NCBI GenBank assembly: GCA_934096405.1
Contig: CAKOLW010000002.1
Coordinates: forward strand, 16,754-80,753
From: an uncultured Bacilli bacterium
GTDB taxonomy: Bacteria; Bacillota_I; Bacilli_A; RF39; UBA660
DNA: 64,000 nt
Direction of reading: 5' to 3'
Below are positions 1 through 64,000 of this stretch, one piece after another. Numbering within the stretch: position 1 is the first letter of the stretch; every line of letters begins with the position of its first letter. Under the pieces are notes generated by a model that worked only from the letters and a program-made list of their open reading frames with translations, was not told where the DNA came from and ran no database searches. The position numbers were made by a program, and so were the translations under genes.

Positions 1-1156
1 ACTTTTTTTCTTCTTCTTTTAACATATTTTTTAATAGTTTAGCCATTATATCATTTGCTCTTTGTAAATCAAGTCTTTCTAGTATTTTAAAGTAATCTAT
101 AGTATTTAAATCTTCACCAAATACTTTTATTAATTTTTCCTGGCTATCTTTAGGTAATTTTTTGTAATTAGCTAATATTTCTTCTTTAGTAAAATTATAT
201 TTTTTAAAGTAATCAAAGAATTTTATTATTCTAGAATTCTTGATTGTATTTTTTCTTCTTCTTTCTAAAAGTGCACATATATCTTTATCTTTTATTAATT
301 TCTTACTTTTTTTAATAGTAATTGAAATGTCATACATAGTTTTACCAGTTATTTCTACTATTCTTGTGACACTATAAGCTTCGTTATTATATATGCTATA
401 AAATAAATCAAATACTAGTTTTTCTTCTTTAGTTAAAGTTTTAAGATATGATTCAATTCTTTTTAGAGTATCAGCATTAAATGTTACACTTTTATCATCT
501 ATGTCTTCAATTTTTTCAAATTTCATATATAGTTCTTTTATTTTCTTAAGAGCACTTTTTTCTATGAGTGCTATGTTACTACCAGACGTATTATATAGTT
601 TACCTAATGTATCTCTAGGTATAATTGGAGAGTTATAAAATCCATATCTATAAATCAGTATTACCTTTTCTTTTTCAGGAAGACTGTTTATCATTTCATA
701 TATTTTTTCTTTGTATATTTTTTTTATTACTTTTTCTTCTACTATTTCATCTGATGGTATAAAATCGTAAAATTCATTTTCTGTATCATTTATTTTAAAA
801 CTATATTTATCATTATATGTATTTTTATAATATGGATTATTACGTTTAAGTTCTACTAAGATTGAGTTTTCTATACATTTTGCTAGATAATAGGAATAGT
901 TAGAATTCTCAGAAGATCTATAGTGATCAACTCCATCTATTAGTCCTTTTATACCAATAGATAGTAAATCTTCCATGTCAAAAAATGATTTATAGAATTT
1001 TTCATTTATGACTGAAATTACTAATCTTATGTTATGTAGAATTAATTTATTTCTTGCTTCAAAATTACCTTTTTCATTTTCTAGTATACATTTATCTTGT
1101 AAATTAGTATTTAAAGTTTCAGGTATTCCACCTAAAAAGCGTATGTTTCTATTCAT
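1..1156 (-). CDS. Sigma-70 family sigma factor, partial because the 3' end runs off the window (385 or more aa). It has sporulation-type (SigE/G/K-like) regions 2 and 4, followed by a second region-4-like HTH.
   Basis: Absent from the ORF track because there is no stop in the window. Hand translation from ATG 1156 (GGGGG RBS 6 nt upstream) stays open to position 1: MNRNIRFLGG..ARNKLILHNIRLVISVINEKF..DLLSIGIKGLIDGVDHY..YLAKCIENSILVELKR..LPEKEKVILIYRYGF..IALIEKSALKKIKE, then LTKEEKLVFDLFY..VTRIVEITGKTMYDISITIKKSKK. Confidence 0.75.
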   Translation of the reverse strand, partial: MNRNIRFLGGIPETLNTNLQDKCILENEKGNFEARNKLILHNIRLVISVINEKFYKSFFDMEDLLSIGIKGLIDGVDHYRSSENSNYSYYLAKCIENSILVELKRNNPYYKNTYNDKYSFKINDTENEFYDFIPSDEIVEEKVIKKIYKEKIYEMINSLPEKEKVILIYRYGFYNSPIIPRDTLGKLYNTSGSNIALIEKSALKKIKELYMKFEKIEDIDDKSVTFNADTLKRIESYLKTLTKEEKLVFDLFYSIYNNEAYSVTRIVEITGKTMYDISITIKKSKKLIKDKDICALLERRRKNTIKNSRIIKFFDYFKKYNFTKEEILANYKKLPKDSQEKLIKVFGEDLNTIDYFKILERLDLQRANDIMAKLLKNMLKEEEKK

Positions 1157-1211
1157 GATTAACCCCCATTGTTTCATCACAACCATATTCTATCATTAGA
1201 GAATAATTTAA

Positions 1212-1244
1212 TCAAGAAAAATCTAGTACATACTATACTAGATT
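1212..1244 (-). terminator. Rho-independent terminator after the 1250-2794 gene
   Basis: 9-bp perfect stem aatctagta/tactagatt with a 7-nt loop, followed on the minus strand by TTTTCTT. Confidence 0.6.
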
Positions 1245-1249
1245 ATTAA

Positions 1250-2794
1250 TTAACAATTTGAGTTAACTTCATCCACTATATATGGATTAGTTGGTGTCCC
1301 TGTTCCAGTTACCAATACACAAGAAGCTAATGAAATTGCGGGACGCGCAACATAATATGCATAATCGGAACGACCATCACTTAAATTTCCTGAATTAGCA
1401 GTACCGCCAGCTAGCCATATTGTAGCCCCAGAGCCAGTCCATCTACGTGGAGATAGTAACCAAATCCAACTATTACCGGTTATTGAATTTCCTTCACTAT
1501 TTAAATAATACCATGCATAAGGACTAGTTAATTTTGTGCCAGTTTTTCCACCAGCAAAGACAAGTTCATCTGCAGTTGCTAATGCTATTGGATACTTAAG
1601 TTTACCATTTCCTCCACCTGTTGTGCTTGCACTAAATTTATCAGCAATTGCTTGCACACTTTCAAATAAACCACCACTTGGATTTGTTCCACATTTGTAT
1701 GATGGGGTTTTATTATCAACTAGTCTTGTGTAACTGCCATAATATACTACTTTACTAGTTACATATTCATACTTTGAGTCATAACTTCTATCATTACAAT
1801 ATATTGCAGTTTTACTTATATATTTATCATAATTTGTTAGTAATTTATTCTCGTACCATGTATCTATATATTTTTTAATTGTACTATCATTTTCATTTGT
1901 TCTATTATTATCTATAGACCCACTTGTTCCATACATATAGCCTTCATATACTAAATCATTATATTCAGTATTAAATTTTGTACTTCCTAGGTAACCTTTT
2001 TCTGTATCTGTACTTGTTCCAGAATATAGAAGTCTTACGCCTCCATCTTCATTAGTACGAATTATTCTCCAGTAAAATCCTCCAAAGTATACCCAGTTAT
2101 TTGTTGTATTTCCCGAATAATAATATACATCACTTCCATCTTCTGTTTTATTTGTTTTATATATTGTTCCTGTTGTTGTTTCTGTATTTGTTACACTAAA
2201 ATCTGTTCTTTCACTTACAGTTGGATTATCTCTTAGTATTGCACTTGAAACCAAAACTCCTGGTTCGTCTGTTCCTTCTTCAATGAATATCTTACCTGAT
2301 ACTTCTTTTTCCATATCAGCACTTTGGTCTACATCATCATCACTTATGTACTTCAATTCTAATGTATAATTATGTTTTGTATTAGAGGCTATTGCAACAC
2401 TATATTTAATAATTATATCTTCTAGTGTAGTTGACTTTGGTATATCTTCATAGTCAATCATACTATATCCACCATCTGTACTTGTTATTTTATATACTAA
2501 ATAGCCTTTAGTTACAAATGTGTTTATTAAATCTTTAAATACTAAATTATATTTATATTCATAGTTTGTTTTATTCTCTACACTAAATGTTTTAGTTATA
2601 CTCCATCCTGGTTCTATATTTGTTCCTTCTATATCATCCCCGTTGTCAAAAACTATTTTCAAATCATTTGTATCAACAGTTATTTTCTTTTTATCTCCTC
2701 TTACTATGGAACTAAAGTAAGCATAGGTTAAACCTAATAACAAAAATAATACTAAGCAAATTCCATATATTAAAAACTTCTTTTCTTTTGTCAC
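1250..2794 (-). CDS. Secreted protein, family member 1. It has a SipW-type signal peptide, a TasA/camelysin-like N-domain and a C-terminal lectin-like (DUF6273/DUF1566-like) domain.
   Basis: The ORF track gives 1250..2833 from a TTG that lies inside the promoter. The likely start is GTG 2794, 9 nt after AGGAGA. The N-terminus KKFLIYGICLVLFLLLGLTYAYFS matches the (T)(F/Y)AYFS SipW-class signal. Other motifs: IEPGWSITKTFSVEN; YYYSGNTTNNWVYFGGFYWRIIRTNEDG; YPIALATADELVFAGG; WIWLLSPRRW; YYVARPAISL. The protein ends in C-x21-C-COOH. Confidence 0.85.
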   Translation of the reverse strand: MTKEKKFLIYGICLVLFLLLGLTYAYFSSIVRGDKKKITVDTNDLKIVFDNGDDIEGTNIEPGWSITKTFSVENKTNYEYKYNLVFKDLINTFVTKGYLVYKITSTDGGYSMIDYEDIPKSTTLEDIIIKYSVAIASNTKHNYTLELKYISDDDVDQSADMEKEVSGKIFIEEGTDEPGVLVSSAILRDNPTVSERTDFSVTNTETTTGTIYKTNKTEDGSDVYYYSGNTTNNWVYFGGFYWRIIRTNEDGGVRLLYSGTSTDTEKGYLGSTKFNTEYNDLVYEGYMYGTSGSIDNNRTNENDSTIKKYIDTWYENKLLTNYDKYISKTAIYCNDRSYDSKYEYVTSKVVYYGSYTRLVDNKTPSYKCGTNPSGGLFESVQAIADKFSASTTGGGNGKLKYPIALATADELVFAGGKTGTKLTSPYAWYYLNSEGNSITGNSWIWLLSPRRWTGSGATIWLAGGTANSGNLSDGRSDYAYYVARPAISLASCVLVTGTGTPTNPYIVDEVNSNC

Positions 2795-2823
2795 CTTTAC
2801 AACTCTCCTATCTTTACATTTTA

Positions 2824-2852
2824 ATTTTATCAAAAAAAGTAGTTTGTTACAA
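2824..2852 (-). promoter_or_regulatory. Sigma-A-type promoter TTGTAA-N17-TAAAAT with an extended -10 TG, for family member 1
   Basis: The minus strand reads ..TTGTAAcaaactactttttttGaTAAAATtaaa. The same module occurs at 39771-39799 and a related one at 24973-25001. Confidence 0.55.
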
Positions 2853-2859
2853 CTACTTT
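2836..2859 (-). terminator. Terminator of ftsZ, overlapping the -35 of the next promoter
   Basis: The minus strand reads aaagtagttgtaacaaactacttt followed by a T7 run. Confidence 0.65.
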
Positions 2860-2871
2860 GAAAGTTTTATT

Positions 2872-3933
2872 TTAAATATCTCTATTTCTTAAAAAAGGAG
2901 GTAAATCATCATCGTCATCATCTACTAATTTTTTGTTATCAGTTGATGGAGTTGTGTATGTTTGATATAAAGGTTCTGTTTCATCTTCAAAACCAGTAGC
3001 TATAACTGTTACTATTGCTTCATCTGTTAAAGACTCATTTATTACAGCACCAAATATAATATTTATATCTGTATTTGCGGCTCCTCTAATTACTTCTGCT
3101 GCATCTTCTGCTTCAAATAAAGTTAATGAGTTTCCACCAGTTATATTTATAATACAATCTGTAGCTCCATTTATAGTTGTTTCTAGTAATGGACTTGATA
3201 CTGCTTCTTTAGCAGCTTCTATAGCTCTGTTTTCTCCAAATCCTACACCTATTCCAATTAGTGCTTGTCCTCTGTTTTCCATTATTGCTTTTACATCAGC
3301 AAAGTCTAGGTTAACTAATCCAGGAACACTAATTAAGTCAGATATAGATTGTACACCAAGTCTTAATACATTATCTACTTCTTTAAATGCATCAGTCATT
3401 GGAGTTGATTTATCTATTAAATCTCTTAATCTATCATTAGGAATTACTACATAAGTGTCTACATGCTTTTTTAATTCATCTAAACCTAATAAAGCATGAT
3501 CCATTCTTTTCTTTCCTTCAAACTTAAATGGTTTAGTTACAATTGCTACTGTAAGGCATCCTAACCCTTGTGCTATCTCAGCAATTACTGGTGCAGCTCC
3601 TGTACCTGTACCTCCACCAAGACCACAAGTAACAAATACCATGTCTGCCCCTCTTAAAGCATCTTCTATTTCATTTCTACTTTCTAAAGCAGCTTCTCTT
3701 CCAACTTCAGGGTCAGCTCCAGCACCAAGGCCATCAGTTATAGAAGCACCTATTTGTAACTTTGTTTCAGCTTTACTTGTGTTTAAAACTTGTAAATCCG
3801 TATTAGCAACTATAAATTCTACTCCTCTTAATCCAGATTCAATCATTCGGTTTACAGCATTACATCCGCCCCCACCTACACCTATAACTTTAATTTTTGC
3901 TATTTGTAACATTTCTAATGAATTTCCTTGCAT
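2872..3933 (-). CDS. ftsZ: Cell division GTPase FtsZ
   Basis: Motifs [26 protein letters not shown] and [16 protein letters not shown]. It has an acidic C-terminal tail with PPFLRNR. An AAGGAG RBS is present. Confidence 0.97.
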
Positions 3934-3945
3934 TTTACACTCTCC

Positions 3946-5184
3946 TTAATTATCAAAAAAGTAACTATATACTTTTCCTAATAAACTACCTTCATCTATT
4001 TTTTTCTTTTCTTTAAATATTTCTTCTTGTTCATAATCATCTATGGTAGTTGCTTTTTTATTTCTAAATTTTAATTTTTCATAATAGTATTTAATTATAC
4101 CAATAGCTGTACTATATTTATTATTTCTTACTCCTAGTATATTTAGTTTAGTATTTTCATAATTCTTGCCAAATACTTCATTGTATACTTTATTAAAGCC
4201 TTCTATCTCAGTACAACCTCCTGTAATGATTATATAACTAATTTCCTTTTTTGTTAAGAGATTTATTTGTTTTTTTGCAAGTTCTAATATTTCTCTTAAC
4301 CTAGAATAAACTATTTCACTTACTTCATATTGATTTATTTTAATATGTTCTTCAGATTTTGTCAAGCATTCTACAGTTTCATTTGTACTTGCATTAGCTT
4401 TATGTGCTAGGGCAAATGTTTCTTTTAATTTTTTACTTTCTTCTAAAGATAAATCATATATATAACTTATATCTCTATCTATGTTTTTACTACCTATATC
4501 TAATACTTCTGTACTAATTAGATTATCTTTATTTATTATACTTACTTCTGTTTTATCAGAGCCTATATTAATTATAGATACTATTTTATCTTTAAATTCA
4601 TTTTTTCTAAAAGCATAATAATCAGCTTGTCCTCCAAATGCTAAGTCTACTACCTTAACTCCTAATTTATCTAGTATTTCTATTAGACTAAATATATTCT
4701 TTTTAGGTATTACTCCTAATAGAGAATTTACTGATAATCTAGAAGCTTCAATGTTTTTAGGATCATTTACTATTTTGCTTTCATTAATTATGTAATCTAC
4801 TCCATTTACACTTACTAATTCTAAATTAGGACTAACCCTGTTATATACACTTGCTTGTAGTACATGAGTTACATCTTCTCCAGTTATTTTTTTGTCTTCT
4901 CTAGTGATTGTAATGTATCCTTCTCCTTTTATAAAATTAGCATAGTATGATGGACTTACTAATACAATCTTATTTATTTTAATTCCTAATACATCTTCAG
5001 TCTTTGTTAGAGCTTCTTTTATGCATTCTTTAGCTATTTCTTCATTAACTATTATTCCTTTTTTTATGCCTTTGCTTTTTATTTCAGTGCATGCCAAAAC
5101 AAATAATTCTTCATTATAAATTTCTCCAACAATTACTTTTACACTATTTGAACCTAAATCTAAACTTGTTATTATTTGTTTCAT
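3946..5184 (-). CDS. ftsA: Cell division protein FtsA
   Basis: Actin-like ATPase with SLDLGSNSVKVIVGE and a 412-aa length, lying immediately upstream of ftsZ. Confidence 0.9.
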   Translation of the reverse strand: MKQIITSLDLGSNSVKVIVGEIYNEELFVLACTEIKSKGIKKGIIVNEEIAKECIKEALTKTEDVLGIKINKIVLVSPSYYANFIKGEGYITITREDKKITGEDVTHVLQASVYNRVSPNLELVSVNGVDYIINESKIVNDPKNIEASRLSVNSLLGVIPKKNIFSLIEILDKLGVKVVDLAFGGQADYYAFRKNEFKDKIVSIINIGSDKTEVSIINKDNLISTEVLDIGSKNIDRDISYIYDLSLEESKKLKETFALAHKANASTNETVECLTKSEEHIKINQYEVSEIVYSRLREILELAKKQINLLTKKEISYIIITGGCTEIEGFNKVYNEVFGKNYENTKLNILGVRNNKYSTAIGIIKYYYEKLKFRNKKATTIDDYEQEEIFKEKKKIDEGSLLGKVYSYFFDN

Positions 5185-5240
5185 AATACCTCTCTTATTT
5201 TCTGAAATAATTATATCAAAGTTTTTTTATTTTTTAAAGA

Positions 5241-5924
5241 TTATTCTTTAATTTCGAAATAATTTCCACTATCTAAATATAATATTCCTTTATGTTTTCC
5301 TAATTCTTTTTTTATTTTAGAGTAATTATTAAACTCTTTTATTTTATTTAAAGTTATATATACTTGGTTACCATCATTCATATATATTAGAAATCTTTCA
5401 TTATCATATGTGGTGTTTGCATATTCAATTTCACTTATTTTACTTAGTAATTCTATATCTAATGTTTTGAATTTACTTATTAATTTTGTTTCTATGTTAT
5501 CAGGTACATAGTTTATTAATATTGGTATATTAGAATTTACATTTAGTTCAGTTAATTTTGTTCCATTTTCTAATATGTATTCATTATTACTTCTTGTTAG
5601 GTATAATATTTTATATTCTTCAATATTTATCGTTATTTTAAATCCAAAACCTTTTCTTACTTTTACATTTTTAACTAATGGATAATTCTTTTTTATTTTG
5701 TTTTCAATTGTAAAACCTAGAGTTTTAAAATAAGAAGGGTATTTATCTAATCCTGTTGTTTCCATTATTTCAATGTCACTAATGTATGTATTTCCTTTTA
5801 TTACTATGTTTTTAATTTTTATTTTTCCTAGTAAATAGAAAGAAAAAGCTACTATAATGATAAATAGTATAAATTTTAAGAATTTAAGAAAATTAAATCT
5901 TTTTATTTTAACTTTTTTTGTCAT
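5241..5924 (-). CDS. divIB: Cell division protein DivIB/FtsQ
   Basis: A single N-terminal TM segment is followed by a POTRA-like IKNIVIKGNTYISDIEIMETTGL. The gene sits upstream of ftsA. Confidence 0.75.
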   Translation of the reverse strand: MTKKVKIKRFNFLKFLKFILFIIIVAFSFYLLGKIKIKNIVIKGNTYISDIEIMETTGLDKYPSYFKTLGFTIENKIKKNYPLVKNVKVRKGFGFKITINIEEYKILYLTRSNNEYILENGTKLTELNVNSNIPILINYVPDNIETKLISKFKTLDIELLSKISEIEYANTTYDNERFLIYMNDGNQVYITLNKIKEFNNYSKIKKELGKHKGILYLDSGNYFEIKE

Positions 5925-5945
5925 TATAATAACCTCCTTATATAA

Positions 5946-6767
5946 TTATTCTTTTATTAATTTTATATAGTTTTCATATCTACTTTTGAGTATTTTTCCA
6001 GAATTTACTCTTTCTATTACTGAACAATTGTCATTTTTTGTGTGATTACAACTTTTGTATTTGCAGTTAAATCCAAATTCTTTAAAGTAATCTTTTATAT
6101 TGTTTTTATCTATATCAAGTTCAAGACTACTAAATCCAGGAGTGTCTGCGATAAGACCTTTGGAAGTATTTATTAATTCTACTAATCTTGTGGTATGTTT
6201 TCCTCTTCCTAAAGACATGCTTACCTCTCCAGTTTTTAAATTTAGATTTTTATCAATTTTATTTAATAATGTACTTTTACCAGCACCGGTTTGTCCAGAT
6301 ACTGCGACTACATTATTTTTAATTTCTTTTTTTATTTTTGATATTTGTTTGTTAGTATAAACCTTATAACCTATTTTTTTATAGTATTTAATATTTTTTT
6401 TGATTTCTTTAATTTCTTTTTTACTACATAAATCCAACTTAGTTATGATAATGATAGGCTCGATGTTATTGTACTCACTTAGTACTAAGAATTTATCGAG
6501 TAAGTATGTGCTAAATGCAGGTATATGAGTACTTATAACTATGAATAATTTGTCTATGTTAGATATTAAAGGTCTTATTAGAGAATTTTTTCTTTCTAAC
6601 TGGTTTTCTATTGTTAATGTTTTTTCATTAAATTCTATGTTATCTCCTACAGTTAGTTTTATATTTTTTAATTTTCCCCTGACTGTACAAGGAAAAAGAC
6701 TGTTATTATACATAACAGTATATAAATCTTTATTTATACTTATTATTTTTCCCACTGTGTTTTCCAT
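5946..6767 (-). CDS. rsgA: Ribosome small-subunit biogenesis GTPase RsgA (YloQ/CpgA)
   Basis: Circularly permuted GTPase with TKLDL followed by GQTGAGKSTLLN. The C-terminal zinc knuckle is CKYKSCNHTKNDNC. Confidence 0.9.
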   Translation of the reverse strand: MENTVGKIISINKDLYTVMYNNSLFPCTVRGKLKNIKLTVGDNIEFNEKTLTIENQLERKNSLIRPLISNIDKLFIVISTHIPAFSTYLLDKFLVLSEYNNIEPIIIITKLDLCSKKEIKEIKKNIKYYKKIGYKVYTNKQISKIKKEIKNNVVAVSGQTGAGKSTLLNKIDKNLNLKTGEVSMSLGRGKHTTRLVELINTSKGLIADTPGFSSLELDIDKNNIKDYFKEFGFNCKYKSCNHTKNDNCSVIERVNSGKILKSRYENYIKLIKE

Positions 6768-6782
6768 AATTTTATCTTTCCG

Positions 6783-8582
6783 TTAGTTATTATTTTCTGT
6801 GTTATTATTTTCGTTGTTTTCTTCTCCAGGTGTTAGTGTTCCTTCTACTACTTCTGGAGTTTTAGCAACCGTAATTGTTAATGTTACTCCTTCAGTTACT
6901 ACACTTTTAGCTGGTCTTGATTGATTAATTATTTTTCCATTAGGTAATAGTGAATTTTCTTCTTCTCTTATTTCTAATGTTAATTTATATTTATTAGCAA
7001 ATTCTTGTACCATTTCTAAAGTATAACTTCCATTTGTAAAATCCGGGTATAAGATTTCTAATTCAGGAACATATAATGTAATGCTTGAACCATATTTTAT
7101 AGTTTCATCAACTCCTGGGCTAGTTCTTAAAACAGTTTCTTCTTTACCTTTATATTTTTCTTCATTTGTTACTTTTTCTTTTTCTATTACAACATTACAA
7201 TTGTATTTAGTTTCAAGAATTGTTTTTACTTCAATATAATTTTTACCACTATAGTCTGGCATTGTAAATGTAGCATCACCACTTGATATGTATATACAAA
7301 CTGTTTTGCCTTCTTTTACAATTGTACCTTTTTCTGGATCAGTTTTGACAACATAACCCTCTTTTATTTCATCATTAGGTATGTATTTATAGTCTCCATC
7401 AGAGCATTTTACATTGAATCCTTTTTTAGTCAATGTGTTACTTGCATCAACTTTGCTTAAGTTAGAAACATCAGGTACTTCTAATGTTTTACCTTTACTT
7501 AATTTAGGAAGTAAGAATATTACAACTGTTATTAGAACAATTAATCCTGCAAATACACACCCTAAGATAAGTAAAATATTTTTTTGTTTTTTTTCTTCAT
7601 TATCTTCTTTTTCAGTAACGATTTCTTTTGGCGTTTCTTTTTTAGTTTCTTGTTTTTTTATTTCTTTAACCACTGTGTCTAATTTTTTAGTATTTTCAAC
7701 ATCATATTCAGGATATGGGTAAACATATTTTTTTTCATTAGCTCTTGTTTCATCTAAGCAAGTTATTATGTCTTGATGCATTTCTCTTGCATCTTTATAC
7801 CTATTAGCTGGATTCTTAGCTGTTGCTTTTATTATTATATTTTCTACACTTTGTGGTAATTCTGGCAATATTTTTCTTATGCTTGGTATTGGTTCTTTTA
7901 ATTGTTTTAAAGCTATTTCTACAGCATTTTCCCCTTTAAAAGGCACACTACCTGTTAATAGTTCATACATTAGTATACCCATAGAATAAATATCACTTTT
8001 TATGGTACAGCCTTTACCTGCTGCTTGTTCTGGAGGTAAATAATGAACACTACCCATTACTGAATTAGTTTGTGTTAATTGAGTACTATTTAGTGCCATT
8101 GCAATACCAAAGTCAGTTATTTTTATTAATCCATTTTCTAGTATCATTATATTTTGAGGTTTTATGTCTCTATGTATAATGTATGAATCATGAGCATGAG
8201 CCATACCATCTGTTATTTGACTCATTATATCTATAACTTCTGTTATCGTTAGACTTCCTCTTTTTTTAAGTAATTGTTTTAACGTTTTTCCTTCTACATA
8301 TTCCATTACTATGTAGTATTCTCCATCATCTTCTCCAACATCATACATTTCGACTATGTTAGGATGATTTAGACTAGAGGCACTTAAAGCTTCTCTTTGG
8401 AATCTTCTTACGAATTTTTCATCATTTCTTAAGTCACCACGAAGTACTTTAACTGCTACATTTCTATCTAATATAGTATCATAAGCTAAATAAACATTAG
8501 CCATACCGCCTTCACCAATAGTTCTAATTATAGAATATCTGTTATTTATCTTTGTTCCTTTATTTATCATACACACCACCAT
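6783..8582 (-). CDS. pknB: PASTA-domain Ser/Thr protein kinase PknB/PrkC
   Basis: Hanks kinase motifs GEGGMANVY, HRDIKPQNIM, DFG and SVHYLPPEQ, followed by a TM segment and three PASTA-like repeats. The real start may be ATG 8570, which overlaps the stp stop. Confidence 0.93.
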   Translation of the reverse strand: MVVCMINKGTKINNRYSIIRTIGEGGMANVYLAYDTILDRNVAVKVLRGDLRNDEKFVRRFQREALSASSLNHPNIVEMYDVGEDDGEYYIVMEYVEGKTLKQLLKKRGSLTITEVIDIMSQITDGMAHAHDSYIIHRDIKPQNIMILENGLIKITDFGIAMALNSTQLTQTNSVMGSVHYLPPEQAAGKGCTIKSDIYSMGILMYELLTGSVPFKGENAVEIALKQLKEPIPSIRKILPELPQSVENIIIKATAKNPANRYKDAREMHQDIITCLDETRANEKKYVYPYPEYDVENTKKLDTVVKEIKKQETKKETPKEIVTEKEDNEEKKQKNILLILGCVFAGLIVLITVVIFLLPKLSKGKTLEVPDVSNLSKVDASNTLTKKGFNVKCSDGDYKYIPNDEIKEGYVVKTDPEKGTIVKEGKTVCIYISSGDATFTMPDYSGKNYIEVKTILETKYNCNVVIEKEKVTNEEKYKGKEETVLRTSPGVDETIKYGSSITLYVPELEILYPDFTNGSYTLEMVQEFANKYKLTLEIREEENSLLPNGKIINQSRPAKSVVTEGVTLTITVAKTPEVVEGTLTPGEENNENNNTENNN

Positions 8583-9309
8583 TTATTAATAAAACTGCTA
8601 TGGAAATATTATCATTTCCACCCCTTAAATTACTCTTTAATATTAGTTTGCCTACTTTTTCTTCTATATCTAAGTCTTCATCATTTAATACTTTTTCTAT
8701 TTGTTCTTTTGTAACCATATTAGTTAACCCATCACTACACAAAAATATTCCGTCAACAGAATTTTCAACATCAAAAATGTCTACTTCTGCTTTTGGACTA
8801 GCACCTAGTGCTCGCATTAATACATTTTTTTGTGGATGATTAGCTGCTTCTTCTGGTCTTATTTCTCCGGTGTCCACCAAAAAGTTAGCATATGTGTGAT
8901 CTTTAGTAACTTTATATAGTTTACCATTTTTAAATACAAACCCACTAGAATCTCCAATGTTAGCAAAAATTAAATATTCCTTAGTTAGTAATGCACATAC
9001 AAGTGTTGTTCCTAATCCTGTAGCATCAACGTGTTCTTCTGCATATTTAATAATATTTGTGTTTACTTCTTCAATAATTTCTTTTAACCAAGTTATTGCA
9101 TCTATTTTAGTTCCTAATGTACTCATGCTTTGGAATCTTGAGCCAATATGTGTCACAGCTAAAGAACTAGCAACTTCTCCAGCACGGTGACCACCCATGC
9201 CATCAGCAACCATTAGCAAATAGTCCCCACTTAAGTTTTTAACTATAGTAACACTATCTTCGTTATGATTTCTAACTTTTCCAGCATCCGTTTGATAATG
9301 TGCTAACAT
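8560..9309 (-). CDS. stp: PP2C-family Ser/Thr phosphatase Stp/PrpC
   Basis: Motifs NEDS, ADGMGGHRAGEVAS, LCSDGL and GGNDNIS. It is translationally coupled to pknB. Confidence 0.92.
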   Translation of the reverse strand: MLAHYQTDAGKVRNHNEDSVTIVKNLSGDYLLMVADGMGGHRAGEVASSLAVTHIGSRFQSMSTLGTKIDAITWLKEIIEEVNTNIIKYAEEHVDATGLGTTLVCALLTKEYLIFANIGDSSGFVFKNGKLYKVTKDHTYANFLVDTGEIRPEEAANHPQKNVLMRALGASPKAEVDIFDVENSVDGIFLCSDGLTNMVTKEQIEKVLNDEDLDIEEKVGKLILKSNLRGGNDNISIAVLLINGGVYDK

Positions 9310-9411
9310 AATTATTACACCTCTTTCAAATTCTTACTAAAATAAGTATAACACAAAATACACTTAATTCAAATAAAACTATTTAATTATATGTCAAATT
9401 TAAGTATTTTT

Positions 9412-9453
9412 ACCAATAGAAAGAGATATATTAGATTTTTTCTAATATATCTC
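9412..9453 (-). terminator. Terminator closing the bacteriocin operon
   Basis: 13-bp perfect stem gagatatattaga/tctaatatatctc with a 5-nt loop, followed on the minus strand by TCTTTCTATT. Confidence 0.7.
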
Positions 9454-9458
9454 AAAGA

Positions 9459-9617
9459 TTAAAATCCACAAGTTTTTCCGTTTCTATATCTGATGATGTA
9501 ACTTCCTACTCTTCTTCCAATATCATAAAGAGATGTTATACCTCTTACTATAGATGATATTAAAGCAGCTGAGAATGAAACTCCACCATATATATTTTTT
9601 AATTCATTTTTATTCAT
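9459..9617 (-). CDS. Double-glycine-leader peptide 1 (class II bacteriocin-like precursor, 52 aa)
   Basis: Not in the ORF track. An RBS gaaaGGAGaatc precedes the ATG. Sequence: MNKNELKNIYGG|VSFSAALISSIVRGITSLYDIGRRVGSYIIRYRNGKTCGF. Confidence 0.8.
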   Translation of the reverse strand: MNKNELKNIYGGVSFSAALISSIVRGITSLYDIGRRVGSYIIRYRNGKTCGF

Positions 9618-9649
9618 GATTCTCCTTTCTGTATATTTTTATTATTTTT

Positions 9650-9781
9650 CTACTTTCCACATTTTATTGGATTTACAAAGCCTTCAAATAAACCCATTGC
9701 GAATGATAAGGCAGCTCCAATAATGGACCATATTCCCCAAGAGGCTCCTCCATAAATTTCTATTAATTCATCTTTTTTCAT
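9650..9781 (-). CDS. Double-glycine-leader peptide 2 (class II bacteriocin-like precursor, 43 aa)
   Basis: Not in the ORF track. An RBS gaaaGGAGaaaaattt precedes the ATG. Sequence: MKKDELIEIYGG|ASWGIWSIIGAALSFAMGLFEGFVNPIKCGK. The start overlaps the exporter stop by 14 nt. Confidence 0.8.
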   Translation of the reverse strand: MKKDELIEIYGGASWGIWSIIGAALSFAMGLFEGFVNPIKCGK

Positions 9782-11819
9782 AAATTTTTCTCCTTTCTAT
9801 ATCATAATAACAATTAAATATATCTTGTATTTCCTTTTTATGTGATACATATATAATTGTTTTTTCTTTAAAATATTCACATAGATTTTTTATAATATCT
9901 TTTTCTATTTCTGTGTCAACCTCACTAAGTGCTTCATCAATAATTATGTAATTACTATTTTTTAGCAAAGCTCTCGCTAGTATAATTCTTTGTTTTTCAC
10001 CACCACTAATATTAAAACCATTTTCTTCAATTAATATATTTTCTTTGTCTTTAAAATGAGATAAATTACAAATATCAATTATTTTATTATATTTACTCTC
10101 ATCAATATTTCTATTTAAAATTATATTATTTTTAAAAGTATCTGAAAATATTTTTTCATTTTGTCCAATATAAGTAAACGAATTATTAATTATATTGTCT
10201 TCAATTTTACTGTAATCAGCGCCATTAATTACAACTTTACCATTATAATCTTTTAAATACTTTAACAAAATTTTTATAAGTGTTGATTTGCCACTTCCAC
10301 TTTTTCCTTTAAGTAAAAATTTGTCTCCACTTTTAATTTTAAAATTTATATTATTTAATATTAATTTATCTGAATAACTATACTGTAATTTTTTTATAAT
10401 AATATCACCACTAATTGTCTCATTAGTTTGTTTTGATTCTTTTGAAGAAAATATTGTATTTATTTTTTCTAGGTTTTTTAAATTATAATTCAATTCAATA
10501 TCTTTATTTAATATGGATTTAACCGTTTCTAGAAAATAACTATTTATCATATATAATAAAATTAAATCACTAATTTTAATTACTTTGTTTGTCACAAATA
10601 TTATTCCTAGAGTCATGAGTAAAAGTAATCCTATATCATTTATAAAGTCTTTAAAAAATTGTTGACTATTAAGACTATAATTCAAACTCCTATTAGAATC
10701 ACAATATGTTTTATGTGTTTTATTTATTTCTAATAATTTAAGACTTTTAATATTAAGATTTTTAATAGTTTCTACTCCTTCGATTATTTCATATAATTTA
10801 TTATTATAAAAACCCTTTTCTTCTTGTATTATTCTAATCTTTCTGTCAAATAAATTTCTATATAACTTGATAAAGAAATAATATAAAAATACTATTATCA
10901 GGGTGATTAAAGCTAATTTTAAATTAATAGTTATCATTATTATAAATGATATTATAATTATTAATATATTTATAGACATATTTAATATTATATCTGACAA
11001 AATATCTCTTAAATTATCTAAATCATTTAATCTACTTATAATTTCTCCAGAGGTTTTATTTTTGTAGTAAGCATAAGGAAGGTTAAATAGTTTACTTAGT
11101 ACTTCATTATTTATAAATAATTCAATATTATAATTTGTATTAATAATTAATTTATTTCTAAAATAATTAAATATATTTTTAATAATTATAAATAGACTAA
11201 ATAAGATAAGCAAACTTATAATATACTTTCTATTTACATTAGGTTTCTCTAAAATTATTTTATAATAATATGTACTAATTATACTGAATAAAAAAGTTAT
11301 TAAAGAGGTAATAAAAAGTAATAATAGATTCTTTTTATCTTTTAAAATTTTAACTAGTATTTCTTTAAAGATTTTGTTACTATTAGATTCTTTAGGTAAC
11401 TCTTTTATTTTTTCGAAGAATAAAAGTGTTCCTAAGTACTTTTTTTGAAAATCACTTATTTTAGTTTTTATAAAACCAATACATGGATCCATATATAGAA
11501 TTGTATTTCTATTTGTATCTATTTTATATATAACTACAAAGTGATATGCATTACCATTTTTTACATGTGCGATTAAAGGAAACTTATTTTTATATTTATG
11601 TATATTTTCGAGAGCAACTTTTTGTCCATAAGCATTAAATCCTATTTCTTTAGCACCTTTAATTATGTCATATGCATTCGTGCCATGTTTAGTGGTATTA
11701 ATTATTTCTTTAATATTTTCCATACTTATATTACCACCATAATATTTAATTATTGAAGATAAACTAGCTGCAGCGCAATCATTTTTATCTTCATTAAGCA
11801 CCATTAATTTTTTATTCAT
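9768..11819 (-). CDS. Bacteriocin/peptide ABC exporter with an N-terminal C39 peptidase domain (LagD/ComA/SunT family)
   Basis: C39 Cys in KNDCAAASLSSII and His in AYHFVVIYK. Six TM segments follow, then Walker A GKSGSGKST, the signature ISGGEKQR and Walker B IIIDEA. Confidence 0.9.
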   Translation of the reverse strand: MNKKLMVLNEDKNDCAAASLSSIIKYYGGNISMENIKEIINTTKHGTNAYDIIKGAKEIGFNAYGQKVALENIHKYKNKFPLIAHVKNGNAYHFVVIYKIDTNRNTILYMDPCIGFIKTKISDFQKKYLGTLLFFEKIKELPKESNSNKIFKEILVKILKDKKNLLLLFITSLITFLFSIISTYYYKIILEKPNVNRKYIISLLILFSLFIIIKNIFNYFRNKLIINTNYNIELFINNEVLSKLFNLPYAYYKNKTSGEIISRLNDLDNLRDILSDIILNMSINILIIIISFIIMITINLKLALITLIIVFLYYFFIKLYRNLFDRKIRIIQEEKGFYNNKLYEIIEGVETIKNLNIKSLKLLEINKTHKTYCDSNRSLNYSLNSQQFFKDFINDIGLLLLMTLGIIFVTNKVIKISDLILLYMINSYFLETVKSILNKDIELNYNLKNLEKINTIFSSKESKQTNETISGDIIIKKLQYSYSDKLILNNINFKIKSGDKFLLKGKSGSGKSTLIKILLKYLKDYNGKVVINGADYSKIEDNIINNSFTYIGQNEKIFSDTFKNNIILNRNIDESKYNKIIDICNLSHFKDKENILIEENGFNISGGEKQRIILARALLKNSNYIIIDEALSEVDTEIEKDIIKNLCEYFKEKTIIYVSHKKEIQDIFNCYYDIERRKIYEKR

Positions 11820-12052
11820 TATTTTTCCCTCCTATATACTTTATTAGACAAAAAATGGTCAATCGCTTTTATTTTCTTTTAATACATAAGATTTTACGTA
11901 CAAACAGTGTTAAAATTTAAACAATTTTAAATTTTGATATGTAAAGTTAGTGTTTTTGTATAAAAAATTATAAAATTAGAATAATAATATTTAGAAAATT
12001 TAAATAAAATAAGTAAAAATAAGAGAAAATATAACTTTTGTCTCATAAACAC

Positions 12053-12081
12053 TTGAAAATAATGAAAAAATATTGTATACT
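12053..12081 (+). promoter_or_regulatory. Promoter of tRNA-Arg (TTGAAA-N17-TATACT)
   Basis: Near-consensus hexamers with 17-nt spacing, about 20 nt upstream of the tRNA 5' end. Confidence 0.6.
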
Positions 12082-12100
12082 TTAGTAGTCGTTGAGAGCT

Positions 12101-12177
<77 letters not shown>

Positions 12178-12186
12178 TTAGAAATT

Positions 12187-12220
12187 AAAAGACTCTAGAT
12201 TTTGTCTAGAGTCTTTTTTT
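12187..12220 (+). terminator. Terminator after tRNA-Arg, probably bidirectional because it abuts the stop of the GerM-like gene
   Basis: Stem agactctaga/tctagagtct flanked by an A-run and a T7 run. Confidence 0.75.
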
Positions 12221-13154
12221 ATTTAAATTCACATATCTCTTTATCATCTACATAAAATACTACTTCACTTATATCTTCGTAGCTATCTATTATACTTTTT
12301 CCAATTGTATATACCACTTCTTCTAATATATTATCACTATAAATACTTTCAAATATCTTATCATTAAAAGTTAGTTTCATTACTTCCTCTTCTTTTTTAT
12401 ATTCTTTTAGCACTGCATCACTATTTAAATAACTACCTAAATTGCTTTGATATAAGATACTACTTTTAAGTTCATTAACAATCACAGTAACTTTTTCTTC
12501 TTTGTTGTTATCTATTTTTGTAACAGGTACATAATAGGTATTTCCTTCATTATTTGCTGTGTAATAAATAGTAGTTTTAGTAAGTCCATAAATGTTATTT
12601 ATATCGTAGTTTTTATTTATTCCAAAACTTCTATCTAAAACATCAGGTAATAATTTATTAGAATTAGGTAATCTATCTAGTTTTTGTCCCTCTACATTAA
12701 TTATAACTTTATTTACTTCTTTTTCACTAGTTAAAGTAAATATTATAGCTTCAATCATTTTTTCTTCCAGAGGACTACTTACTCCTAATAGTTCTTTAGA
12801 AAAATCTACAGTTACAGTTTTATCTTCTATTTTTAAAGAAAGTATTTTTGTATTTGCAGGAATTAAAGCTTTAAAATTTTTGGGAACTTTGTTTTTATAC
12901 TCACTATTATTTGTTATAATTAATAACTTTTCTTTTAATTTATTTTCTAGTTCTTCAGTGCCAATAGAAGAATCTACTTCACTTACATAACTATTTTTAT
13001 CTAATAAATATACAGTAACAAGCTTTTCTTCATCTACATAATTAATGCTTCTGTTAATTTTAATGTTTTTTGATGGAAAAACATAAAGTAAACCTATAAC
13101 AAAAAGAGCACTAGTTGTTACTAATATTTTTTTTAAACCCATTTTTTTTAACAT
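12219..13154 (-). CDS. GerM-like membrane-anchored protein with two GerMN-type domains
   Basis: An N-terminal TM segment is followed by repeated patterns (LVTVYLLDKNSYVSEV; TTIYYTANNEGNTYYVPVTKI) typical of GerMN domains. The likely start is ATG 13154 after AGGTGA; the track uses GTG 13163. Confidence 0.5.
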   Translation of the reverse strand: MLKKMGLKKILVTTSALFVIGLLYVFPSKNIKINRSINYVDEEKLVTVYLLDKNSYVSEVDSSIGTEELENKLKEKLLIITNNSEYKNKVPKNFKALIPANTKILSLKIEDKTVTVDFSKELLGVSSPLEEKMIEAIIFTLTSEKEVNKVIINVEGQKLDRLPNSNKLLPDVLDRSFGINKNYDINNIYGLTKTTIYYTANNEGNTYYVPVTKIDNNKEEKVTVIVNELKSSILYQSNLGSYLNSDAVLKEYKKEEEVMKLTFNDKIFESIYSDNILEEVVYTIGKSIIDSYEDISEVVFYVDDKEICEFK

Positions 13155-13205
13155 TGTCTTCACCTAAAAAATATTATGTATATATATAATAAAAAATGAC
13201 TACTA

Positions 13206-13421
13206 TTAGTCATTTTCTAGGTCAATTTCACCCATTTTTAATAATTCTACTACTGCTTGAGTTCTTCCTTTGACTTCTAATTTTTGCATAGCATTTGAAA
13301 TATGATTTCTTACAGTTTTTTCACTTATACCTAGTGTTTCTGCTATGTCTAAGGTACTATAATTTTTTACCAAAAGTAAGAAAACTTCTTTTTCTCTATC
13401 AGTTAATATACTCTTATTCAT
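13206..13421 (-). CDS. LuxR/GerE-family HTH transcriptional regulator (small, DNA-binding domain only)
   Basis: LTDREKEVFLLLVKNYSTLDIAETLGISEKTVRNHISNAMQKLEVKGRTQAV. ATG 13421 lies 5 nt after AAGGTGG. Confidence 0.8.
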   Translation of the reverse strand: MNKSILTDREKEVFLLLVKNYSTLDIAETLGISEKTVRNHISNAMQKLEVKGRTQAVVELLKMGEIDLEND

Positions 13422-13490
13422 AAACACCACCTTACTTAGTATTTTTTCTTACTAATTTATTTTATGTGTGTTTATAAAATAAGTGAATTA

Positions 13491-13979
13491 TTACTCAAAT
13501 TGAACGGTTATATACATTTTTTCTTTATATTCTTCTTGTATACTTCTCATTATGTTATTTGCAAGAGAGGCATCATGTTCTTTGGAATTTATAACAATTT
13601 TTATATTATCATTATTAATTTCAATATAGCTTTTAATTCCAAATTTATCTAGAATTTTATTTTCTAATTCACTTTCTTTAGTTGTATTTAAATTTAATAC
13701 TTTTAATTCTTCAAAAGCTTTGTTTTTTTCTTCTGTAGTTGAGTCAGCATTAGTTAATACTTTTTCTAATTTTTCAATTTCTAAACTAACTTGTTCATCT
13801 CTATTAGCACGCATCGCTATTAAAGTGTCATTTTCAGTTACATTTACTTCTATTTCTTTTTCTTTTTCTTCGCCTTTAACGTTGCTTTTAAGTAGTTCAT
13901 TGGGCATTGTAACATAATACACTCCTAGTACTAAAACTAAACTTAAAAGAGTTAAAAACCACATACTTTGTTTATTCAT
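13491..13979 (-). CDS. SpoIIIAH-like protein
   Basis: MNKQSMWFLTLLSLVLVLGVYYV resembles the B. subtilis SpoIIIAH N-terminus as I recall it. A coiled, acidic middle region follows. The gene lies downstream of efp, as the spoIIIA operon does in Bacillus. Confidence 0.5.
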   Translation of the reverse strand: MNKQSMWFLTLLSLVLVLGVYYVTMPNELLKSNVKGEEKEKEIEVNVTENDTLIAMRANRDEQVSLEIEKLEKVLTNADSTTEEKNKAFEELKVLNLNTTKESELENKILDKFGIKSYIEINNDNIKIVINSKEHDASLANNIMRSIQEEYKEKMYITVQFE

Positions 13980-14031
13980 CTTATAACCCTCCTAAGAATA
14001 TATATGACAAATAAACTATTTTATTCACTAC

Positions 14032-15138
14032 TTAATCTAATTTTAATGACTTACCTTTTTTTATTTCAAAGAATTCTGTCAAACCGTAGATATTCTTATT
14101 AAATTCATGAGAATAAAACATTTCTTGTGCTTCTTCTAATGTTATTTCTTTATTTATGTTAGTTATTTTTTCATTTGTAATAGTAACGTAATATAACTTA
14201 AATTTATTATCTAATTTTTTAATAATAAATCCTTTAGTGAAAAGTGTGTTGTCTCTTGACTGTATAAAGGTTTCTATATTAATTATTAGGTTTTTTGACA
14301 TAGTAAATTTTCCATTAATTCCAATTGATTTTTTAAAGTTATCTTTTATTAATTCATTTCTTCTGATTGACTCAGCTTGACGTTTTTCTATTTCTTCTTC
14401 TAATTCAGTTTCATCATCTATTTCCATATCATCTAATTCATCTTCTATATCAACAAAATAATTAGTTAGATCATTGTATTCAAATACTTCACCAAATATT
14501 ATTTCTTTTGAACAATATAATTTATCTAATGCTTTCATACATCCTAATTTTTTACATTTATTTAAGTATTCAACGTATTGTTTATAATTTAATCTGTATT
14601 TTCTACTATCTTGTATTGGTACATTAAAGAATTTTGAAAAGTCTTCATCTAATTCATTATCAAAACTTCCATTTATTAATTTATTGTTTTTATCATATTT
14701 AATTATTTCTCTTTTGTAGTCAAAGTAAAATCCTTCTCCATTTGTTTTAGATTTTCCTATTTTCCATATTGTTTGATCTGGAGTAAATTTTACTTCAGCA
14801 AGTGTATCATTAGATATTTTTTCTCCTGTTTCTTCCATTAACATTACAATATAATCTTCTTCATTTTCTTTCATAATACTAAATTCAACAATTTTAGAAG
14901 AATTTATATCTTCATATTCTATATTAATTAACATATCATCAAAGTCAATTTTATAAATTCGTTTACTTAGATTCTTAGTTTCTTTATAAATTTCTTTGCA
15001 TACATCAATTCTATAGTTATACATTTTGTTATTTGTTAGTTCAAAGAATTTAGATAGAACTGCTTTGTAGCTAGGATTATTCTTAATATTTAGATTTAAT
15101 TTATTCAATAATATACTGGTAATTTCTTTAAATTCCAT
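14032..15138 (-). CDS. Hypothetical cytoplasmic protein (368 aa, with an acidic central stretch)
   Basis: Long ORF with its own RBS (GAGGGGTGAaatcATG). I recognise no family. Confidence 0.7.
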   Translation of the reverse strand: MEFKEITSILLNKLNLNIKNNPSYKAVLSKFFELTNNKMYNYRIDVCKEIYKETKNLSKRIYKIDFDDMLINIEYEDINSSKIVEFSIMKENEEDYIVMLMEETGEKISNDTLAEVKFTPDQTIWKIGKSKTNGEGFYFDYKREIIKYDKNNKLINGSFDNELDEDFSKFFNVPIQDSRKYRLNYKQYVEYLNKCKKLGCMKALDKLYCSKEIIFGEVFEYNDLTNYFVDIEDELDDMEIDDETELEEEIEKRQAESIRRNELIKDNFKKSIGINGKFTMSKNLIINIETFIQSRDNTLFTKGFIIKKLDNKFKLYYVTITNEKITNINKEITLEEAQEMFYSHEFNKNIYGLTEFFEIKKGKSLKLD

Positions 15139-15185
15139 GATTTCACCCCTCATAATGGCTATTATTATAATACATTTTATTGCAG

Positions 15186-15213
15186 AAAAAAAGCATAAAT
15201 TTTAATTTTATGC
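15186..15213 (-). terminator. Terminator after efp
   Basis: The minus strand reads GCATAAAattaaaaTTTATGC followed by T7, overlapping the efp stop. Confidence 0.7.
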
Positions 15214-15765
15214 CCTTGATGAATATTTTCCATCACTAGTAGTTAGTATTATTTCTTCACCTTCACTAATGAATAAAGGTACTTTAACTGTATAACCTGT
15301 TTCAATAGTAGCATCTTTCATAGCGCCACTTGTTGTATTTCCTTTAACAGCTTGTTCAGTTTCTATAACTTTATAACTAACTTTTTCTGGTAAGTTAATT
15401 CCAATTACTTCTCCTTCATAACTTACTATTTCAACAACTAATCCTTCTTTTAAGAATTTAATATAGTCTTCTAACATACTTTTATTAATTTCTAATTGTT
15501 CATAAGTGTTATTATCCATAAATACATAAGTATCTCCAGAATTATATAAATAAGACAAGGCTTTCTTTTGAACATTGGCCTTTTCTAGTTTAATTCCAGC
15601 GTTGAAAGTAATTTCTTGTGTAGACATTGTTCTTAGGTTTTTTAACTTAGTTTTAACGAATGCACTACCTTTACCTGGTTTTACATGTTGGAACTCAACT
15701 ACTTGATATATATTACCTTCATAACTAATAGTCATTCCATTTTTAATATCATTTACATTAAACAT
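15208..15765 (-). CDS. efp: Translation elongation factor P
   Basis: 185 aa, with FQHVKPGKGSAFVKTKLKNL containing the conserved modified Lys loop. Confidence 0.95.
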   Translation of the reverse strand: MFNVNDIKNGMTISYEGNIYQVVEFQHVKPGKGSAFVKTKLKNLRTMSTQEITFNAGIKLEKANVQKKALSYLYNSGDTYVFMDNNTYEQLEINKSMLEDYIKFLKEGLVVEIVSYEGEVIGINLPEKVSYKVIETEQAVKGNTTSGAMKDATIETGYTVKVPLFISEGEEIILTTSDGKYSSRA

Positions 15766-15767
15766 TA

Positions 15768-15938
15768 TTAATCAGCCTTTCTTTCTTTATGAACTGTTGT
15801 TTTATTACATCTAGTACAATGTTTTTTGATTTCTAATTTACCTTCAGTATTCTTTTTGTTTTTACTAGTTAAGTAATTAATTTCTTTACAAACTGTACAT
15901 TGAAGTGCAACGCCTTCTCTATTTTCTTTTTTAGCCAT
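15768..15938 (-). CDS. rpmG: 50S ribosomal protein L33
   Basis: [42 protein letters not shown] carries a C4 zinc ribbon. The start is ATG 15938, 9 nt after GGAGG; the track start at 15965 is too long. Confidence 0.9.
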
Positions 15939-15969
15939 TATATTCTGCCTCCTTTTTTTTAACAAGTAG

Positions 15970-15998
15970 ATTATAACAAATATTTTTGATGTTTACAA
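15970..15998 (-). promoter_or_regulatory. Promoter of the rpmG-efp operon (TTGTAA-N17-TATAAT)
   Basis: Consensus -10 hexamer, 17-nt spacer, about 30 nt upstream of the rpmG RBS. Confidence 0.6.
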
Positions 15999-16017
15999 GC
16001 AAATTAGTTTATTTTTA

Positions 16018-16103
16018 TTGATTTTAAGAAAATTTTATGGTATAAGTATAGATACAAGAGATGTAGTCCTGCTGACGTGACAGCGGGGGTGCATCTCTTT
16101 TTT
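16018..16103 (+). ncRNA. Candidate small RNA module, copy 1 (promoter plus a roughly 50-nt hairpin/terminator RNA)
   Basis: TTGATT-N17-TATAAG with an extended -10 TG. The RNA is then AGAGATGTA-GT-CCTGCTG-ACGTGA-CAGCGGG-GG-TGCATCTCT-T6. Its T-run overlaps the stop codon of the convergent 16102-16623 gene. Confidence 0.55.
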
Positions 16104-16623
16104 ATTTTCTTTTAAATACTTTATACATTTTATTTTTCTTTATTATTATTTTATTTACAAATAAAACATCAGGTCTTTTATATAATCTATTTAATTGATT
16201 AATTATTTCATTAAAATCAAGTTTAGACTTTGATAAATCTAATATAAAATTATTACTTTGTTTATTTTTTCCATACACTGCATGATATAACGCTTGATTA
16301 CTACTACTGGTTATTGTTTTTAAATCCCATTTTTCTTTATTCATCATATAATCTGGTGTTTTGATTTTTTTTGGATAATTTACTTTTGGCACTAATCTTA
16401 CTTCATAGCCAAATGTTTGACTTAACCAAAAAGCAATATTTAATTCGTCCCTACTATGGTCAATCTGTACATTTTTTCCATCTACAATATATATACTTTT
16501 ATCATGAACATAAAAATATTGTAACCTTACATTGAATATAATTTCATTATTTTTAAAATTAGCAGTAATATCAATATAATTTACAGTGTCTTGTAACACT
16601 TTATTCACAAATGTATTCTTCAC
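16102..16623 (-). CDS. Hypothetical protein with a PD-(D/E)xK-like motif. It resembles standalone nuclease/tRNase toxin domains of polymorphic-toxin or phage head-protein C-termini.
   Basis: 173 aa. The pattern ..GYEVRLVPKVNYPKKIKTPDYMMNKEKWDLKTITSSSNQALYHAVYGKNKQSNNFILDL fits hydrophobic strand - PD - x10 - D/E-L-K - conserved Q. The family assignment is from memory only. Confidence 0.6.
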   Translation of the reverse strand: MKNTFVNKVLQDTVNYIDITANFKNNEIIFNVRLQYFYVHDKSIYIVDGKNVQIDHSRDELNIAFWLSQTFGYEVRLVPKVNYPKKIKTPDYMMNKEKWDLKTITSSSNQALYHAVYGKNKQSNNFILDLSKSKLDFNEIINQLNRLYKRPDVLFVNKIIIKKNKMYKVFKRK

Positions 16624-16652
16624 CTCCAGTCCGTTAAAAATATAAAAAAATA

Positions 16653-16747
16653 TTGAATTTTAAACCTGATTGTGGTATAAATATAAGCACAAGGGTTGCC
16701 TTCGTGCTGACGTGACAGTGCGGACGCAACTCTTTTTATTTTTTTTT
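16653..16747 (+). ncRNA. Candidate small RNA module, copy 2
   Basis: TTGAAT-N17-TATAAA with TG. The hairpin is AGGGTTGC..CGTGCTG-ACGTGA-CAGTGCG..GCAACTCT followed by a T-run. The outer stem differs from copy 1 but remains complementary. Confidence 0.55.
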
Positions 16748-17257
16748 AAATACTTTATACATTTTATTTTTATTTATTATTATTTTATTTATGAATAAAA
16801 CATCGGGGCTTTTATATAATCTATTTAATTGATTAATTATTTCATTAAAATCAAGTTTAGACTTTGATAAATCCAATATAAAATTATTGCTTTGTTTATT
16901 TTTTCAATACACTGCATGATATAACGCTTGATTACTACTACTTGTTATTGTTTTTAAATCCCATTTTTCTCTATTAATGATGAAGTCAGGTGTATTAACA
17001 CCATAAGGAAAATTAACTTTAGGTACTAATATTACCTCATAACCAAATACCTGATTAATCCAATAAGCAATATTTAATTCTTCTCTAGAATAATCAAATT
17101 TGACATGCCTACCATCTACAATATATACACTTTTATCATGAACATAAAAATGTTGTAACCTTACATTGAATATAATTTCATTATTTTTAAAATTAGCGGT
17201 AATATCTATATAGTTGGCAGTGTCTTGTAACACTTTATTCACAAATGCATTCTTCAC
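16736..17257 (-). pseudogene. Tandem paralogue of the 16102-16623 gene, interrupted by a nonsense codon
   Basis: Collinear with the upstream copy. At 16904-16906 GGA (Gly) has become TGA (..ALYHAVY*KNKQSNNFILDL..). The remaining 3' part is nearly identical in DNA to copy 1. The ORF track shows only 16904..17311. Confidence 0.7.
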
Positions 17258-17342
17258 CTCCAGTCTGTTAAAAGATAAGCTTATATTAACATAATTAAGA
17301 AAGTATAACAAGCAAAATATTGAAAAAATACGAAAAAAACTA

Positions 17343-17432
17343 TTGAATTTTAAACTAAGTTATGGTATAAATATAGGTACAAGGGATGTAATCCTGCTGA
17401 AGTACCAGCGAGGTCACATCCCTTTTTATTTT
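17343..17432 (+). ncRNA. Candidate small RNA module, copy 3, directly upstream of the SDR gene
   Basis: TTGAAT-N17-TATAAA with TG. The hairpin is AGGGATGT-AAT-CCTGCTG-AAGTAC-CAGCGAGG-TC-ACATCCCT followed by T5. Confidence 0.55.
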
Positions 17433-17473
17433 TATTAATTTATGTTAAAATACTAATCGAGGTGAAATAAATT

Positions 17474-18208
17474 ATGAAAACAGTTTTAGTAACTGGATCT
17501 AGTAGTGGTCTTGGAAAAAGCATAATAGAAAAATATGCCAGTAATGGATATAATACAATAATTACCTATTTAACTCATGAAAATGAAGCATTAGAATTTA
17601 ATGAATATATAAAAAATAAATACAAAGTTAAAAGTATATGTGTTAAATTAGATATTAGTAAAGAAGATGATATACAAAATTTATATAAGTTGATACTTAA
17701 TGATTTTGGTAAAATTGATGTTTTAGTTAATAATGCTAGTATTTGTAATGATACTTTATTTGAAGATAAAACTAAAGATAACTTTATGAAAATAATTGAA
17801 GTAAATCTTGTTGGAACTTTTTTAATGAGTAAAACTTTTGGAAGACTTATGTATAACAATAAAAAAGGTTCAATTATCAATATAAGTAGTAATAATGGTA
17901 TTGATTCATATTATTCAGAATCACTGGACTACGATGCATCTAAAGCAGGCGTAATAAATTTAAGTCATAATTTAGCTAATGTTTTTTCTCCATATGTAAG
18001 GGTTAATACGGTATGTCCAGGATGGATTGAAACTCCTATGAATGAAAATATGAGTGATGAATTTAAAAATAAAGAAATCAATAAAATTTTACTTAAAAGG
18101 TTTGCTAATCCAGAAGAAATATCTAATTTAGTATATTTTTTATCTAGTGATGAAGCAAGTTATATAAATGATAGTGTTATTAAAATAGATGGTGGTAAAG
18201 TATGTTAA
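17474..18208 (+). CDS. Short-chain dehydrogenase/reductase (FabG-like)
   Basis: Motifs TGSSSGLGKS, NNAS and YDASKAG, with a 244-aa length. Confidence 0.88.
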   Translation: MKTVLVTGSSSGLGKSIIEKYASNGYNTIITYLTHENEALEFNEYIKNKYKVKSICVKLDISKEDDIQNLYKLILNDFGKIDVLVNNASICNDTLFEDKTKDNFMKIIEVNLVGTFLMSKTFGRLMYNNKKGSIINISSNNGIDSYYSESLDYDASKAGVINLSHNLANVFSPYVRVNTVCPGWIETPMNENMSDEFKNKEINKILLKRFANPEEISNLVYFLSSDEASYINDSVIKIDGGKVC

Positions 18209-19440
18209 AATTTAAAGATGAGTATATTAATCTAGTAAATGAAAAAGAAAGAGAACTAACTAGTATATTTAATGAAATTAATGATAATGAACTATATTTT
18301 AGTAAAAAAGTATTAGATGCATTTCATAAGAATAATTTAAATGAAAGTGATTTAGTTGGCACTACGGGATATGGGTATAATGATATTGGAAGAGATAAAA
18401 TAGAAAGTATTTATAGTTCAATATTTGGTAGTGAAGATGCTTTAGTTAGAAGAGAATTTATAAGTGGTAGTCATGCGATTAGTACATGTTTATTTGGCAT
18501 TTTAAGGCCTAATGATACATTATTATCTATAAGTGGTACTCCATATGATACTATGCATGAAGTAATTGGTATTAGAGATAATTCCAGTTCATTAAAAAGT
18601 TTTGGTATTAATTATAAAGAAATAGATTTAATTAATAATGATTTCAATTACGAAGAGATAAAAAATAATTTAGAAAATATTAAAATGGTATATATTCAAA
18701 GATCTAAGGGATATTCTACTAGAGAAAGCATTAATATTGATAAGTTAACTAAAGTAATAAAATTAATTAAAGATATTAATAAAGATATTATAGTGTTTGT
18801 AGATAATTGTTATTGTGAATTTGTTGAAAGAAAAAGTCCAATTGAAGTTGGAGCAGATGTATGTGTTGGTTCTTTAATCAAGAATTTAGGTGCAGGTATA
18901 TGTACTAATGGTGCTTATGTTGTTGGAAGGAAAGATTTGATTCATTTGATAAGTGAAAGATTAACTTTACCAGGTGAAGGAAAAGAACCAGGGCCTTCTT
19001 TAGATGCTAATAAAATGTTTTTAATGGGTCTTTATTTAGCACCTAGTGTTGTTGCTTCTAGTTTAAAGATTAATTACTTAATATGTAATGTTATGGAAAG
19101 TTTAGGTTATAAAGTTAAACCTAGTTTAAATGAAAAAAGATGTGATATTGTGTTAAGTTTATATTTAGAAAATGAAAATAATTTAATTAAGTTTTCTAAG
19201 TTGTTACAAGAAAGTGGTGCGATTAATTCTAATGTTACACCTATTCCATCAGATATGCCTGGTTATAATTCTAAAATAATAATGGCTAGTCCTTCATTTA
19301 CTCAAGGATCATCAATAGAATTATCTTGTGATGCACCATTAAGAAACCCATATATACTTTATATTCAAGGTGGTTTAACTTATCAATATGGAAAATTAGC
19401 TTTAATAAATATTATAAGTAATTTAAAAGAAACTGATTAG
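18202..19440 (+). CDS. PLP-dependent 'aluminium resistance'/YnbB-family protein (Met gamma-lyase-like fold)
   Basis: TTGYGYNDIGRDKIESIYSSIFGSEDALVRREFISGSHAIS..GTPYDTMHEVIG matches the family N-terminal signature as I recall it. It overlaps the SDR stop (ATGTTAA). Confidence 0.75.
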   Translation: MLKFKDEYINLVNEKERELTSIFNEINDNELYFSKKVLDAFHKNNLNESDLVGTTGYGYNDIGRDKIESIYSSIFGSEDALVRREFISGSHAISTCLFGILRPNDTLLSISGTPYDTMHEVIGIRDNSSSLKSFGINYKEIDLINNDFNYEEIKNNLENIKMVYIQRSKGYSTRESINIDKLTKVIKLIKDINKDIIVFVDNCYCEFVERKSPIEVGADVCVGSLIKNLGAGICTNGAYVVGRKDLIHLISERLTLPGEGKEPGPSLDANKMFLMGLYLAPSVVASSLKINYLICNVMESLGYKVKPSLNEKRCDIVLSLYLENENNLIKFSKLLQESGAINSNVTPIPSDMPGYNSKIIMASPSFTQGSSIELSCDAPLRNPYILYIQGGLTYQYGKLALINIISNLKETD

Positions 19441-19464
19441 TTTAATTCTAATCAGTTTTTAATA

Positions 19465-20290
19465 TTAATATAGATTAATACAAGGCGAATAATCACTATA
19501 ATATTTATTGTTATTTGAGTCAAGCATATACACTCTTGATGCTACTTTAGACGAAAAGTCATCTTTTGTTAAAAGTGGAACAATTGAATTAGAATAACTT
19601 GGATTTCCATCTGAATCTGTGCCTAAACAGTAATAAAATTCCTCGCCAGCATAATTCTTATCTATATTACTTGCAGTTTCACCTGTATAATAATCTTTAT
19701 TAATTTGTAAATGTCTCATGTCTGATTCATTATTATAAATAAGGATTTCTAATCTAGGTGTTGTTAATTTTATTTCTACTTCACTATATTCACTATAAAT
19801 TTTATTGTTTTCTGAATCTAATACATAAGCTCTTGACGCATAAATTTTTCCATAGTTACCTACTAAGTCCACACTTGTTTGAAAGTTTTGATGAATATTA
19901 TCTGTATGTATTATAGTATAAGTATTTTCATTTTTTCATAAACTTCATAGCCGGATACAGCATCACTTGATTCACCATCAAAATTTATTTTATTGTTTTC
20001 AATATAAACAAACATATTTGGTGCAGCTATAGGATTATCTAAATCTATTATATTAGAATAATCATTATAAAAAGTTGTTCCATCAATCACTACATATTTT
20101 CTTGCTTTAAAATAAAGGTGTTCTCCTTTTTGTACACTTACAGTATTTTGACGGTTTTCCCATTCTTCTTTTGTTAAAGAACCATATAATGTTTATTCTC
20201 CATCTTCTGATGTCGAACTATATATTTCTATTCCTGTAGCATTATTTAAAGAATCTACAGATATCATTATTGATTTTTTATTTTACATTC
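19465..20290 (-). pseudogene. Decayed third copy of the repeat module of the 20314-22998 surface-protein gene, with frameshifts
   Basis: 19859-19910 is nearly identical to 22189-22240. Homologous stretches (GIEIYSSTSEDGE*, ..HLYFKARKYVVIDG..) are spread over several frames. Only 19465..19872 remains as an ORF. Confidence 0.6.
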
Positions 20291-20313
20291 TCCTACACCT
20301 GTTGCGCTTAAAA

Positions 20314-22998
20314 CTATGCAGATAGAAGACTTTTTAATTCGACAACATTAGAAAACTCACTATAATACGTTGTTCCATCACTAATAGCGTATTTTCTTAC
20401 TTTAAAATATAAATGTCCACCACGTTTTACACTTACATAATTTTGGTTGTTTTCCCACTCTTCTTTTGTTATTGTTTTATTTAAAGTATATTTTCCATCT
20501 TCTGATGTTGAGCTATATACTTCTATACCTGTAGTATAATCTAAATTATCTATCAAAATTTGCATTCTTTGTTCATTTTCATCACCATTCTGACCAGATT
20601 CTGTTATAACTGGTGTTGAAAGGGAACTATCTACATCTAATACGTTTGAAAATTCACTCATATAATATGTATTTTCATCTATGGCAATATATTTTCTTAC
20701 TTTAAAATATAAGTGTTGGCCACTTGGTGCAGAGACTTCAAATGTATTGTTTTCATCTATGTCTTCTTTTTTTATTGTTTTATATAAAGTATATTCTCCG
20801 TCTTCAGATGTTGAACTATATACTTCAATACCTGTTGCTTCAGTTAATAAATTAACACATATTCTTAAAGCATTTCCTGCGTCAGAGCCTTCCCAACCTG
20901 CTTCAGTAATTGTTGGATGACCCATTTCTGCTTTCACTTCTGAATATTCACTATACACTTTATTTCCTTCGGTATTTATTATATATGCTCTTGCTGCATA
21001 TGTCTTTCCATAATTATCTTTTACATCAACTATAGTTTTGAATTCTTGAGAACCTTCAGAAGTTTTTATTAATGCATATGTTTCTCCTGTTTTTTCATAT
21101 ATTTCATAACCGTGTACTTCATTACCTGATTCACCATATATTTGACCATATAAAGTAATTTTATTGTCTTTTATATCAGAATTTATAAATGGTTGTGGTA
21201 CAGGATTTGTTAAAGTTAAGTAATTAGAATAATCACTATATACTTTTTCTCCTCTAGAATTTAATGCATAAACCCTTAATGTATATATTTCAGTTACACC
21301 TTTTTCAATAGTAACTTCTTTATTTAAAATTCCTTCATTTGTTTCAACTAAATTAGGTGCGTTATCAATTACTTTGTATAATTCATAACCGTCTATTAAA
21401 TCAGTTGCTCCTTCTTCTGAATAAGCTCCTTCATAATCAAATCTTAATATTGGTTTATCTATAGTACCTAAAGGATTTGATAATGTTGGTGTTGAAACTT
21501 TATTAACAAGTTCAACAAAATTTGAAAATTCACTATAATATGTTGTTCCATCACTAATAGCATATTTTCTTACCTTAAAATAAAGGTGTTCTCCTTTTTG
21601 TGCACTTACAGTATATGGATGACTTTCCCATTCTTCTTTAGTTATTGTATTTAATAAAGTATATTCTGCGTTTGCTGATGTTGAACTATATACTTCTATA
21701 CCACTGGTGTAATCTAAATTGTCTATTGTTAATATTATTGATTTTACGCCTTCACTTTCACCTTCACCTGTTACATTTAAAACTGGTGTTGAAAGAGAAT
21801 TATTTACATTTAATACATTTGAAAATTCACTAACATAATATGTATTTTCATCTATAGCAATATATTTTCTTACTTTATAATATAAGTGTTGGCCACTTGA
21901 TGCAGAAACTTCAAAAGTATTATTACTACTAATATCTTCTTTTTTTATTGTTTTATATAAAGTATATTCTCCATCTTCTGATGTTGAACTATATACTTCT
22001 ATACCTGTTGCTTCTGTTATTGAATTAATGCATAATAGAATTCCTTGAGGTTCATCGCTTCCACTGGCACCTGCTGTTGTAATTGTTGGATAACTCATTT
22101 CTGCTTTTACTTCTGAATAATCACTATATACTTTGTTTCCATCTGAATCTAATATGTAAGTTCTTGCTGCATATGTCTTTCCATAATTACCTACTAAGTC
22201 CACACTTGTTTGAAAGTTTTGATGAATATTATCTGTATGTATCACATTATAAGTATTACCAACTTTTTCATATACTTCATTTCCAGACATAGTACCGATT
22301 GCTTCTCCACCTATATTTATTTTATTGTTTTCAATATAAACAAACATATTTGGTGCGGCTATAGAATTTGTTAAAGTTAAGTAATCAGAATAATCACTAT
22401 ATACTTTTTCACCTTTTGCATTTATTGCATATACCCTTACTTTGTAAGATTTAGTAGTTCCAATACTAAGTGAAATTTCTTTGTTTAAAATACCTTCTTT
22501 TGTTTCAATTAATTGTAATTTATTAGCAATTAATTCATATAATTCGTAACCATTGATTAAATCAGTTGCTCCTTCTTTTGAATAAGCTTCTTCATAATCA
22601 AATCTTAATATAGGTTTATCTATAGTACCCAATGGATTAGATAATGTTGGTGTATCTAGATAAACATCATTATTTTTATAATTAATCTCAAAAGTTGTTG
22701 GTACATCTACTAATTCATTTGTTAATGCATTGAACCAAAGTCCTCTTGCATTTTTATAGTAAATAATCATATCTTCAAGATTATTACTATCTATTGTTTT
22801 AGCAGCTAACATAATAACATCAGTTGTTAAATAACCTTTATAGTTATTTGTTGTTTCTCTTGTAAACATACTTTTACCAATTATGTATGTTGAATTAGAA
22901 ATATCATTTGTATCTATTTCTCCAGCATTTAGATTATTAATATTTGCAAATGTAAATATTCCAATTAAGAGAACAATGCTACTTAATATTTTCTTCAT
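20314..22998 (-). CDS. Secreted repeat-rich surface protein (894 aa) made of FN3/Ig-like modules
   Basis: Signal peptide MKKILSSIVLLIGIFTFANINNLNA. The modules repeat motifs of the type GIEVYSSTSEDGEYTLYKTI..HLYFKVRKY..YYSEFSN. Confidence 0.85.
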   Translation of the reverse strand: MKKILSSIVLLIGIFTFANINNLNAGEIDTNDISNSTYIIGKSMFTRETTNNYKGYLTTDVIMLAAKTIDSNNLEDMIIYYKNARGLWFNALTNELVDVPTTFEINYKNNDVYLDTPTLSNPLGTIDKPILRFDYEEAYSKEGATDLINGYELYELIANKLQLIETKEGILNKEISLSIGTTKSYKVRVYAINAKGEKVYSDYSDYLTLTNSIAAPNMFVYIENNKINIGGEAIGTMSGNEVYEKVGNTYNVIHTDNIHQNFQTSVDLVGNYGKTYAARTYILDSDGNKVYSDYSEVKAEMSYPTITTAGASGSDEPQGILLCINSITEATGIEVYSSTSEDGEYTLYKTIKKEDISSNNTFEVSASSGQHLYYKVRKYIAIDENTYYVSEFSNVLNVNNSLSTPVLNVTGEGESEGVKSIILTIDNLDYTSGIEVYSSTSANAEYTLLNTITKEEWESHPYTVSAQKGEHLYFKVRKYAISDGTTYYSEFSNFVELVNKVSTPTLSNPLGTIDKPILRFDYEGAYSEEGATDLIDGYELYKVIDNAPNLVETNEGILNKEVTIEKGVTEIYTLRVYALNSRGEKVYSDYSNYLTLTNPVPQPFINSDIKDNKITLYGQIYGESGNEVHGYEIYEKTGETYALIKTSEGSQEFKTIVDVKDNYGKTYAARAYIINTEGNKVYSEYSEVKAEMGHPTITEAGWEGSDAGNALRICVNLLTEATGIEVYSSTSEDGEYTLYKTIKKEDIDENNTFEVSAPSGQHLYFKVRKYIAIDENTYYMSEFSNVLDVDSSLSTPVITESGQNGDENEQRMQILIDNLDYTTGIEVYSSTSEDGKYTLNKTITKEEWENNQNYVSVKRGGHLYFKVRKYAISDGTTYYSEFSNVVELKSLLSA
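20320..22662 (-). repeat. Internal tandem duplication of about 1.17 kb (about 390 aa) inside the surface-protein gene
   Basis: PTLSNPLGTIDKPILRFDYE(E/G)AYS(K/E)EGATDLI(N/D)GYELY.. starts at about aa 113 and again at about aa 503. The DNA segments at 22611-22660 and 21441-21490 are nearly identical. Confidence 0.85.
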
Positions 22999-23008
22999 AT
23001 TTTTCCTC

Positions 23009-23320
23009 CTATTTTATTATAACTTGTGCTTCTACTTTTTTATCATTATTTAGTTTAACTATTAATGTTTTAATATCTTTTATATCAGTATATGAAGCAA
23101 TTGGATTAGTACCATAACATAATATTGTTCCGTCTTCATATCTGATTTCTTTAAATTCTATTTCTTTATCATTTTCATATACAATTAATTTTCTTTCTGG
23201 TGAGTATGCATCTACTGTTTCAAAATTAATTTTATAAGTTTTTTTGTTATAAAATAATAGTACTAACACTATAGCTATTATTAAAACTATAGGTATTATA
23301 ATTATTAATCTCTTTTTCAT
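23009..23320 (-). CDS. Small membrane-anchored protein sharing the C-terminal domain of the upstream 489-aa protein
   Basis: TM anchor followed by YKINFETVDAYSPERKLIVYENDKEIEFKEIRYEDGTILCYGTN... This aligns with YTISRRKTDSYSPDNLLTVYEEGSVISVQRIEYIDGGIICFGNN.. at the end of 23322-24791. Confidence 0.75.
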   Translation of the reverse strand: MKKRLIIIIPIVLIIAIVLVLLFYNKKTYKINFETVDAYSPERKLIVYENDKEIEFKEIRYEDGTILCYGTNPIASYTDIKDIKTLIVKLNNDKKVEAQVIIK

Positions 23321-23321
23321 A

Positions 23322-24791
23322 TTAATTAATTGTAGCAGTTACTTTTATACCACTATTTAGTACTACTACTACTCTTGTCACTCCTAATAAATCAGTATCA
23401 GATGCAGATAAGTTATTTCCAAAACATATTATACCACCATCTATGTATTCTATTCTTTGAACAGATATTACACTTCCTTCTTCATAAACTGTTAATAAGT
23501 TATCTGGTGAATATGAATCAGTTTTTCTTCTAGAAATTGTATATGATTTTTGTACCCAACTTGCTGTTAAAGTAATATTGCTTGTTACAGGATTGTTAAA
23601 ATTGTAAGCACTTCCATTTAATAACCATCCATTAAATTTGTACCCTTCTTTTGTTGGTGATGCTGGTTGAGTAACTTTATTTCCTTCAGTAATAGTTTGT
23701 GAACCGACACTAGTTCCACCATCTGAATTAAATGTAACTGTATATTTTGATAAAGGTTGCCATTTAGCAGTTAGTGTTATATTTTTTGTTATTCCAATAT
23801 TAAAGTCGTATGTTTTTCCATCTAATTGCCATTCTACAAACTTATATCCTTCTTTTGCAGGATTACTTGGTTTTGTTGCTTTATTTCCTTCTGTAATTGT
23901 TTGTGAGTTTACACTACTTCCACCATCTGAATTGAATGTAACTGTGTATTTATTTGCTATTTTGCTCCAACTTGCTACTAGAGTAATGTTTTTAGTTACT
24001 ATAGTATTAAAGTCATATGATTTTCCGTCTAATGTCCATCCTTCAAATGTGTATCCGCTTCTGGTAGGATCTTTAGGCTTACTAGCTTTGTTTCCTTCAA
24101 TAACACTTTGTGAACTAATTAAAGACCCTCCGTTACTATTAAATGATACTGAGTATTTTTTCTTAGTTGGTGTTGTTGGATTATTTGGTTTTGTTGTATT
24201 ACCATTATTTCCATTGTTTCCACTATTGCCATTATTATTTGTGTTATTTCCATTTGTTTGTTTTACTTCTTCCCATTTAGCTTTTAATTTTAGGTTAGTA
24301 GTAACTTCAGTATCAAAGTTGTAAGTTTTTCCATCCAATTGCCATTCTTTGAACACATAATTTGCTTTAACTGGATCTACTGGCTTTACTATTTTTTGAC
24401 CTTTTTCTATTACTTGGTTTGCTATAGTTGTTCCACCATCAGTGTCAAATTCAACTACATAAGTTTTAACGTCTTCTCTTACTTTTTCCCACTTAGCAAT
24501 TAATGTTAAATTTGATGTAACAGCTGAATTAAAGTCATATGTATTACCATTATTAGTCCATTCAACAAATATATAACCTTCTTTTGTAGGATTAGTTGGC
24601 TTTGTAACTTTTTCTCCTTCTTTTATTTTTTGATCACTTATTGTACTTCCACCACCAGTATTGAAAGTGACATTATAAGTTACAGGTACTTCTTCTTTAT
24701 TCATTGTTTTTACAATGACTCCTATAATACCGGCTATAACAACAACTACTATAGCACCGAGTATATAATATAGGCTTTTTTTGTTTTCCAT
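23322..24791 (-). CDS. Membrane-anchored surface protein with six Listeria-Bacteroides (Flg_new/InlB B-type) repeats
   Basis: A repeat of about 70 aa recurs, of the form YTVTFNSDGGSSV.SQTITEGNKATKP..P.KEGYKFVEWQLDGKTYDF....TKNITLTAKW. The linker is Asn/Gly-rich. Confidence 0.8.
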   Translation of the reverse strand: MENKKSLYYILGAIVVVVIAGIIGVIVKTMNKEEVPVTYNVTFNTGGGSTISDQKIKEGEKVTKPTNPTKEGYIFVEWTNNGNTYDFNSAVTSNLTLIAKWEKVREDVKTYVVEFDTDGGTTIANQVIEKGQKIVKPVDPVKANYVFKEWQLDGKTYNFDTEVTTNLKLKAKWEEVKQTNGNNTNNNGNSGNNGNNGNTTKPNNPTTPTKKKYSVSFNSNGGSLISSQSVIEGNKASKPKDPTRSGYTFEGWTLDGKSYDFNTIVTKNITLVASWSKIANKYTVTFNSDGGSSVNSQTITEGNKATKPSNPAKEGYKFVEWQLDGKTYDFNIGITKNITLTAKWQPLSKYTVTFNSDGGTSVGSQTITEGNKVTQPASPTKEGYKFNGWLLNGSAYNFNNPVTSNITLTASWVQKSYTISRRKTDSYSPDNLLTVYEEGSVISVQRIEYIDGGIICFGNNLSASDTDLLGVTRVVVVLNSGIKVTATIN

Positions 24792-24972
24792 CTTTTTCCT
24801 TCCTTTCTGAGCACTAAAAAAATTATAGACTGGTACCTATGATTTTAAAATAACAAAAAACTATGAGAGTTATTTTTAATAACCCCCCCCGAAATTCGTA
24901 CCAAGTTTGGTACTTAATTCAGAGTTGATTAGTACTATCATAGTTTTCATGCTCCTTTTATTTTATGCTTTA
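24792..24972 (-). promoter_or_regulatory. Conserved 5' leader, copy A (candidate cis-regulatory RNA or uORF element)
   Basis: 24809-24983 aligns with 39605-39781. A 41-nt core is identical apart from one C/T: GAATTAAGTACCAAACTTGGTACGAATTT(C/T)GGGGGGGGTTA. It contains the palindrome GTACCAAACTTGGTAC (24898-24913), a G8 run (24883-24890), a weak hairpin plus T-run, and AGTGCTC just before the main RBS. Confidence 0.6.
24876..24941 (-). CDS. Candidate leader mini-ORF A (21 aa, or 24 aa from ATG 24950)
   Basis: GGAG lies 10 nt upstream of the ATG. Sequence: MIVLINSELSTKLGTNFGGGY*. The G8 run encodes GGG. Confidence 0.35.
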   Translation of the reverse strand: MIVLINSELSTKLGTNFGGGY

Positions 24973-25001
24973 ATTTTATCAAATCATTTAATTATATGCA
25001 A
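24973..25001 (-). promoter_or_regulatory. Promoter of the leader-A operon (TTGCAT-N17-TAAAAT, extended -10 TG)
   Basis: The minus strand reads TTGCATataattaaatgatTTGaTAAAATtaaag. Confidence 0.55.
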
Positions 25002-25030
25002 TAAGTTTTGAAAAAAATGTCGTAATTTGT

Positions 25031-25055
25031 GAAAAAAAGAAGTTTAAACTTCTTC
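25031..25055 (-). terminator. Terminator of the ABC exporter operon
   Basis: The minus strand reads AGAAGTttaaACTTCT followed by T7, overlapping the stop codon. Confidence 0.6.
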
Positions 25056-26828
25056 AAATTGACTATTATAAAGCGTACTATAGAATCCATTCTTTTTAAG
25101 TAATTCATCATGAGTACCTTGTTCTACTATATTTCCGTCTTTTAATACTAGTATTAAATCGGCATTTTTAATTGTAGATAATCTATGTGCAATGATGAAT
25201 GATGTTTTATTTTTCATTAGTTCATCCATTGCTTTTTGTATTAATATTTCTGTTCTTGTATCTACACTACTAGTTGCTTCATCAAGTATTAGTATTTTAG
25301 GATTAGCAAGTATTGCTCTTGCAATAGTAAGTAATTGTTTTTGACCACCACTTATGTTGTCTGTATCTTCATTTAAAATCATGTTGTATCCATCAGGTAA
25401 AGTTTGAATAAAGTGATGTACATGTGCCATTTTCGCTGCATCTATTACTTCCCTATCTGTAGCGTCTAATCTTCCATATCTTAAGTTCTCCATTATTGTA
25501 CCACTAAATAACCATGTATCTTGAAGTACCATACCAAATTGTTTTCTTAATTCTCCTCTGTCAACATTTTTTATGTTAACACCATCAACTAGTATTTCCC
25601 CACTATTGGTGTCATAGAATCTCATAAGTAATTTTACTAAAGTTGTTTTACCTGCTCCAGTAGGTCCCACTATTGCTATCTTTTTACCACTTGTAACATG
25701 AGTACTAAAATTATTTATAATTATTTTATCATCATATCCAAAAGTAACATTTTTAAATACTACATTTCCTCTTACATTTTTAAGTTCTACTTTATTTTTA
25801 ATAGGTTCTTCTTTTTCATTTAAAAATTCAAATACTCTTTCACAAGCTGCGACCATACCTTGTAATTCAGTCATTATACTTGCTAGATTTGCAATTGGAT
25901 TAGTAAAATTCTTAGTATATGTTATGAATGATTGAATATTACCAACTGTTATTTTTCCTTCAATAACATATATTCCACCCATTATAGCAACAACTACATA
26001 ACCTAAATTACCAACTAATTTCATAATTGGATGCATAAGTCCACCTAAGAAATTACTTTTCCAAGCTGATTCACATAACTCATTGGTACTTTCTTCAAAA
26101 TCTTTCATCATTTTATTTTCTGCATTAAATGATTTTATTATGTTTTGTCCACTCAACATTTCTTCTACTTTACCATTAACAATTGCTAGTCTATCTTGTT
26201 GATTAACAAAGTGATGTTGACTCTTCTTCATTATGGTACTAGTTATTATTAAAGATATTGGTAGTATTACCAAAGTAACAATTGTCATAGTAAAGTTAAT
26301 AGAAAACATCATTATAAGTATTCCTATTACCATAACTATACATGTTATTAATTCAGTAGCACTTCTATTTAAATTCATACTTATTGTATCTATATCATTA
26401 GTTACTAAAGATAATACTTCACCATGAGTCTTTTTATCAAAGTATTTAAGTGGTAATTTATTTACTTTTTTATCTACTTTACTTCTTAAATCTTTGGCAT
26501 ATTTTTGACTTATTTTTGCCATTATAATACCTTGTAAATAATTGAATAATGCACTTATAATATATAAGATCAATATTGTTAAAAGTATTTTATGTAATTT
26601 AGTGAAATTTATTCCACCTATTCCTTGTATTTTTTTTATTATTCCACTATATAATTCAGTAGTGGCATTACCTAATATTTTAGGTCCAACTATAGTGAAT
26701 AAAGTACCTAATATTGATAATATTGTTATAACTATTATATGTACATAGTAAGGCTTTAAACTTTTTATTAATGTTTTCATTGTACCTTTAAAGTCTTTTG
26801 CTTTATCTGTATTTTGTGGTCTTGGCAT
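25044..26828 (-). CDS. ABC multidrug/lipid-type exporter, fused permease-ATPase (heterodimer partner B)
   Basis: Six TM segments, then GPTGAGKTT, ISGGQKQL and LILDEATSSVD. The start is ATG 26828, 6 nt after AGGAGGTG. Confidence 0.9.
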   Translation of the reverse strand: MPRPQNTDKAKDFKGTMKTLIKSLKPYYVHIIVITILSILGTLFTIVGPKILGNATTELYSGIIKKIQGIGGINFTKLHKILLTILILYIISALFNYLQGIIMAKISQKYAKDLRSKVDKKVNKLPLKYFDKKTHGEVLSLVTNDIDTISMNLNRSATELITCIVMVIGILIMMFSINFTMTIVTLVILPISLIITSTIMKKSQHHFVNQQDRLAIVNGKVEEMLSGQNIIKSFNAENKMMKDFEESTNELCESAWKSNFLGGLMHPIMKLVGNLGYVVVAIMGGIYVIEGKITVGNIQSFITYTKNFTNPIANLASIMTELQGMVAACERVFEFLNEKEEPIKNKVELKNVRGNVVFKNVTFGYDDKIIINNFSTHVTSGKKIAIVGPTGAGKTTLVKLLMRFYDTNSGEILVDGVNIKNVDRGELRKQFGMVLQDTWLFSGTIMENLRYGRLDATDREVIDAAKMAHVHHFIQTLPDGYNMILNEDTDNISGGQKQLLTIARAILANPKILILDEATSSVDTRTEILIQKAMDELMKNKTSFIIAHRLSTIKNADLILVLKDGNIVEQGTHDELLKKNGFYSTLYNSQFEEV

Positions 26829-26829
26829 T

Positions 26830-28875
26830 TTATTCACCTCCTAATTGACTTATTTTTATTTCTTTATATATAGGACAAGATTTAAGTAACTCTTCATGAG
26901 TACCCATTCCTACTATTTCACCATTATCTAAAACTATTATATTATCAGCATGCATTACAGAACTAATTCTTTGCGCTACTACAAATACTATTTTATCTTT
27001 AGTTATTTTATTTAGTTCTTTTCTAAGTTCTGCATCAGTTTTATAGTCTAGTGCTGAAAATGAATCATCAAATACATATATTTTAGGATCTTTACAAATT
27101 GCTCTTGCAATAGATAGTCTTTGTTTTTGACCACCACTTACATTAGTACCACCTTGGCTTATTTCTCTATCAAGTCCATCTTTATCTTCATTAATAAATT
27201 CTAATGCTTGGCTTATTTTAGCTGAAGCAAGTGCTTTTTCTCTATCAGGTTTATTAAGTCCAAATGTTATATTAGATAATATAGTACCACTAAATAAATT
27301 ACCTTTTTGTGGAACGTATCCAATTAACTCTCTTAAATCTTTTAATTTTACATCTTTTATATTTCTACCATTTACTAGAATTTCCCCACTAGTAACATCA
27401 TAGAATCTAGGTATTAAATTGATTAATGTAGATTTGCCACTACCAGTACTACCTATAAATGCTGTAGTTGTTCCTTCAGTCGCCTTAAAGTTAATATTTC
27501 TTAGTACATCTTCTGTAGCATCAGGATATCTAAAGTATACATCTCTAAATTCTACTTCATTCTTTTCTCCAAGTTTTAAAGTTTTTTCTTTATCTTTTAT
27601 TTTAGATTCAGTATTTAATACTTCACTAACTCTTTTAAGAGAAATAGTTGCTCTTGGAAGCATTATAAGTACCATAGATACCATTAAAAATGACATAATA
27701 ATTTGCATAGTATATGTTATAAACGCTATCATAGAACCAACTTGCATAGTACCCATATCTATTTTATTAGCACTTACCCATACAATTAATATACTTACAC
27801 TATTCATCATAAGTGTTAAAGTAGGTTCCATTATAGCCATAGCTTTATGTATAAATAAACCATTTTTAGTTATATCATCATTAGCTTTTTCAAATCTTTT
27901 TTCTTCATATTTTTCATTAGCAAATGCTCTTATTACTGGTATACCTTCTAATATTTCTTTAAATACTAAGTTCATTCTATCTAATAAATCTTGCATTTTT
28001 TTAAATTTAGGTACAACTACAAGGAACAATACTAACATAAGAAGTAATACTGCGCATACGGACACTATTACAACCCAAGATATAGGACTACCACTTACTT
28101 TAGTAATCGCACCTATTCCCATTATTGGAGCAAAGATTATTATTCTAAATAACATCATTATTAAAGTTTGTATTTGTACTATATCATTAGTACATCTTGT
28201 TATCAAACTACTAGTACTAAATTTATTTAATTCTTCAGTTTCAAATGTCATTATCTTCTTCATAACTTTATTTCTTAAATCTTTACCAATGAATGCAGAT
28301 AATTTACTAGATAAATAAACACTAAGTATTGTTGCTCCCATAGATATTAATGCTACAATTAGCATTTTTCCACCTGTAGAATATATATAATTCATTTGTT
28401 TTTCTTCTACATCTATACCTAATTCTTTATAAGTATTTTTTATATAGTTAATATCACTTTGTTCAATGAAACTCTCATTGCCTTCATATTGGTCTTTTAA
28501 TGAATTTACCACTTCTTTTGTTGGTACACCATTAAATTTATCTATGTTAACCACTATAGATATAGGATACAATAAAATACTCTCTAAATCTTTATTTTCT
28601 TTTATTAATTTATATTTTCCATCTATTAAATCATAACTAACTTCTAAAATATCTTTTTCTTTATTATCAAGCATATTAGTTATTAAATTATAATCTTTTT
28701 TACTTAATACTTCAGGTACAATACTTTCTATACCTCCACTTTGTATACCAGTATCAACTATTTTACTAGTATAACTAGGTAATTCTAATTCTGTATATGC
28801 CTGCGCAAATAAAAGAATTAATATAAATAATATTTGTAATTTATATTTAACTATTGTTTTTAATATTTCTTTCAT
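26830..28875 (-). CDS. ABC exporter, fused permease-ATPase (heterodimer partner A) with a long extracellular insert after TM1
   Basis: Motifs GSTGSGKST, VSGGQKQR and YVFDDSFSALD. The likely start is ATG 28875 after GGGAGG. Confidence 0.9.
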   Translation of the reverse strand: MKEILKTIVKYKLQILFILILLFAQAYTELELPSYTSKIVDTGIQSGGIESIVPEVLSKKDYNLITNMLDNKEKDILEVSYDLIDGKYKLIKENKDLESILLYPISIVVNIDKFNGVPTKEVVNSLKDQYEGNESFIEQSDINYIKNTYKELGIDVEEKQMNYIYSTGGKMLIVALISMGATILSVYLSSKLSAFIGKDLRNKVMKKIMTFETEELNKFSTSSLITRCTNDIVQIQTLIMMLFRIIIFAPIMGIGAITKVSGSPISWVVIVSVCAVLLLMLVLFLVVVPKFKKMQDLLDRMNLVFKEILEGIPVIRAFANEKYEEKRFEKANDDITKNGLFIHKAMAIMEPTLTLMMNSVSILIVWVSANKIDMGTMQVGSMIAFITYTMQIIMSFLMVSMVLIMLPRATISLKRVSEVLNTESKIKDKEKTLKLGEKNEVEFRDVYFRYPDATEDVLRNINFKATEGTTTAFIGSTGSGKSTLINLIPRFYDVTSGEILVNGRNIKDVKLKDLRELIGYVPQKGNLFSGTILSNITFGLNKPDREKALASAKISQALEFINEDKDGLDREISQGGTNVSGGQKQRLSIARAICKDPKIYVFDDSFSALDYKTDAELRKELNKITKDKIVFVVAQRISSVMHADNIIVLDNGEIVGMGTHEELLKSCPIYKEIKISQLGGE

Positions 28876-28967
28876 GTTACTTTTTCCTCCCAATTAATAC
28901 TACTTTCATAAATTTAAAAAGTCAACTTATTACATACTTTTTCACATAAGTTTCATAAATAAATTGA

Positions 28968-30050
28968 CTATTTTAATATTTTATTTAATATGTAATTCAT
29001 TATGTATATTTTATCTTCTGGAATATATATATTAGTTTTATTAGTTTTAAGTAATCCTTCTTTTAGTAAAGGCTTTATATTAAATACATCTTGGATATTT
29101 TCATTATATTTATCAAAGAATTCTTTTACATCTATTCCTTCTAATTTTCTAAGTCCTAACATTACATGATTTTCCATATCTTCTTTTTTTGACATAACAA
29201 GTTCATTAAGTCTATATTTATCAGCTAGATATTCATTAAAACTTCTAGTGTTTTCATATCTTAATTCACTGATAAATCCATGACTACCTAAACCAAATCC
29301 ATAGTATTCAGTATTATTCCAATACCCTAAATTATGTTTACTTTCATATCCTGGTTTAGCAAAGTTACTAACTTCATAGTGATTATAACCTTTACTTTTT
29401 AATTTTTTAACTATGTATTTATACATTTTAGCATCTTTATCTTCATCTATAGGTTTTATGTTTTTAACTGCTAGTACTGTGTTATTTTCAATTATAAGAC
29501 TATAAGTACTTACATGATTTACATCTAATTTAAGTATATTGTTTATATCGCTTTTTAAAACACTTAATGTTTCTATTGGAAGTGCATATATAAGATCAAC
29601 ATTAATATTATTAAAGTATTTTTTTACTAAGTTAATATTATTAAATATTTCTTTCTTATTATGTTTTCTATTTAAGAATAAAAGATTATTTTTATCAAAA
29701 CTTTCTACTCCTATACTAATTCTATTTACTCCATTATTATTTAGTATAACTAGTTTTTCTTCAGTTATATCATTTACATTCATTTCAAATGTAAATTCTA
29801 TGTTATCTTTTCTTTTAAATATTTTAGTAATTTCCATTAGTTTATTTAAATTAGGTATGTTAAGTGTACTAGGTGTTCCTCCACCTATATATATAGTTTT
29901 AACTTCATCTTCATCATAATACTTATTTATTTCTTTTTCTAAATGTTTTAGATATTCACTTGCCCATACATCATTATGTAAAAATTTACAAAAATCACAA
30001 TAACTACATATACTAGAACAAAAAGGTATATGTATATAAACACTTCTCAT
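28968..30050 (-). CDS. hemW: Radical-SAM haem chaperone HemW (HemN-like, oxygen-independent coproporphyrinogen oxidase family)
   Basis: YIHIPFCSSICSYCDFC carries the CxxxCxxC motif, followed by GGGTPS. Length is 360 aa. Confidence 0.85.
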   Translation of the reverse strand: MRSVYIHIPFCSSICSYCDFCKFLHNDVWASEYLKHLEKEINKYYDEDEVKTIYIGGGTPSTLNIPNLNKLMEITKIFKRKDNIEFTFEMNVNDITEEKLVILNNNGVNRISIGVESFDKNNLLFLNRKHNKKEIFNNINLVKKYFNNINVDLIYALPIETLSVLKSDINNILKLDVNHVSTYSLIIENNTVLAVKNIKPIDEDKDAKMYKYIVKKLKSKGYNHYEVSNFAKPGYESKHNLGYWNNTEYYGFGLGSHGFISELRYENTRSFNEYLADKYRLNELVMSKKEDMENHVMLGLRKLEGIDVKEFFDKYNENIQDVFNIKPLLKEGLLKTNKTNIYIPEDKIYIMNYILNKILK

Positions 30051-30137
30051 ATAATCACTCTTCCGTAATAATTTTACTATAAAATGCCTGTTTTTACAAT
30101 TTTTTTATCATTTTTATACATTTTTTTAAAATTTTAC

Positions 30138-30166
30138 TTGCATTATATAAAAAATTATTATAAAAT
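30138..30166 (+). promoter_or_regulatory. Promoter of the tRNA-Ile/tRNA-Glu pair (TTGCAT-N17-TAAAAT)
   Basis: The hexamers and spacing were counted by hand. It lies 22 nt upstream of tRNA-Ile. Confidence 0.55.
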
Positions 30167-30188
30167 TAAGAAGGTTTTATGACAAAAC

Positions 30189-30265
30189 GGGCTTGTAGCT
30201 CAGTTGGTTAGAGCGTGCGTCTGATAAGCGCAAGGTCGATGGTTCAAGTCCATCCAGGCCCACCA
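30189..30265 (+). tRNA. tRNA-Ile (anticodon GAT)
   Basis: GGGCTTGTAGCTCAGTTGGTTAGAGC.., anticodon loop CTGATAA, T-loop GGTTCAAGTCC, CCA encoded. Confidence 0.92.
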
Positions 30266-30272
30266 TTTTAAT

Positions 30273-30348
30273 GGCCGGTTGGTGAAATGGTTAACACACA
30301 CGCCTTTCACGCGTGCATTCACGGGTTCAAATCCCGTACCGGTCACCA
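30273..30348 (+). tRNA. tRNA-Glu (anticodon TTC)
   Basis: GGCCGGTTGGTGAAATGG.., anticodon stem CACGC/GCGTG with loop CTTTCAC, T-loop GGTTCAAATCC, CCA encoded. Confidence 0.92.
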
Positions 30349-30412
30349 AGTTTAATCACAAGAATCTCTACTATGAGATTTTTTTATTTATATTTAAAAA
30401 TGATACAAGTGC

Positions 30413-31075
30413 TTATGCATTTGTATCATTTTCTGTATCCCAAGTTACTGTGTCATCTGTAACCATTTTTGCTACTTCTTTACCATCTATTTTGTAAACA
30501 CCTATTACTCTCCACATTATACCACTATAGTAAAGATAGTTATCTGGATTGTTACAATTTGTATCATTAGCGCAGTAAACGCATTCCATCTTTTCTACTT
30601 TTTGATTTTCATCAGTACACTTTAAATCAGTCTTAACTTTTCCTACTAAATCAGTATCAGTAGTTGAAGCTTGTTCACTACCCCATATTGCTATGTATGC
30701 ATCATTTGAATACTTTATTAATATTTCTTGATTATTTAAACTTTGATTATTCGTAGGATCAATAACACATCCTTTGTTAGTTTTTTCTGTTTCAGCATCT
30801 CCACACTTTCCTGAACCATTAGCAATTTCAGAATTAACATACCCATTTTCTACTAAATTATATACAAATATTTTTTCTCCACTAGGTATATTTTTATCTT
30901 TAGCATATAACTCAGCTGCAACTAATATTATGTCTTTTTTACTTTCTAATAATCTTTCATTGGATCTTTTTCTTATATTTATTATACTAGGTATAGATAT
31001 AGCTAGTATTATTCCTATTATTGCAATTACTACTAATATTTCAGTAATAGTAAAACCTTTCTTATTATTAATCAT
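30413..31075 (-). CDS. Type IV pilin/pseudopilin-like protein (prepilin N-terminal methylation motif), orphan
   Basis: MINNKKGFTITEILVVIAIIGIILAISIPS has the G|FTxxE motif. The C-terminal segment NPDNYLYYSGIMWRVIGVYKIDGKEV resembles the YYYSG..W..WRIIR..DG motif of the secreted family. Confidence 0.8.
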   Translation of the reverse strand: MINNKKGFTITEILVVIAIIGIILAISIPSIINIRKRSNERLLESKKDIILVAAELYAKDKNIPSGEKIFVYNLVENGYVNSEIANGSGKCGDAETEKTNKGCVIDPTNNQSLNNQEILIKYSNDAYIAIWGSEQASTTDTDLVGKVKTDLKCTDENQKVEKMECVYCANDTNCNNPDNYLYYSGIMWRVIGVYKIDGKEVAKMVTDDTVTWDTENDTNA

Positions 31076-31099
31076 ATATATCCTCCATATTATAATACA

Positions 31100-31128
31100 A
31101 TTATAAATATACTTTTAGAGAATGTCAA
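31100..31128 (-). promoter_or_regulatory. Perfect-consensus promoter of the pilin-like gene (TTGACA-N17-TATAAT)
   Basis: The minus strand reads TTGACAttctctaaaagtatattTATAAT, followed by GGAGG and the ATG. Confidence 0.7.
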
Positions 31129-31149
31129 ATAAAACCTTTAAATTTAACT

Positions 31150-31177
31150 AAAAAAGTTAGTACACGATGTACTAACT
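31150..31177 (-). terminator. Terminator of the rpsU-yqeY operon
   Basis: The minus strand reads GTTAGTACatcgtGTACTAAC followed by T6. Confidence 0.75.
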
Positions 31178-31234
31178 TCGTTAGGGTTTGAATCGATAAA
31201 TTTATTATCGAAGATATTGGGCATGCGACGCGGT

Positions 31235-31681
31235 CTACATACCCAATTTAGTGTTAACTATAACACTAACTAATTTAAAATCGGCCTTTCCTTTTAGTCG
31301 AGCGTTTGCTTCCTTCATTATTTTGCCCATGTCCTTTTTTCCTCCGGGCTTAACTTCTTCGAATATTTTATCTATTTCTTTCTCAATTTCTTCTTTGCTT
31401 AGTTGTTCTGGTAAGAATTCACTAATAATTTTAATTTCCCTTTCTAAATTATCAGCCAAATCATTCCTTCCAGCATTTCTAAATTCTTCAATACTCTCTC
31501 TATGTTGTTTAACTTGTTTACTAGCAACTTCAATTACAGTATCATCAGTTACTTCAGTTAATTTATTATTTATTTTATATAAATCAATAGCACTTTTTAG
31601 AAGTCTAATTGTACTTAAAGTTTCTTTGTCTTTACTCTTCATAGCTTCTAACATAGTTTTATTTATTCTATCATACAACAT
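31235..31681 (-). CDS. yqeY: GatB/YqeY-domain protein
   Basis: 148 aa. Sequence pattern ..MLEAMKSKDKETLSTIRLLKSAI... It lies directly downstream of rpsU, as in Bacillus. Confidence 0.85.
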   Translation of the reverse strand: MLYDRINKTMLEAMKSKDKETLSTIRLLKSAIDLYKINNKLTEVTDDTVIEVASKQVKQHRESIEEFRNAGRNDLADNLEREIKIISEFLPEQLSKEEIEKEIDKIFEEVKPGGKKDMGKIMKEANARLKGKADFKLVSVIVNTKLGM

Positions 31682-31691
31682 AAATTACCTC

Positions 31692-31886
31692 CTAAGCAGC
31701 ATGTCTTCTATTATTTCTTCTAGCATTTTTTATAGCTTCTTTTTTTGCTTCTCTTCTTACAACACCTGGTTTAGAGTATTCCTTTCTCTTTTTCATTTCA
31801 GAAGGGACCCCACTACGTTGAACTTTTATTTTAAATCTTTTTAATGCATTTTCAACATTTCCATTCTTAACTTCTACACGAGTCAT
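31692..31886 (-). CDS. rpsU: 30S ribosomal protein S21
   Basis: MTRVEVKNGNVENALKRFKIKVQRSGV..RRHAA. The start is ATG 31886, 7 nt after GGGAGGGAAG; the track ORF is N-terminally over-extended. Confidence 0.9.
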   Translation of the reverse strand: MTRVEVKNGNVENALKRFKIKVQRSGVPSEMKKRKEYSKPGVVRREAKKEAIKNARRNNRRHAA

Positions 31887-31999
31887 GTATCTTCCCTCCC
31901 TTCGTTCTATCAGATATTTTAACACGTTCAAGAGAGATTTTCAACTTATTTGTGACATATATTTACAAAATATTACATTTTTTTCGTATTTGTATTTTT

Positions 32000-32638
32000 T
32001 TATATACTATTTTTAAAGTTTTTAACTTTATCAATACCATTTCCATTTAATAAATATGATGCACTTACTACCATGTCAACGTTACTTTTTACTTTTTCAA
32101 ATGAAATATCATTTATTCCACCATCTATACTTATAATGTATTTATAATTTTTTTCTTCTCTTATTTTTTTTAATATTTCTGTTTTGTATACTACACTATC
32201 AATAAAGCTTTGTCCACTAGCGCCTGGTTCAACACTCATGATTAGAACTAAGTCTACTATATTTAAAATATTTTCTATTTTATTAACACTAGTTTCTGGT
32301 TTAATACTAATTCCAACTTTTAAACCATTATTTTTAATTTTTTCTATAACTTCTATTGGATTTTTAACAGATTCATAGTGAAATGTAATATATTTAGTGT
32401 TAAGTAAACTAAACTCATCTATATATTTTAAAGGATTGTTTACCATTAAATGTATATCTAATTCTTTACTCGTATAATTAGATAAATTAACAACGTCTTT
32501 AATTGTAAAGCTTTTATTAGGTACGAATTTACCATCCATTACATCTACATGAATATAGTCTACTCCTATGTTATTCATTAGCTTTATAGCTTCTTTTGTA
32601 CTCATACTATTTGTTAATATTGATCCACTTACTAGCAT
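32000..32638 (-). CDS. rpe: Ribulose-phosphate 3-epimerase
   Basis: Motifs HVDVMDGKFVPN, HLMV, MSVEPG and DGGI, with a 212-aa length. Confidence 0.88.
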   Translation of the reverse strand: MLVSGSILTNSMSTKEAIKLMNNIGVDYIHVDVMDGKFVPNKSFTIKDVVNLSNYTSKELDIHLMVNNPLKYIDEFSLLNTKYITFHYESVKNPIEVIEKIKNNGLKVGISIKPETSVNKIENILNIVDLVLIMSVEPGASGQSFIDSVVYKTEILKKIREEKNYKYIISIDGGINDISFEKVKSNVDMVVSASYLLNGNGIDKVKNFKNSI

Positions 32639-32692
32639 ATTATCACCAATAAAATTGTATCATATATTTAGATAAAGTAAAAGATACAATAA

Positions 32693-32914
32693 TTATCTGT
32701 TTATTTTTATTGTACCTTTATACATTCTATTATAGTCTGTTTTAAACTCTCTTATTGAACCTGATTTGTATTCAAATACTTCACTTACATTCAGTTCTAA
32801 ATTATTAATGTTATACTCATTTAAAATATTAAATACTTTATTTTTTACATTCTTCATTTCCACACTCCCATATAAATCAACAAATAACGTTTCGTTACTA
32901 TAAAATATATTCAA
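32693..32914 (-). CDS. Small hypothetical protein (73 aa)
   Basis: ORF only. I recognise no motif. Confidence 0.45.
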   Translation of the reverse strand: MNIFYSNETLFVDLYGSVEMKNVKNKVFNILNEYNINNLELNVSEVFEYKSGSIREFKTDYNRMYKGTIKINR

Positions 32915-33063
32915 TTTAACTCACCTACTTATTATTATAAATATTTATTTTTATTTTGCATTCTTTTCGACAAAATTAGATATTCTTTTTTCTTTACATA
33001 GTTTTACATTTTGTATTTAAATTAGTTAATTAATCTAGTATAATGTACTTAGGGTGATTAAAA

Positions 33064-34407
33064 ATGAAATTAGCAGTAACTATTCTTGCTTGTAAGTTAG
33101 CTAATAAAATAAGTAAGTTAACTAAAGGAGAAGGTTCAGTAATTGGTGGCGCGGTAGCATTATATTTGTATAAGAATTGTTTATCTCAGGTTAAGTATCC
33201 AAAAACAATTATAGGTATTACAGGTTCTAGCGGTAAGGGAAGTACTACTGAATTGGTAGCTAAAATATTAAAGGAAAATGGTAAAAATGTTGTATATAAT
33301 AAAAATGGAAGCAATGTTTTAAATGCAGTTGTTAGTTTAATATTAAGTAATTGTAAGTTAAATGGTGAATTTAAAGGTGATGTTCTTTTAATGGAGTTAG
33401 ATGAAAGATATATGGCTGATTCGTTAAAATATTTTGATTTAACTCATTTGGTTGTTACTAATATTACTAGAGATCAACCTCCAAGAAATGCCCATCCTGA
33501 GTTTATACAAGAAGTAATTAGTAAGGTTATTAAGAATAAAACTCATTTAATTCTTGATGTTGATGATCCACTTGTATATGAATTGGCATTAAATCATAAA
33601 GGTAAAGTAACTACTTATGGTATGGATAAAACTAATTATAGTCAAGAATCTATTTTAAATAATAAAGATGCTGGTTATTGTCCAGTATGTGGCAATAAAT
33701 TAAAATACAGTTTTTATCATTATGGTCATTTAGGAAATTATAAATGTAAACATTGTTCATTTAAAAGACCTGAACCAGATTATTTAGCACATAATGTTAA
33801 AGTAGAAGATGGTTTTATATATATAAATAAAAATAAAGTTCATTTACCATCTAATTTCTTATATTCAGTTTACTTTACTACTGCTAGCTACGCTATATGT
33901 AGTACGATTGGTATAAAAAGTAAAGATATAATAAGAGTTATGAATGATGAAGCTTTTAAACCTAAAAGATTAAATATATATAATTTTGATAATAGAAAAT
34001 GGCAAATGTTAGTAAGTAAAAATGAAAATAATTTAAGTTATAAACAATCATTAGATTTTATACTTCATGAAAAAGGAAAGAAAACTATAATATTAGGTTT
34101 TGATAATTCTTCTAGAAGATATAGTGAAAATGATATTAGTTGGATTTGGGATATTGATTTTGAAGAGTTAAATGATGAGTCAATAGATAAAATTCTATTA
34201 ATAGGTAGATTTAAATATGATATGCTGGTTAGAATGGATTATACTGGAGTTAATAAAAATAAGATTATATTAGTAGATAATTTAGAAAATGATTTATTTA
34301 ATATATTAAGAAATAGGACTAAGGGTAATATTTATAGTTGTGTTTGTTTTGATAAAGAGATTGAATTAAAAAATTTATTAAAGAAAGAAGGTATTTCTAA
34401 TGATTAA
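33064..34407 (+). CDS. murT: Lipid II isoglutaminyl synthase subunit MurT (Mur-ligase family)
   Basis: P-loop GITGSSGKGSTT. The Cys4 ribbon is CPVCGNKL..YKCKHC. It is coupled to gatD by a 4-codon overlap. Confidence 0.85.
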   Translation: MKLAVTILACKLANKISKLTKGEGSVIGGAVALYLYKNCLSQVKYPKTIIGITGSSGKGSTTELVAKILKENGKNVVYNKNGSNVLNAVVSLILSNCKLNGEFKGDVLLMELDERYMADSLKYFDLTHLVVTNITRDQPPRNAHPEFIQEVISKVIKNKTHLILDVDDPLVYELALNHKGKVTTYGMDKTNYSQESILNNKDAGYCPVCGNKLKYSFYHYGHLGNYKCKHCSFKRPEPDYLAHNVKVEDGFIYINKNKVHLPSNFLYSVYFTTASYAICSTIGIKSKDIIRVMNDEAFKPKRLNIYNFDNRKWQMLVSKNENNLSYKQSLDFILHEKGKKTIILGFDNSSRRYSENDISWIWDIDFEELNDESIDKILLIGRFKYDMLVRMDYTGVNKNKIILVDNLENDLFNILRNRTKGNIYSCVCFDKEIELKNLLKKEGISND

Positions 34408-35125
34408 GATTAAAATTGCTCATTTATATTATGATATTCTTAATTTATATGGAGAAAATGGTAATATAAGAGCTTTAAAAAAAGCTCTTGAAAGACAAGA
34501 TGTTAAATGTGAAATACATTTCTTAACTATTAATGATAAAATTAATTTTAATGAATATGATATGTTTTATATGGGAATGGGTACTGAAAAAGGTATGTCT
34601 TTAGTACTTGATGATATTATGAAATATAAAGATGAAATAACTAATGCTATTGAAAAAGGTAAATTCTTTTTAACTACTGGTAATTCACTAGAATTATTTG
34701 GAGAATATATTATAAATGGACCTGTTTTTAAAGATTGTTTAAGTTGTTTTGAATTTCATACTTTATGGAAGGGATTTAGAATTGTAGAAAGTGTTGTTGA
34801 TACTACTAAATTTATTAAATATCCTATTATAGGTTTTCAAAATAGATGTGGTAATATGTATCAAATAGAAAAGCCTTTATTTAAAGTTAAGGAAGGTACT
34901 GGCTCTTGCTTAGGTTCACAAATCGAAGGTTATCATTATAAAAATTTCTATGGTACTTATTTAATTGGACCTTTATTAATTAGGAATCCTCATTTTACTA
35001 ACTATTTAGTTAAATCTTTAATTAGTTCAAAGAATAAAAGATATAAATTTAAAATGTTTAATAAAACAGATGAAATAAAAGCATATAATACCTATTTAGA
35101 AAATTTTGTTACAAAAGAAAATTAA
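34400..35125 (+). CDS. gatD: Lipid II isoglutaminyl synthase glutaminase subunit GatD (CobQ-type GATase)
   Basis: IAHLYYDILNLYGENGNIRAL matches the characteristic N-terminus. Length is 241 aa, immediately after murT. Confidence 0.8.
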   Translation: MIKIKIAHLYYDILNLYGENGNIRALKKALERQDVKCEIHFLTINDKINFNEYDMFYMGMGTEKGMSLVLDDIMKYKDEITNAIEKGKFFLTTGNSLELFGEYIINGPVFKDCLSCFEFHTLWKGFRIVESVVDTTKFIKYPIIGFQNRCGNMYQIEKPLFKVKEGTGSCLGSQIEGYHYKNFYGTYLIGPLLIRNPHFTNYLVKSLISSKNKRYKFKMFNKTDEIKAYNTYLENFVTKEN

Positions 35126-35150
35126 TATCAAATCGATATTAATTTTTTAT

Positions 35151-36746
35151 TTAGCATGTTGAACCTTGTTCATCCACTACATAAGGATTTTCTGGAGTTC
35201 CTGCTCCTGTCACTTTTACACATTTATCTAAAGATATTACTGGTCTTACTTTACCATTTTGTGCACTAATTGTATAGTTATATAAACCACCTAGTCTATT
35301 AGAACCATCTACATACCATACATTTGAAGTTTTTCCATTCCAAAATGAAGGTGACATTACCCACCACCAACTAGTGCCTGTTATACTTTTTCCTTCACTA
35401 TTTGTAGAATAGTATAAATATGGTCCATCTGGATAATTCATAAATACACCACCGGCATATGCTAATTCATCTGCGCTTATTAAGGCTATTGGATAAGTTA
35501 ATTTGCCATTACCATTATTGTTACCACTTACATTAAATTTATCTGCAATTGATTGTGTACTTTCAAATAATCCACCACTTGTATTACCTCCACATTTATA
35601 TGTAGGGCTTTTAGATTTATAAAGTCTTTCTCTAGCTCCGTAAAAGAATGAAGTATTTGAATTGTTTGACCACGTTCCTTCAGTAATACTTCTATCATTA
35701 CAATATATTGCATCTTTACTTATATATTTATCATAACTAGTCAATAAATGTGTTGAATACCAATTATCTATATATTCTTTTATAGTACTGCTGTTGGTAT
35801 TTGAACGATTATCTTCATGACTAGTATTACCTCCATACATATATCCAGCATATCTTGATTCACTATTAACACTATTAAAAGCAGAATTTCCTATATAACC
35901 AGTTGTTGTACTAGGGTCATTTCCAGCATACAATAATCTTATACTTCCATCTTCATTTATTCTTACTATTCTCCAATATATATCATCTCCAGATTTCCAT
36001 AAATTTTCTTCTGATGTATCATCAGTTGAATATTTACCAAACTTAACCCAGTTACTATTTGTATTACCAGAATAATAGTATACATTACTATTATCTTCTG
36101 TTTTATTTGTTTTATATATTGTTCCTGTTGTACTTTCTATATTTATTGTACTAAAGTTAGTTCTTTCACTAATTGTTGAATTATCTTTTAATATTGCTTC
36201 AGTTAATGTACGAGTTGTGTAGTCACTACTTGGTTCAATATAAATATTACCACTTAATGTTTTTTCCATATCATCTGATTGATCAATATAGTTATCATTA
36301 ATATATTTCATTTCAATTGTGTAATCATGAATTTCATTTGGTAATAAATTTATACTATATTTTATTGTAGAATCTCTTTTTATATTTGCCTTAGGTATAT
36401 CTAAGTAATCTGTCATATTGTATCCATTGTTACTACTTGTTATTTTATATACTAAGTATCCTTTAGTTACAAATGTATTTATTAAATTTTTAAAAACTAA
36501 ATTATATTGATAATTATAGTTTGTTTTGTTTTCTACACTAAATGTTTTAGTTACACTCCACCCTGGTTCTATATCTATTCCATCTATTTTTTCTCCATTA
36601 TTAAATATTATTTTTAATTCATTAGTATTAACAGTAATTTTTTTCTTTTCTCCTTCTATTCTAGTAGCAAAATAAGCATATGTTAATCCAATTAATATAA
36701 ATAATATTAAACATATTCCATATATTAAATATTTCTTTTCTTTCAT
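35151..36746 (-). CDS. Secreted protein, family member 2 (SipW-type signal, TasA-like N-domain, lectin-like C-domain)
   Basis: KKYLIYGICLILFILIGLTYAYFATRIEGEKK; IEPGWSVTKTFSVEN; YYYSGNTNSNWVKFG..IYWRIVRINEDG; YPIALISADELAYAGG; WWWVMSPSFW; KVRPVISL. The protein ends in C-x21-C-COOH. The start is ATG 36746 or TTG 36764. Confidence 0.85.
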   Translation of the reverse strand: MKEKKYLIYGICLILFILIGLTYAYFATRIEGEKKKITVNTNELKIIFNNGEKIDGIDIEPGWSVTKTFSVENKTNYNYQYNLVFKNLINTFVTKGYLVYKITSSNNGYNMTDYLDIPKANIKRDSTIKYSINLLPNEIHDYTIEMKYINDNYIDQSDDMEKTLSGNIYIEPSSDYTTRTLTEAILKDNSTISERTNFSTINIESTTGTIYKTNKTEDNSNVYYYSGNTNSNWVKFGKYSTDDTSEENLWKSGDDIYWRIVRINEDGSIRLLYAGNDPSTTTGYIGNSAFNSVNSESRYAGYMYGGNTSHEDNRSNTNSSTIKEYIDNWYSTHLLTSYDKYISKDAIYCNDRSITEGTWSNNSNTSFFYGARERLYKSKSPTYKCGGNTSGGLFESTQSIADKFNVSGNNNGNGKLTYPIALISADELAYAGGVFMNYPDGPYLYYSTNSEGKSITGTSWWWVMSPSFWNGKTSNVWYVDGSNRLGGLYNYTISAQNGKVRPVISLDKCVKVTGAGTPENPYVVDEQGSTC

Positions 36747-36847
36747 TTTTCTTTGTATAATCAATCTTAAAATATTTTGATATGTAATCGATTTATTATA
36801 CTTCTCCTTTCTTTCAAAATTTCTTGACTATAATAGTTTGCCTTCTA

Positions 36848-39586
36848 TCAACAAGTACTAGCACTTTCATCTATTACATATGGATTATCAGCAGTTCCTT
36901 TTCCTGTTACTTTGACACAAGAGTTTAGAGAAATGACAGGACGAACAGCATCCGCGCCGCTCACGCGTCCGCCGCCCAAGCCCGCATCGCCAGAATCCCA
37001 ATAACACTCGCTCGCATAGCTACCAAACCAGTCGAAAGGCGACAAGGACCACCAATAATTTGATACTTTAGTTCCAGAACTATTGCTTATAAACCATGCA
37101 TATGGTGTACTCATACTTGCATACCATGCCGTTCCTCCGGCAAAAGCCATTTCGTCAGCAGTCATTAATGCTACAGGGTAGTCTAACCTTGCACTTGTGT
37201 TTTCCACACTAAATGCATCTCTTATATCACTGCAATTATATGTTGGTGTTTTATCTGTTATTAATCTTTTATGTGACGCAAAATCAAATCCTGTACTTGA
37301 TGTTGTATATGAGCCTTCTGTTTCTTCACTTCTATCATTACAATATATGGCACTTGTACTTAAGTATTTTGTATAATTAGTTAAATTGTTTTGATACCAT
37401 GTATCTATATATGTTTTTATTGTACTATCATATGTATTATTTCTTATTGTATCGAGGGAAGTATCTTCTCCATATTTATAGCCTACATATTTTGGACTAT
37501 TATAGTTTGTATTAAATGCACTTGTTCCTATATTTCCACTTGTTGTATCATGACTTGTTCCTACATAAAGTAGTCTTATACTTCCATCATGATTTGTTCT
37601 TATTATTCTCCAGTAGAATCCCCCAAATAATACCCAGTTATTTGTTGTATTGCCAGCATAATAGTATACTTCTTGTGGTGTACTAGTTATTCCTGCTATA
37701 CTTTCTGTTGAAGTAAACAATGTTCCTGTCGTGGTTGAATTAAAAGGACTACTAAAAGATGTTCTAGATGAAATTGTTGGATTATCTTGTAATATTATTT
37801 CTGCTAAAGTTGATGATGCTTTTTTTCTTAAAATAACTGTACATTCTTGATATTCTATTGGATTTGATATTTTTACTCCAGTACTTGTTATTGTACCAAC
37901 TGCAGTTCCTGTACAACTAACATTTGAATATTCTAATTTATAACCTTCATTTGGCGAAATAATAAATGATGTCTCTTGATTTTTATTTACTACAGCGTAA
38001 TCAGTTTTAGCTTTACCATTTTGTACTTTTAATACTATTATACTTTCATCTTTAGTGTTATCTGAAGAATTATAGTTTACTTCATCAATTTCATAAGGAT
38101 TATTTGCTGTTGCATCTCCTGATTTAATTCTAGCATTTGATGATAGTGATATAACTGGACGAATTACACGTTCTCCATTAACATAAGAATTTGTCATATA
38201 ACCTGGATTACTACTTCCACGTACAGTAAAATTAAGTGCATATGATGTACTCCAATAGTATGGAGTTAACGTCCACCAGAAATTACTTCCTACAATAGAA
38301 TTTCCTTCACTATTTGTATAATACCATGCATAAGGACTAGTTAAATCTTTTCCATTTAATCCACCTGCGAATACTATTTCATCTGCTGTCATTAATGCAA
38401 TTGGGTAGTCTAGATCTCCATTTCCTCCACCACTTATACTTGCACTAAATTTGTCATCATTTGACTGAGTGCTTTCAAGTAATCCATTGCTTGTATTTGC
38501 TCCACATTTATATGATGGACTAATAGTCTTGACAAGTGTGTAATAATCTCCAAAATGAAATCCACTTGTTAGAGAATATGCTTCACTACTTATACTTCTA
38601 TCACTACAATATATTGCTTCTTTACTTATGAATTTATCATAATTAGTTAGCAGATTGTTTTGATACCAATTATCTATGACTTGTTTTATTGTACTTGAAT
38701 TAGAATTTAATCTATTATTTGATAACGAACCGCTTGTTCCATACATATAGCCAACATACATTGGATCATTTGCAGTTGAATTAAATGCAGTATTACCAAT
38801 ATAACCTTCTGTTGTATTATGATTAGTACCTGCATATAAAAGTCTTACACTTCCATCTTCATTAGTACGTATTATTCTCCAAAAATAGCCTCCAAATTTA
38901 ATCCAATTATTTGTTGTATTTCCTGAATAATAATATATATCACTTCTATCTTCTGTTTTATTTGTTTTATATATTGTTCCTGTTGTATCATTGTTATTAG
39001 TTGTATTAAAGCTTGTTCTTTCACTTACTGTTGGATTATCTCTTAAAATTGCTTGTACTAAAGATAACTCTTTTGTTCCTTCTTTTATCATAAATGTTCC
39101 AGATAATTTTTTACCCATATCAGCTGATTGATCTTCTTCTGTATCTTTGTAAATCAATGATATTGTATAGTCATGACTATCTTTAGGATTAATTGTTATA
39201 TAGTGTGCTAAGGTTACATCTGTTTTTTCATTAGTTTTTGGCAAATCTATATATTCTTCCATATTGAATCCATTTGTAGATGTTATCTTATATTGTAAGT
39301 ATCCTTCAGTTACAAATGTATTTAGTAAATCTTTTACATATATATCATAAGTTTCTGTTTCTTTAGATGTACTTTTAACTTTAAAATTAATGCTTGTATT
39401 CCATCCAGGTTCAATAGATACTGCTGGTATTGTTTTTTCTCCTTCGTATTTTATATATACACCAGTAGTTTTTACAGCAAATTCTTTATCATTTCCGAAA
39501 ATTCTTGGCTTAAAATATGCTAAAGTTACTCCTATTGTAATTATTAATATACTTACTACTAATATTGTTAAATACTTTTTCCTCAT
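36848..39586 (-). CDS. Secreted protein, family member 3 (912 aa), with one TasA-like N-domain followed by two lectin-like domains
   Basis: LTILVVSILIITIGVTLAYFKPRIFG; IEPGWNTSINFKV. Domain 1: YYYSGNTTNNWIKFGGYFWRIIRTNEDG..FWWTLTPYYW..VIRPVISL. Domain 2: YYYAGNTTNNWVLFGGFYWRIIRTNHDG..YWWSLSPFDW..AVRPVISL. The protein ends in C-x21-C-COOH. Confidence 0.88.
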   Translation of the reverse strand: MRKKYLTILVVSILIITIGVTLAYFKPRIFGNDKEFAVKTTGVYIKYEGEKTIPAVSIEPGWNTSINFKVKSTSKETETYDIYVKDLLNTFVTEGYLQYKITSTNGFNMEEYIDLPKTNEKTDVTLAHYITINPKDSHDYTISLIYKDTEEDQSADMGKKLSGTFMIKEGTKELSLVQAILRDNPTVSERTSFNTTNNNDTTGTIYKTNKTEDRSDIYYYSGNTTNNWIKFGGYFWRIIRTNEDGSVRLLYAGTNHNTTEGYIGNTAFNSTANDPMYVGYMYGTSGSLSNNRLNSNSSTIKQVIDNWYQNNLLTNYDKFISKEAIYCSDRSISSEAYSLTSGFHFGDYYTLVKTISPSYKCGANTSNGLLESTQSNDDKFSASISGGGNGDLDYPIALMTADEIVFAGGLNGKDLTSPYAWYYTNSEGNSIVGSNFWWTLTPYYWSTSYALNFTVRGSSNPGYMTNSYVNGERVIRPVISLSSNARIKSGDATANNPYEIDEVNYNSSDNTKDESIIVLKVQNGKAKTDYAVVNKNQETSFIISPNEGYKLEYSNVSCTGTAVGTITSTGVKISNPIEYQECTVILRKKASSTLAEIILQDNPTISSRTSFSSPFNSTTTGTLFTSTESIAGITSTPQEVYYYAGNTTNNWVLFGGFYWRIIRTNHDGSIRLLYVGTSHDTTSGNIGTSAFNTNYNSPKYVGYKYGEDTSLDTIRNNTYDSTIKTYIDTWYQNNLTNYTKYLSTSAIYCNDRSEETEGSYTTSSTGFDFASHKRLITDKTPTYNCSDIRDAFSVENTSARLDYPVALMTADEMAFAGGTAWYASMSTPYAWFISNSSGTKVSNYWWSLSPFDWFGSYASECYWDSGDAGLGGGRVSGADAVRPVISLNSCVKVTGKGTADNPYVIDESASTC

Positions 39587-39770
39587 TGCTACCTCCGCTT
39601 TTTAGAGCACTAAAAAACTCATAGACTGGTGCCTATGAATTTAATATAACGAAAAAACTATGGGTGTTATTTATTTTTAACCCCCCCCAAAATTCGTACC
39701 AAGTTTGGTACTTAATTCAAAGAGAATTATTCTTTCCATAGTTCTGTACTCCTCTACTTTTTACTCTTTA
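39587..39770 (-). promoter_or_regulatory. Conserved 5' leader, copy B
   Basis: See copy A. The palindrome is at 39696-39711, the G8 run at 39681-39688, the hairpin CATAGgcaccagtCTATG plus T6 follows, and AGTGCTC lies before the RBS GCGGAGG. Confidence 0.6.
39677..39739 (-). CDS. Candidate leader mini-ORF B (20 aa)
   Basis: GGAG lies 9 nt upstream of the ATG. Sequence: MERIILFELSTKLGTNFGGG*. Confidence 0.35.
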   Translation of the reverse strand: MERIILFELSTKLGTNFGGG

Positions 39771-39799
39771 ATTTTATCAAAAAAAGTAGTCTATTACAA
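39771..39799 (-). promoter_or_regulatory. Promoter of the leader-B operon (TTGTAA-N17-TAAAAT, extended -10), embedded in the terminator hairpin of the upstream gene
   Basis: The minus strand reads aaagtggTTGTAAtagactactttttttGaTAAAATtaaag. This is the same terminator-plus-promoter module as 2824-2859. Confidence 0.55.
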
Positions 39800-39812
39800 C
39801 CACTTTTTGTTA

Positions 39813-40337
39813 TTAATTTAATTCTTCTTCTATTTCTTCTAGTGTATCAACAAACAAATCATTATCTCCATCACTAATTTTCATTAAAGCATAATCTTTT
39901 ATTGATAATTCACTACTATCAGAAGCATCAGTATTATTTTCTTCTCCTATTATATCTTTGTTGAAACTACTATGTAAATCTACAATATATACTGGTAAAT
40001 GATCATCATCTTCTTCATATTTAGATATTATACTAGTTAAGTAAATATATTCACTACTAGTTGAATCTATAAATAGAACATAATATTCATCTTCTTCTCT
40101 ATCAAACACAGTACCTGCAGTAATATTAGTATAACTAATACTTGGTGTAGTTGTTTCTGGTTTATTATAACCTTCATCAAAGAATCCATTCTTTTGAGCT
40201 AAAAGTGTAAATAAATAAACTAGTCCTAAACCAACAATTATAATTATTATAGAAATTATAAATGATTTAACACTATTTTCTTCAGTAGAAATATTTTTAT
40301 CTTTTCTTATTCTTTTTCTTTTGTATTCTTGTCTCAT
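39813..40337 (-). CDS. Membrane-anchored hypothetical protein (174 aa)
   Basis: Basic N-terminus, one TM segment, and an acidic extracytoplasmic domain. Confidence 0.65.
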   Translation of the reverse strand: MRQEYKRKRIRKDKNISTEENSVKSFIISIIIIIVGLGLVYLFTLLAQKNGFFDEGYNKPETTTPSISYTNITAGTVFDREEDEYYVLFIDSTSSEYIYLTSIISKYEEDDDHLPVYIVDLHSSFNKDIIGEENNTDASDSSELSIKDYALMKISDGDNDLFVDTLEEIEEELN

Positions 40338-40414
40338 AATATCAACCTCATATTAATGATATCACATTATATTTTATTTTTAAAGATAAAATTAAAAATA
40401 AAACGGTTACCGTT

Positions 40415-41404
40415 TTATTTAGTTAATGCTACTGTAGCTGTACTAGAAGCAATTTGAAGTAATTCTTCATTAGATAGTGATTCTCCAATTATATAATATT
40501 CTTTTCCATCACTACTCCAATTAAGACTAGTTTCTGTCATGACTCCTACAAGTGGTCCATATTGAACTACTTCTCCACTTACTAATGTTGTTTCATGTTT
40601 TTCTTTTGTTTTAGCAACTTCTTCTACTAGTATAAATGGCTTAACTCCAGTATAAGAAAGTATAACTCTTTCATTTCCTTCTTTATCTATTACTTCTTCT
40701 CCACTATATGTTGTTCCATTAGGTAAGTACATAGGATATACTATGTCTTCTAATTTACTAGTTGTTTCTGTTTCTTTAGTACAGTTATCACATATACTAG
40801 ATTTAAGTGCAAAGTAGTCTTTTTCATAATTCGTTTTAGTATCTATTTTAGTTATTACCATTTTAATTTGTGTAACGCCTTTACTATTTTTTACTTCTAT
40901 ACTTTTAGGTAAATATTCTTTATCTAAAGTTACTACTTGTTCTTTTAAGTCACTATTATTAGGATAATTTACTTTACTTTTTATTATGTAACTCTCTTTC
41001 TTAATAGTTGTATTTCTTTCACTATCATTTAAGATATCATTAAGAATAGTTTCTAAAATATATGATTGACTACTATTAGTTGGCCATTCACTTTGGAATT
41101 TAAAGCTTTTGTTTAGTGAAGGTGTCACTACATAGACTCCATCTTCATTTTTTAGAATTATTTGTTCATGACTATTTTCCTTATTTATAAGTGATACTTT
41201 GTAATAGTTACCCTTTTTATATGTTACATCAACTGTGTAGTTATATTTGTCTTCATTATTAAGTATTTGCATATCTCCAGTTAAGTGATAATTTTTAATA
41301 GATGTTACTTTATTTTCAAATTCTTTTATTATGTCAGAGTCCTTTTTCTTACCACAGCCTACTACTAAAAATAAAGAAAATAATAATATTAATACTTTTT
41401 TCAA
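40415..41404 (-). CDS. Lipoprotein, LolA-like/YdcC-type fold suspected
   Basis: The lipobox is LFLVVGC, with a TTG start 5 nt after GGGGAGGG. The family call is from memory and weak. Confidence 0.6.
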   Translation of the reverse strand: MKKVLILLFSLFLVVGCGKKKDSDIIKEFENKVTSIKNYHLTGDMQILNNEDKYNYTVDVTYKKGNYYKVSLINKENSHEQIILKNEDGVYVVTPSLNKSFKFQSEWPTNSSQSYILETILNDILNDSERNTTIKKESYIIKSKVNYPNNSDLKEQVVTLDKEYLPKSIEVKNSKGVTQIKMVITKIDTKTNYEKDYFALKSSICDNCTKETETTSKLEDIVYPMYLPNGTTYSGEEVIDKEGNERVILSYTGVKPFILVEEVAKTKEKHETTLVSGEVVQYGPLVGVMTETSLNWSSDGKEYYIIGESLSNEELLQIASSTATVALTK

Positions 41405-41516
41405 AATAACCCTCCCCTTTAATTATTTCTACTTAAGTATACTCTTTATTTAGGTCATTATTCCTATAATGAATAATTTTCTAAAAAATGATTAAACTAA
41501 TTAACGAGGAGGTATT

Positions 41517-41726
41517 ATGCAAACATTACAAAAAATAGCTTTAGGACTAGTAATTATAGGAGCTTTAAACTGGGGCTTAGTAGGATTATTTAGTTTTAAC
41601 CTAGTAGAAGCATTATTTGGAGTAGATACTTTACTTACTAAAGTTGTTTACACATTTGTTGGTCTATCAGGTATTATCAATATTGGTTTGTTAGTAACAC
41701 CATTTGAAAATACTGCAAGAAAATAA
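41517..41726 (+). CDS. DUF378-family small membrane protein
   Basis: IALGLVIIGALNWGLVGLFSFNLVEALFG carries the family hallmark GALNWGLVG. Confidence 0.8.
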   Translation: MQTLQKIALGLVIIGALNWGLVGLFSFNLVEALFGVDTLLTKVVYTFVGLSGIINIGLLVTPFENTARK

Positions 41727-41746
41727 AAGAATGTGAATTTCACATT

Positions 41747-43114
41747 CTATTTATTTGTAACAATAATGTTAACACTTTTTACTTTACTTGTATAAGTAAG
41801 CTTTAAGTCAGTACCTGTTACATATACTGGAACAGAATAGTTACCAGGTTCTGTTATTTCTTTTAAGTCTATATAAGCTTTTATATTAGTTGTTTCTAGA
41901 GTATCTAATAAACTCTTAACTCCTTTTACTGTTACTGTTACATTTGCATCATTTTGACTAGCACCTTGTGCAATAAATTTAGGATCTAAATTTTCAGTTT
42001 CTATACTTATATTTTCAAAGTCTTTGCTAGTTTCTTTTTCCATTGTAACATTAATTGTAACAGATGTATCACTTATACTTCTGCTTCCAGCAGGTTTATT
42101 TATAACTTTTTGATATACTTTATCTTCACTTAAATCAGTTACATCTATTTCTACTTCTATATAGTTTAGTTCATTTAATATTGATTCATCAGCATATACA
42201 GTTACATTAGTTACACTACTTGTTATACTACTTATCGCAGAACCACTTCTTACTTCACCTTTAGGAACTACTTTTAGTGGTATTGTTTTACTTGGACTTG
42301 TAATAGTTACTGTAGCAGTTACTGTGCCTGGTACTATTTCAATATTTTTCATTTCTTTACCAGTTTCATCATAAGCAACTAGTTTAACATCTTCTAATGT
42401 ATAAGTACCACTTTCTTTAGCATTTAATAAATTTACATCTACTATTGCTTTTACGTTAGCAACACTTTCTAGTTTTTCTTTATAACTTTTAATTATTACA
42501 TCATTTTTATCTAATAGTACGTTGCTAACTACTAATGTTTCACTTAGTTTATCAGTATTTATTACATCTATACTAACACTTCTAGTTTCACTTACTTTAG
42601 GATATATTACTACTGTTAAACTACTTGGGTCTAATTTATAGTTTAATGTATTTATTGGTTTATTATATTCTAACTTTACTTTATGAGTACCTACATCATA
42701 ATTAGTTAAATCTAGACTAACTTCATGATCTCCTCTTTGTTCTGCTAAATATAAGTCTCCACTTCTTCCCATTAGAATTATGTCTACAGTATCAGGTAAT
42801 CCTTCAACTACATAAGCTTCTTCGTTATATACTACATTAACTTTTTGATTTTTAAGTACAACTGCTTTTGTATTATTTATACCTATTACTTTTTTATCTA
42901 CAGCTACAAATACTAGTAATGCTATAAATAAAGATAAGTATAGTAGTACAGTCGGTTTATTTAATATTTTATCTATTATTCCACTCTTAAATGAGAATTT
43001 ATCTTTTATTAAATAAGCTAATTTACTAAAAGGAGTAATAATTATTTTATCAAAGAATTTATATATTCCTTTAAAGAATTTAACAATTATGTTATTCTTC
43101 TCTGTCTTTTTCAA
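41747..43114 (-). CDS. cdaR: CdaA regulator CdaR (YbbR-domain protein)
   Basis: An N-terminal TM segment is followed by repeated YbbR-like beta domains. The TTG start after GAGGAGGTGG overlaps the end of cdaA. Confidence 0.75.
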   Translation of the reverse strand: MKKTEKNNIIVKFFKGIYKFFDKIIITPFSKLAYLIKDKFSFKSGIIDKILNKPTVLLYLSLFIALLVFVAVDKKVIGINNTKAVVLKNQKVNVVYNEEAYVVEGLPDTVDIILMGRSGDLYLAEQRGDHEVSLDLTNYDVGTHKVKLEYNKPINTLNYKLDPSSLTVVIYPKVSETRSVSIDVINTDKLSETLVVSNVLLDKNDVIIKSYKEKLESVANVKAIVDVNLLNAKESGTYTLEDVKLVAYDETGKEMKNIEIVPGTVTATVTITSPSKTIPLKVVPKGEVRSGSAISSITSSVTNVTVYADESILNELNYIEVEIDVTDLSEDKVYQKVINKPAGSRSISDTSVTINVTMEKETSKDFENISIETENLDPKFIAQGASQNDANVTVTVKGVKSLLDTLETTNIKAYIDLKEITEPGNYSVPVYVTGTDLKLTYTSKVKSVNIIVTNK

Positions 43115-43937
43115 GAGAATCCACCTCCTCTTCAGTGTTTAACTTCTCATCTGCATCAAAGAAAGTTTCTTTTTTAGGTTGTAATCCTTCAATTAGTAAC
43201 ATTCTAGCATCATCTAGTGTTAAGTTATAATTTAATTCATTTTCCATTGCGATAGATACTCTTCCTGTTTCTTCACTTACACATATACTTATTGCATCAC
43301 TTACTTCTGCTATTCCTAATGCTGCACGATGTCTTGTACCTAATCTTTTAGATATAGTAGTGTTCATACTAGTTGGAAGTACACTACCAGCACATGTTAT
43401 TCTGTCTCCTTGAATTATTACTGCTCCATCATGAAGAGGATTATTAGGGAAGAATATACTTATTAGTAATTCACTACTTAAGTCAGCATATAGTTTATGT
43501 GCTTGTTCAATATATTGATTTAAACTATAGTCTCTCTCAATAACTATTAAAGCACCTATTCTATTTCTTTTTAAATATTCAACTGCCTGCATTATTTCAT
43601 ATACAACTTTTTCTCTTTCATCTACAGTAAGTACTTTATGTCTTCCTAGTAATTGACTTCTACCTAAATTTTCTAATACATTTCTAATTTCAGGTTGAAA
43701 TATAACTATTAAAGCTAAAGGTGCCCATTCAATTACATATTCAAGTAGTACTCCAACTGTATTTAGATTTAGCCAATCACTTAGTAATTTAAGTAAGATT
43801 ACTATTAAAATACCTTTAAATATTAAAGTTAATTTAATATTCTTTTTTATGTATTTTAACAAGTAATATATAACAAACCATAATATGGCTACATCTAATA
43901 CTTTAGTAAATATATTAAATATTTGTGACAAATTCAT
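43092..43937 (-). CDS. cdaA: Diadenylate cyclase CdaA (DisA_N domain)
   Basis: Three TM segments, then GALIVIERD, PLHDGAVII and GTRHRAALGI. Confidence 0.92.
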   Translation of the reverse strand: MNLSQIFNIFTKVLDVAILWFVIYYLLKYIKKNIKLTLIFKGILIVILLKLLSDWLNLNTVGVLLEYVIEWAPLALIVIFQPEIRNVLENLGRSQLLGRHKVLTVDEREKVVYEIMQAVEYLKRNRIGALIVIERDYSLNQYIEQAHKLYADLSSELLISIFFPNNPLHDGAVIIQGDRITCAGSVLPTSMNTTISKRLGTRHRAALGIAEVSDAISICVSEETGRVSIAMENELNYNLTLDDARMLLIEGLQPKKETFFDADEKLNTEEEVDSLEKDREE

Positions 43938-44024
43938 AATGTCCCTCCTAATGTCTAAGATAATTATAATATAAAAAAGATATATTTACTATATCTTTTT
44001 TTTATTAGTATGTTAAGTTTACAT

Positions 44025-44582
44025 TTATTTTATATCATCAAATATATTTAAAGTTTCTATATTTTCATTATTATTTGATGGTGTATCAGCATTAGTATTT
44101 TCTACTGTATTATTACTTAATTCTACAACAGGTGTATCAGAAGAAACAGGTTTTTCAACTTTTACAGGTTCACTATAAAACTCTATTGGAGTTTTATCTT
44201 CTTCTTTTAATGGAATGTCATTTATCTCCATTGTATCTTCCATAACAGGAGTTTCTGTAGGTACTTCTTCAAGTTTAACTTCTTCTTTTACTTCTTGAGG
44301 TTCATTTTCTGGAACTTCTAAAGTTTCAGGATTTACTTCCTCATTAGTGCTAATAGTTTCTTGTGATGCTTCTTCTAAAGTTGTAGTACCATTCATATTT
44401 ACAGTATCTCCAGAAACAATTGGTTCTTCAACTTTAGTATTATCTATACTTTCTCCTTTAAATACATTTTTTTCTTTTTTCTTTGACTCAATTATAAAGC
44501 CAACTAATGCAAAACATAAAACGCCAGCTGTAACAAAAAACCAAATATAATAATCTGCTAAGAAATTTATCACACTATCCAT
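44025..44582 (-). CDS. Membrane-anchored acidic Pro/Glu/Val-rich protein
   Basis: One TM segment followed by a low-complexity E/V/P/T-rich tail. Confidence 0.6.
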   Translation of the reverse strand: MDSVINFLADYYIWFFVTAGVLCFALVGFIIESKKKEKNVFKGESIDNTKVEEPIVSGDTVNMNGTTTLEEASQETISTNEEVNPETLEVPENEPQEVKEEVKLEEVPTETPVMEDTMEINDIPLKEEDKTPIEFYSEPVKVEKPVSSDTPVVELSNNTVENTNADTPSNNNENIETLNIFDDIK

Positions 44583-44644
44583 TTTAACTTCCTCCTTACT
44601 ATAATATCATTTTAACAAATAATATTATTTTTTTCAATATTATT

Positions 44645-45688
44645 TTATTCTTCTGTTGTTTCTTTATTACTAATTATGTCTAAATATTTGTTAGAAGGTT
44701 CAATTTGTATCCAAGTGTTTCCATCATTTAGTTTAATTTCTTCTTCTGTATTTTTATAATAATATCTTGTTTGAGAAGCTCTAGTGTCTTTTTTCCATGT
44801 TATTGGAATAGCATAACCATCAGTAATATAGTACCCTTCTCCTTCACCTATGTTTTCTAATTTTTGTCTACCATAAGAGTCATAACTATAGTTATTTATT
44901 TTGTAAGTAATAATATTTTTAGCTATATATTGTTCACCTGTAATGCTATCAACATGTGGTGTGTCAGACATATATCTTAGGTATACTTTATTTGCTTCAT
45001 CATATTTATAGCTAGTTGTATGATAACTTGAATAAGGAATAATTACTTCATCCGCTATTAAGGCATTTTCTTTGTTTGAAAAATCTAATTCATCAATACT
45101 ATAGTTAAATAAATTCTTTTTATTTGTTTCAGTATTATATCCTAATTTAGATATTCCTTCATTAATCATACTCATTTTGGTAAATCCTGTATGTTCTAAA
45201 GATTTATTTAAAGTTTTATCTCTAAAAAAATATTTTCCTTCATAAGACATACCATCTAAATTGTTTATTCCTAATGAATAGATATCATTATAAGCATCAT
45301 TACTTCCACCCCAGTGCACATAAATAGCATCATTTTCAAGTACATAGTCTAAGAAATAAGGCCTACTGCTTCTAACTGACCCTATTTTTTCAACATCTTT
45401 TTGATCTTTAAACAAGGCCATTATTCTAGTAATACCACCTTCAGCGATTATTTCATAATTTATATATGACTTGTTAAGTCCAGCATGTGGCCATGCATCA
45501 TGATTATTATTTATCATAACTGCAATTGGTCGTGACTTGCTGTCTTCATTTATTATTTTAAGCTTTTTTACTTCTTTTGGTGCGTCATCAGGTGTACTTT
45601 TATCATTCTTATTTAAATATTTTTTAACTCCAAAAAAACCAAATACTAAAATTCCTATGGAAATTATTATTATAATTACTTTTTTCAT
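44645..45688 (-). CDS. DUF3048-family (YerB-like) secreted protein
   Basis: RPIAVMINNNHDAWPHAGLNKSYINYEIIAEGGITRIMALF matches the family core as I recall it. Confidence 0.65.
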   Translation of the reverse strand: MKKVIIIIISIGILVFGFFGVKKYLNKNDKSTPDDAPKEVKKLKIINEDSKSRPIAVMINNNHDAWPHAGLNKSYINYEIIAEGGITRIMALFKDQKDVEKIGSVRSSRPYFLDYVLENDAIYVHWGGSNDAYNDIYSLGINNLDGMSYEGKYFFRDKTLNKSLEHTGFTKMSMINEGISKLGYNTETNKKNLFNYSIDELDFSNKENALIADEVIIPYSSYHTTSYKYDEANKVYLRYMSDTPHVDSITGEQYIAKNIITYKINNYSYDSYGRQKLENIGEGEGYYITDGYAIPITWKKDTRASQTRYYYKNTEEEIKLNDGNTWIQIEPSNKYLDIISNKETTEE

Positions 45689-45774
45689 AACATATCTACC
45701 TCTTAATTAGAGTATACTATTGACAAGTACTTTTATAAACATTTTTAATTTCAGGTTAACACTTTTTGTGTAAA

Positions 45775-45802
45775 TAAAAAAGAAAGTTTTTATTAACTTT
45801 CT
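45775..45802 (-). terminator. Terminator after the 45801-46151 gene
   Basis: The minus strand reads AGAAAGTTaataaaAACTTTCT followed by T6, overlapping the TAG stop. Confidence 0.7.
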
Positions 45803-46151
45803 ATTTTAATTTTCTACTATAGTCATTATTTATTTCATATACATCTGAATAACTATGTCTTAGAATCCTACCGTTTTTTAAATCAGTTAATCTATAATCA
45901 CTATTTCCATTTCTTAAATAGATTTCTATTTCATTCCTTGCAGGAATTCTATCAAAAAATTCTATTAAATATCTTTCTGCTTTTCCAAATTTAAAAAAGT
46001 ATTTACAGCTTCCACTAGTTTTTCCACCAGGAAATATAAATTTATGGACTGAATTATTACATTTGAGACACTCGTTTAAAGCCCTTCCTTCATAGCAACA
46101 ATCTCCATTTACTCCTGTCTTAATTTTTAGAATTGCTTGATTTTTTTTCAT
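45801..46151 (-). CDS. Small Cys-rich hypothetical protein (116 aa), paralogue of 46261-46698
   Basis: ILKIKTGVNGDCCYEGRALNECLKCNNSVHKFIF..RYLIEFFDRIPARNEIE. It has its own consensus promoter, TTGACA-N17-TATAAT, at about 46175-46205. Confidence 0.7.
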   Translation of the reverse strand: MKKNQAILKIKTGVNGDCCYEGRALNECLKCNNSVHKFIFPGGKTSGSCKYFFKFGKAERYLIEFFDRIPARNEIEIYLRNGNSDYRLTDLKNGRILRHSYSDVYEINNDYSRKLK

Positions 46152-46260
46152 ACCTTTATTACCCCCATTACTGAGTAAATTATAGCATATTAAGTACTAT
46201 TTGTCAATATTTTTGTATTAAATAAATTACAATATTACAATTAAATATCAAGTCTAAATA

Positions 46261-46698
46261 TTATTTATTTGGTTTAGTTTTACTTAATTTGGCTACTCTA
46301 ACTCTTTCTGTATAATTTATGTAGTCTTCTTCTTGTTTAATTTTATTTTCATTATAATAATTCATTAAGGCATTTACTTCTTCTTTACTAGGTCTTAGAA
46401 CTACCCCATCATTTAATCTTGTAATTTTGTAATTACTATTAGGATTTAAAAAATATTTTTCTAATTCCACTCTAGTAGGTACTTTATCAAAAAATTCAAT
46501 TAAATATTTTTCTTCAGAGTTACCATTTTTATAATATTCGTTATCTCCAGTTTGTCTTCCATTCGAAAAAATAAACCTATAAGATGCATTTTCACACTTG
46601 ATGCAATCTTCAACTGTGCAAAATCCAAAATAGTCATAATTTACACAATTATCTTTAACTTCTGTTTTAATTTTTAAGATTCCTTCATTTTCTTTCAT
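46261..46698 (-). CDS. Small Cys-containing hypothetical protein (145 aa), paralogue of 45801-46151
   Basis: ILKIKTEVKDNCVNYDYFGFCTVEDCIKCENASYRFIF..KYLIEFFDKVPTRVELE. Confidence 0.7.
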   Translation of the reverse strand: MKENEGILKIKTEVKDNCVNYDYFGFCTVEDCIKCENASYRFIFSNGRQTGDNEYYKNGNSEEKYLIEFFDKVPTRVELEKYFLNPNSNYKITRLNDGVVLRPSKEEVNALMNYYNENKIKQEEDYINYTERVRVAKLSKTKPNK

Positions 46699-46718
46699 AA
46701 TATTTACTTCTTTCTATA

Positions 46719-46934
46719 TTAATTAATTTTCTTTTTAGAATGAATTACTTCATTTTCATTTGGCATCACTAAGGCTGCGATGATATATAGAAGTATTCCA
46801 CATCCTCCACAAAGTGTAAAGAAAATTAAAATTAATCTAATTAAAGTAACATCTGTGTTAAAATATAATGCAAAACCAGTACATACTCCACATAATTTTT
46901 TACCATTATCAACTTTATATAATTTCTTTTTCAT
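46719..46934 (-). CDS. PspC-domain membrane protein
   Basis: KLYKVDNGKKLCGVCTGFALYFNTDVTLIRLILIFFTL fits the PspC N-terminal domain pattern. Confidence 0.75.
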   Translation of the reverse strand: MKKKLYKVDNGKKLCGVCTGFALYFNTDVTLIRLILIFFTLCGGCGILLYIIAALVMPNENEVIHSKKKIN

Positions 46935-46951
46935 TTTTAATTTACTCCTTT

Positions 46952-47271
46952 TTAGAATTTTATAGTACTAATAAAATTGCCATGTTCTTTTATTATATTT
47001 ATTAAATCATTAGTCTTTAACCAAATCGTCACATTATTTACTAATGGATGAAGTCCTATTATAGATTTACCAGTTAAAAAATATTCATCAATATAGTATT
47101 TAACTTTTCTATCGCTATCATTTAATAAACCTAGCGGCGTTACTGAACCAGGTATTAAATTTAATAGTTCTTTTTATTAACTTCTTCCATATTGTAAACA
47201 TATTCGTGTTCATTGATTTCATACCATATATTTTTACTTTTTATAAATTCATAAACTTCATCTTTAGTCAT
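46952..47271 (-). pseudogene. Remnant of a YbaK/ProX-type aminoacyl-tRNA editing gene, with a frameshift and an internal deletion
   Basis: One frame reads MTKDEVYEFIKSKNIWYEINEHEYVYNMEEVNKKNY*. A second frame then reads ELLNLIPGSVTPLGLLNDSDRKVKYYIDEYFLTGKSIIGLHPLVNNVTIWLKTNDLINIIKEHGNFISTIKF*. Confidence 0.6.
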
Positions 47272-47338
47272 GTAAAACACCAAAGTTATTATAGTTGATT
47301 AAAAAAAGCTTGTCAATAACCATGATACTTTATCTGTT

Positions 47339-47857
47339 TTATCGCTTGAGTGACAATTTATAATCTTCTTCTCTTTTTTCTAAAGGCTTACTTAACCACC
47401 AATTTTGATAATCATTTTTTATTGATTTAAAAAACTTAATTATATTTGAATCTAAAAATGCCATCCAATCTCCATAGACATTATTACAATCTATACACCA
47501 CCAAAAATTACTACGTAAATTTTTATTTGAATTTTTTAAATATATGTTATCAAGTTCCGAATACTCTTTCAATTTATATGGTTTATAAACATAATTCTTT
47601 AATTCTTTTAATATTTCTTTAGAATATTCTTTTCTGCAAAATATAATCAATTCTTTTTTATCAGAAGTAAAAATATCAGTATGAAATATTTCATAATTTA
47701 AAAAATTATACATTAATCTTCTATAAGCTTTAGGAATAGCACCAAATTCAAATTCAGCAGATCCCATATAATCTAAATTAGCTATACCATTTTCTCCAAA
47801 AAGTTCATTTCCCTCTTTTTTTAATTTTCCTCGTTGTATAAGATAAAATTCTCCCAT
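47339..47857 (-). CDS. Hypothetical protein (172 aa)
   Basis: ORF with an RBS. It is Trp/Tyr-rich (FWWCIDCNNVYGDWMAF; NWWLSKP). I recognise no family. Confidence 0.65.
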   Translation of the reverse strand: MGEFYLIQRGKLKKEGNELFGENGIANLDYMGSAEFEFGAIPKAYRRLMYNFLNYEIFHTDIFTSDKKELIIFCRKEYSKEILKELKNYVYKPYKLKEYSELDNIYLKNSNKNLRSNFWWCIDCNNVYGDWMAFLDSNIIKFFKSIKNDYQNWWLSKPLEKREEDYKLSLKR

Positions 47858-48171
47858 AAATATTTCCTTTCATTTTAATAATGTCCTAAGGAAGAAATAG
47901 AATAATTTCCCGAACTAAATAAGAAATAGTAATAACTATTAACTATCATAAGTATAACATACTTTAAAGTAAAATGTAACTTTTTAGGTTATTTTTCTAT
48001 CTAATGAGTCCTCCTCTTAACGTACAATTTAGACATTTATATATTAGAAATTATTTTATCATTTCAAAATTAAAACATATTTTTTATTCTATCATAAATC
48101 AGTAAGTTTTCTTCTCATTAATTTACTTTTCAAAGTACACATGATATAATTTTTTTAAGGATGTGATAACA

Positions 48172-49215
48172 ATGAACGATTTTTTAGATATTTATACTAG
48201 ATTGAAAATGAAAACTGATTCTAATATTATTTTAACATACTATTCTAGTTACGGTTATAGAGAAACAAAAAAATTTAAGTTAATAGATGTTGTTGGATTT
48301 AAGAATGTTTTGGTAAAAAATGAAGAAGGACTAGTAAGCATACCTTTTTTTGGATTAGATGCAATGATTGAATCTATCACATTTGAAAATTCTAATAAAC
48401 CTATTTATTTTAATCCATATGTAAATAAAGATATATTTGATGGATTTTATATAAAAGATGGATATGCAGAAAATATAAAACAAAATTTATTAGGAAAAAA
48501 AGATTTAAATTTAGAAGATAGAGAAAATTTTATTCAAAAATACATGACAAAGAGATCTACTTTTGAATATGATGAGTTGTTTTTTAGTGAAAAACAAAAA
48601 AGAGAATTTACTGATTTTTTTGAACTGTTGATAAAAGACTTGACTAACTATTGTAAAAATAATGGGCTTGATTCAAATTTAAAACTTATAGCTAAAGGCA
48701 CAACTTCAATTGTTTATAGTATTGGTGATAAGATTATTAAAATAGGAAAACCAAGAAGAAGATCATCTATACCATATTGTGAATATTTGTTACAACCTAT
48801 TATAAATCGTGATTTTGAATTTGATGGTTATCCAATACATATTGAAGTAACTCAAAAAGTTCTTGTATGTGAAAATATAAAAGATAGTTTGCCTGATAAA
48901 AAAATTCATGCAATTAGAAAAGAACTTTCGGATAATCTTCATGCGATTGGTTTAAAATCAACTGATTTACATCCAGATAACATTGGTCTTTTAACAACGG
49001 ACAATAAAATTCATTTTGACTCAACTAATTTTGATATTGGAAATGAAGTATCTACTTCTATTCAAAATAATAATAGCTTAAGAACCAAAGAAGCTGGAGA
49101 GTTTGTAATAATTGATCTTGATTGTTTAGAAATTGAAGATATTACTAAATATTCTAATTATTTAAGAAGTATAGGTTTTTCTTTTGAAAATAGTGATACT
49201 AAAAAAACAAAATAA
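48172..49215 (+). CDS. Protein-kinase-like fold protein (APH/Kdo/RIO-like) with a unique N-terminal domain
   Basis: G-loop-like AKGTTSIVYSIGDKIIKIGK, catalytic-loop-like TDLHPDNIGLL, and metal-site-like FVIIDLD. The start is ATG 48172 after AAGGA; the track uses GTG 48163. Confidence 0.6.
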   Translation: MNDFLDIYTRLKMKTDSNIILTYYSSYGYRETKKFKLIDVVGFKNVLVKNEEGLVSIPFFGLDAMIESITFENSNKPIYFNPYVNKDIFDGFYIKDGYAENIKQNLLGKKDLNLEDRENFIQKYMTKRSTFEYDELFFSEKQKREFTDFFELLIKDLTNYCKNNGLDSNLKLIAKGTTSIVYSIGDKIIKIGKPRRRSSIPYCEYLLQPIINRDFEFDGYPIHIEVTQKVLVCENIKDSLPDKKIHAIRKELSDNLHAIGLKSTDLHPDNIGLLTTDNKIHFDSTNFDIGNEVSTSIQNNNSLRTKEAGEFVIIDLDCLEIEDITKYSNYLRSIGFSFENSDTKKTK

Positions 49216-49254
49216 TTATTTAATTTATTATAAAGGTATTTTTAAGTTAAAAAG

Positions 49255-49288
49255 AAAACTACTTTCAATTAATTTGATAGTAGTTTTT
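49255..49288 (+). terminator. Terminator after the kinase-like gene
   Basis: aaaactact..agtagtttt 9-bp stem followed by a T-run. Confidence 0.55.
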
Positions 49289-49296
49289 ATATTACG

Positions 49297-49328
49297 TCGA
49301 AAAATTCGAGTAACTATCAATCTGGTGC
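49297..49328. repeat. Left copy of a 32-bp imperfect direct repeat (28/32) matching the trailer and 3' end of tRNA-Thr
   Basis: tcgaaaaattcgagtaactatcaatctggtgc here, against tcgaaaagttcgagttattatcaatttggtgc at 51845-51876. Confidence 0.6.
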
Positions 49329-49426
49329 ACTATTTATTAACTAGTTAAATCATATTGTTCATTTTTGCTTCCTATACATTTTTATAAATTTGTGGTAAAA
49401 TGATTAATATATATGAGGAGGGTTCT

Positions 49427-50209
49427 ATGGATATTAATTATAAATTACAAAAATTAAGAGTTACAAAAAAACAAATATTGGATAACAAAGATAATATAAA
49501 AGAACAACAAATGCAAGATGTTGCAACTGCAGTAGCAAAAATAGAAAGAGAATATAATATTTCACTTGATAGTAATAATGTTGATTTAAATAATATTATT
49601 GATGAAATTCATAGTCAATGTAAGATTATAGAACAATATTCAACATTCAATATAAAAGATATCAGTAATATACTGGCAAGTTTAATAAGTATTTATGAAT
49701 CAGAAAGTTTTTTAGTTGAAAATTTATCATATAAAGTTAAAGGTGCTTTGTTTAATGACACATTATTAATTATAAATAAGAAAAAATATGAACATTTATC
49801 TTCTAAATTTGTAATTCAAGAAAAAGACATTAATATTTTAGTAAAAAATGGTTTTGCAATAAAATTATTGAAAGATTTTTCAAAAAGTCAATTTCCTACT
49901 AAAATATCATTTTACAAGGCAGATTCTATGGGTAGAATAAATCAAAAAGTGAATTTTAGAAGTTTTACATACGTAAGAGATTTTATGGAATATGTGATAA
50001 ATTATAGAATTGAAAATAATCTGGATGAAATTTCTTTTGATGAATTAGAAATGTTAAGAAATGAATTTATAAATTTCAATATAGAACAAATACAAAAACA
50101 TCATATTTGTTTAGATGAAATAAAGAGAAAAGAATTTGAAGCATCTTTAGAACATGATAAACAAGTAAGAAATAGAAAATTGCAAAAAATTTTAAAAAGT
50201 AAAATATAA
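49427..50209 (+). CDS. Hypothetical protein (260 aa)
   Basis: ATG 49427 lies 6 nt after GAGGAGGG. I recognise no family. Confidence 0.65.
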   Translation: MDINYKLQKLRVTKKQILDNKDNIKEQQMQDVATAVAKIEREYNISLDSNNVDLNNIIDEIHSQCKIIEQYSTFNIKDISNILASLISIYESESFLVENLSYKVKGALFNDTLLIINKKKYEHLSSKFVIQEKDINILVKNGFAIKLLKDFSKSQFPTKISFYKADSMGRINQKVNFRSFTYVRDFMEYVINYRIENNLDEISFDELEMLRNEFINFNIEQIQKHHICLDEIKRKEFEASLEHDKQVRNRKLQKILKSKI

Positions 50210-50298
50210 TTTTTGTGGTTGTACCTTACTAGGATTATACTAAAAGAGTCTTCCAATTTATTTTTTGACACTTTTATAAATTAAAGATAGACACTAAT

Positions 50299-50700
50299 CT
50301 ATCTTTTTTTACTAGTTGAAGAATTAACATAAAATGATATTAAATCATCAGTAGGTTCCATCATTATTATTTTGTCTTTTAATTGTTGAATAAATAATGT
50401 TTCTTCTAACAATTTTTTATCTTTTATTAATGGAATATAACCTGAACTTTCCACTGCTAATATAGCTTTATAAATATTAGTATAATTAATATTGAATTGG
50501 TTTTTTCTATATTTCTCTCTAAAATTATTTATTATTGATAAACTGTCTTCATTATATTCAACAATAAAATGATTGGTTTGCAAAAATAATATGTATTTAG
50601 AAAATAAGCCTATACTTATTAAATCACTTGGATAAGATAATTTTATGTTACTATTTAAGAATTTTTCAAAATCATTTCTTGTGGTAATTCTTCTTATCAT
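50299..50700 (-). CDS. Hypothetical protein (133 aa)
   Basis: ORF only. Confidence 0.5.
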   Translation of the reverse strand: MIRRITTRNDFEKFLNSNIKLSYPSDLISIGLFSKYILFLQTNHFIVEYNEDSLSIINNFREKYRKNQFNINYTNIYKAILAVESSGYIPLIKDKKLLEETLFIQQLKDKIIMMEPTDDLISFYVNSSTSKKR

Positions 50701-50965
50701 ATTGTAAAAATGAGGTTCAGAATTTTTATCATTTTTAGTATCAGCAGTTGGATCAGAACTAAAATAACCATCTATTAATGAAAAAGACCTAGGGCTTCAA
50801 AAGTTTCCTAGGCACATCTCGATATATAATATACATTATTTATCGTGAAATTGCAATACTTTTTAAAACTGCATTGAATTTTATTTGAAGTTCCCGTTTT
50901 TTAAATAATTATATTTTATAAAATAAATTGTTGTGATATAATACTTTCAAAGTGAGTGATTTGTT

Positions 50966-51754
50966 ATGAAGGAAGAAGAAAAAAGAATTATTATTGACCT
51001 AGAGGAAAGCAACATTGATGATTACTGTTTTGTTTTATGTGACGAAATTAATGGAAATAAATATAATGTTAAGTATTATCCTGTTTTTCTATATGAAAAG
51101 GGAAAATATTATTATGGAATTTTTACTAATTTTAAAAAAGATGAAAAACTTAATTTATATGTTGTAAATTGTAGATACTTAAAAGAGCATTTATCAAACT
51201 TTACGATTCAGTATAAATTACCTGATAGTGAAAATGAATTTTTGGAAGATAGTAAAAAAAATTATTTAGTAAAAGAAAGAATTGGTATATACAAAAGATT
51301 ATATAACAAAGTTTATAAAGATTATAATACTATAATAAAACTAAATAAAGAAGTTACTAAGATAGATGATAAAGATGAATTAAAAGATATGCTTGAAAAA
51401 TATGATAAAATTAAGAATAACATTAGTCATTATAATGATTTAAAATTACGAATATTATTAAATTGGAATTTATCTGCTAAAAAATTGAATGACTTAATTG
51501 ATCAGGCTGTAAATCTAATAACATTAAAGTTAAATAAGAAGAAAGACGATTTTAAAGCAGTTCTTATTATTATTTTAATCTTTATTTTCTTTATTGGATT
51601 TATAAGAAGTTGTGCAGGTGGTGATGATACTTCATCTTCAGGAAATGATGGCTATAGTACAAAGTGTTATACAAGAAGTGATGGAAAAAGCTGTTGTACT
51701 TCTTGTAAAAAAACTAGTTATGGAGATATAGGATGTGGAACTACTTGTAATTAA
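50966..51754 (+). CDS. Single-pass membrane protein with a 45-aa Cys-rich extracytoplasmic tail
   Basis: A cytoplasmic N-domain is followed by the TM segment AVLIIILIFIFFIGFI and the tail CAGGDDTSSSGNDGYSTKCYTRSDGKSCCTSCKKTSYGDIGCGTTCN (8 Cys). Confidence 0.65.
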   Translation: MKEEEKRIIIDLEESNIDDYCFVLCDEINGNKYNVKYYPVFLYEKGKYYYGIFTNFKKDEKLNLYVVNCRYLKEHLSNFTIQYKLPDSENEFLEDSKKNYLVKERIGIYKRLYNKVYKDYNTIIKLNKEVTKIDDKDELKDMLEKYDKIKNNISHYNDLKLRILLNWNLSAKKLNDLIDQAVNLITLKLNKKKDDFKAVLIIILIFIFFIGFIRSCAGGDDTSSSGNDGYSTKCYTRSDGKSCCTSCKKTSYGDIGCGTTCN

Positions 51755-51844
51755 TAGATGTTTTTATAATTAAATTGTTCTATTTATGAAATGTATATTT
51801 TTCTTCATCTATATATTTTTGTATATCTTTATTTTTATGATGTC

Positions 51845-51876
51845 TCGAAAAGTTCGAGTTATTATCAATTTGGTGC
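51845..51876. repeat. Right copy of the 32-bp direct repeat, overlapping the last 6 nt of tRNA-Thr
   Basis: See 49297-49328. Confidence 0.6.
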
Positions 51877-51946
51877 CGAAAGCAGGATTTGAACCCGCGA
51901 CCTACTGATTACGATTCAGTTGCTCTACCAACTGCGCTATTCCGGC
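51871..51946 (-). tRNA. tRNA-Thr (anticodon CGT)
   Basis: The reverse complement is GCCGGAATAGCGCAGTTGGTAGAGCAACTGAATCGTAATCAGTAGGTCGCGGGTTCAAATCCTGCTTTCGGCACCA. The acceptor is GCCGGAA/TTTCGGC. Confidence 0.88.
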
Positions 51947-52022
51947 ACATCATAAGTATACAATAAATTCAATAATTTTGCATTAAAAAACTCCAACTTT
52001 TGTCAGAGTAAATTTACTTTAA

Positions 52023-52377
52023 TGGTGGAGCTGACGAGTATCGAGCTCGTGTCCAAAATATCTACTATACAAGCGTGTACAAGTTTAGTTGGTTTATTAT
52101 TTCAAAAAGTATAATGGATTGCCAACGTTCCTATACTTTTCTAAGTTTAGTAATAATTCTTTATTTAACCTAAACAATTAAATAATATAGTCTACTTTTA
52201 TGAGTCCTAGATCTTTTCTCGTAGACAAAGAAAAGTTAGAACCACCATACATCCTAATAACTAGGCAAAAGCAGGTGCAAAATTATAATCTTTTCCGATT
52301 ATTTTATTTTTGGATTTATAGTATCCCTACTACTTGCGCTCATACGTACAACTATCTTGTCGAAACATAACAGCCCC
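52023..52377 (-). ncRNA. ssrA: tmRNA (ssrA)
   Basis: The 5' end GGGGCTGTTATGTTTCGACAAGATAG parallels the B. subtilis tmRNA 5' end. The 3' end is GGACACGAGCTCGATACTCGTCAGCTCCACCA. The acceptor has the G3:U pair. The tag ORF at 52296-52261 reads GGA AAA GAT TAT AAT TTT GCA CCT GCT TTT GCC TAG, giving (A)GKDYNFAPAFA. Confidence 0.85.
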
Positions 52378-52387
52378 ATGTACATAA

Positions 52388-52417
52388 ATTATAACAAATT
52401 AATATTATATTTGTCAA
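52388..52417 (-). promoter_or_regulatory. Promoter of ssrA (TTGACA-N18-TATAAT)
   Basis: Consensus hexamers about 10 nt upstream of the mature 5' GGGG. Confidence 0.65.
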
Positions 52418-52457
52418 TTCTTTTGTACTAAATTTATTACAAACCAAAGTATTCTAA

Positions 52458-53312
52458 TTACTTTTTTATTAGTAATACTCCAATTATAATAATTATACCT
52501 ATAATAAGTTTTTTAATAAACTCACTTTTATCTTTATTAAATACAAACTCATATATAGTATTAATTATAGCCGTTAATGTAAGAAGAGGCGCTACTACAG
52601 AGACACTTCCTAACTGATACGCTCTTACAGAAGATATTAACATAACACACCAAGTAAAAGCTGATAACAAAAATATTTTTTTATCATATAAATCAAACTC
52701 TTTCTTAAGTTCTTTTATACTATGTTTACCGAATAAAGTTATTAATATTGATGGAAATAAAACAGTAATTATAGTATAAATTCCTAAATTGAATTCACCT
52801 GATATATTAACATTAATAAGCATTCCAAATGCAAATAATATATTAGATGCTAAACTCATAAGAAAGTATTTATTAATTTTAAATTTTCCATTTTTATCTA
52901 TTGTAAGTCCAACATTAGCAATAAGTATTAAAGAAGCACCAATTACTTTAGTTATTATGACTTTTTCTTTTAATATTACAAAACTTAGTATTACAAGAAA
53001 CACTGATGATAATTGTTTTAACATACTAAATGTACTTGGTGGTAAACCATATCTTGCTTCTATATTAAGTCTATCAGTAAATGCATAAATTATAATTACT
53101 ATTAAAAGAATTAAATATGTGTGCGGATTATGAGATATAGTTAATTTAAAAAATGGAATAAATAATAATGAAAATAGTGCTGTAAATAATTCTAATAAAA
53201 TAGTTAATGATCCTGCATTAGTCATATTTCTGTTGGCTTTTTTAAAAGATTGAGAAAATACAACAGCTGAAATCAAATATATAATAACCCAGGTACCCCA
53301 ATTATTTAACAT
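52458..53312 (-). CDS. EamA/DMT-family transporter
   Basis: 284 aa with about 10 TM segments arranged as two halves. Confidence 0.65.
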   Translation of the reverse strand: MLNNWGTWVIIYLISAVVFSQSFKKANRNMTNAGSLTILLELFTALFSLLFIPFFKLTISHNPHTYLILLIVIIIYAFTDRLNIEARYGLPPSTFSMLKQLSSVFLVILSFVILKEKVIITKVIGASLILIANVGLTIDKNGKFKINKYFLMSLASNILFAFGMLINVNISGEFNLGIYTIITVLFPSILITLFGKHSIKELKKEFDLYDKKIFLLSAFTWCVMLISSVRAYQLGSVSVVAPLLTLTAIINTIYEFVFNKDKSEFIKKLIIGIIIIIGVLLIKK

Positions 53313-54019
53313 GTTAATTCTTCTCCATCCTGAACTATTATAACATTTTTAAGTTTCATCTTTGTCAATGTATCTCTTACTTCATCAGACATATGAGAAG
53401 GTATAAAAGTACAATTACTATAAGTATTCACTAAATATTTTAAATTATCAATTCCCATATGTTTACTAGTACCTTCAATAAAACTTACATCAAGTATTAA
53501 ATATTTACATACACTAGCCATCGTTTCAATCATTTCACATAAAGCACTATCTCCAGTAAAACCAACTTTAATTTTAGAATCACTAAATATATAACCATAA
53601 GCTGGTTTCATTCTACCATGATCAACCAACACTTTATCAATAATATATTTATTAATTTGAAATTTTAAATCATCATGAAACACTATATTAGAATCATTTA
53701 TAATTTCTTCACATGAATTAGGAAATGCTAAATAAGTTAAAGATTTTACTTTATCGATACTTTCTTCATTAAGATAAACATTATTAATTTTATTATCATG
53801 CTTAGATTTATACATTAAATAAAAAGGTATATCAAAATAATGATCTCCATGAAAATGAGTAATCAATAAATATTCTATTTCTTCTGGATTAATACCAAAT
53901 CCCATCATCTTCTTCATACATCCATTAGGCATATCAATCAATATTTTATTATCTATCAAATAAGATGCACTAGCATACTTAGTCCAAATACATCCACTTC
54001 CAATTACTTTAATCTTCAT
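53306..54019 (-). CDS. MBL-fold metallo-hydrolase
   Basis: The HFHGDH motif is present, and the gene overlaps the next gene by 7 nt. Confidence 0.75.
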   Translation of the reverse strand: MKIKVIGSGCIWTKYASASYLIDNKILIDMPNGCMKKMMGFGINPEEIEYLLITHFHGDHYFDIPFYLMYKSKHDNKINNVYLNEESIDKVKSLTYLAFPNSCEEIINDSNIVFHDDLKFQINKYIIDKVLVDHGRMKPAYGYIFSDSKIKVGFTGDSALCEMIETMASVCKYLILDVSFIEGTSKHMGIDNLKYLVNTYSNCTFIPSHMSDEVRDTLTKMKLKNVIIVQDGEELTC

Positions 54020-54020
54020 T

Positions 54021-54500
54021 TTAATCTATTTCCTTTTCAAACACATACATTAAATTATTAATTTTTAACATCTCATCCATATAAGTTCTAGCTAACTTAT
54101 AACCATTATTGCTAATAGTTAATGCAATATAAAAACCTCTTCCATTTTGAAGCAATGTTTCAAGTAAATTTTTACCATAACCCTTATTTCTATACTCTTC
54201 TAATATAACACAAGAAGGAATGTAATTATAATAAGATTCATTCACAATCATATTAGGATTAATATCAGTATCATTAATTAATACCCCACTCTTAATTGCG
54301 TCATATAATTGCTTTCTTATTGGAACTGCTAAAATATATCCAACAGGTTTTTCTTCATCCATAAGTATATAAGCATAATGAAATCTATTATATCTTTCTT
54401 TATACCATCTTTCATCATTAACTTTATCATAAAAAGTTTTATCTATATTTATTATTATATCAATTACATCATTTGTCAAAAAAGACTTTATTATTTTCAT
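54021..54500 (-). CDS. GNAT-family N-acetyltransferase
   Basis: YRNKGYGKNLLETL fits the acetyl-CoA-binding R/Q-x-x-G-x-G motif. Length is 159 aa. Confidence 0.65.
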   Translation of the reverse strand: MKIIKSFLTNDVIDIIINIDKTFYDKVNDERWYKERYNRFHYAYILMDEEKPVGYILAVPIRKQLYDAIKSGVLINDTDINPNMIVNESYYNYIPSCVILEEYRNKGYGKNLLETLLQNGRGFYIALTISNNGYKLARTYMDEMLKINNLMYVFEKEID

Positions 54501-54961
54501 AAAACACTCCTTAACATTTCAACTATATTTTTGGTAATATATTCTTTATTATCTAGTCTTAAAGCATTTATTGTATTTATACATTTAGTTAAATATTCAT
54601 CACTAGACTTTATATAAACACTTAAGTAAACTTTACTTATACTTTTACTAATATTATTAGGATCTATTTCATTAATAGTACCAGTTACTCCTACTCCATA
54701 GTCACTATTGGTAAAATCAGATATTTTTTTACTCATTTCTTTAGCTGTTTCAATACTATAAACTGAATATTCATTAATTACATCTTCATTTACACCCATT
54801 CTAATTTTATATTCATTAGAATAAGTAACAGCCCCAAACTTAAATACTTTGCTTGAACCACTAATATTAGTTATTGAACTTGCTACAAAGCCACCAGTAC
54901 AACTTTCCATAGTACTTATAGTTTTATTATTTAATATTAATTTATCTACTATCTCTTCCAT
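54497..54961 (-). CDS. CinA C-terminal domain protein (nicotinamide-nucleotide amidohydrolase PncC-like)
   Basis: STMESCTGGFVASSITNISGSSKVFKFGAVTYSNEYK. Confidence 0.82.
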   Translation of the reverse strand: MEEIVDKLILNNKTISTMESCTGGFVASSITNISGSSKVFKFGAVTYSNEYKIRMGVNEDVINEYSVYSIETAKEMSKKISDFTNSDYGVGVTGTINEIDPNNISKSISKVYLSVYIKSSDEYLTKCINTINALRLDNKEYITKNIVEMLRSVL

Positions 54962-55038
54962 ATTCTCACCTACTATAATAAGTATACTACATTTTGAAAA
55001 AAGAAAAAAGACACTTATTCAGCATCTTTTAACTTTAA

Positions 55039-55950
55039 TTACTTATATTTTCTCACATATTTTAAATCTTTACCTAGAGAACAAGATACTCCAGTATCAA
55101 ATGATAAATCAGTAAATACTGAATTTAATGTATCCATACTATTACCATCATAAATGAATCCATTTACTTTAGAAATAGCTTCTTGAGATTCAGTAATTGA
55201 TTTGTCATAAAGTTCCATAAAACTCTCGCTATGTCTTTCATTAGTTTGTGGATTTGTCCAAGTAGCATTAGAATCATTTGTTATTTCACCTAGTGATAAT
55301 TTATTCATTTCTAAAAATTTTCTAAATTTAGATACTTTAATTAACTTTTCTTTTGAACTTAAATAAGGAATATTAGTAATATCTTCAACAAATTTAAATG
55401 CAGAAAATTCTGACTTATAACTAAATAAAGCTTGTTTATCTCCATACGTTTTCATATAAACCCATTTTACTAAATCTTGTACATCTTTATCAGTTAAATC
55501 TAGATGCCCTAAATATGTACCTTTCAAACTCATATAATCTTTACCTAAAATTTTTTCTGACATATATGAACTTAAGTAACCTTCAACTAACATATGAGAA
55601 GATATAGCATTAGGTGATTTACATCCAGCTTCAATATAATAAATTAATGGATGTGTATTAACATCTAGAAAATAATGCGCTATTTGACCATATAATAAAG
55701 ACATAACACATTCATTTTCATAAAGTTTATTATCTTTAATATATTTAACTAAATTCATAAAAAACAATTTAGTATTCAAGTTATGTGCATCATATTTGTT
55801 TAAAGCATTTGAAATCACTGATAAGTCTTGTCCTAAACTATTTGCTTTTAAACTTTCTCTTTCAACTGATACTTTAAATAATTTTTCATCTGATTCACTT
55901 TTTTTATGTAAATCTTCTCCCATAATCGCATGTGATAAATAAGCTGGCAT
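55039..55950 (-). CDS. Hypothetical protein, possibly of the zinc-dependent phospholipase C-like family
   Basis: An N-terminal MPAYLSHAIMG and later His-containing motifs (AHYFLDVNTHP). The family call is weak and from memory. Confidence 0.4.
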   Translation of the reverse strand: MPAYLSHAIMGEDLHKKSESDEKLFKVSVERESLKANSLGQDLSVISNALNKYDAHNLNTKLFFMNLVKYIKDNKLYENECVMSLLYGQIAHYFLDVNTHPLIYYIEAGCKSPNAISSHMLVEGYLSSYMSEKILGKDYMSLKGTYLGHLDLTDKDVQDLVKWVYMKTYGDKQALFSYKSEFSAFKFVEDITNIPYLSSKEKLIKVSKFRKFLEMNKLSLGEITNDSNATWTNPQTNERHSESFMELYDKSITESQEAISKVNGFIYDGNSMDTLNSVFTDLSFDTGVSCSLGKDLKYVRKYK

Positions 55951-56042
55951 ATAATCCTCCTTTATTACTAACTATAATTTTACTAATATAACTTAAGTAA
56001 GTCAAATTAAGAAATATGTTGTGTAAAATGAAAAGAAGACAC

Positions 56043-59000
56043 TTATTCAGCATCTTCTTTGTTTTCTTCTACTTCTGTATTTTCTTCTTTTGTATCAGTT
56101 AAGAATGTTTCTTCTAGTACTTCTGATGGATCATCACTTAAGAATTCTTTTTCTAACATTAATTCAATATTAGAATATTCTTTAGCACCAGTTCCAGCAG
56201 GAATTAATTTACCTAAGATAACATTTTCTTTTAATCCATTTAGATGGTCAACTTTACCTCTTACAGCAGCATCAGTTAGGATTCTTGTAGTTTCTTGGAA
56301 TGATGCAGCACTTAAGAATGAATCAGTCTCTAAACTAGCTTTAGTGATACCAAGCATTACAGCCTTACCACTAGCAGGTATTTTTCCTTCTAGGATATAA
56401 GGTTTATTTCTTTCAGTAAATTCTCTAATTGAAACTGCTGTACCTTCAACAAAGTCAGTATCACCTTGATCAGTAATCTTAATTTTGTTAATCATTCTCT
56501 TAACAACTGTTTCAATATGCTTATCAGAAACATCAACACCTTGACTCTTATATACTTTTTGAATTTCTCTTAAAATATATTCTTGAACTGTTGTTGGATC
56601 AGTAACAGCTAATAATTCTTTTGGACTTATACTTCCTTCAGTAAGTGCTTGTCCAGCTTCAACCATTTGTCCTTTTTCAACTCTTAGTTTAGCATTATAT
56701 AGTGTTACATGTTCTCTAACTTCAACATCATTTGTAATGTAAATCTTAAATTTACCTTTATCTTCTTGTATCTTTGTAACTTTACCACCAATTTCAGCAA
56801 TAGTTGCTTTTGCTTTTGGAGTTCTTGCTTCAAATAATTCTTCTACACGAGGAAGACCTTGTGTAATATCATCTGCACCAGCAACACCACCAGTATGGAA
56901 TGTACGCATTGTAAGTTGTGTACCAGGTTCACCGATACTTTGAGCAGCCATAATACCTACTGCTTCACCTATTTCTACAACATTACCAGTAGCAAGGTTA
57001 CGTCCATAACATTTTTGACATAATCCATTATGAGTCTTACATGTTAATACACTTCTAATTTCAATCTTAGTTATACCAGCCTTAACTATTTTCTTAGCTA
57101 TATGTTCAGTGATTAATTCACCTTTACCAATAATAACCTCTTTAGTTTCAGGATTAATAACCTTTTGATTAGTAAATCTACCAACTATTCTTTCTTCAAA
57201 ACTTTCTAGTACACTACCTGATTTATCATCAATAAATGCACTAACTTCAAGTCCTTGAATAGTTCCACAATCTTCTTCTTTAATAATTAAATCTTGTACT
57301 ACATCAACAAGTCTACGAGTTAAGTAACCAGCATCAGCTGTCTTAAGAGCAGTATCAGCAGTACCTTTTCTTGAACCATGGCTACTTAAGAAGAATTCTT
57401 GCACGTCAAGTCCTTCTTTAAATGATGCAGTAATAGGAATTTCTACTTCTTCACCATCTGGCTTAGCCATAATTCCACGCATACCACTAAGTTGTCCTAA
57501 TTGAGAAGCATTACCTCTAGCTTTAGAAGTAAATATCATAGCAAGTGGATTAGAATCTTTTTCTTTATCCATTTCATCCATAACTGCTTTTTGAACATCT
57601 TTAGTAGCATTTAACCATAAATCAACAACTTTTCTATGTCTTTCTTCATCAGTAATTAAACCACGTTTATATTGTTTATTTACTTTATCTACAGTTTCTT
57701 GTGTATCGTTTATAATCTTTTCTTTAAAATCAGTTACTGGAATATCACTTAAACTAAATGTAATACCAGATAATGTACTGAATTTAAATCCTTGGTTTTT
57801 AAGTTTATCTAGGAATATACTAGTTTCAGTTGTTTTAAATCTCTTAAATATTTGTGCTATTAATTTTTCTAAGTCTTTCTTAACAAATCCTTTAGCTATA
57901 GGAATCTCTTTTACTCTTTCTGGCAAATTTTCACCTTTTTCAATAAAGTAAATATCTGGAGTTAATCCTTCAAAATTTTCTTTACTTGCTTCATTTACAT
58001 AAGGAAATGCATCAGGTAATATTTCATTAAATATTATTTTACCAGGAGTAGTTACTAAGTATTTATCAATATTAGCATCTGCCCATATTTTATGAGTAAA
58101 ACTTTTAGCAGGAATACATATTCTAGTGTGTAGAGTTATATTTCTTCTTTCATAGTCCATTAATGCTTCATTTGAATTTTTATAAGCTTTACCTTCATGC
58201 TCTAATCCAGCAATCTCAAGAGTTAAGTAATAGTTACCTAATACCATATCCTGTCCTGGAGTAACAATTGGGCTTCCATCTTTAGGTGATAAGATATTGT
58301 TAGCACCTAACATTAATAATCTTGCTTCAGATTGAGCTTCCTCACTTAATGGAACGTGAACTGCCATTTGGTCTCCATCGAAGTCAGCATTAAATGCTGT
58401 ACAAACAAGTGGATGTAATCTTAAAGCCTTACCACCTACTAGTTTAGGTTCAAATGCTTGAATACCTAATCTATGTAGTGTTGGAGCACGGTTAAGTAAT
58501 ACTGGATGTTCTTTAATAACCTCTTCAACAATATCCCATACTCTTTCATCTTGCGCATCTATTAATTTTTTAGCACCTTTAATATTATGAGCTAATTCTC
58601 TTTCAACTAATTCATGTATAACATGTGGTTTAAATAACTCAAGAGCCATTTCTTTTGGAATACCACATTGATACATCTTTAATGATGGTCCTACTGCAAT
58701 AACAGAACGACCTGAGTAGTCTACACGTTTACCTAATAGGTTTTGTCTAAATCTACCTTGTTTACCTTTAAGCATACTTGATAATGATTTTAAAGGTCTA
58801 TTTCCTACACCTTGTACACTTCTTCCACGTCTACCATTATCAATTAAAGCATCTACTGCTTCTTGAAGCATACGTTTTTCATTTTGTACAATAATTGTAG
58901 GAGCACCAAGTTCTAATAATTTCTTAAGACGATTATTTCTATTAATAATTCTTCTATATAAATCATTTAAATCACTTGTTGCAAATCTTCCACCAGGTAA

Positions 59001-59729
59001 TTGTATCATTGGTCTTAAATCAGGTGGTAATACAGGAAGTACATCTAATATCATCCATTCTGGTCTATTTCCACTTTCAATAAAACTTTGTAAACAATCT
59101 ACTCTTTTAACTAATCTTAATTTCTTTTGTCCTTGACTAGCATCTATTTCTTTCTTTAAGCTTTCTACTTCTTTTTCAAGATCTACTTCACTTAATAAAG
59201 TTTTAATTGCTTCAGCACCCATTCCTACTTTAAAAGTGTTTCCATATTTTTCATAATATGCACGATATTCTTTATCAGATAAAGTTTGTTTCTTTTCAAG
59301 AGGAGCATTACCTGGGTCTAATACAACATAACTTACAAAATAAATTACTTCTTCAATATCTCTTGGAGACATATCAAGTACTAGTCCTATCTTAGGTGGT
59401 ACACCTTTAGTATACCAAATGTGAGCAACAGGAGTTGCAAGTTCTATATGTCCCATTCTCTCACGTCTTACTTTAGAACGAGTTACTTCAACTCCACATC
59501 TATCACACACTACATTTTTATATCTTAATCTTTTATATTTTCCACAAGCACATTCAAAATCCTTTGTTGGACCAAATATTTTTTCACAATATAATCCATC
59601 TCTTTCAGGACGAAGTGTTCTATAATTTATAGTTTCAGGCTTTTTAACTTCCCCATAACTCCATGAACGGATTTTTTCAGGTGAAGCGATACCGATTCTA
59701 ATTCCTTCAAATAAATTAACATCCATCAT
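56043..59729 (-). CDS. rpoC: DNA-directed RNA polymerase subunit beta'
   Basis: 1228 aa, with the NADFDGDQM catalytic motif and the zinc-binding CxCGK..C..C. Confidence 0.98.
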
Positions 59730-62700
59730 TATTCTTCACCTTCTTCCATATCACTTTCATCATATTCTAAATCATCTAATGAGTCATACTCATCTTCAAA
59801 TTCATCATCTTCATCATCAAAGTCATCTTCTTGTGGTTCTTCAACTATTTCTTCTTTACTTGTATCTATTTCATCAATAGTTACTGGAGTATCTTCATCA
59901 CTTTCTTCTTTTTCAAGTTCTTTTACATCTTTAAATCCATCTTTAGTTAATACACTAATATCTAAACCTAAAGCTTGGAACTCTTTAATTAGAACTCTAA
60001 ATGATTCTGGAACTCCTGCTTGATCAACTGGTTTACCTTTAACTAGTTGTTCATATACCTTAACACGTCCTAAAACGTCATCTGACTTAATAGTTAATAC
60101 TTCTTGTAAAATGTGAGCAGCACCATAAGCATATAATGCCCAAACTTCCATTTCACCGAATCTTTGACCACCAAATTGTGCTTTACCACCAAGAGGTTGT
60201 TGTGTTACTAAACTGTAAGGTCCAGTAGAACGAGCATGCATCTTATCATCAACCATGTGATTAAGTTTAATCATATACATGACACCTACATTAACACGCT
60301 TATCAAATCTTTCGCCTGTACGTCCATCATATAACCATGTCTTATAGTCAGGATCAAGTTTAGCTTCTTTTGTCATATTAACTATATCTTCTTCAGTAGC
60401 ACTATCGAATACTGGAGTTGCAATATGAACACCTAATGTTTTAGCAGCCATTCCTAAGTGTACTTCAAGAATTTGTCCAAGGTTCATACGAGATGGAACA
60501 CCTAATGGGTTAAGTATTACATCAACTGTTCTTCCGTCTGGTAGGTAAGGCATATCTTCTTCAGGTAGAACTAAACTTACTACACCTTTGTTACCATGAC
60601 GACCACTCATCTTATCTCCTACTTGCATCTTTCTTTTCTTTATTAGATAAATTCTAATAATCTTAATTACACCAGCAGGTATTTCATCTGAGTTCTCTTT
60701 AGTAAATACTTGTACATCATGTACTATTCCATTAGATCCATGAGGTACTCTTAATGAAGTATCTCTAACTTCACGAGTTTTTTCACCAAATATTGCATGT
60801 AATAATTTTTCCTCACTTGTTAATTCCTGAACTCCTTTTGGAGTAATTTTACCAACTAAAATATCGTTTTCTTTAACTTCTGTACCAATTCTAATGATAC
60901 CATGTTCATCAAGATTTCTACGAGCCTCTTCACTAACATTTGGAATATCTCTTGTAAATTCTTCTGGTCCTAATTTAGTATCACGACATTCTACTTCTAG
61001 CATTTCTATATGTACTGAAGTTAATACATCATTTTTAACTATTCTTTCATTTAATATAACTGCATCTTCATAGTTATATCCATTATAAGTCATGAATGCA
61101 ACTGTTAAGTTTTTACCTAAAGAGATCTCTCCATCATTTGTACTAGGTCCATCAGCAATAATATCTCCAACTTTAACTTCATCACCTTTTTTAACAATAG
61201 GCTTTTGAGTATAACAAGTTTCAGCATTACTTCTTTGATAACTTATTAGTTCATATTCATGTTTACCTTTACTATTTTTAATAATAATCTTCTTACCATC
61301 AACATAATCTACTACGCCTTCATCTTTAGATTTTATTACACATCCAGAATCTAATGCAGCATATTTTTCAACACCAGTTCCTACAATTGGAGCTTCAGTA
61401 ACCATTAATGGTACTGCTTGACGTTGCATGTTAGCACCCATTAGTGCACGATTAGCATCATCATGTTCTAGGAATGGTATCATACTAGTTGTAATACTTA
61501 CTATTTGACTTGGTGAAACATCACTATAATCAACTTTAGTTTTTTCTACAACCAAGTTATCTCTATTAAATCTTACTGGTACACTATCTTCTCCAATTTC
61601 ATTTTTATCATTAACTTTAATAGTTGCTGGACAAATATAGAAATTTTCTTCTTCATCTGCTGTCATATAAACTATTTCATCAGTAAGTTTTCCGTTTTCA
61701 ACTTTTCTATATGGAGTCATTATAAATCCATATTCATTTAATTTAGCATAACCGGCTAAACTTGTAATAAGTCCAATATTTTGTCCTTCTGGAGTTTCTA
61801 CTGGACAAATTCTACCATAGTGAGATGAGTTAACATCACGAACTTCCATACCTGCTCTATCTCTTGATAATCCACCAGGTCCTAAAGCACTAAGTTTACG
61901 TTTATCATATAACTCAGCTAATGGGTTAATTTGATCCATGAATTTAGATAATTGGCTACTACCAAAGAATTCTTTTAAAGCTGCTGTAACAGGTCTAATA
62001 TTTATTAAACTCTTAGGAGTTACAGTATCTATATCTTGAGTAGTCATTCTTTCTCTAATTACTCTTTCCATACGAGCAATACCAACTCTAAATTGATTTT
62101 GAATTAATTCTCCACCTTGTCTTACACGTCTATTAGCCAAATGGTCAATTTCATCAAAATTACCTACTCCATAATGTAAATTAATATAATAGTTAACACT
62201 AGCATAAATATCACTAATAGTTAATCTCTTAGTATCAATACTTTGATCATTACCAATAACTTTAATGATTTTATCAGTTCCATCATTAGCATAAACTAAA
62301 ACTTCTTGAACTTTATTATATTGATCTAATTCTTCATTAATTTTAACTTCATGAACACCATAACCACTTTTAAATATTGGTTTGATTTCTTCTAACAATT
62401 CTTTAGTGATTAAAGTACCCTTTTTAACTTTAATTTCTCCATCAACAACTATATCTTCACCAATACGATTATTAAGTAATCTGTCACAAACATTTAACTT
62501 TCTATTGAATTTGTAACGTCCTACTTTAGCTAAATCATATCTAAACTTATCAAAGAATCTAGTTATTAATTGGTTTTTACTAGAATCCAATGTAGCAGGT
62601 TCTCCAGGTCTTAATTTTTCATATATTTCTATTAATGCTTGATCAGTATTATTAGTAGAATCCTTTTCTATAGTATTAGTGATATATTCATCTTCACCAA

Positions 62701-63331
62701 ACACTTTAATAATATCATCATCACTAGACAAACCTAAAGCACGTAAGAATGTTGTAATTGGAACTTTTCTCGTTCTATCTATTCTTACATAGAAAATATT
62801 TCTAGCATCAAGTTCATACTCTAACCAAGTTCCTTTACTAGGTATAACTTCACTTGTAATTATGTTACGTCCATTTTTATCTATTTCTCTTTTGAAATAA
62901 ATACTAGGTGAACGAACTAATTGACAGTTAATTACTCTTTCAACACCATTTACAATAAATGATGCATTTTCTGTCATAAGTGGAATATCTCCTAAGAATA
63001 CCTCTTGTTCTTTAACTTCACCAGTTTCGTTAATAAACAATCTTGCTTTAACTTTTAAAGGCGCAGCATACGTTACTCTTCTTTCTTTAGATTCATTAAC
63101 TGAATATCTAGGTTCTTCTAAAGTATATTCACCAAATTCAAGCGATAAACTTCCACTGAAACTCTCCACTGGAAAAATATCTTCAAATACCTCTTTTATC
63201 CCCTCATCCAAAAATTTTTGAAAAGAATCTTTTTGAATTTCAAGTAAATTTGAAAGTTCAAATCTATTCTTTAATTTTGAGAAATTTCTTCTTTCTCTAG
63301 ACATACCAAACTTTTCAACTTTGTAAGCCAT
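59729..63331 (-). CDS. rpoB: DNA-directed RNA polymerase subunit beta
   Basis: 1200 aa, with conserved blocks such as [14 protein letters not shown]. The C-terminal tail is unusually long and acidic. Confidence 0.98.
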
Positions 63332-63424
63332 TTAGTCACCCCAATTCCATAGATTTAAAAACACAATAACGATAAAAAATACACGTATCGCAATTTATAA
63401 TATTATCAGAAAATTGTAAACTTT

Positions 63425-64000
63425 TCAATACTTTTTAGCACGAAAAATATAAAATCCTTTACTTTTTTCTGTGTTTTCAACAATTAGTTCTTTATTAAGT
63501 ACTTTTACTATACTTTTTGCTCCCTGGTCTTTTCTTACAACAAACCATAATTCTCCACCAGAATTCAAATGTTCAACTGAACCATTAAGTATTTCCAAAA
63601 CCTTTTCTTTGCCTGCTCTTATAGGTGGATTTGTAATAATAACATCATATTTATCTTTAACACTCTGGTAAGCATCACTCATATAAGCTTTAGCATTAAC
63701 TTTATTTTCGTTTATATTTCTTTCAGTCAAATGTAATGCTCTTTTGTTCACATCAACCATTTCTACATAACTATTTGTAACTTTAGATAATACAATACCA
63801 ATAAATCCATACCCACATCCTACATCTAATATTTTTTTATTATCATGATTATATTTTAAATAATTTTCTACTAGAACTTTAGAGCCATAATCAATCTTAT
63901 CCTTAGAAAAGACTCCTAAATCTGATAAAAAAGTAAAAGAGAAAGATTCATAATTATAATTAATCTTTCTTATTTCACTTTTTAAATTTTCATTATTTGT
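63425..64000 (-). CDS. Class I SAM-dependent methyltransferase (YbxB/RsmC-like), with its 5' end beyond the window
   Basis: The ORF stays open upstream of the track start: ..KILDVGCGYGFIGIVLSK..VEMVDVN..VIITNPPIRAGK. It sits upstream of rpoB, as ybxB does in B. subtilis. Confidence 0.8.
   Translation of the reverse strand, partial: TNNENLKSEIRKINYNYESFSFTFLSDLGVFSKDKIDYGSKVLVENYLKYNHDNKKILDVGCGYGFIGIVLSKVTNSYVEMVDVNKRALHLTERNINENKVNAKAYMSDAYQSVKDKYDVIITNPPIRAGKEKVLEILNGSVEHLNSGGELWFVVRKDQGAKSIVKVLNKELIVENTEKSKGFYIFRAKKY

Follow-up and report, generated by a model that had tools for sequence, protein, structure and literature searches.

Two surface-protein operons are present in the 64-kb window (the whole stretch of DNA analyzed here), both transcribed from the - strand, and each is preceded by a leader of approximately 190 nt (copy A and copy B; Table 1). 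The leaders share an extended -10 promoter, a Shine-Dalgarno sequence with a short upstream open reading frame (uORF), a long hairpin that includes a stem designated P1 and an apical hairpin, and two terminator-like hairpins, T1 and T2. Copies A and B align at 81% identity and are hence paralogous, with a near-identical core that runs in the pairwise alignment from GAATTAAG to AGTGCTC, and an nhmmer profile search of the window finds no leader beyond these two. The downstream genes encode a Listeria-Bacteroides-repeat protein and members of a mosaic family of secreted proteins that have signal-anchor N-termini, with DUF6273 in some homologues, and the proteins encoded behind the leaders are only about 45–55% identical across species.

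Table 1. Coordinates of the two leaders and their downstream operons (P1, T1 and T2 are stem-loop elements of the leader).
Feature	Position	Strand	Basis or remark
Copy A extended -10 promoter, TGATAAAAT	24973..24981	-	conserved in nearly all leader copies
Copy A Shine-Dalgarno AGGAG, 10 nt 5' of uORF AUG	24952..24956	-	sequence
Copy A uORF, 21 codons + stop, MIVLINSELSTKLGTNFGGGY	24876..24941	-	
Copy A P1 5' arm AAAACUAUGA, holds uORF AUG, pairs with 24857-24866	24938..24947	-	
Copy A P1 3' arm UCAUAGUUUU	24857..24866	-	
Copy A apical hairpin GUACCA-AACU-UGGUAC	24898..24913	-	
Copy A G8 tract, last Gly codons of uORF and arm of two alternative helices	24883..24890	-	
Copy A T1 hairpin GGGGGUUAUU-AAA-AAUAACUCUC, then AUAGUUUUUU, terminator-like	24865..24887	-	terminator scan
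Copy A T2, second terminator-like hairpin AAAAUCAUAGG-UACCAG-UCUAUAAUUUU + U run	24816..24846	-	
Copy A AGUGCUC, long-range partner of uORF Shine-Dalgarno region	24809..24815	-	MFE fold
Operon A	20314..24791	-	489-aa membrane-anchored Listeria-Bacteroides-repeat protein, 103-aa protein, 894-aa secreted protein
Copy B promoter TTGTAA-17-TAAAAT with TG extension	39771..39799	-	flagged by scan
Copy B Shine-Dalgarno GAGGAG of uORF	39749..39754	-	
Copy B uORF, 20 codons + stop, MERIILFELSTKLGTNFGGG	39677..39739	-	
Copy B pyrimidine-rich tract UAAUUCUCUUUGAA, pairs with UUUGGGGGGGGUUA	39716..39729	-	
Copy B apical hairpin GUACCA-AACU-UGGUAC	39696..39711	-	
Copy B G8 tract	39681..39688	-	
Copy B T1, G run paired with UAACACCC, then AUAGUUUUUU	39662..39685	-	
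Copy B T2, 12-bp hairpin AAAUUCAUAGGC-ACCA-GUCUAUGAGUUU + U run	39612..39642	-	
Copy B AGUGCUC	39605..39611	-	
Operon B	35151..39586	-	two paralogues (912 aa, about 531 aa) of variable surface-protein family

Each leader contains an uninterrupted run of eight G residues, and these are the only two runs of eight G or C in the window, the next longest being five (four C5 and one G5). In dinucleotide-preserving shuffles only 0.08 G8 or C8 runs are expected, and none of 100 shuffles contained two. The preliminary description of this DNA had reported the two runs as homologous and as the only ones longer than five, and both the run scan and the leader alignment agree with this. It had also referred to them as G8; they read as C8 on the + strand, but because the genes are on the - strand the label is the right one for the transcript. 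A run of this kind reaches the length (about 7–8 or more G/C) at which homopolymers are taken as hypermutable.

The same arrangement is found repeatedly elsewhere. In the related metagenome-assembled genome CAKOLN01 there are about 24 leader copies before members of the mosaic secreted and surface-protein family, in keeping with the earlier observation that the leaders precede surface-protein genes, and further copies are present in gut metagenomes. At least four leader classes can be distinguished (both window copies are class 1), which differ in their central hairpins and uORF peptides, although all of them keep a uORF with its stop right after the G run, and G8 itself is kept in three of the four. 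The leader is not general to the protein family, since it is absent upstream of the distant homologues of the 912-aa protein (P0034, P0004, P0215, and P0188; 43–55% identity), which have ordinary promoters. Upstream of P0195 the leader is abbreviated, comprising P1 and a uORF but lacking the G run and T2.

In both window copies the G8 tract supplies the codons GGG GGG GG(T) directly before the uORF stop. Across the family the uORF is 20–22 codons long, the stop lies within 1–3 codons after the tract, and GGAG is kept 7–12 nt 5' of the AUG in all classes. The AUG frame is free of stops in all seven representatives of the four classes, whereas the other frames have 0–4 stops; the central sequences of the classes are unrelated, and in any one class a frame would stay open by chance with a probability of about 0.2. 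The mini-ORF noted previously is backed by these features and looks real, and it is presumably translated.

One explanation for the uORF is that its product is a functional small peptide (for example a double-glycine-type leader, a signal, or a cis-acting arrest peptide), with the G run mattering only as a terminal Gly-Gly(-Gly). This would account for the GG or GGG close to the stop in all classes, and for the peptide segment ELSTKLGT, which is identical in three species despite synonymous differences (GAA/GAG, CTA/TTA, AAA/AAG, and TTC/TTT). However, that conserved stretch doubles as a perfect RNA hairpin, the peptides of the different classes are unrelated (MRILKNSNCNNNCLLWGG, MKLNNFFHIKTIVCYGGGYY, and MSNVINFGICIKFSTNGG), and a Leu-to-Ser change (TTA to TCA) is present in at least seven copies. 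We regard a peptide function as most improbable. A leader of the double-glycine bacteriocin type was considered specifically and rejected; the GG(G) is followed by only one or two Tyr residues, the peptides vary by class, and the adjoining ABC transporters have no peptidase domain.

The leader RNA is strongly structured. The two window copies fold far more stably than shuffled sequences (z = -4.2 and -4.7), and so do the uORF-bearing hairpins from all four G-tract classes (z = -4.3 to -7.2). In the helices across the family 93% of the cells are paired, compared with 31–56% in slid controls, and there are compensatory changes at three pairs of T2, one or two of T1, and one of P1; in copy B, P1 shows such a change from A-U to G-C. 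A T1-equivalent hairpin is found in every class. The predicted stabilities of the putative terminators differ between the copies. In copy A, the terminator scan picked out T1 (-7.7 kcal/mol), for which shuffled sequences gave an expectation of 0.0, and T2 is weak, at -2.3 kcal/mol, most other copies having values of -10.7 to -12.4; in copy B, T1 (-5.3 kcal/mol) was missed by the simple terminator scan and T2 is -12.4 kcal/mol. The consensus terminator scan flagged T2 in neither window copy. The copy A promoter was also missed by a simple scan because its -35 is weak. The terminator-like hairpin of the preliminary description thus belongs to a structured element that is conserved and carries compensatory changes. 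Searches of Rfam gave no match at the gathering score over the whole window, and the best E-values for the two leaders were 0.31 or worse.

The G run takes part in this structure. It pairs with CUCUC downstream, as part of T1, in all classes, and with an upstream pyrimidine tract of 8 nt in classes 1 and 3, the pairing seen in copy B being also present in relatives of both classes; these two pairings are mutually exclusive. In the MFE fold of copy A the Shine-Dalgarno sequence pairs with the distal AGUGCUC; copy B retains this pairing (GAGUAC/GUGCUC), as do some, but not all, related copies. The apical hairpin GUACCA-AACU-UGGUAC is identical in class-1 leaders of three species. Its palindrome GTACCAAACTTGGTAC is not favoured as an operator for a protein, as classes 2–4 carry different hairpins in its place, which indicates that hairpin formation is the conserved feature. 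Within class 1 this palindrome is perfectly conserved.

Among distinct leaders the G tract is eight long in about 34, nine at three loci, and seven in one, these G7 and G9 calls coming from short-read metagenome assemblies of a multi-copy repeat; in about 11 others it is short, interrupted, or absent. G8 thus represents approximately 34 of the 38 uninterrupted tracts. The complete tracts of CAKOLN01 comprise 19 G8 and three G9, and the G7 allele is from another sample. All three lengths are found in otherwise near-identical leaders, so that G7, G8, and G9 are natural alleles. Every same-locus comparison gave a single length. No difference was found across independent assemblies for loci sampled in two to five assemblies, several of which share one Hadza project and may hold one strain. 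For example, copy A is G8 in all five contigs from different assemblies, copy B is G8 in both contigs read (four contigs carry the gene), the P0121 locus is G9 in three, and leader L083 agrees with L032 at G8. Leaders L022 (AG5) and L047 (G8) look orthologous, and the other length variation is among paralogous or rearranged leaders. The preliminary description had also held that replacement of the run by interrupted G/A sequence, with the rest of the leader kept, would argue against phase variation; this is seen in part, in that the 11 or so related leaders with a short, interrupted, or missing G/A tract retain the remainder of the leader.

The P1 arms are inverted repeats of 8–10 bp, and we considered an invertible DNA switch of the C. 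difficile cwpV or Bacteroides inverton type. The G run is on the sense strand of the gene in all of the approximately 60 copies, and because only this one orientation is seen we reject inversion. The genes adjoining the two window copies include no recombinase.

A different role in recombination is suggested by apparent leader exchanges, in which one protein-coding gene has different leaders in different samples. P0152 follows an interrupted leader of class 3 in L075 but a G8 leader of class 1 in L076, and P0121 has a G9 leader in L066–68 but a different, G7 leader and a different upstream gene in L065. Together with the mosaic nature of the downstream paralogues and the many contigs that break inside the element, these could mean that the leader serves mainly as a common stretch of 5' homology, extending over promoter, leader, and the start of the signal peptide, for gene shuffling or conversion, with G8 carried passively by recent duplication and gene conversion and having no role of its own. 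The leader swaps could, however, be chimeric assembly joins at a 190-nt repeat, and passive carriage does not readily explain why G8 and the uORF-stop layout persist across species and in three classes with unrelated centres, or why the helices carry compensatory changes. We think it quite improbable that the leader is mainly a recombination cassette, and we note that a recombination cassette and a regulatory role are compatible with each other.

The consequences of changing the tract by one base are similar throughout the family. With the native tract the uORF is short in every class, the G8 stop falling 37–45 nt before T2 and 11–19 nt before the P1 3' arm, and one of the two single-base changes moves the stop to T2, where it is a UAG in the 5' arm, or in window copy A a TAA in the 3' arm. 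In copy A, G9 would extend the frame by 18 codons, to 20 codons after the tract, ending at the TAA within CUAUAA, and G7 would extend it by 10, to 13 codons after the last GGG, ending at the UAA in UUAUUUUAA; both had been worked out correctly by hand in the preliminary description. In copy B the G9 stop is similarly in T2, in this case in the 5' arm, and G7 adds only three codons. The natural G9 alleles likewise put the uORF stop in T2. The earlier suggestion that a slip would move the stop is thus borne out, a single base being sufficient to shift it from about 40 nt upstream of T2 into T2. There are five variants with a non-slippery tract or no tract that are in the read-through configuration (L022, L045, L046, L075, and L078), with stops in or immediately before T2; these are five of about 10–11 such locked variants, which is roughly the chance proportion and no enrichment.

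Every class has an alternative frame that runs without a stop as far as T2, which would also suit slippage without mutation, in which RNA polymerase slippage or +1/-1 ribosomal frameshifting on G8 sets basal expression, and a fixed fraction of ribosomes enters the read-through frame at each operon. Judging from the sequence, glycyl-tRNA can re-pair perfectly in any frame on G8, and the constancy of tract length at each locus fits. Slippage of this kind leaves the existence of stable G9 and G7 alleles unexplained, though, and the best-documented cases of transcriptional slippage involve A/T runs of nine or more, which also counts against it. We consider it very improbable.

A model that brings these features together is as follows. 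Transcription would start at the extended -10 promoter, and the Shine-Dalgarno sequence would load ribosomes on a uORF that lies inside the long hairpin formed by P1, the pyrimidine:G8 helix, and the apical hairpin. The G tract would encode the last glycines, with the stop following within 1–3 codons, and the G run would then pair with CUCUC, followed by a U run, as T1, with T2 lying about 25 nt further on. With G8, early release of the ribosome would leave T2 free to form and most transcripts would terminate at this hairpin (low or OFF). If slipped-strand mispairing altered the tract by one G, the uORF frame would shift, the change needed in class 1 being +1 to give G9. The ribosome would then pass T1 and stop in T2, on the 5' side of the stem in copy B and on the 3' side in copy A, where it would block T2 and permit read-through (ON). 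The read-through state is presumed to be the ON state, and the tract would need to switch at a useful rate. We put at about even the likelihood of this model, in which the G8 tract is part of a leader controlling its surface-protein operon through the uORF and premature terminator hairpins. For the ON/OFF switch proposed in the preliminary description, the parts, the natural alleles, and the frame shift are all found; variation at a single locus is not. With no same-locus length difference, and with a base-pairing role for the G run, we regard the poly-G tract as no more than a plausible candidate for a mutational switch. Ribosome-coupled attenuation is also generally regarded as uncommon in Firmicutes, which counts against the model.

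As the G run is base-paired within conserved RNA helices, its conservation alone is not proof of selection for mutability, and a modal length of eight also fits stabilising selection on structural length. The leader could instead be a translation-sensing attenuator without a mutational switch, with G8 kept for its two or three very rare GGG codons and as the shared helix arm; these codons would delay ribosomes over the last part of the uORF, the output would track translation status or Gly-tRNA supply, and G7 and G9 would be ordinary, mostly deleterious mutations. GGG is indeed rare, at 1.8 per 1000 codons in the genes of the window, and in-frame GGGGGG is absent from all 11,118 of their codons. 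The two mutually exclusive partners of the G run fit an attenuator, as do the pyrimidine partner, whose length in classes 1 and 3 is precisely 8 nt, and a modal tract length that is constant per locus across assemblies. Against this, the regulated genes encode surface proteins with neither glycine nor translation functions, and otherwise intact leaders persist with interrupted tracts in which the GGG GGG codons are lost. Moreover, G9 at three loci of one genome abolishes the normal stop while the leaders and genes are intact, and if the helix needed only G:Y pairs, A or interrupted purines should be commoner in the tract than they are. An attenuator with a fixed tract therefore seems unlikely to us, and the leader does not fit an amino-acid-sensing attenuator of the trp/his type, the codons being for Gly and the downstream genes encoding surface proteins.

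If the mutational switch operates, the repeated occurrence of the leader would have broader consequences. We tentatively raise the possibility, which we hold to be somewhat doubtful, of a genome-wide 'phasome' in a clade of uncultured, low-GC gut Bacilli, in which at least two dozen surface-protein operons are each switched independently by poly-G, giving combinatorial surface variation, with the leader classes adding a second, class-specific layer of control. Many surface phenotypes could then arise from one genome, with a bearing on immune and phage evasion by uncultured commensals, and a mechanism so far known only from the two pilus loci of a single streptococcus would be found to operate in a multi-copy homopolymer system as well. 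The leader appears to represent a new cis-regulatory family without an Rfam entry, confined to little-known gut bacteria, so far mostly from Hadza and other human gut metagenomes. Because the element breaks short-read assemblies and may form chimeric joins, the links between genes and leaders in metagenome-assembled genomes of this clade need long reads.

The preliminary description compared the proposed switch with poly-G phase variation in Campylobacter or Mycoplasma. Although the switching logic does have precedent, these are not the closest examples, as the logic of the Streptococcus gallolyticus pil1 and pil3 loci has been demonstrated experimentally (PMC3894217) and is nearer. There, the number of repeats inside the leader-peptide ORF determines where the stop falls with respect to a premature terminator; expression is low when the stop is at least 28 nt upstream of the terminator, and high when it is immediately upstream of, within, or after it (PMC3894217). 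The order of the elements is the same as in the window (promoter, Shine-Dalgarno sequence, repeat-bearing leader ORF, premature hairpin, and surface-protein operon, in that case for pili), the default stop is similarly about 30–40 nt upstream of the terminator, a putative one in the window, and both hosts are Gram-positive gut bacteria. In both systems an out-of-frame change in the repeat lengthens the leader peptide and places its stop within or after the terminator, as a prediction in our case. There are several departures. The pil1 repeat is 13–22 GCAGA units rather than a G8 homopolymer, the leader sequences are unrelated, and in the window the repeat is itself a helix arm and there are two terminator-like hairpins. 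Pili are switched at one or two loci, whereas here there are about 24 leaders per genome, in several classes and before a mosaic gene family. The pil1 switch has been shown by experiment, and the present one is a prediction from sequence.

Other systems resemble parts of the leader. In Helicobacter pylori tlpB, a variable homopolymeric G run in the mRNA leader also pairs with a C/U-rich partner, and its length sets the post-transcriptional output via the sRNA RepG (PMC8295292). That partner acts in trans, in contrast to the cis pyrimidine tract described here, and the regulation is gradual, without uORF or terminator logic, and at a single locus of a Gram-negative host (PMC8295292). Haemophilus influenzae hmw1A has a transcribed simple repeat in an adhesin 5' UTR, comparable to the surface-gene leaders here; this repeat is pyrimidine-rich and pairs with a G-rich arm in a long hairpin, RNA structure being central to the phase-variable output (PMC12721329). 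In hmw1A it is the heptamer repeat, the pyrimidine-rich arm, that varies opposite a fixed G-rich arm, and control is by RNase III processing with no uORF (PMC12721329); here it is the G arm, spanned by the uORF, that is the candidate variable element. Attenuation of the trp/his type shares the leader ORF, the alternative pairings, the terminator hairpin (putative here) upstream of the structural genes, and a cluster of identical rare codons late in the leader, but the variable proposed here is the length of the uORF, set by genotype, and not stalling on a scarce amino acid. Finally, a homopolymer in the conserved 5' region of many paralogues is also found in the Mycoplasma hyorhinis vlp (poly-A) and Treponema pallidum tpr (poly-G) families. 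Those tracts are in or beside the promoter and act on initiation, whereas the tract here is downstream of the promoter and within the uORF; since each vlp or tpr paralogue has its own homopolymer, independent and combinatorial switching is possible.

There are exactly two 8-nt G/C homopolymers in the window, read as G8 in the transcript and C8 on the + strand (the genes are on the - strand). The preliminary description had reported them as the only long G or C runs, and this was confirmed: all remaining runs are ≤5 nt, and dinucleotide-preserving shuffles of the window predict 0.08 runs of 8. They occupy equal positions in copy A and copy B, the paralogous ~190-nt leaders of operons A and B, which align with 81% identity and have a nearly identical core; the runs are thus homologous, as proposed, and are not independent occurrences. 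Both mini-ORFs (uORFs) agree with the earlier description, and the hand-made G7 and G9 translations were correct on re-check. A 29-nt stretch (GAATTAAGTACCAAACTTGGTACGAATTT) is identical in both copies, and two other species with proteins only ~50% identical share most of it unchanged (class-1 leaders, L008-L047). This conservation goes far beyond what a plain hairpin needs, and the stretch may therefore have a sequence-specific reader (a peptide, protein or RNA partner).

Coordinates of leader, gene and RNA features in the window, and of XRE-type genes on related contigs
Feature	Location	Position	Strand	Remark
G8 run	copy A	24883-24890	-	
G8 run	copy B	39681-39688	-	
Mini-ORF	copy A	24941-24876	-	peptide MIVLINSELSTKLGTNFGGGY, then stop
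Mini-ORF	copy B	39739-39677	-	peptide MERIILFELSTKLGTNFGGG, then stop
Identical stretch	copy A	24898-24924		
Identical stretch	copy B	39696-39722		
103-aa protein gene	operon A	23009-23320	-	
~531-aa paralogue gene	operon B	35151-36764	-	
MurT/GatD-type genes	window	33064-35125	+	Mur_ligase_M + MurT_C, GATase_3
Two very long ORFs	window	56043-63331	-	1228 and 1200 aa
tmRNA gene and four tRNA genes	window	52023-52377 (-), 51874-51946 (-), 30189-30345 (+), 12101-12174 (+)		
Mechanical ORF	window	11927-12178		opposite strand to tRNA 12101-12174
XRE-type gene	L066/L067	156-386		
XRE-type gene	L083	157-387		
XRE-type gene	L051-L057	1031-1297		
XRE-type gene	L061	4216-4476		

The genome is ~26% G+C, and the + strand has a strong skew of T over A and C over G. 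Elsewhere in the window, the two very long ORFs may be rpoC and rpoB, judging by position and size, and the MurT/GatD-type genes suggest an organism with a peptidoglycan wall. The mechanical ORF overlapped by a tRNA gene is, because of this overlap, probably not a gene.

Read 5′ to 3′ on the - strand, the leader begins with an extended -10 promoter (TGATAAAAT, picked up by the scan in copy B along with a -35), a Shine-Dalgarno sequence 9-10 nt upstream of the uORF AUG, and an outer helix, P1 (AACUAUGR with YCAUAGUU), which contains the AUG and shows a compensatory A-U to G-C change between copies A and B. Next come a helix of the uORF pyrimidine tract with the G run and the apical GUACCA-AACU-UGGUAC hairpin. 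The uORF stop is followed by AACUCUC, which is conserved but reads ACACCC in copy B, then by AUAGUUUUUU and by T2, a second hairpin (CAUAGGYACCAGUCUAUR) that carries a U run. Beyond T2 are the sequence AGUGCUC, which is a potential pairing partner of the uORF Shine-Dalgarno region, and finally the first gene's Shine-Dalgarno and start. Both leaders fold far better than shuffled sequence (z = -4.2 and -4.7). The G run has two alternative partners, the upstream pyrimidine tract or the downstream CUCUC; pairing with the latter gives a hairpin followed by a U run (T1), which in copy A was flagged by the terminator scan (0.0 expected by chance). T2 of copy A is weak, at -2.3 kcal/mol versus roughly -11 to -12 for most of the other copies.

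The MAG CAKOLN01 (uncultured Bacilli, Hadza gut sample) has 24 occurrences of an 18-nt apical-hairpin core, and a second MAG, CAKORV01, has one more; each lies in a complete leader preceding a member of the surface-protein family. A metagenome scan with a pattern that included neither the hairpin nor the G run found 18 further human-gut loci. There are at least four leader classes. Common to all are the promoter, P1, the T1 3′ arm and T2; the central hairpin, and hence the uORF peptide, varies by class. The peptide is M.E.I.FELSTKLGT(NF/EI)GGG(YY) in class 1, MRILKNSNCNNNCLLWGG in class 2, MKLNNFFHIKTIVCYGGGYY in class 3 and MSNVINFGICIKFSTNGG in class 4. That the leader works through a functional peptide is the least probable of the explanations considered. 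The AUG frame is open until just beyond the G run in all classes (chance ~0.2 per class), with stops in the other two frames. Every class forms a long hairpin (z -4.3 to -7.2), and when 20 diverse leaders are aligned, 93% of P1, T1 and T2 cells are paired, versus 31-56% with slid partners; two-sided changes are seen at five pairs, three of them in T2.

The leader was looked for upstream of more distant homologues of the family proteins and is absent there; it is thus characteristic of a narrow clade. Two loci have leader-like upstream sequences. The first, P0195 (L079/L080), has a short form ~130 nt upstream with P1, a 14-codon uORF and a CAUAGUUUUU tail, and with neither G run nor T2; this form could be either ancestral or degenerate. 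The second, P0215 (L070-L074), has no leader, and the sequence ~40 nt upstream of the gene (...TTTGATAGAAT...AGGAGTAATGACACTATG) resembles the promoter, Shine-Dalgarno and ACTATG that open the uORF elsewhere. An ancestral gene start may thus have become the uORF start, through insertion of the hairpins and a second ribosome-binding site downstream of it.

Operon A encodes a 489-aa membrane-anchored Listeria-Bacteroides repeat protein, a 103-aa protein that resembles the C-terminal 75-90 residues of that protein (35-40% identity), and an 894-aa secreted protein. The two proteins of operon B (912 aa and about 531 aa) are paralogues from one very large family with >5,000 homologues in metagenomes, a signal-anchor N-terminus and a mosaic middle, and DUF6273 in a few homologues. 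The shorter paralogue is 48% identical to the longer, whose gene it follows after 83 nt without a separate leader; the TTG start listed for it probably lies 6 codons too far upstream (likely start MKEKKY). XRE-type helix-turn-helix genes (76-88 aa) often adjoin family members, sometimes immediately upstream of the leader promoter; none adjoins window copies A or B.

With the native tract, the uORF stop precedes the P1 3′ arm by 11-19 nt and the conserved AUAGG of T2 by 37-45 nt (7/7 representatives for both). One of the two single-base changes (+1 for classes 1 and 3, -1 for classes 2 and 4) shifts the stop into T2, where it is a UAG in the 5′ arm or, in window copy A, a TAA in the 3′ arm; the natural G9 alleles have it moved into T2 in 3/3. 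The opposite change lengthens the uORF by just a few codons; copy A is the exception, as its G7 form is read until 18 nt beyond the P1 3′ arm start. Among variants whose tract is non-slippery, only about half have the read-through frame. Frameshifting or transcriptional slippage as the role of the tract is very improbable.

Counted as distinct leaders, about 34 have G8, and ~11 have a short, interrupted or absent tract (AG5, G5A, G5, AGGAGGA, GGAAAGGGAGGG, GAGGGAGGG, GGTAGGG or none); G9 is found at three loci, all in CAKOLN01 (L017, L031, L030), and G7 in one leader (L065), these G7 and G9 calls being from short-read assemblies of a repeat. The tract varies by single bases among leaders, as a G8 run would be expected to. 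The preliminary description held that interrupted G/A sequence in an otherwise intact leader would refute phase variation; such tracts are present in a minority, and most leaders have G8. At the loci sampled, no length difference was seen at one locus among several assemblies: copy A has G8 in 5/5 assemblies, copy B has G8 in 2/2 contigs read (the gene is present in four), the L030 locus has G9 in 3/3, and L083 and L032 agree at G8. Many of these assemblies are from one study population, so they may represent the same strain. The strong G8 mode could also reflect a translation-sensing attenuator with no mutational switch, since the G run is structurally engaged (in every class with CUCUC, and in classes 1 and 3 also with an 8-nt pyrimidine tract) and GGG is rare, being the rarest glycine codon here (1.8 per 1000), with in-frame GGGGGG found 0 times in 11,118 codons; we consider this possible, though unlikely.

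There are two instances of the same coding sequence with different leaders in different samples. P0121 has a G9 leader in L066-L068, and a different leader (G7) and upstream gene in L065; the leader of P0152 is of class 3 and interrupted in L075, and of class 1 with G8 in L076. These represent either real recombination in the shared 5′ block (promoter, leader, signal peptide) or chimeric assembly at the 190-nt repeat. It is improbable that the leader is a recombination cassette only. We note that this multi-copy leader breaks short-read assemblies, and many MAG and metagenome contigs have their start or end inside it (L011, L018, L025, L026, L010, L034, L045).

The leader arrangement fits the mechanism demonstrated for pil1/pil3 of Streptococcus gallolyticus, where GCAGA repeats lie within a leader-peptide ORF with a premature terminator downstream (PMC3894217). 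A peptide stop ≥28 nt before that terminator gives low pilus expression, and after an out-of-frame change in the repeats the stop lies just upstream of it, inside it or beyond it, such that the ribosome blocks hairpin formation and expression is high (PMC3894217). If both window copies behave analogously, G8 would give low and G9 high expression, and the 19 G8 and 3 G9 loci of CAKOLN01 would correspond to expression of a small subset of the family. We put the chances of a phase-variable uORF-terminator switch at about even. There are also similarities to the hmw 5′ UTR of H. influenzae, where a repeat arm and a G-rich arm pair in a long hairpin (PMC12721329), and to the H. pylori tlpB leader, in which the variable G repeat is the target of a C/U-rich sRNA (PMC8295292). 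An Rfam scan of the leader gave no family match, and the leader family itself is undescribed there. The kind of mechanism is already known from pil1/pil3, and the leader would be a new variant of it, because its repeat is a homopolymer that is itself in RNA structure, it has two terminator-like hairpins and several classes, and it is deployed in about two dozen copies per genome, preceding a mosaic surface-protein family.

Follow-up and report, generated by a model that had tools for sequence, protein, structure and literature searches.

The window, by which we mean the whole 64,000-nt stretch of DNA analyzed, carries on its minus strand a gene for a 912-aa protein with an N-terminal signal or anchor, a 537-aa paralogue directly downstream of it, and a 527-aa paralogue adjoining ftsZ. 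A short patch of divergent composition at 36935-37051 corresponds to codons 846-884 of the 912-aa ORF, and its minus-strand reading matches the letters quoted in a preliminary description of this DNA. The features on which the analysis rests are as follows.

36848-39586, minus strand: 912-aa target gene with N-terminal signal/anchor (ORF and alignment).
37904-39586, minus strand: first half of the 912-aa protein, corresponding to an entire paralogue of the non-diversified type (alignment and composition).
36851-37816, minus strand: DGR-type C-terminal module of 322 aa, with the variable region near its C-terminus, sharing 68-81% identity with over 100 DGR-target homologues.
36935-37050, minus strand: very probable DGR variable region (VR) of 116 nt, GGTCCTTGTCGCCT...CGTCCTGTC, collinear with the 116-nt template repeat (TR)/VR units of relatives L003 and L004.
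36935-37050, minus strand: residues encoded by the VR, (W)SLSP-FDWFGSYASECYWDSGDAGLGGGRVSGADA-VRPV.
36927-36934, minus strand: ATTTCTCT, a 3' extension of the TR/VR homology, the octamer directly after the window VR.
35151-36764, minus strand: 537-aa non-diversified paralogue, directly downstream of the target gene (alignment).
1250-2833, minus strand: 527-aa non-diversified paralogue adjoining ftsZ (alignment).

Judged from sequence, the 912-aa gene joins a non-diversified paralogue to a DGR-type module in a tandem fusion. The end of the VR is separated from the stop codon by 28 codons, and the 83-nt gap between the target gene and the 537-aa paralogue contains no TR-like sequence. Pilus genes, as found in the relative L002, were considered as neighbors of the 527-aa paralogue and rejected, as a Pfam scan identified a PASTA kinase and a PP2C phosphatase there.

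The patch differs from the remainder of the window in both G+C and adenine content. Its G+C content is 72/117 (0.615), compared with 0.262 for the 64-kb window, and the highest-G+C 117-nt stretch of the 64 kb is the patch itself (0.624). The only other stretch above 0.5 G+C is a tRNA-Ile/tRNA-Glu pair at 30189-30348; a tRNA or other RNA gene at the patch was rejected, as Rfam and ARAGORN searches gave no match there. The edges of the patch are sharp, with a G+C content of 0.33 at 36820-36939, 0.59 at 36940-37059, and about 0.40 at 37000-37119, and the G+C scan agrees with the earlier account of an abrupt island with AT-rich DNA on both sides. On the coding strand we counted 11 adenines in 117 nt. 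Across all 117-nt intervals of the 64 kb, minus-strand adenines average 48.6 (sd 7.2); the patch is the unique minimum, and every interval with 15 or fewer adenines lies inside 36913-37063. Chance composition was therefore rejected, the patch being far beyond it. Compared with the rest of the 912-aa gene, coding-strand adenine falls from 42.0% to 9.4% and third-position A from 47.6% to 2.6%, while third-position G+C rises from 11.4% to 61.5%. T still makes up 29% of the patch, indicating that the depletion is adenine-specific and not a general shift in G+C. Codons ending in G or C account for 24 of the 39, and 13 are NNC codons (five GGC, three AGC, and single GAC, CGC, TCC, TTC, and GTC codons). 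The adenine, NNC, and G/C-ending counts in the preliminary description were all correct on recount. It had also called the equivalent segments of the other domain copies ordinary AT-rich DNA, and composition confirms this for the VR-equivalent segments of the N-terminal half of the 912-aa protein, the 537-aa ORF, and the 527-aa ORF.

Variation among homologues falls at the same position. We found 2,623 homologues whose C-terminal tails are near-identical save for 30 residues between the WWSLSP and (A)VRP motifs, which is where the variable region had been placed from the window sequence. A fixed scaffold, xxWxxxxAxVWxWxSxxxxLxxxxVxxxxA, is common to 96 distinct VRs. At the variable columns of the family, K, E, Q, M, and W together occur at 1.1%, compared with a background of 14.3%, and on this sequence evidence the residue repertoire at these columns is almost wholly what AAC codons can yield. 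Diversification of the VR can be extreme: 22 pairs of homologous proteins have no substitution outside the VR while differing at 8-17 of its 30 residues, and one cluster, P0064, has 12 distinct VRs among 15 members. Another cluster, P0081, has one fixed VR across 40 members despite the K and E residues and the insertion in it. All DGR-type homologues examined have a G+C-rich island with boundaries as in the window.

Relatives of the window also supply the templates for this variation. In L003 and L004, a TR lies about 215-300 nt past the target stop codon, and all TR/VR mismatches over 116 nt are located at TR adenines (18/18 and 17/17, respectively). The template homology ends at the window patch's own boundaries. 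L003 encodes, in order on one strand, the target, the TR, a MutS_I-like ORF, bAvd, and an RVT_1 reverse transcriptase (RT). The RT matches RVT_1 at E = 7e-16 and has YMDD and PIGNYSSQ motifs, and the accessory genes match bAvd (E = 8e-7) and MutS_I (E = 6e-7), with a sub-threshold match to NCBIfam DivGenRetAVD (E = 1.5e-7). In both L003 and L004, ATTTCTCT follows CGTCCCGCC in TR and VR alike, the TR having a 1-nt insertion. At 36927-36934 of the window, ATTTCTCT stands where an IMH-like element would be expected, and it may serve that role; no conserved inverted repeat or hairpin was found downstream of the VR in the window, L002, L003, or L004. A search for RT homologues returned 3,405 matches. 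Target and TR modules also occur without the MSL-Avd-RT cassette in other relatives, and in some no RT lies within 6-10 kb of them, so action in trans seems normal in this lineage. The reading of the patch as a DGR variable region, first proposed from the window sequence, is borne out by the homology of the patch to family VRs with identical boundaries, by TRs in relatives that mismatch only at TR adenines, and by the MSL-Avd-RT cassette adjoining one of them.

We next consider the protein fold that the VR would diversify. The AlphaFold model of the C-terminal module has a pLDDT of 80 and a pTM of 0.86; a model of the domain truncated to 130 aa was unfolded (pLDDT 46). Foldseek against BFVD matched the module to phage DUF6273 proteins (E 1e-4 to 4e-3, TM 0.34-0.40). 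Among PDB structures, the C-terminal domain of Legionella Lcl ranked first (E = 1.1) and several CTLDs came next, all without significance, and no meaningful match emerged from a profile search of PDB sequences. Neither the window protein nor its C-terminal module matched Pfam DUF6273 (PF19789; gathering threshold 23.5 bits) at E <= 0.05-0.1. Sub-threshold DUF6273 matches were found in relatives over residues 421-486, the VR region (P0052, 20.8 bits, E = 3.7e-4; P0020, 16.2 bits). The predicted structure and these profiles weakly suggest that the module is DUF6273-like (C-type-lectin-like) rather than a DUF1566 C-type-lectin-like domain. Thus the lectin-like fold suspected earlier survives as a weak resemblance, and the DUF1566 type named with it is not favored. 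The VR presumably forms a ligand-binding surface of the secreted domain.

The window itself lacks the machinery that would act on this VR. Word-7 blastn and an adenine-tolerant pattern with 3 mismatches allowed found no TR-like copy in the 64 kb; the pattern, an IUPAC string built from the VR by the replacements G->R, C->M, and T->W, matched only the VR itself. Searches by tblastn with the L003 proteins found no RT, Avd, or MSL in the window below E = 0.3, and an RT-like YxDD motif is absent from it. TR, Avd, and RT are accordingly not within 27 kb on either side of the VR. The blastn, pattern, tblastn, and motif searches all agree with the preliminary description, which had seen none of the three in the window and had reasoned that the target must therefore be remote. 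The patterns used detected no cognate TR for the window VR in GTDB representative genomes, JGI metagenomes, or IMG/VR. A hardened adenine-tolerant VR pattern gave 0 matches in the GTDB representatives, its TGT and GGA codons perhaps being incompatible with an AAC/TGG template. Genome contigs yielded three TRs to a TR-only pattern (GCGAAYTTGAAYAAYAAYAAYGTG), all of a 508-aa subfamily and none cognate; this pattern assumed AAC at codon 24, where AGC is possible in the window clade, so that a TR could be missed. Two TR patterns gave 0 matches on 2.9 million viral contigs, and a clade-specific TR/VR pattern found only the L005 VR in JGI metagenomes. Five intact TRs were recovered in total. Each has 16-19 non-adenine mismatches to the window VR, which means that none of the five could have written the patch.

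The window VR belongs to a clade of nine (the window, L002, L005, L010-L013, L015, and L016) that have clade-specific non-adenine bases in common, for example GAG and GCT GTT CGN CCT. Counted over eight of the clade VRs, codon positions 1 and 2 account for 46 of the 56 variable sites, and G+C ranges from 0.54 to 0.62. Synonymous variation at TCN and CGN codons would fit TCA and CGA in the template. The neighborhoods of L002, L005, L010, L011, L012, L015, and L016 contain no intact clade-type TR or RT, and a TR is absent from them. L013 retains a decayed clade-type TR with four deletions, and the mismatches of its retained segments to the window VR fall almost only at TR adenines. The syntenic loci L002, L010, and L011 have flanks that are 94-97% identical, different VRs, and no local TR, which indicates that trans-acting templates exist or existed in the clade. 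In the sister strain L016, flanks 95-98% identical to those of the window enclose a VR-bearing module that is a distinct allele throughout (79% identical); its VR is visibly decaying, having at least 5 changes that are not adenine-type. The ENA sample of the window's twin contig also includes, on a different contig, a second target with the clade scaffold and no TR (L012, P0011). The window VR departs from the clade scaffold at 3-4 positions (TGG->TGT, NNC->GGA, GCC->GTC), all of them GC-to-AT and not adenine-type, and no more numerous than in other TR-less VRs. These departures suggest ordinary drift after the last homing event, or an unseen TR variant.

Across strains, the window VR is invariant. 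The comparison covers three assemblies at the DNA level and five contigs in all, from at least two samples of different studies. L014, from a Hadza sample, has 10 differences from the window in 19,310 nt and L001 has 3 in 22,739 nt, with 0 in the VR in either case. The exact 912-aa protein occurs on four contigs and a one-residue variant on the fifth, K896T being the sole difference between P0121 and P0122. All inspected clusters of the window clade (P0003, P0005, P0011, and the window's own) are static. An invariant patch across strains had been named beforehand as grounds against a DGR, and the identical VR in three assemblies goes part of the way there. The P0048 cluster is likewise static, even with a TR present in L008, so the lack of a local TR is not decisive for inactivity.

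Taken together, we consider it highly probable that the patch is the VR of a DGR target gene that is now orphaned in this genome. A DGR origin of the patch is well supported, and present-day activity is not. According to this model, the family TR would encode the fixed scaffold in adenine-avoiding codons (TGG, TTG, TCG, GCG, GTG, CGT, and others) with AAC and AAT codons interspersed. An error-prone reverse transcriptase would copy the TR RNA, misincorporating opposite adenines, and the cDNA would take the place of the VR. Since misincorporation would be limited to adenines, the VR would keep the adenine-free scaffold while most AAC codons become NNC, and in a 26% G+C genome the result would be a sharp island, rich in G+C and poor in adenine, whose length equals that of the TR. 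The window VR would thus have been written by retrohoming and would now be inactive, its last rewriting predating the divergence of the sampled strains, with the target gene having become fused behind a non-diversified paralogue.

The reading that we favor, with modest confidence, is that the DGR that wrote this VR was lost or inactivated in the lineage, leaving a frozen relic that evolves as ordinary DNA. The invariance of the VR across assemblies and in the inspected clade clusters is in line with this, as are the remodeling of the gene by fusion and the exclusively GC-to-AT departures, which are expected of drift in an AT-rich genome. Decay is also seen elsewhere in the family, in the TR deletions of L013, the VR changes of L016, and the fixed K/E residues and insertion of P0081. 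Tempering this, the strain sample is small, the scaffold departures are no higher than in other TR-less VRs, and the missing local TR carries limited weight given that a local TR is no guarantee of activity (P0048, L008).

A rarely used but live remote target is a less likely alternative, which we nonetheless regard as a real possibility. Here, an intact DGR (TR, Avd, RT, and perhaps MSL) elsewhere in the chromosome would rewrite the VR in trans, and the strains would share a favored allele. Target-RT distances above 100 kb are documented for non-phage DGRs (PMC5758913), and the lineage offers precedents in the TR modules distant from RT, the differing VRs of L002, L010, and L011, and the TR-less L012 target. 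Furthermore, the 912-aa ORF is intact, and third positions in its VR have not ameliorated towards A. On the other hand, three assemblies with differences elsewhere have one and the same VR, the inspected clade clusters are static while the P0064 cluster is active, the window scaffold has GC-to-AT departures, the sister-strain VR is decaying, and scans of the collections turned up no intact clade-type TR. For these reasons a frozen relic is the more likely state of the window VR.

A broader and more speculative scheme, to which we give limited credence, is a distributed DGR network in this group of low-G+C gut Bacilli. A single MSL-Avd-RT locus would act in trans on several dispersed target plus 450-nt TR units as well as on TR-less targets, and the private gain, loss, and decay of TRs would switch targets between diversifying and frozen states. 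If so, the window VR would be a live or recently parked node, more than a relic. Finally, the alternative raised in the preliminary description, a 117-nt piece of foreign DNA converted from a G+C-rich donor with no retroelement involved, would account for a sharply bounded island of foreign composition at a recombinationally active locus (as the L016 allele attests), but it is very improbable and not needed, since a TR-encoded scaffold with A-to-N mutagenesis gives the observed composition, the same island recurs in all DGR-type homologues examined with boundaries that track the TR in relatives, the depletion is adenine-specific, allele differences concentrate at positions 1 and 2 of NNC/NNT codons, and cognate TRs account for every mismatch in L003 and L004.

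For the window, these results amount to a known mechanism acting on a new member of a target family, with no sign of current activity. More broadly, they show that a DGR VR can be recognized from raw sequence as a TR-length, adenine-poor island in an AT-rich genome when the retroelement is absent nearby. RT-first DGR finders miss remote targets, as Roux et al. noted (PMC8144416), and because these tools start from the RT, the window locus would go unreported. A secreted lectin-like family of uncultured gut Bacilli that includes both diversifying and frozen alleles could serve to study when and why hypermutation stops.

The Mtd/TR/Avd/bRT system of Bordetella phage BPP-1 is the prototype DGR. 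The window family resembles it in the adenine-specific flow from TR to VR, the AAC-rich TR, and a VR placed at the target's C-terminal end. In contrast to BPP-1, no IMH or hairpin was recognized in the window, the element is not phage-borne, and many kb can separate a TR module from the RT in the window's lineage. The TvpA DGR of Treponema denticola, with seven scattered targets (PMC5758913), is closer in several respects: a secreted lectin-like protein has the VR close to its C-terminus, RT and TR are remote from the target, each genome has several paralogous targets, and the system is cellular and not phage-borne (0 viral-contig matches). It differs in that the window VR was found without cognate TR or RT and is static in the sampled strains, and in that the accessory set of the window's relatives is MSL plus Avd, not HRDC. 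MSL-containing DGRs, the Legionella DGR included, form the 'Architecture D' of Wu et al. 2018 (PMC5758913), which the order target, TR, MutS_I-like ORF, Avd, and RT on one strand in L003 resembles; this cassette is in a relative and not in the window, and is absent beside target and TR in other relatives. Lastly, DUF6273 C-type-lectin-like proteins, namely tentaclins and Mtd-like proteins, are DGR targets of gut phages (PMC10743442). Unlike these, the window element is chromosomal, its protein falls below the Pfam threshold with TM values that are only 0.34-0.40, and its domain of ~320 aa has a long, insertion-rich N-terminal part. Nevertheless, they are the closest in predicted fold to the window module, and the sub-threshold DUF6273 signal over the VR of its relatives and the human gut as a common habitat extend the likeness.

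The adenine-poor patch at 36935-37051 (minus strand), codons 846-884 of the 912-aa ORF (36848-39586), is a real compositional island, and chance fluctuation is ruled out. In a window of 26.2% G+C, the patch holds 11 A, 26 C, 46 G and 34 T (61.5% G+C). Coding-strand adenine is 9.4% in the patch and 42.0% in the remaining gene, and third-position adenine 2.6% versus 47.6%. Across all 117-nt stretches of the window, minus-strand adenine is 48.6 +/- 7.2, and the patch, with 11, is the unique minimum. It also ranks first in G+C, and no RNA gene overlapping it was found. The sequence quoted in the preliminary description matches the minus strand exactly, and its counts of 24 codons ending in G or C and 13 NNC codons are correct. 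The window has four tRNA genes (Arg-TCT, Ile-GAT, Glu-TTC and Thr-CGT; at 12101-12177 (+), 30189-30348 (+) and 51871-51946 (-)), of which the Ile/Glu pair is the sole other stretch with G+C above 50%, and a tmRNA gene at 52023-52377 (-).

The 912-aa protein begins with a hydrophobic signal/anchor, and alignment identifies it as a tandem fusion. Residues 1 to ~560 are a complete copy of a non-diversified paralogue type, to which two further window genes align:

35151-36764, minus strand, 537-aa paralogue
1250-2833, minus strand, 527-aa paralogue

The second module (~residues 585-912) follows a linker and belongs to a different subfamily. The patch is confined to this last module; the equivalent stretches are AT-rich in all three other copies, as the preliminary description had said of two of them. 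In L016, a sister strain whose flanks are 95-98% identical, the same site is occupied by one 494-aa gene (L016 9246-10730), and the 537-aa paralogue is lacking. The structure of the target locus therefore differs between strains, probably as a result of recombination among paralogous modules. Some 4 kb from the paralogue cluster, a 220-aa protein (30413-31075, minus strand) carries an N-terminal prepilin methylation motif (N_methyl, E = 5e-7), and in related species (L002, L010) a target of the diversity-generating retroelement (DGR) type directly follows T2SSF and prepilin peptidase genes, hinting that such targets are tied to a competence system or to something like a type IV pilus. The window also encodes a PASTA Ser/Thr kinase and, overlapping it, a PP2C phosphatase (6783-9309, minus strand), as well as a bacteriocin-type C39-peptidase ABC exporter (9768-11819, minus strand); all are housekeeping or accessory genes of the kind usual on low-G+C Bacillota chromosomes.

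Searching with the last module matched 2,623 proteins, most of them ~508 aa long and most from assembled human-gut metagenomes. Their C-terminal tails are near-identical except for the 30 residues separating WWSLSP from (A)VRP[AV]ISL. Among 96 distinct variable regions (VRs), the scaffold W3, A8, V10, W11, W13, S15, L20, V25 and A30 is fixed, and the residues seen at variable positions are almost exclusively N, S, T, Y, H, D, A, G, C, F, I, L, V, P and R, with K, E, Q, M and W at 1.1% against 14.3% elsewhere. This is the repertoire that AAC yields when its two adenines change. The patch has both the composition and the residue repertoire of a DGR variable region. In 22 protein pairs, the ~478 residues outside the VR carry no substitution while the VR carries 8-17, and the P0064 cluster (90%) contains 12 different VRs among 15 members. 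Three other clusters each keep one VR despite substitutions elsewhere: P0048 (7 members; the template adjoins the target in L008), P0041 (32 members) and P0081 (40 members on >100 contigs, its VR having K/E and an insertion). The family holds active and frozen alleles side by side (P0064 versus P0048, P0041 and P0081).

Template and enzyme are encoded together on a 92-kb gut contig (L003), the locus of the homologue P0020, in the following order:

1, target gene
2, non-coding module, with a 116-nt repeat of the VR ~215 nt past the stop codon
3, 133-aa MutS-domain-I protein (L003 12171-12572), between template and avd
4, bAvd-like protein
5, 371-aa RVT_1 reverse transcriptase (RT), with YMDD and a PIGNYSSQ motif

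The MutS domain I match (E = 6e-7) is above the Pfam cut-off. The AAC-rich repeat and the VR mismatch at 18 positions, 18/18 being adenines of the repeat, and are a textbook pair of template repeat (TR) and VR; at L004, 17/17 mismatches fall on TR adenines. In relatives, GGTCNTTGTCNCCT and CGTCCNGCC mark the two ends of the TR-homologous stretch, precisely the bounds (36935-37050) that the preliminary description had drawn, and homology beyond the patch end continues into ATTTCTCT, also present in the window. A ~2.1-kb unit of target gene plus a conserved TR module of ~450-560 nt repeats in unrelated chromosomal contexts (L003 10001-12100; L004 10001-12140; L006 1-1490; L007; L008). Only in L003 is it followed by the MutS-like (MSL), Avd and RT genes; no RT was found near it in L004 (10 kb downstream) or L006 (6.7 kb). 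These modules without an adjoining RT, together with the two TR modules on two contigs of MAG CAKOIS01, suggest that a single RT serves several private templates in trans. Such dispersed modules, and the contrast between frozen and active alleles, are of greater interest, and lie outside the window.

Within the 64-kb window we found no second copy of the patch (word-7 blastn; adenine-tolerant pattern, <=3 mismatches), nothing homologous to the RT, Avd or MSL of L003 and no match to the TR flanks, bearing out the earlier remark that template repeat, Avd and RT are missing there. No cognate TR came out of GTDB representative genomes, JGI metagenomes or IMG/VR when these were scanned with imperfect patterns, and a remote TR may therefore exist. 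Between the window VR and the five intact TRs recovered there are 16-19 non-adenine mismatches, compared with 0 in cognate pairs. Adenine-only template mismatches and hypervariability were found in relatives and not at the window locus.

The closest relatives, P0001-P0004 (78-81% identical), P0010, P0011, P0015 and P0018, form the window's own clade. They share with the window VR the non-adenine bases GAG before the second TGG and GCT GTT CGN CCT at the end, and VR differences fall mainly at codon positions 1 and 2 (46/56 variable sites in the eight VRs counted). Synonymous scatter at TCN and CGN would be explained if the template carries TCA and CGA; the L003 template contains TCA. No intact TR lies within 10 kb of any closest-relative locus. 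L002, L010 and L011 are syntenic, with flanks 94-97% identical, and have quite different VRs; rewriting of VRs in this clade has thus taken place with no TR nearby. Downstream of P0015, 140 nt past the target (L013 1815-2010), is a decayed clade-type TR with deletions of 1, 3, 27 and 3 nt, whose retained segments mismatch the window VR almost only at the TR's own adenines. Its 3' continuation can still be read, in frame, as the tail of a target gene (AVRPVISINSCIKVTGTGT...SCN*). This template resembles the window-type tail more than it does its neighbouring gene, and looks like one born from a duplicated target 3' end.

On balance, we favor a frozen relic or dormant target. The comparison across strains proposed in the preliminary description found the VR unchanged in both near-identical assemblies of the window locus, and all inspected clusters of the clade are as static:

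L001 (ENA ERZ27287193): 3/22,739 nt differ from the window, VR changes 0
L014 (Hadza sample, ERZ4560700): 10/19,310 nt differ from the window, VR changes 0
P0003 cluster: 4 members, 2-6 substitutions outside the VR, VR changes 0
P0005 cluster: 3 members, 1-6 substitutions outside the VR, VR changes 0
P0011 cluster: 2 members, 3 substitutions outside the VR, VR changes 0

The L014 SNPs nearest the VR are at 36900 and 37652. In the protein collection, the exact 912-aa protein occurs on four contigs, with one variant whose sole difference is K896T. P0011 sits on a different contig of the ENA sample that yielded the window's twin contig. The VR of L016 is visibly decaying, and that of the window departs from the clade scaffold at 3-4 positions, all GC to AT (TGG to TGT, NNC to GGA, GCC to GTC), as expected from ordinary drift in an AT-rich genome. 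However, these departures are no more numerous than in other TR-less VRs, third positions of the VR are without amelioration, the strain sample is small, and remote DGR targets are well documented (PMC5758913). That the patch is a live remote target is a reading we hold only tentatively.

AlphaFold models the 322-aa module with confidence (pLDDT 80, pTM 0.86). No significant PDB structure match was found for it; the top match, at E = 1.1, is the DUF1566-type domain at the C-terminus of Legionella Lcl, and several C-type-lectin-like domains come next. Among predicted viral structures, several gut-phage DUF6273 proteins match at E 1e-4 to 4e-3, with TM only 0.34-0.40. The window proteins have no significant Pfam or NCBIfam match; sub-threshold DUF6273 matches of relatives lie exactly over the VR region, and published work (PMC10743442) describes C-type-lectin-like DUF6273 domains that serve as DGR targets. 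A lectin-like fold of the VR-bearing module is a plausible but tentative reading.

We file the window patch as an orphaned, DGR-written VR, a new target family member of a known mechanism. In mechanism it is an unremarkable VR of a chromosomal DGR, the MSL-Avd type whose targets are not adjacent. The L003 cassette has the MSL-Avd-RT arrangement, architecture D of Wu et al. 2018 (PMC5758913), its 133-aa MutS protein belonging to their MSL accessory class. The Treponema and Legionella DGR systems are closest to the window VR in logic, and the phage DUF6273 targets are closest to the window module in fold.
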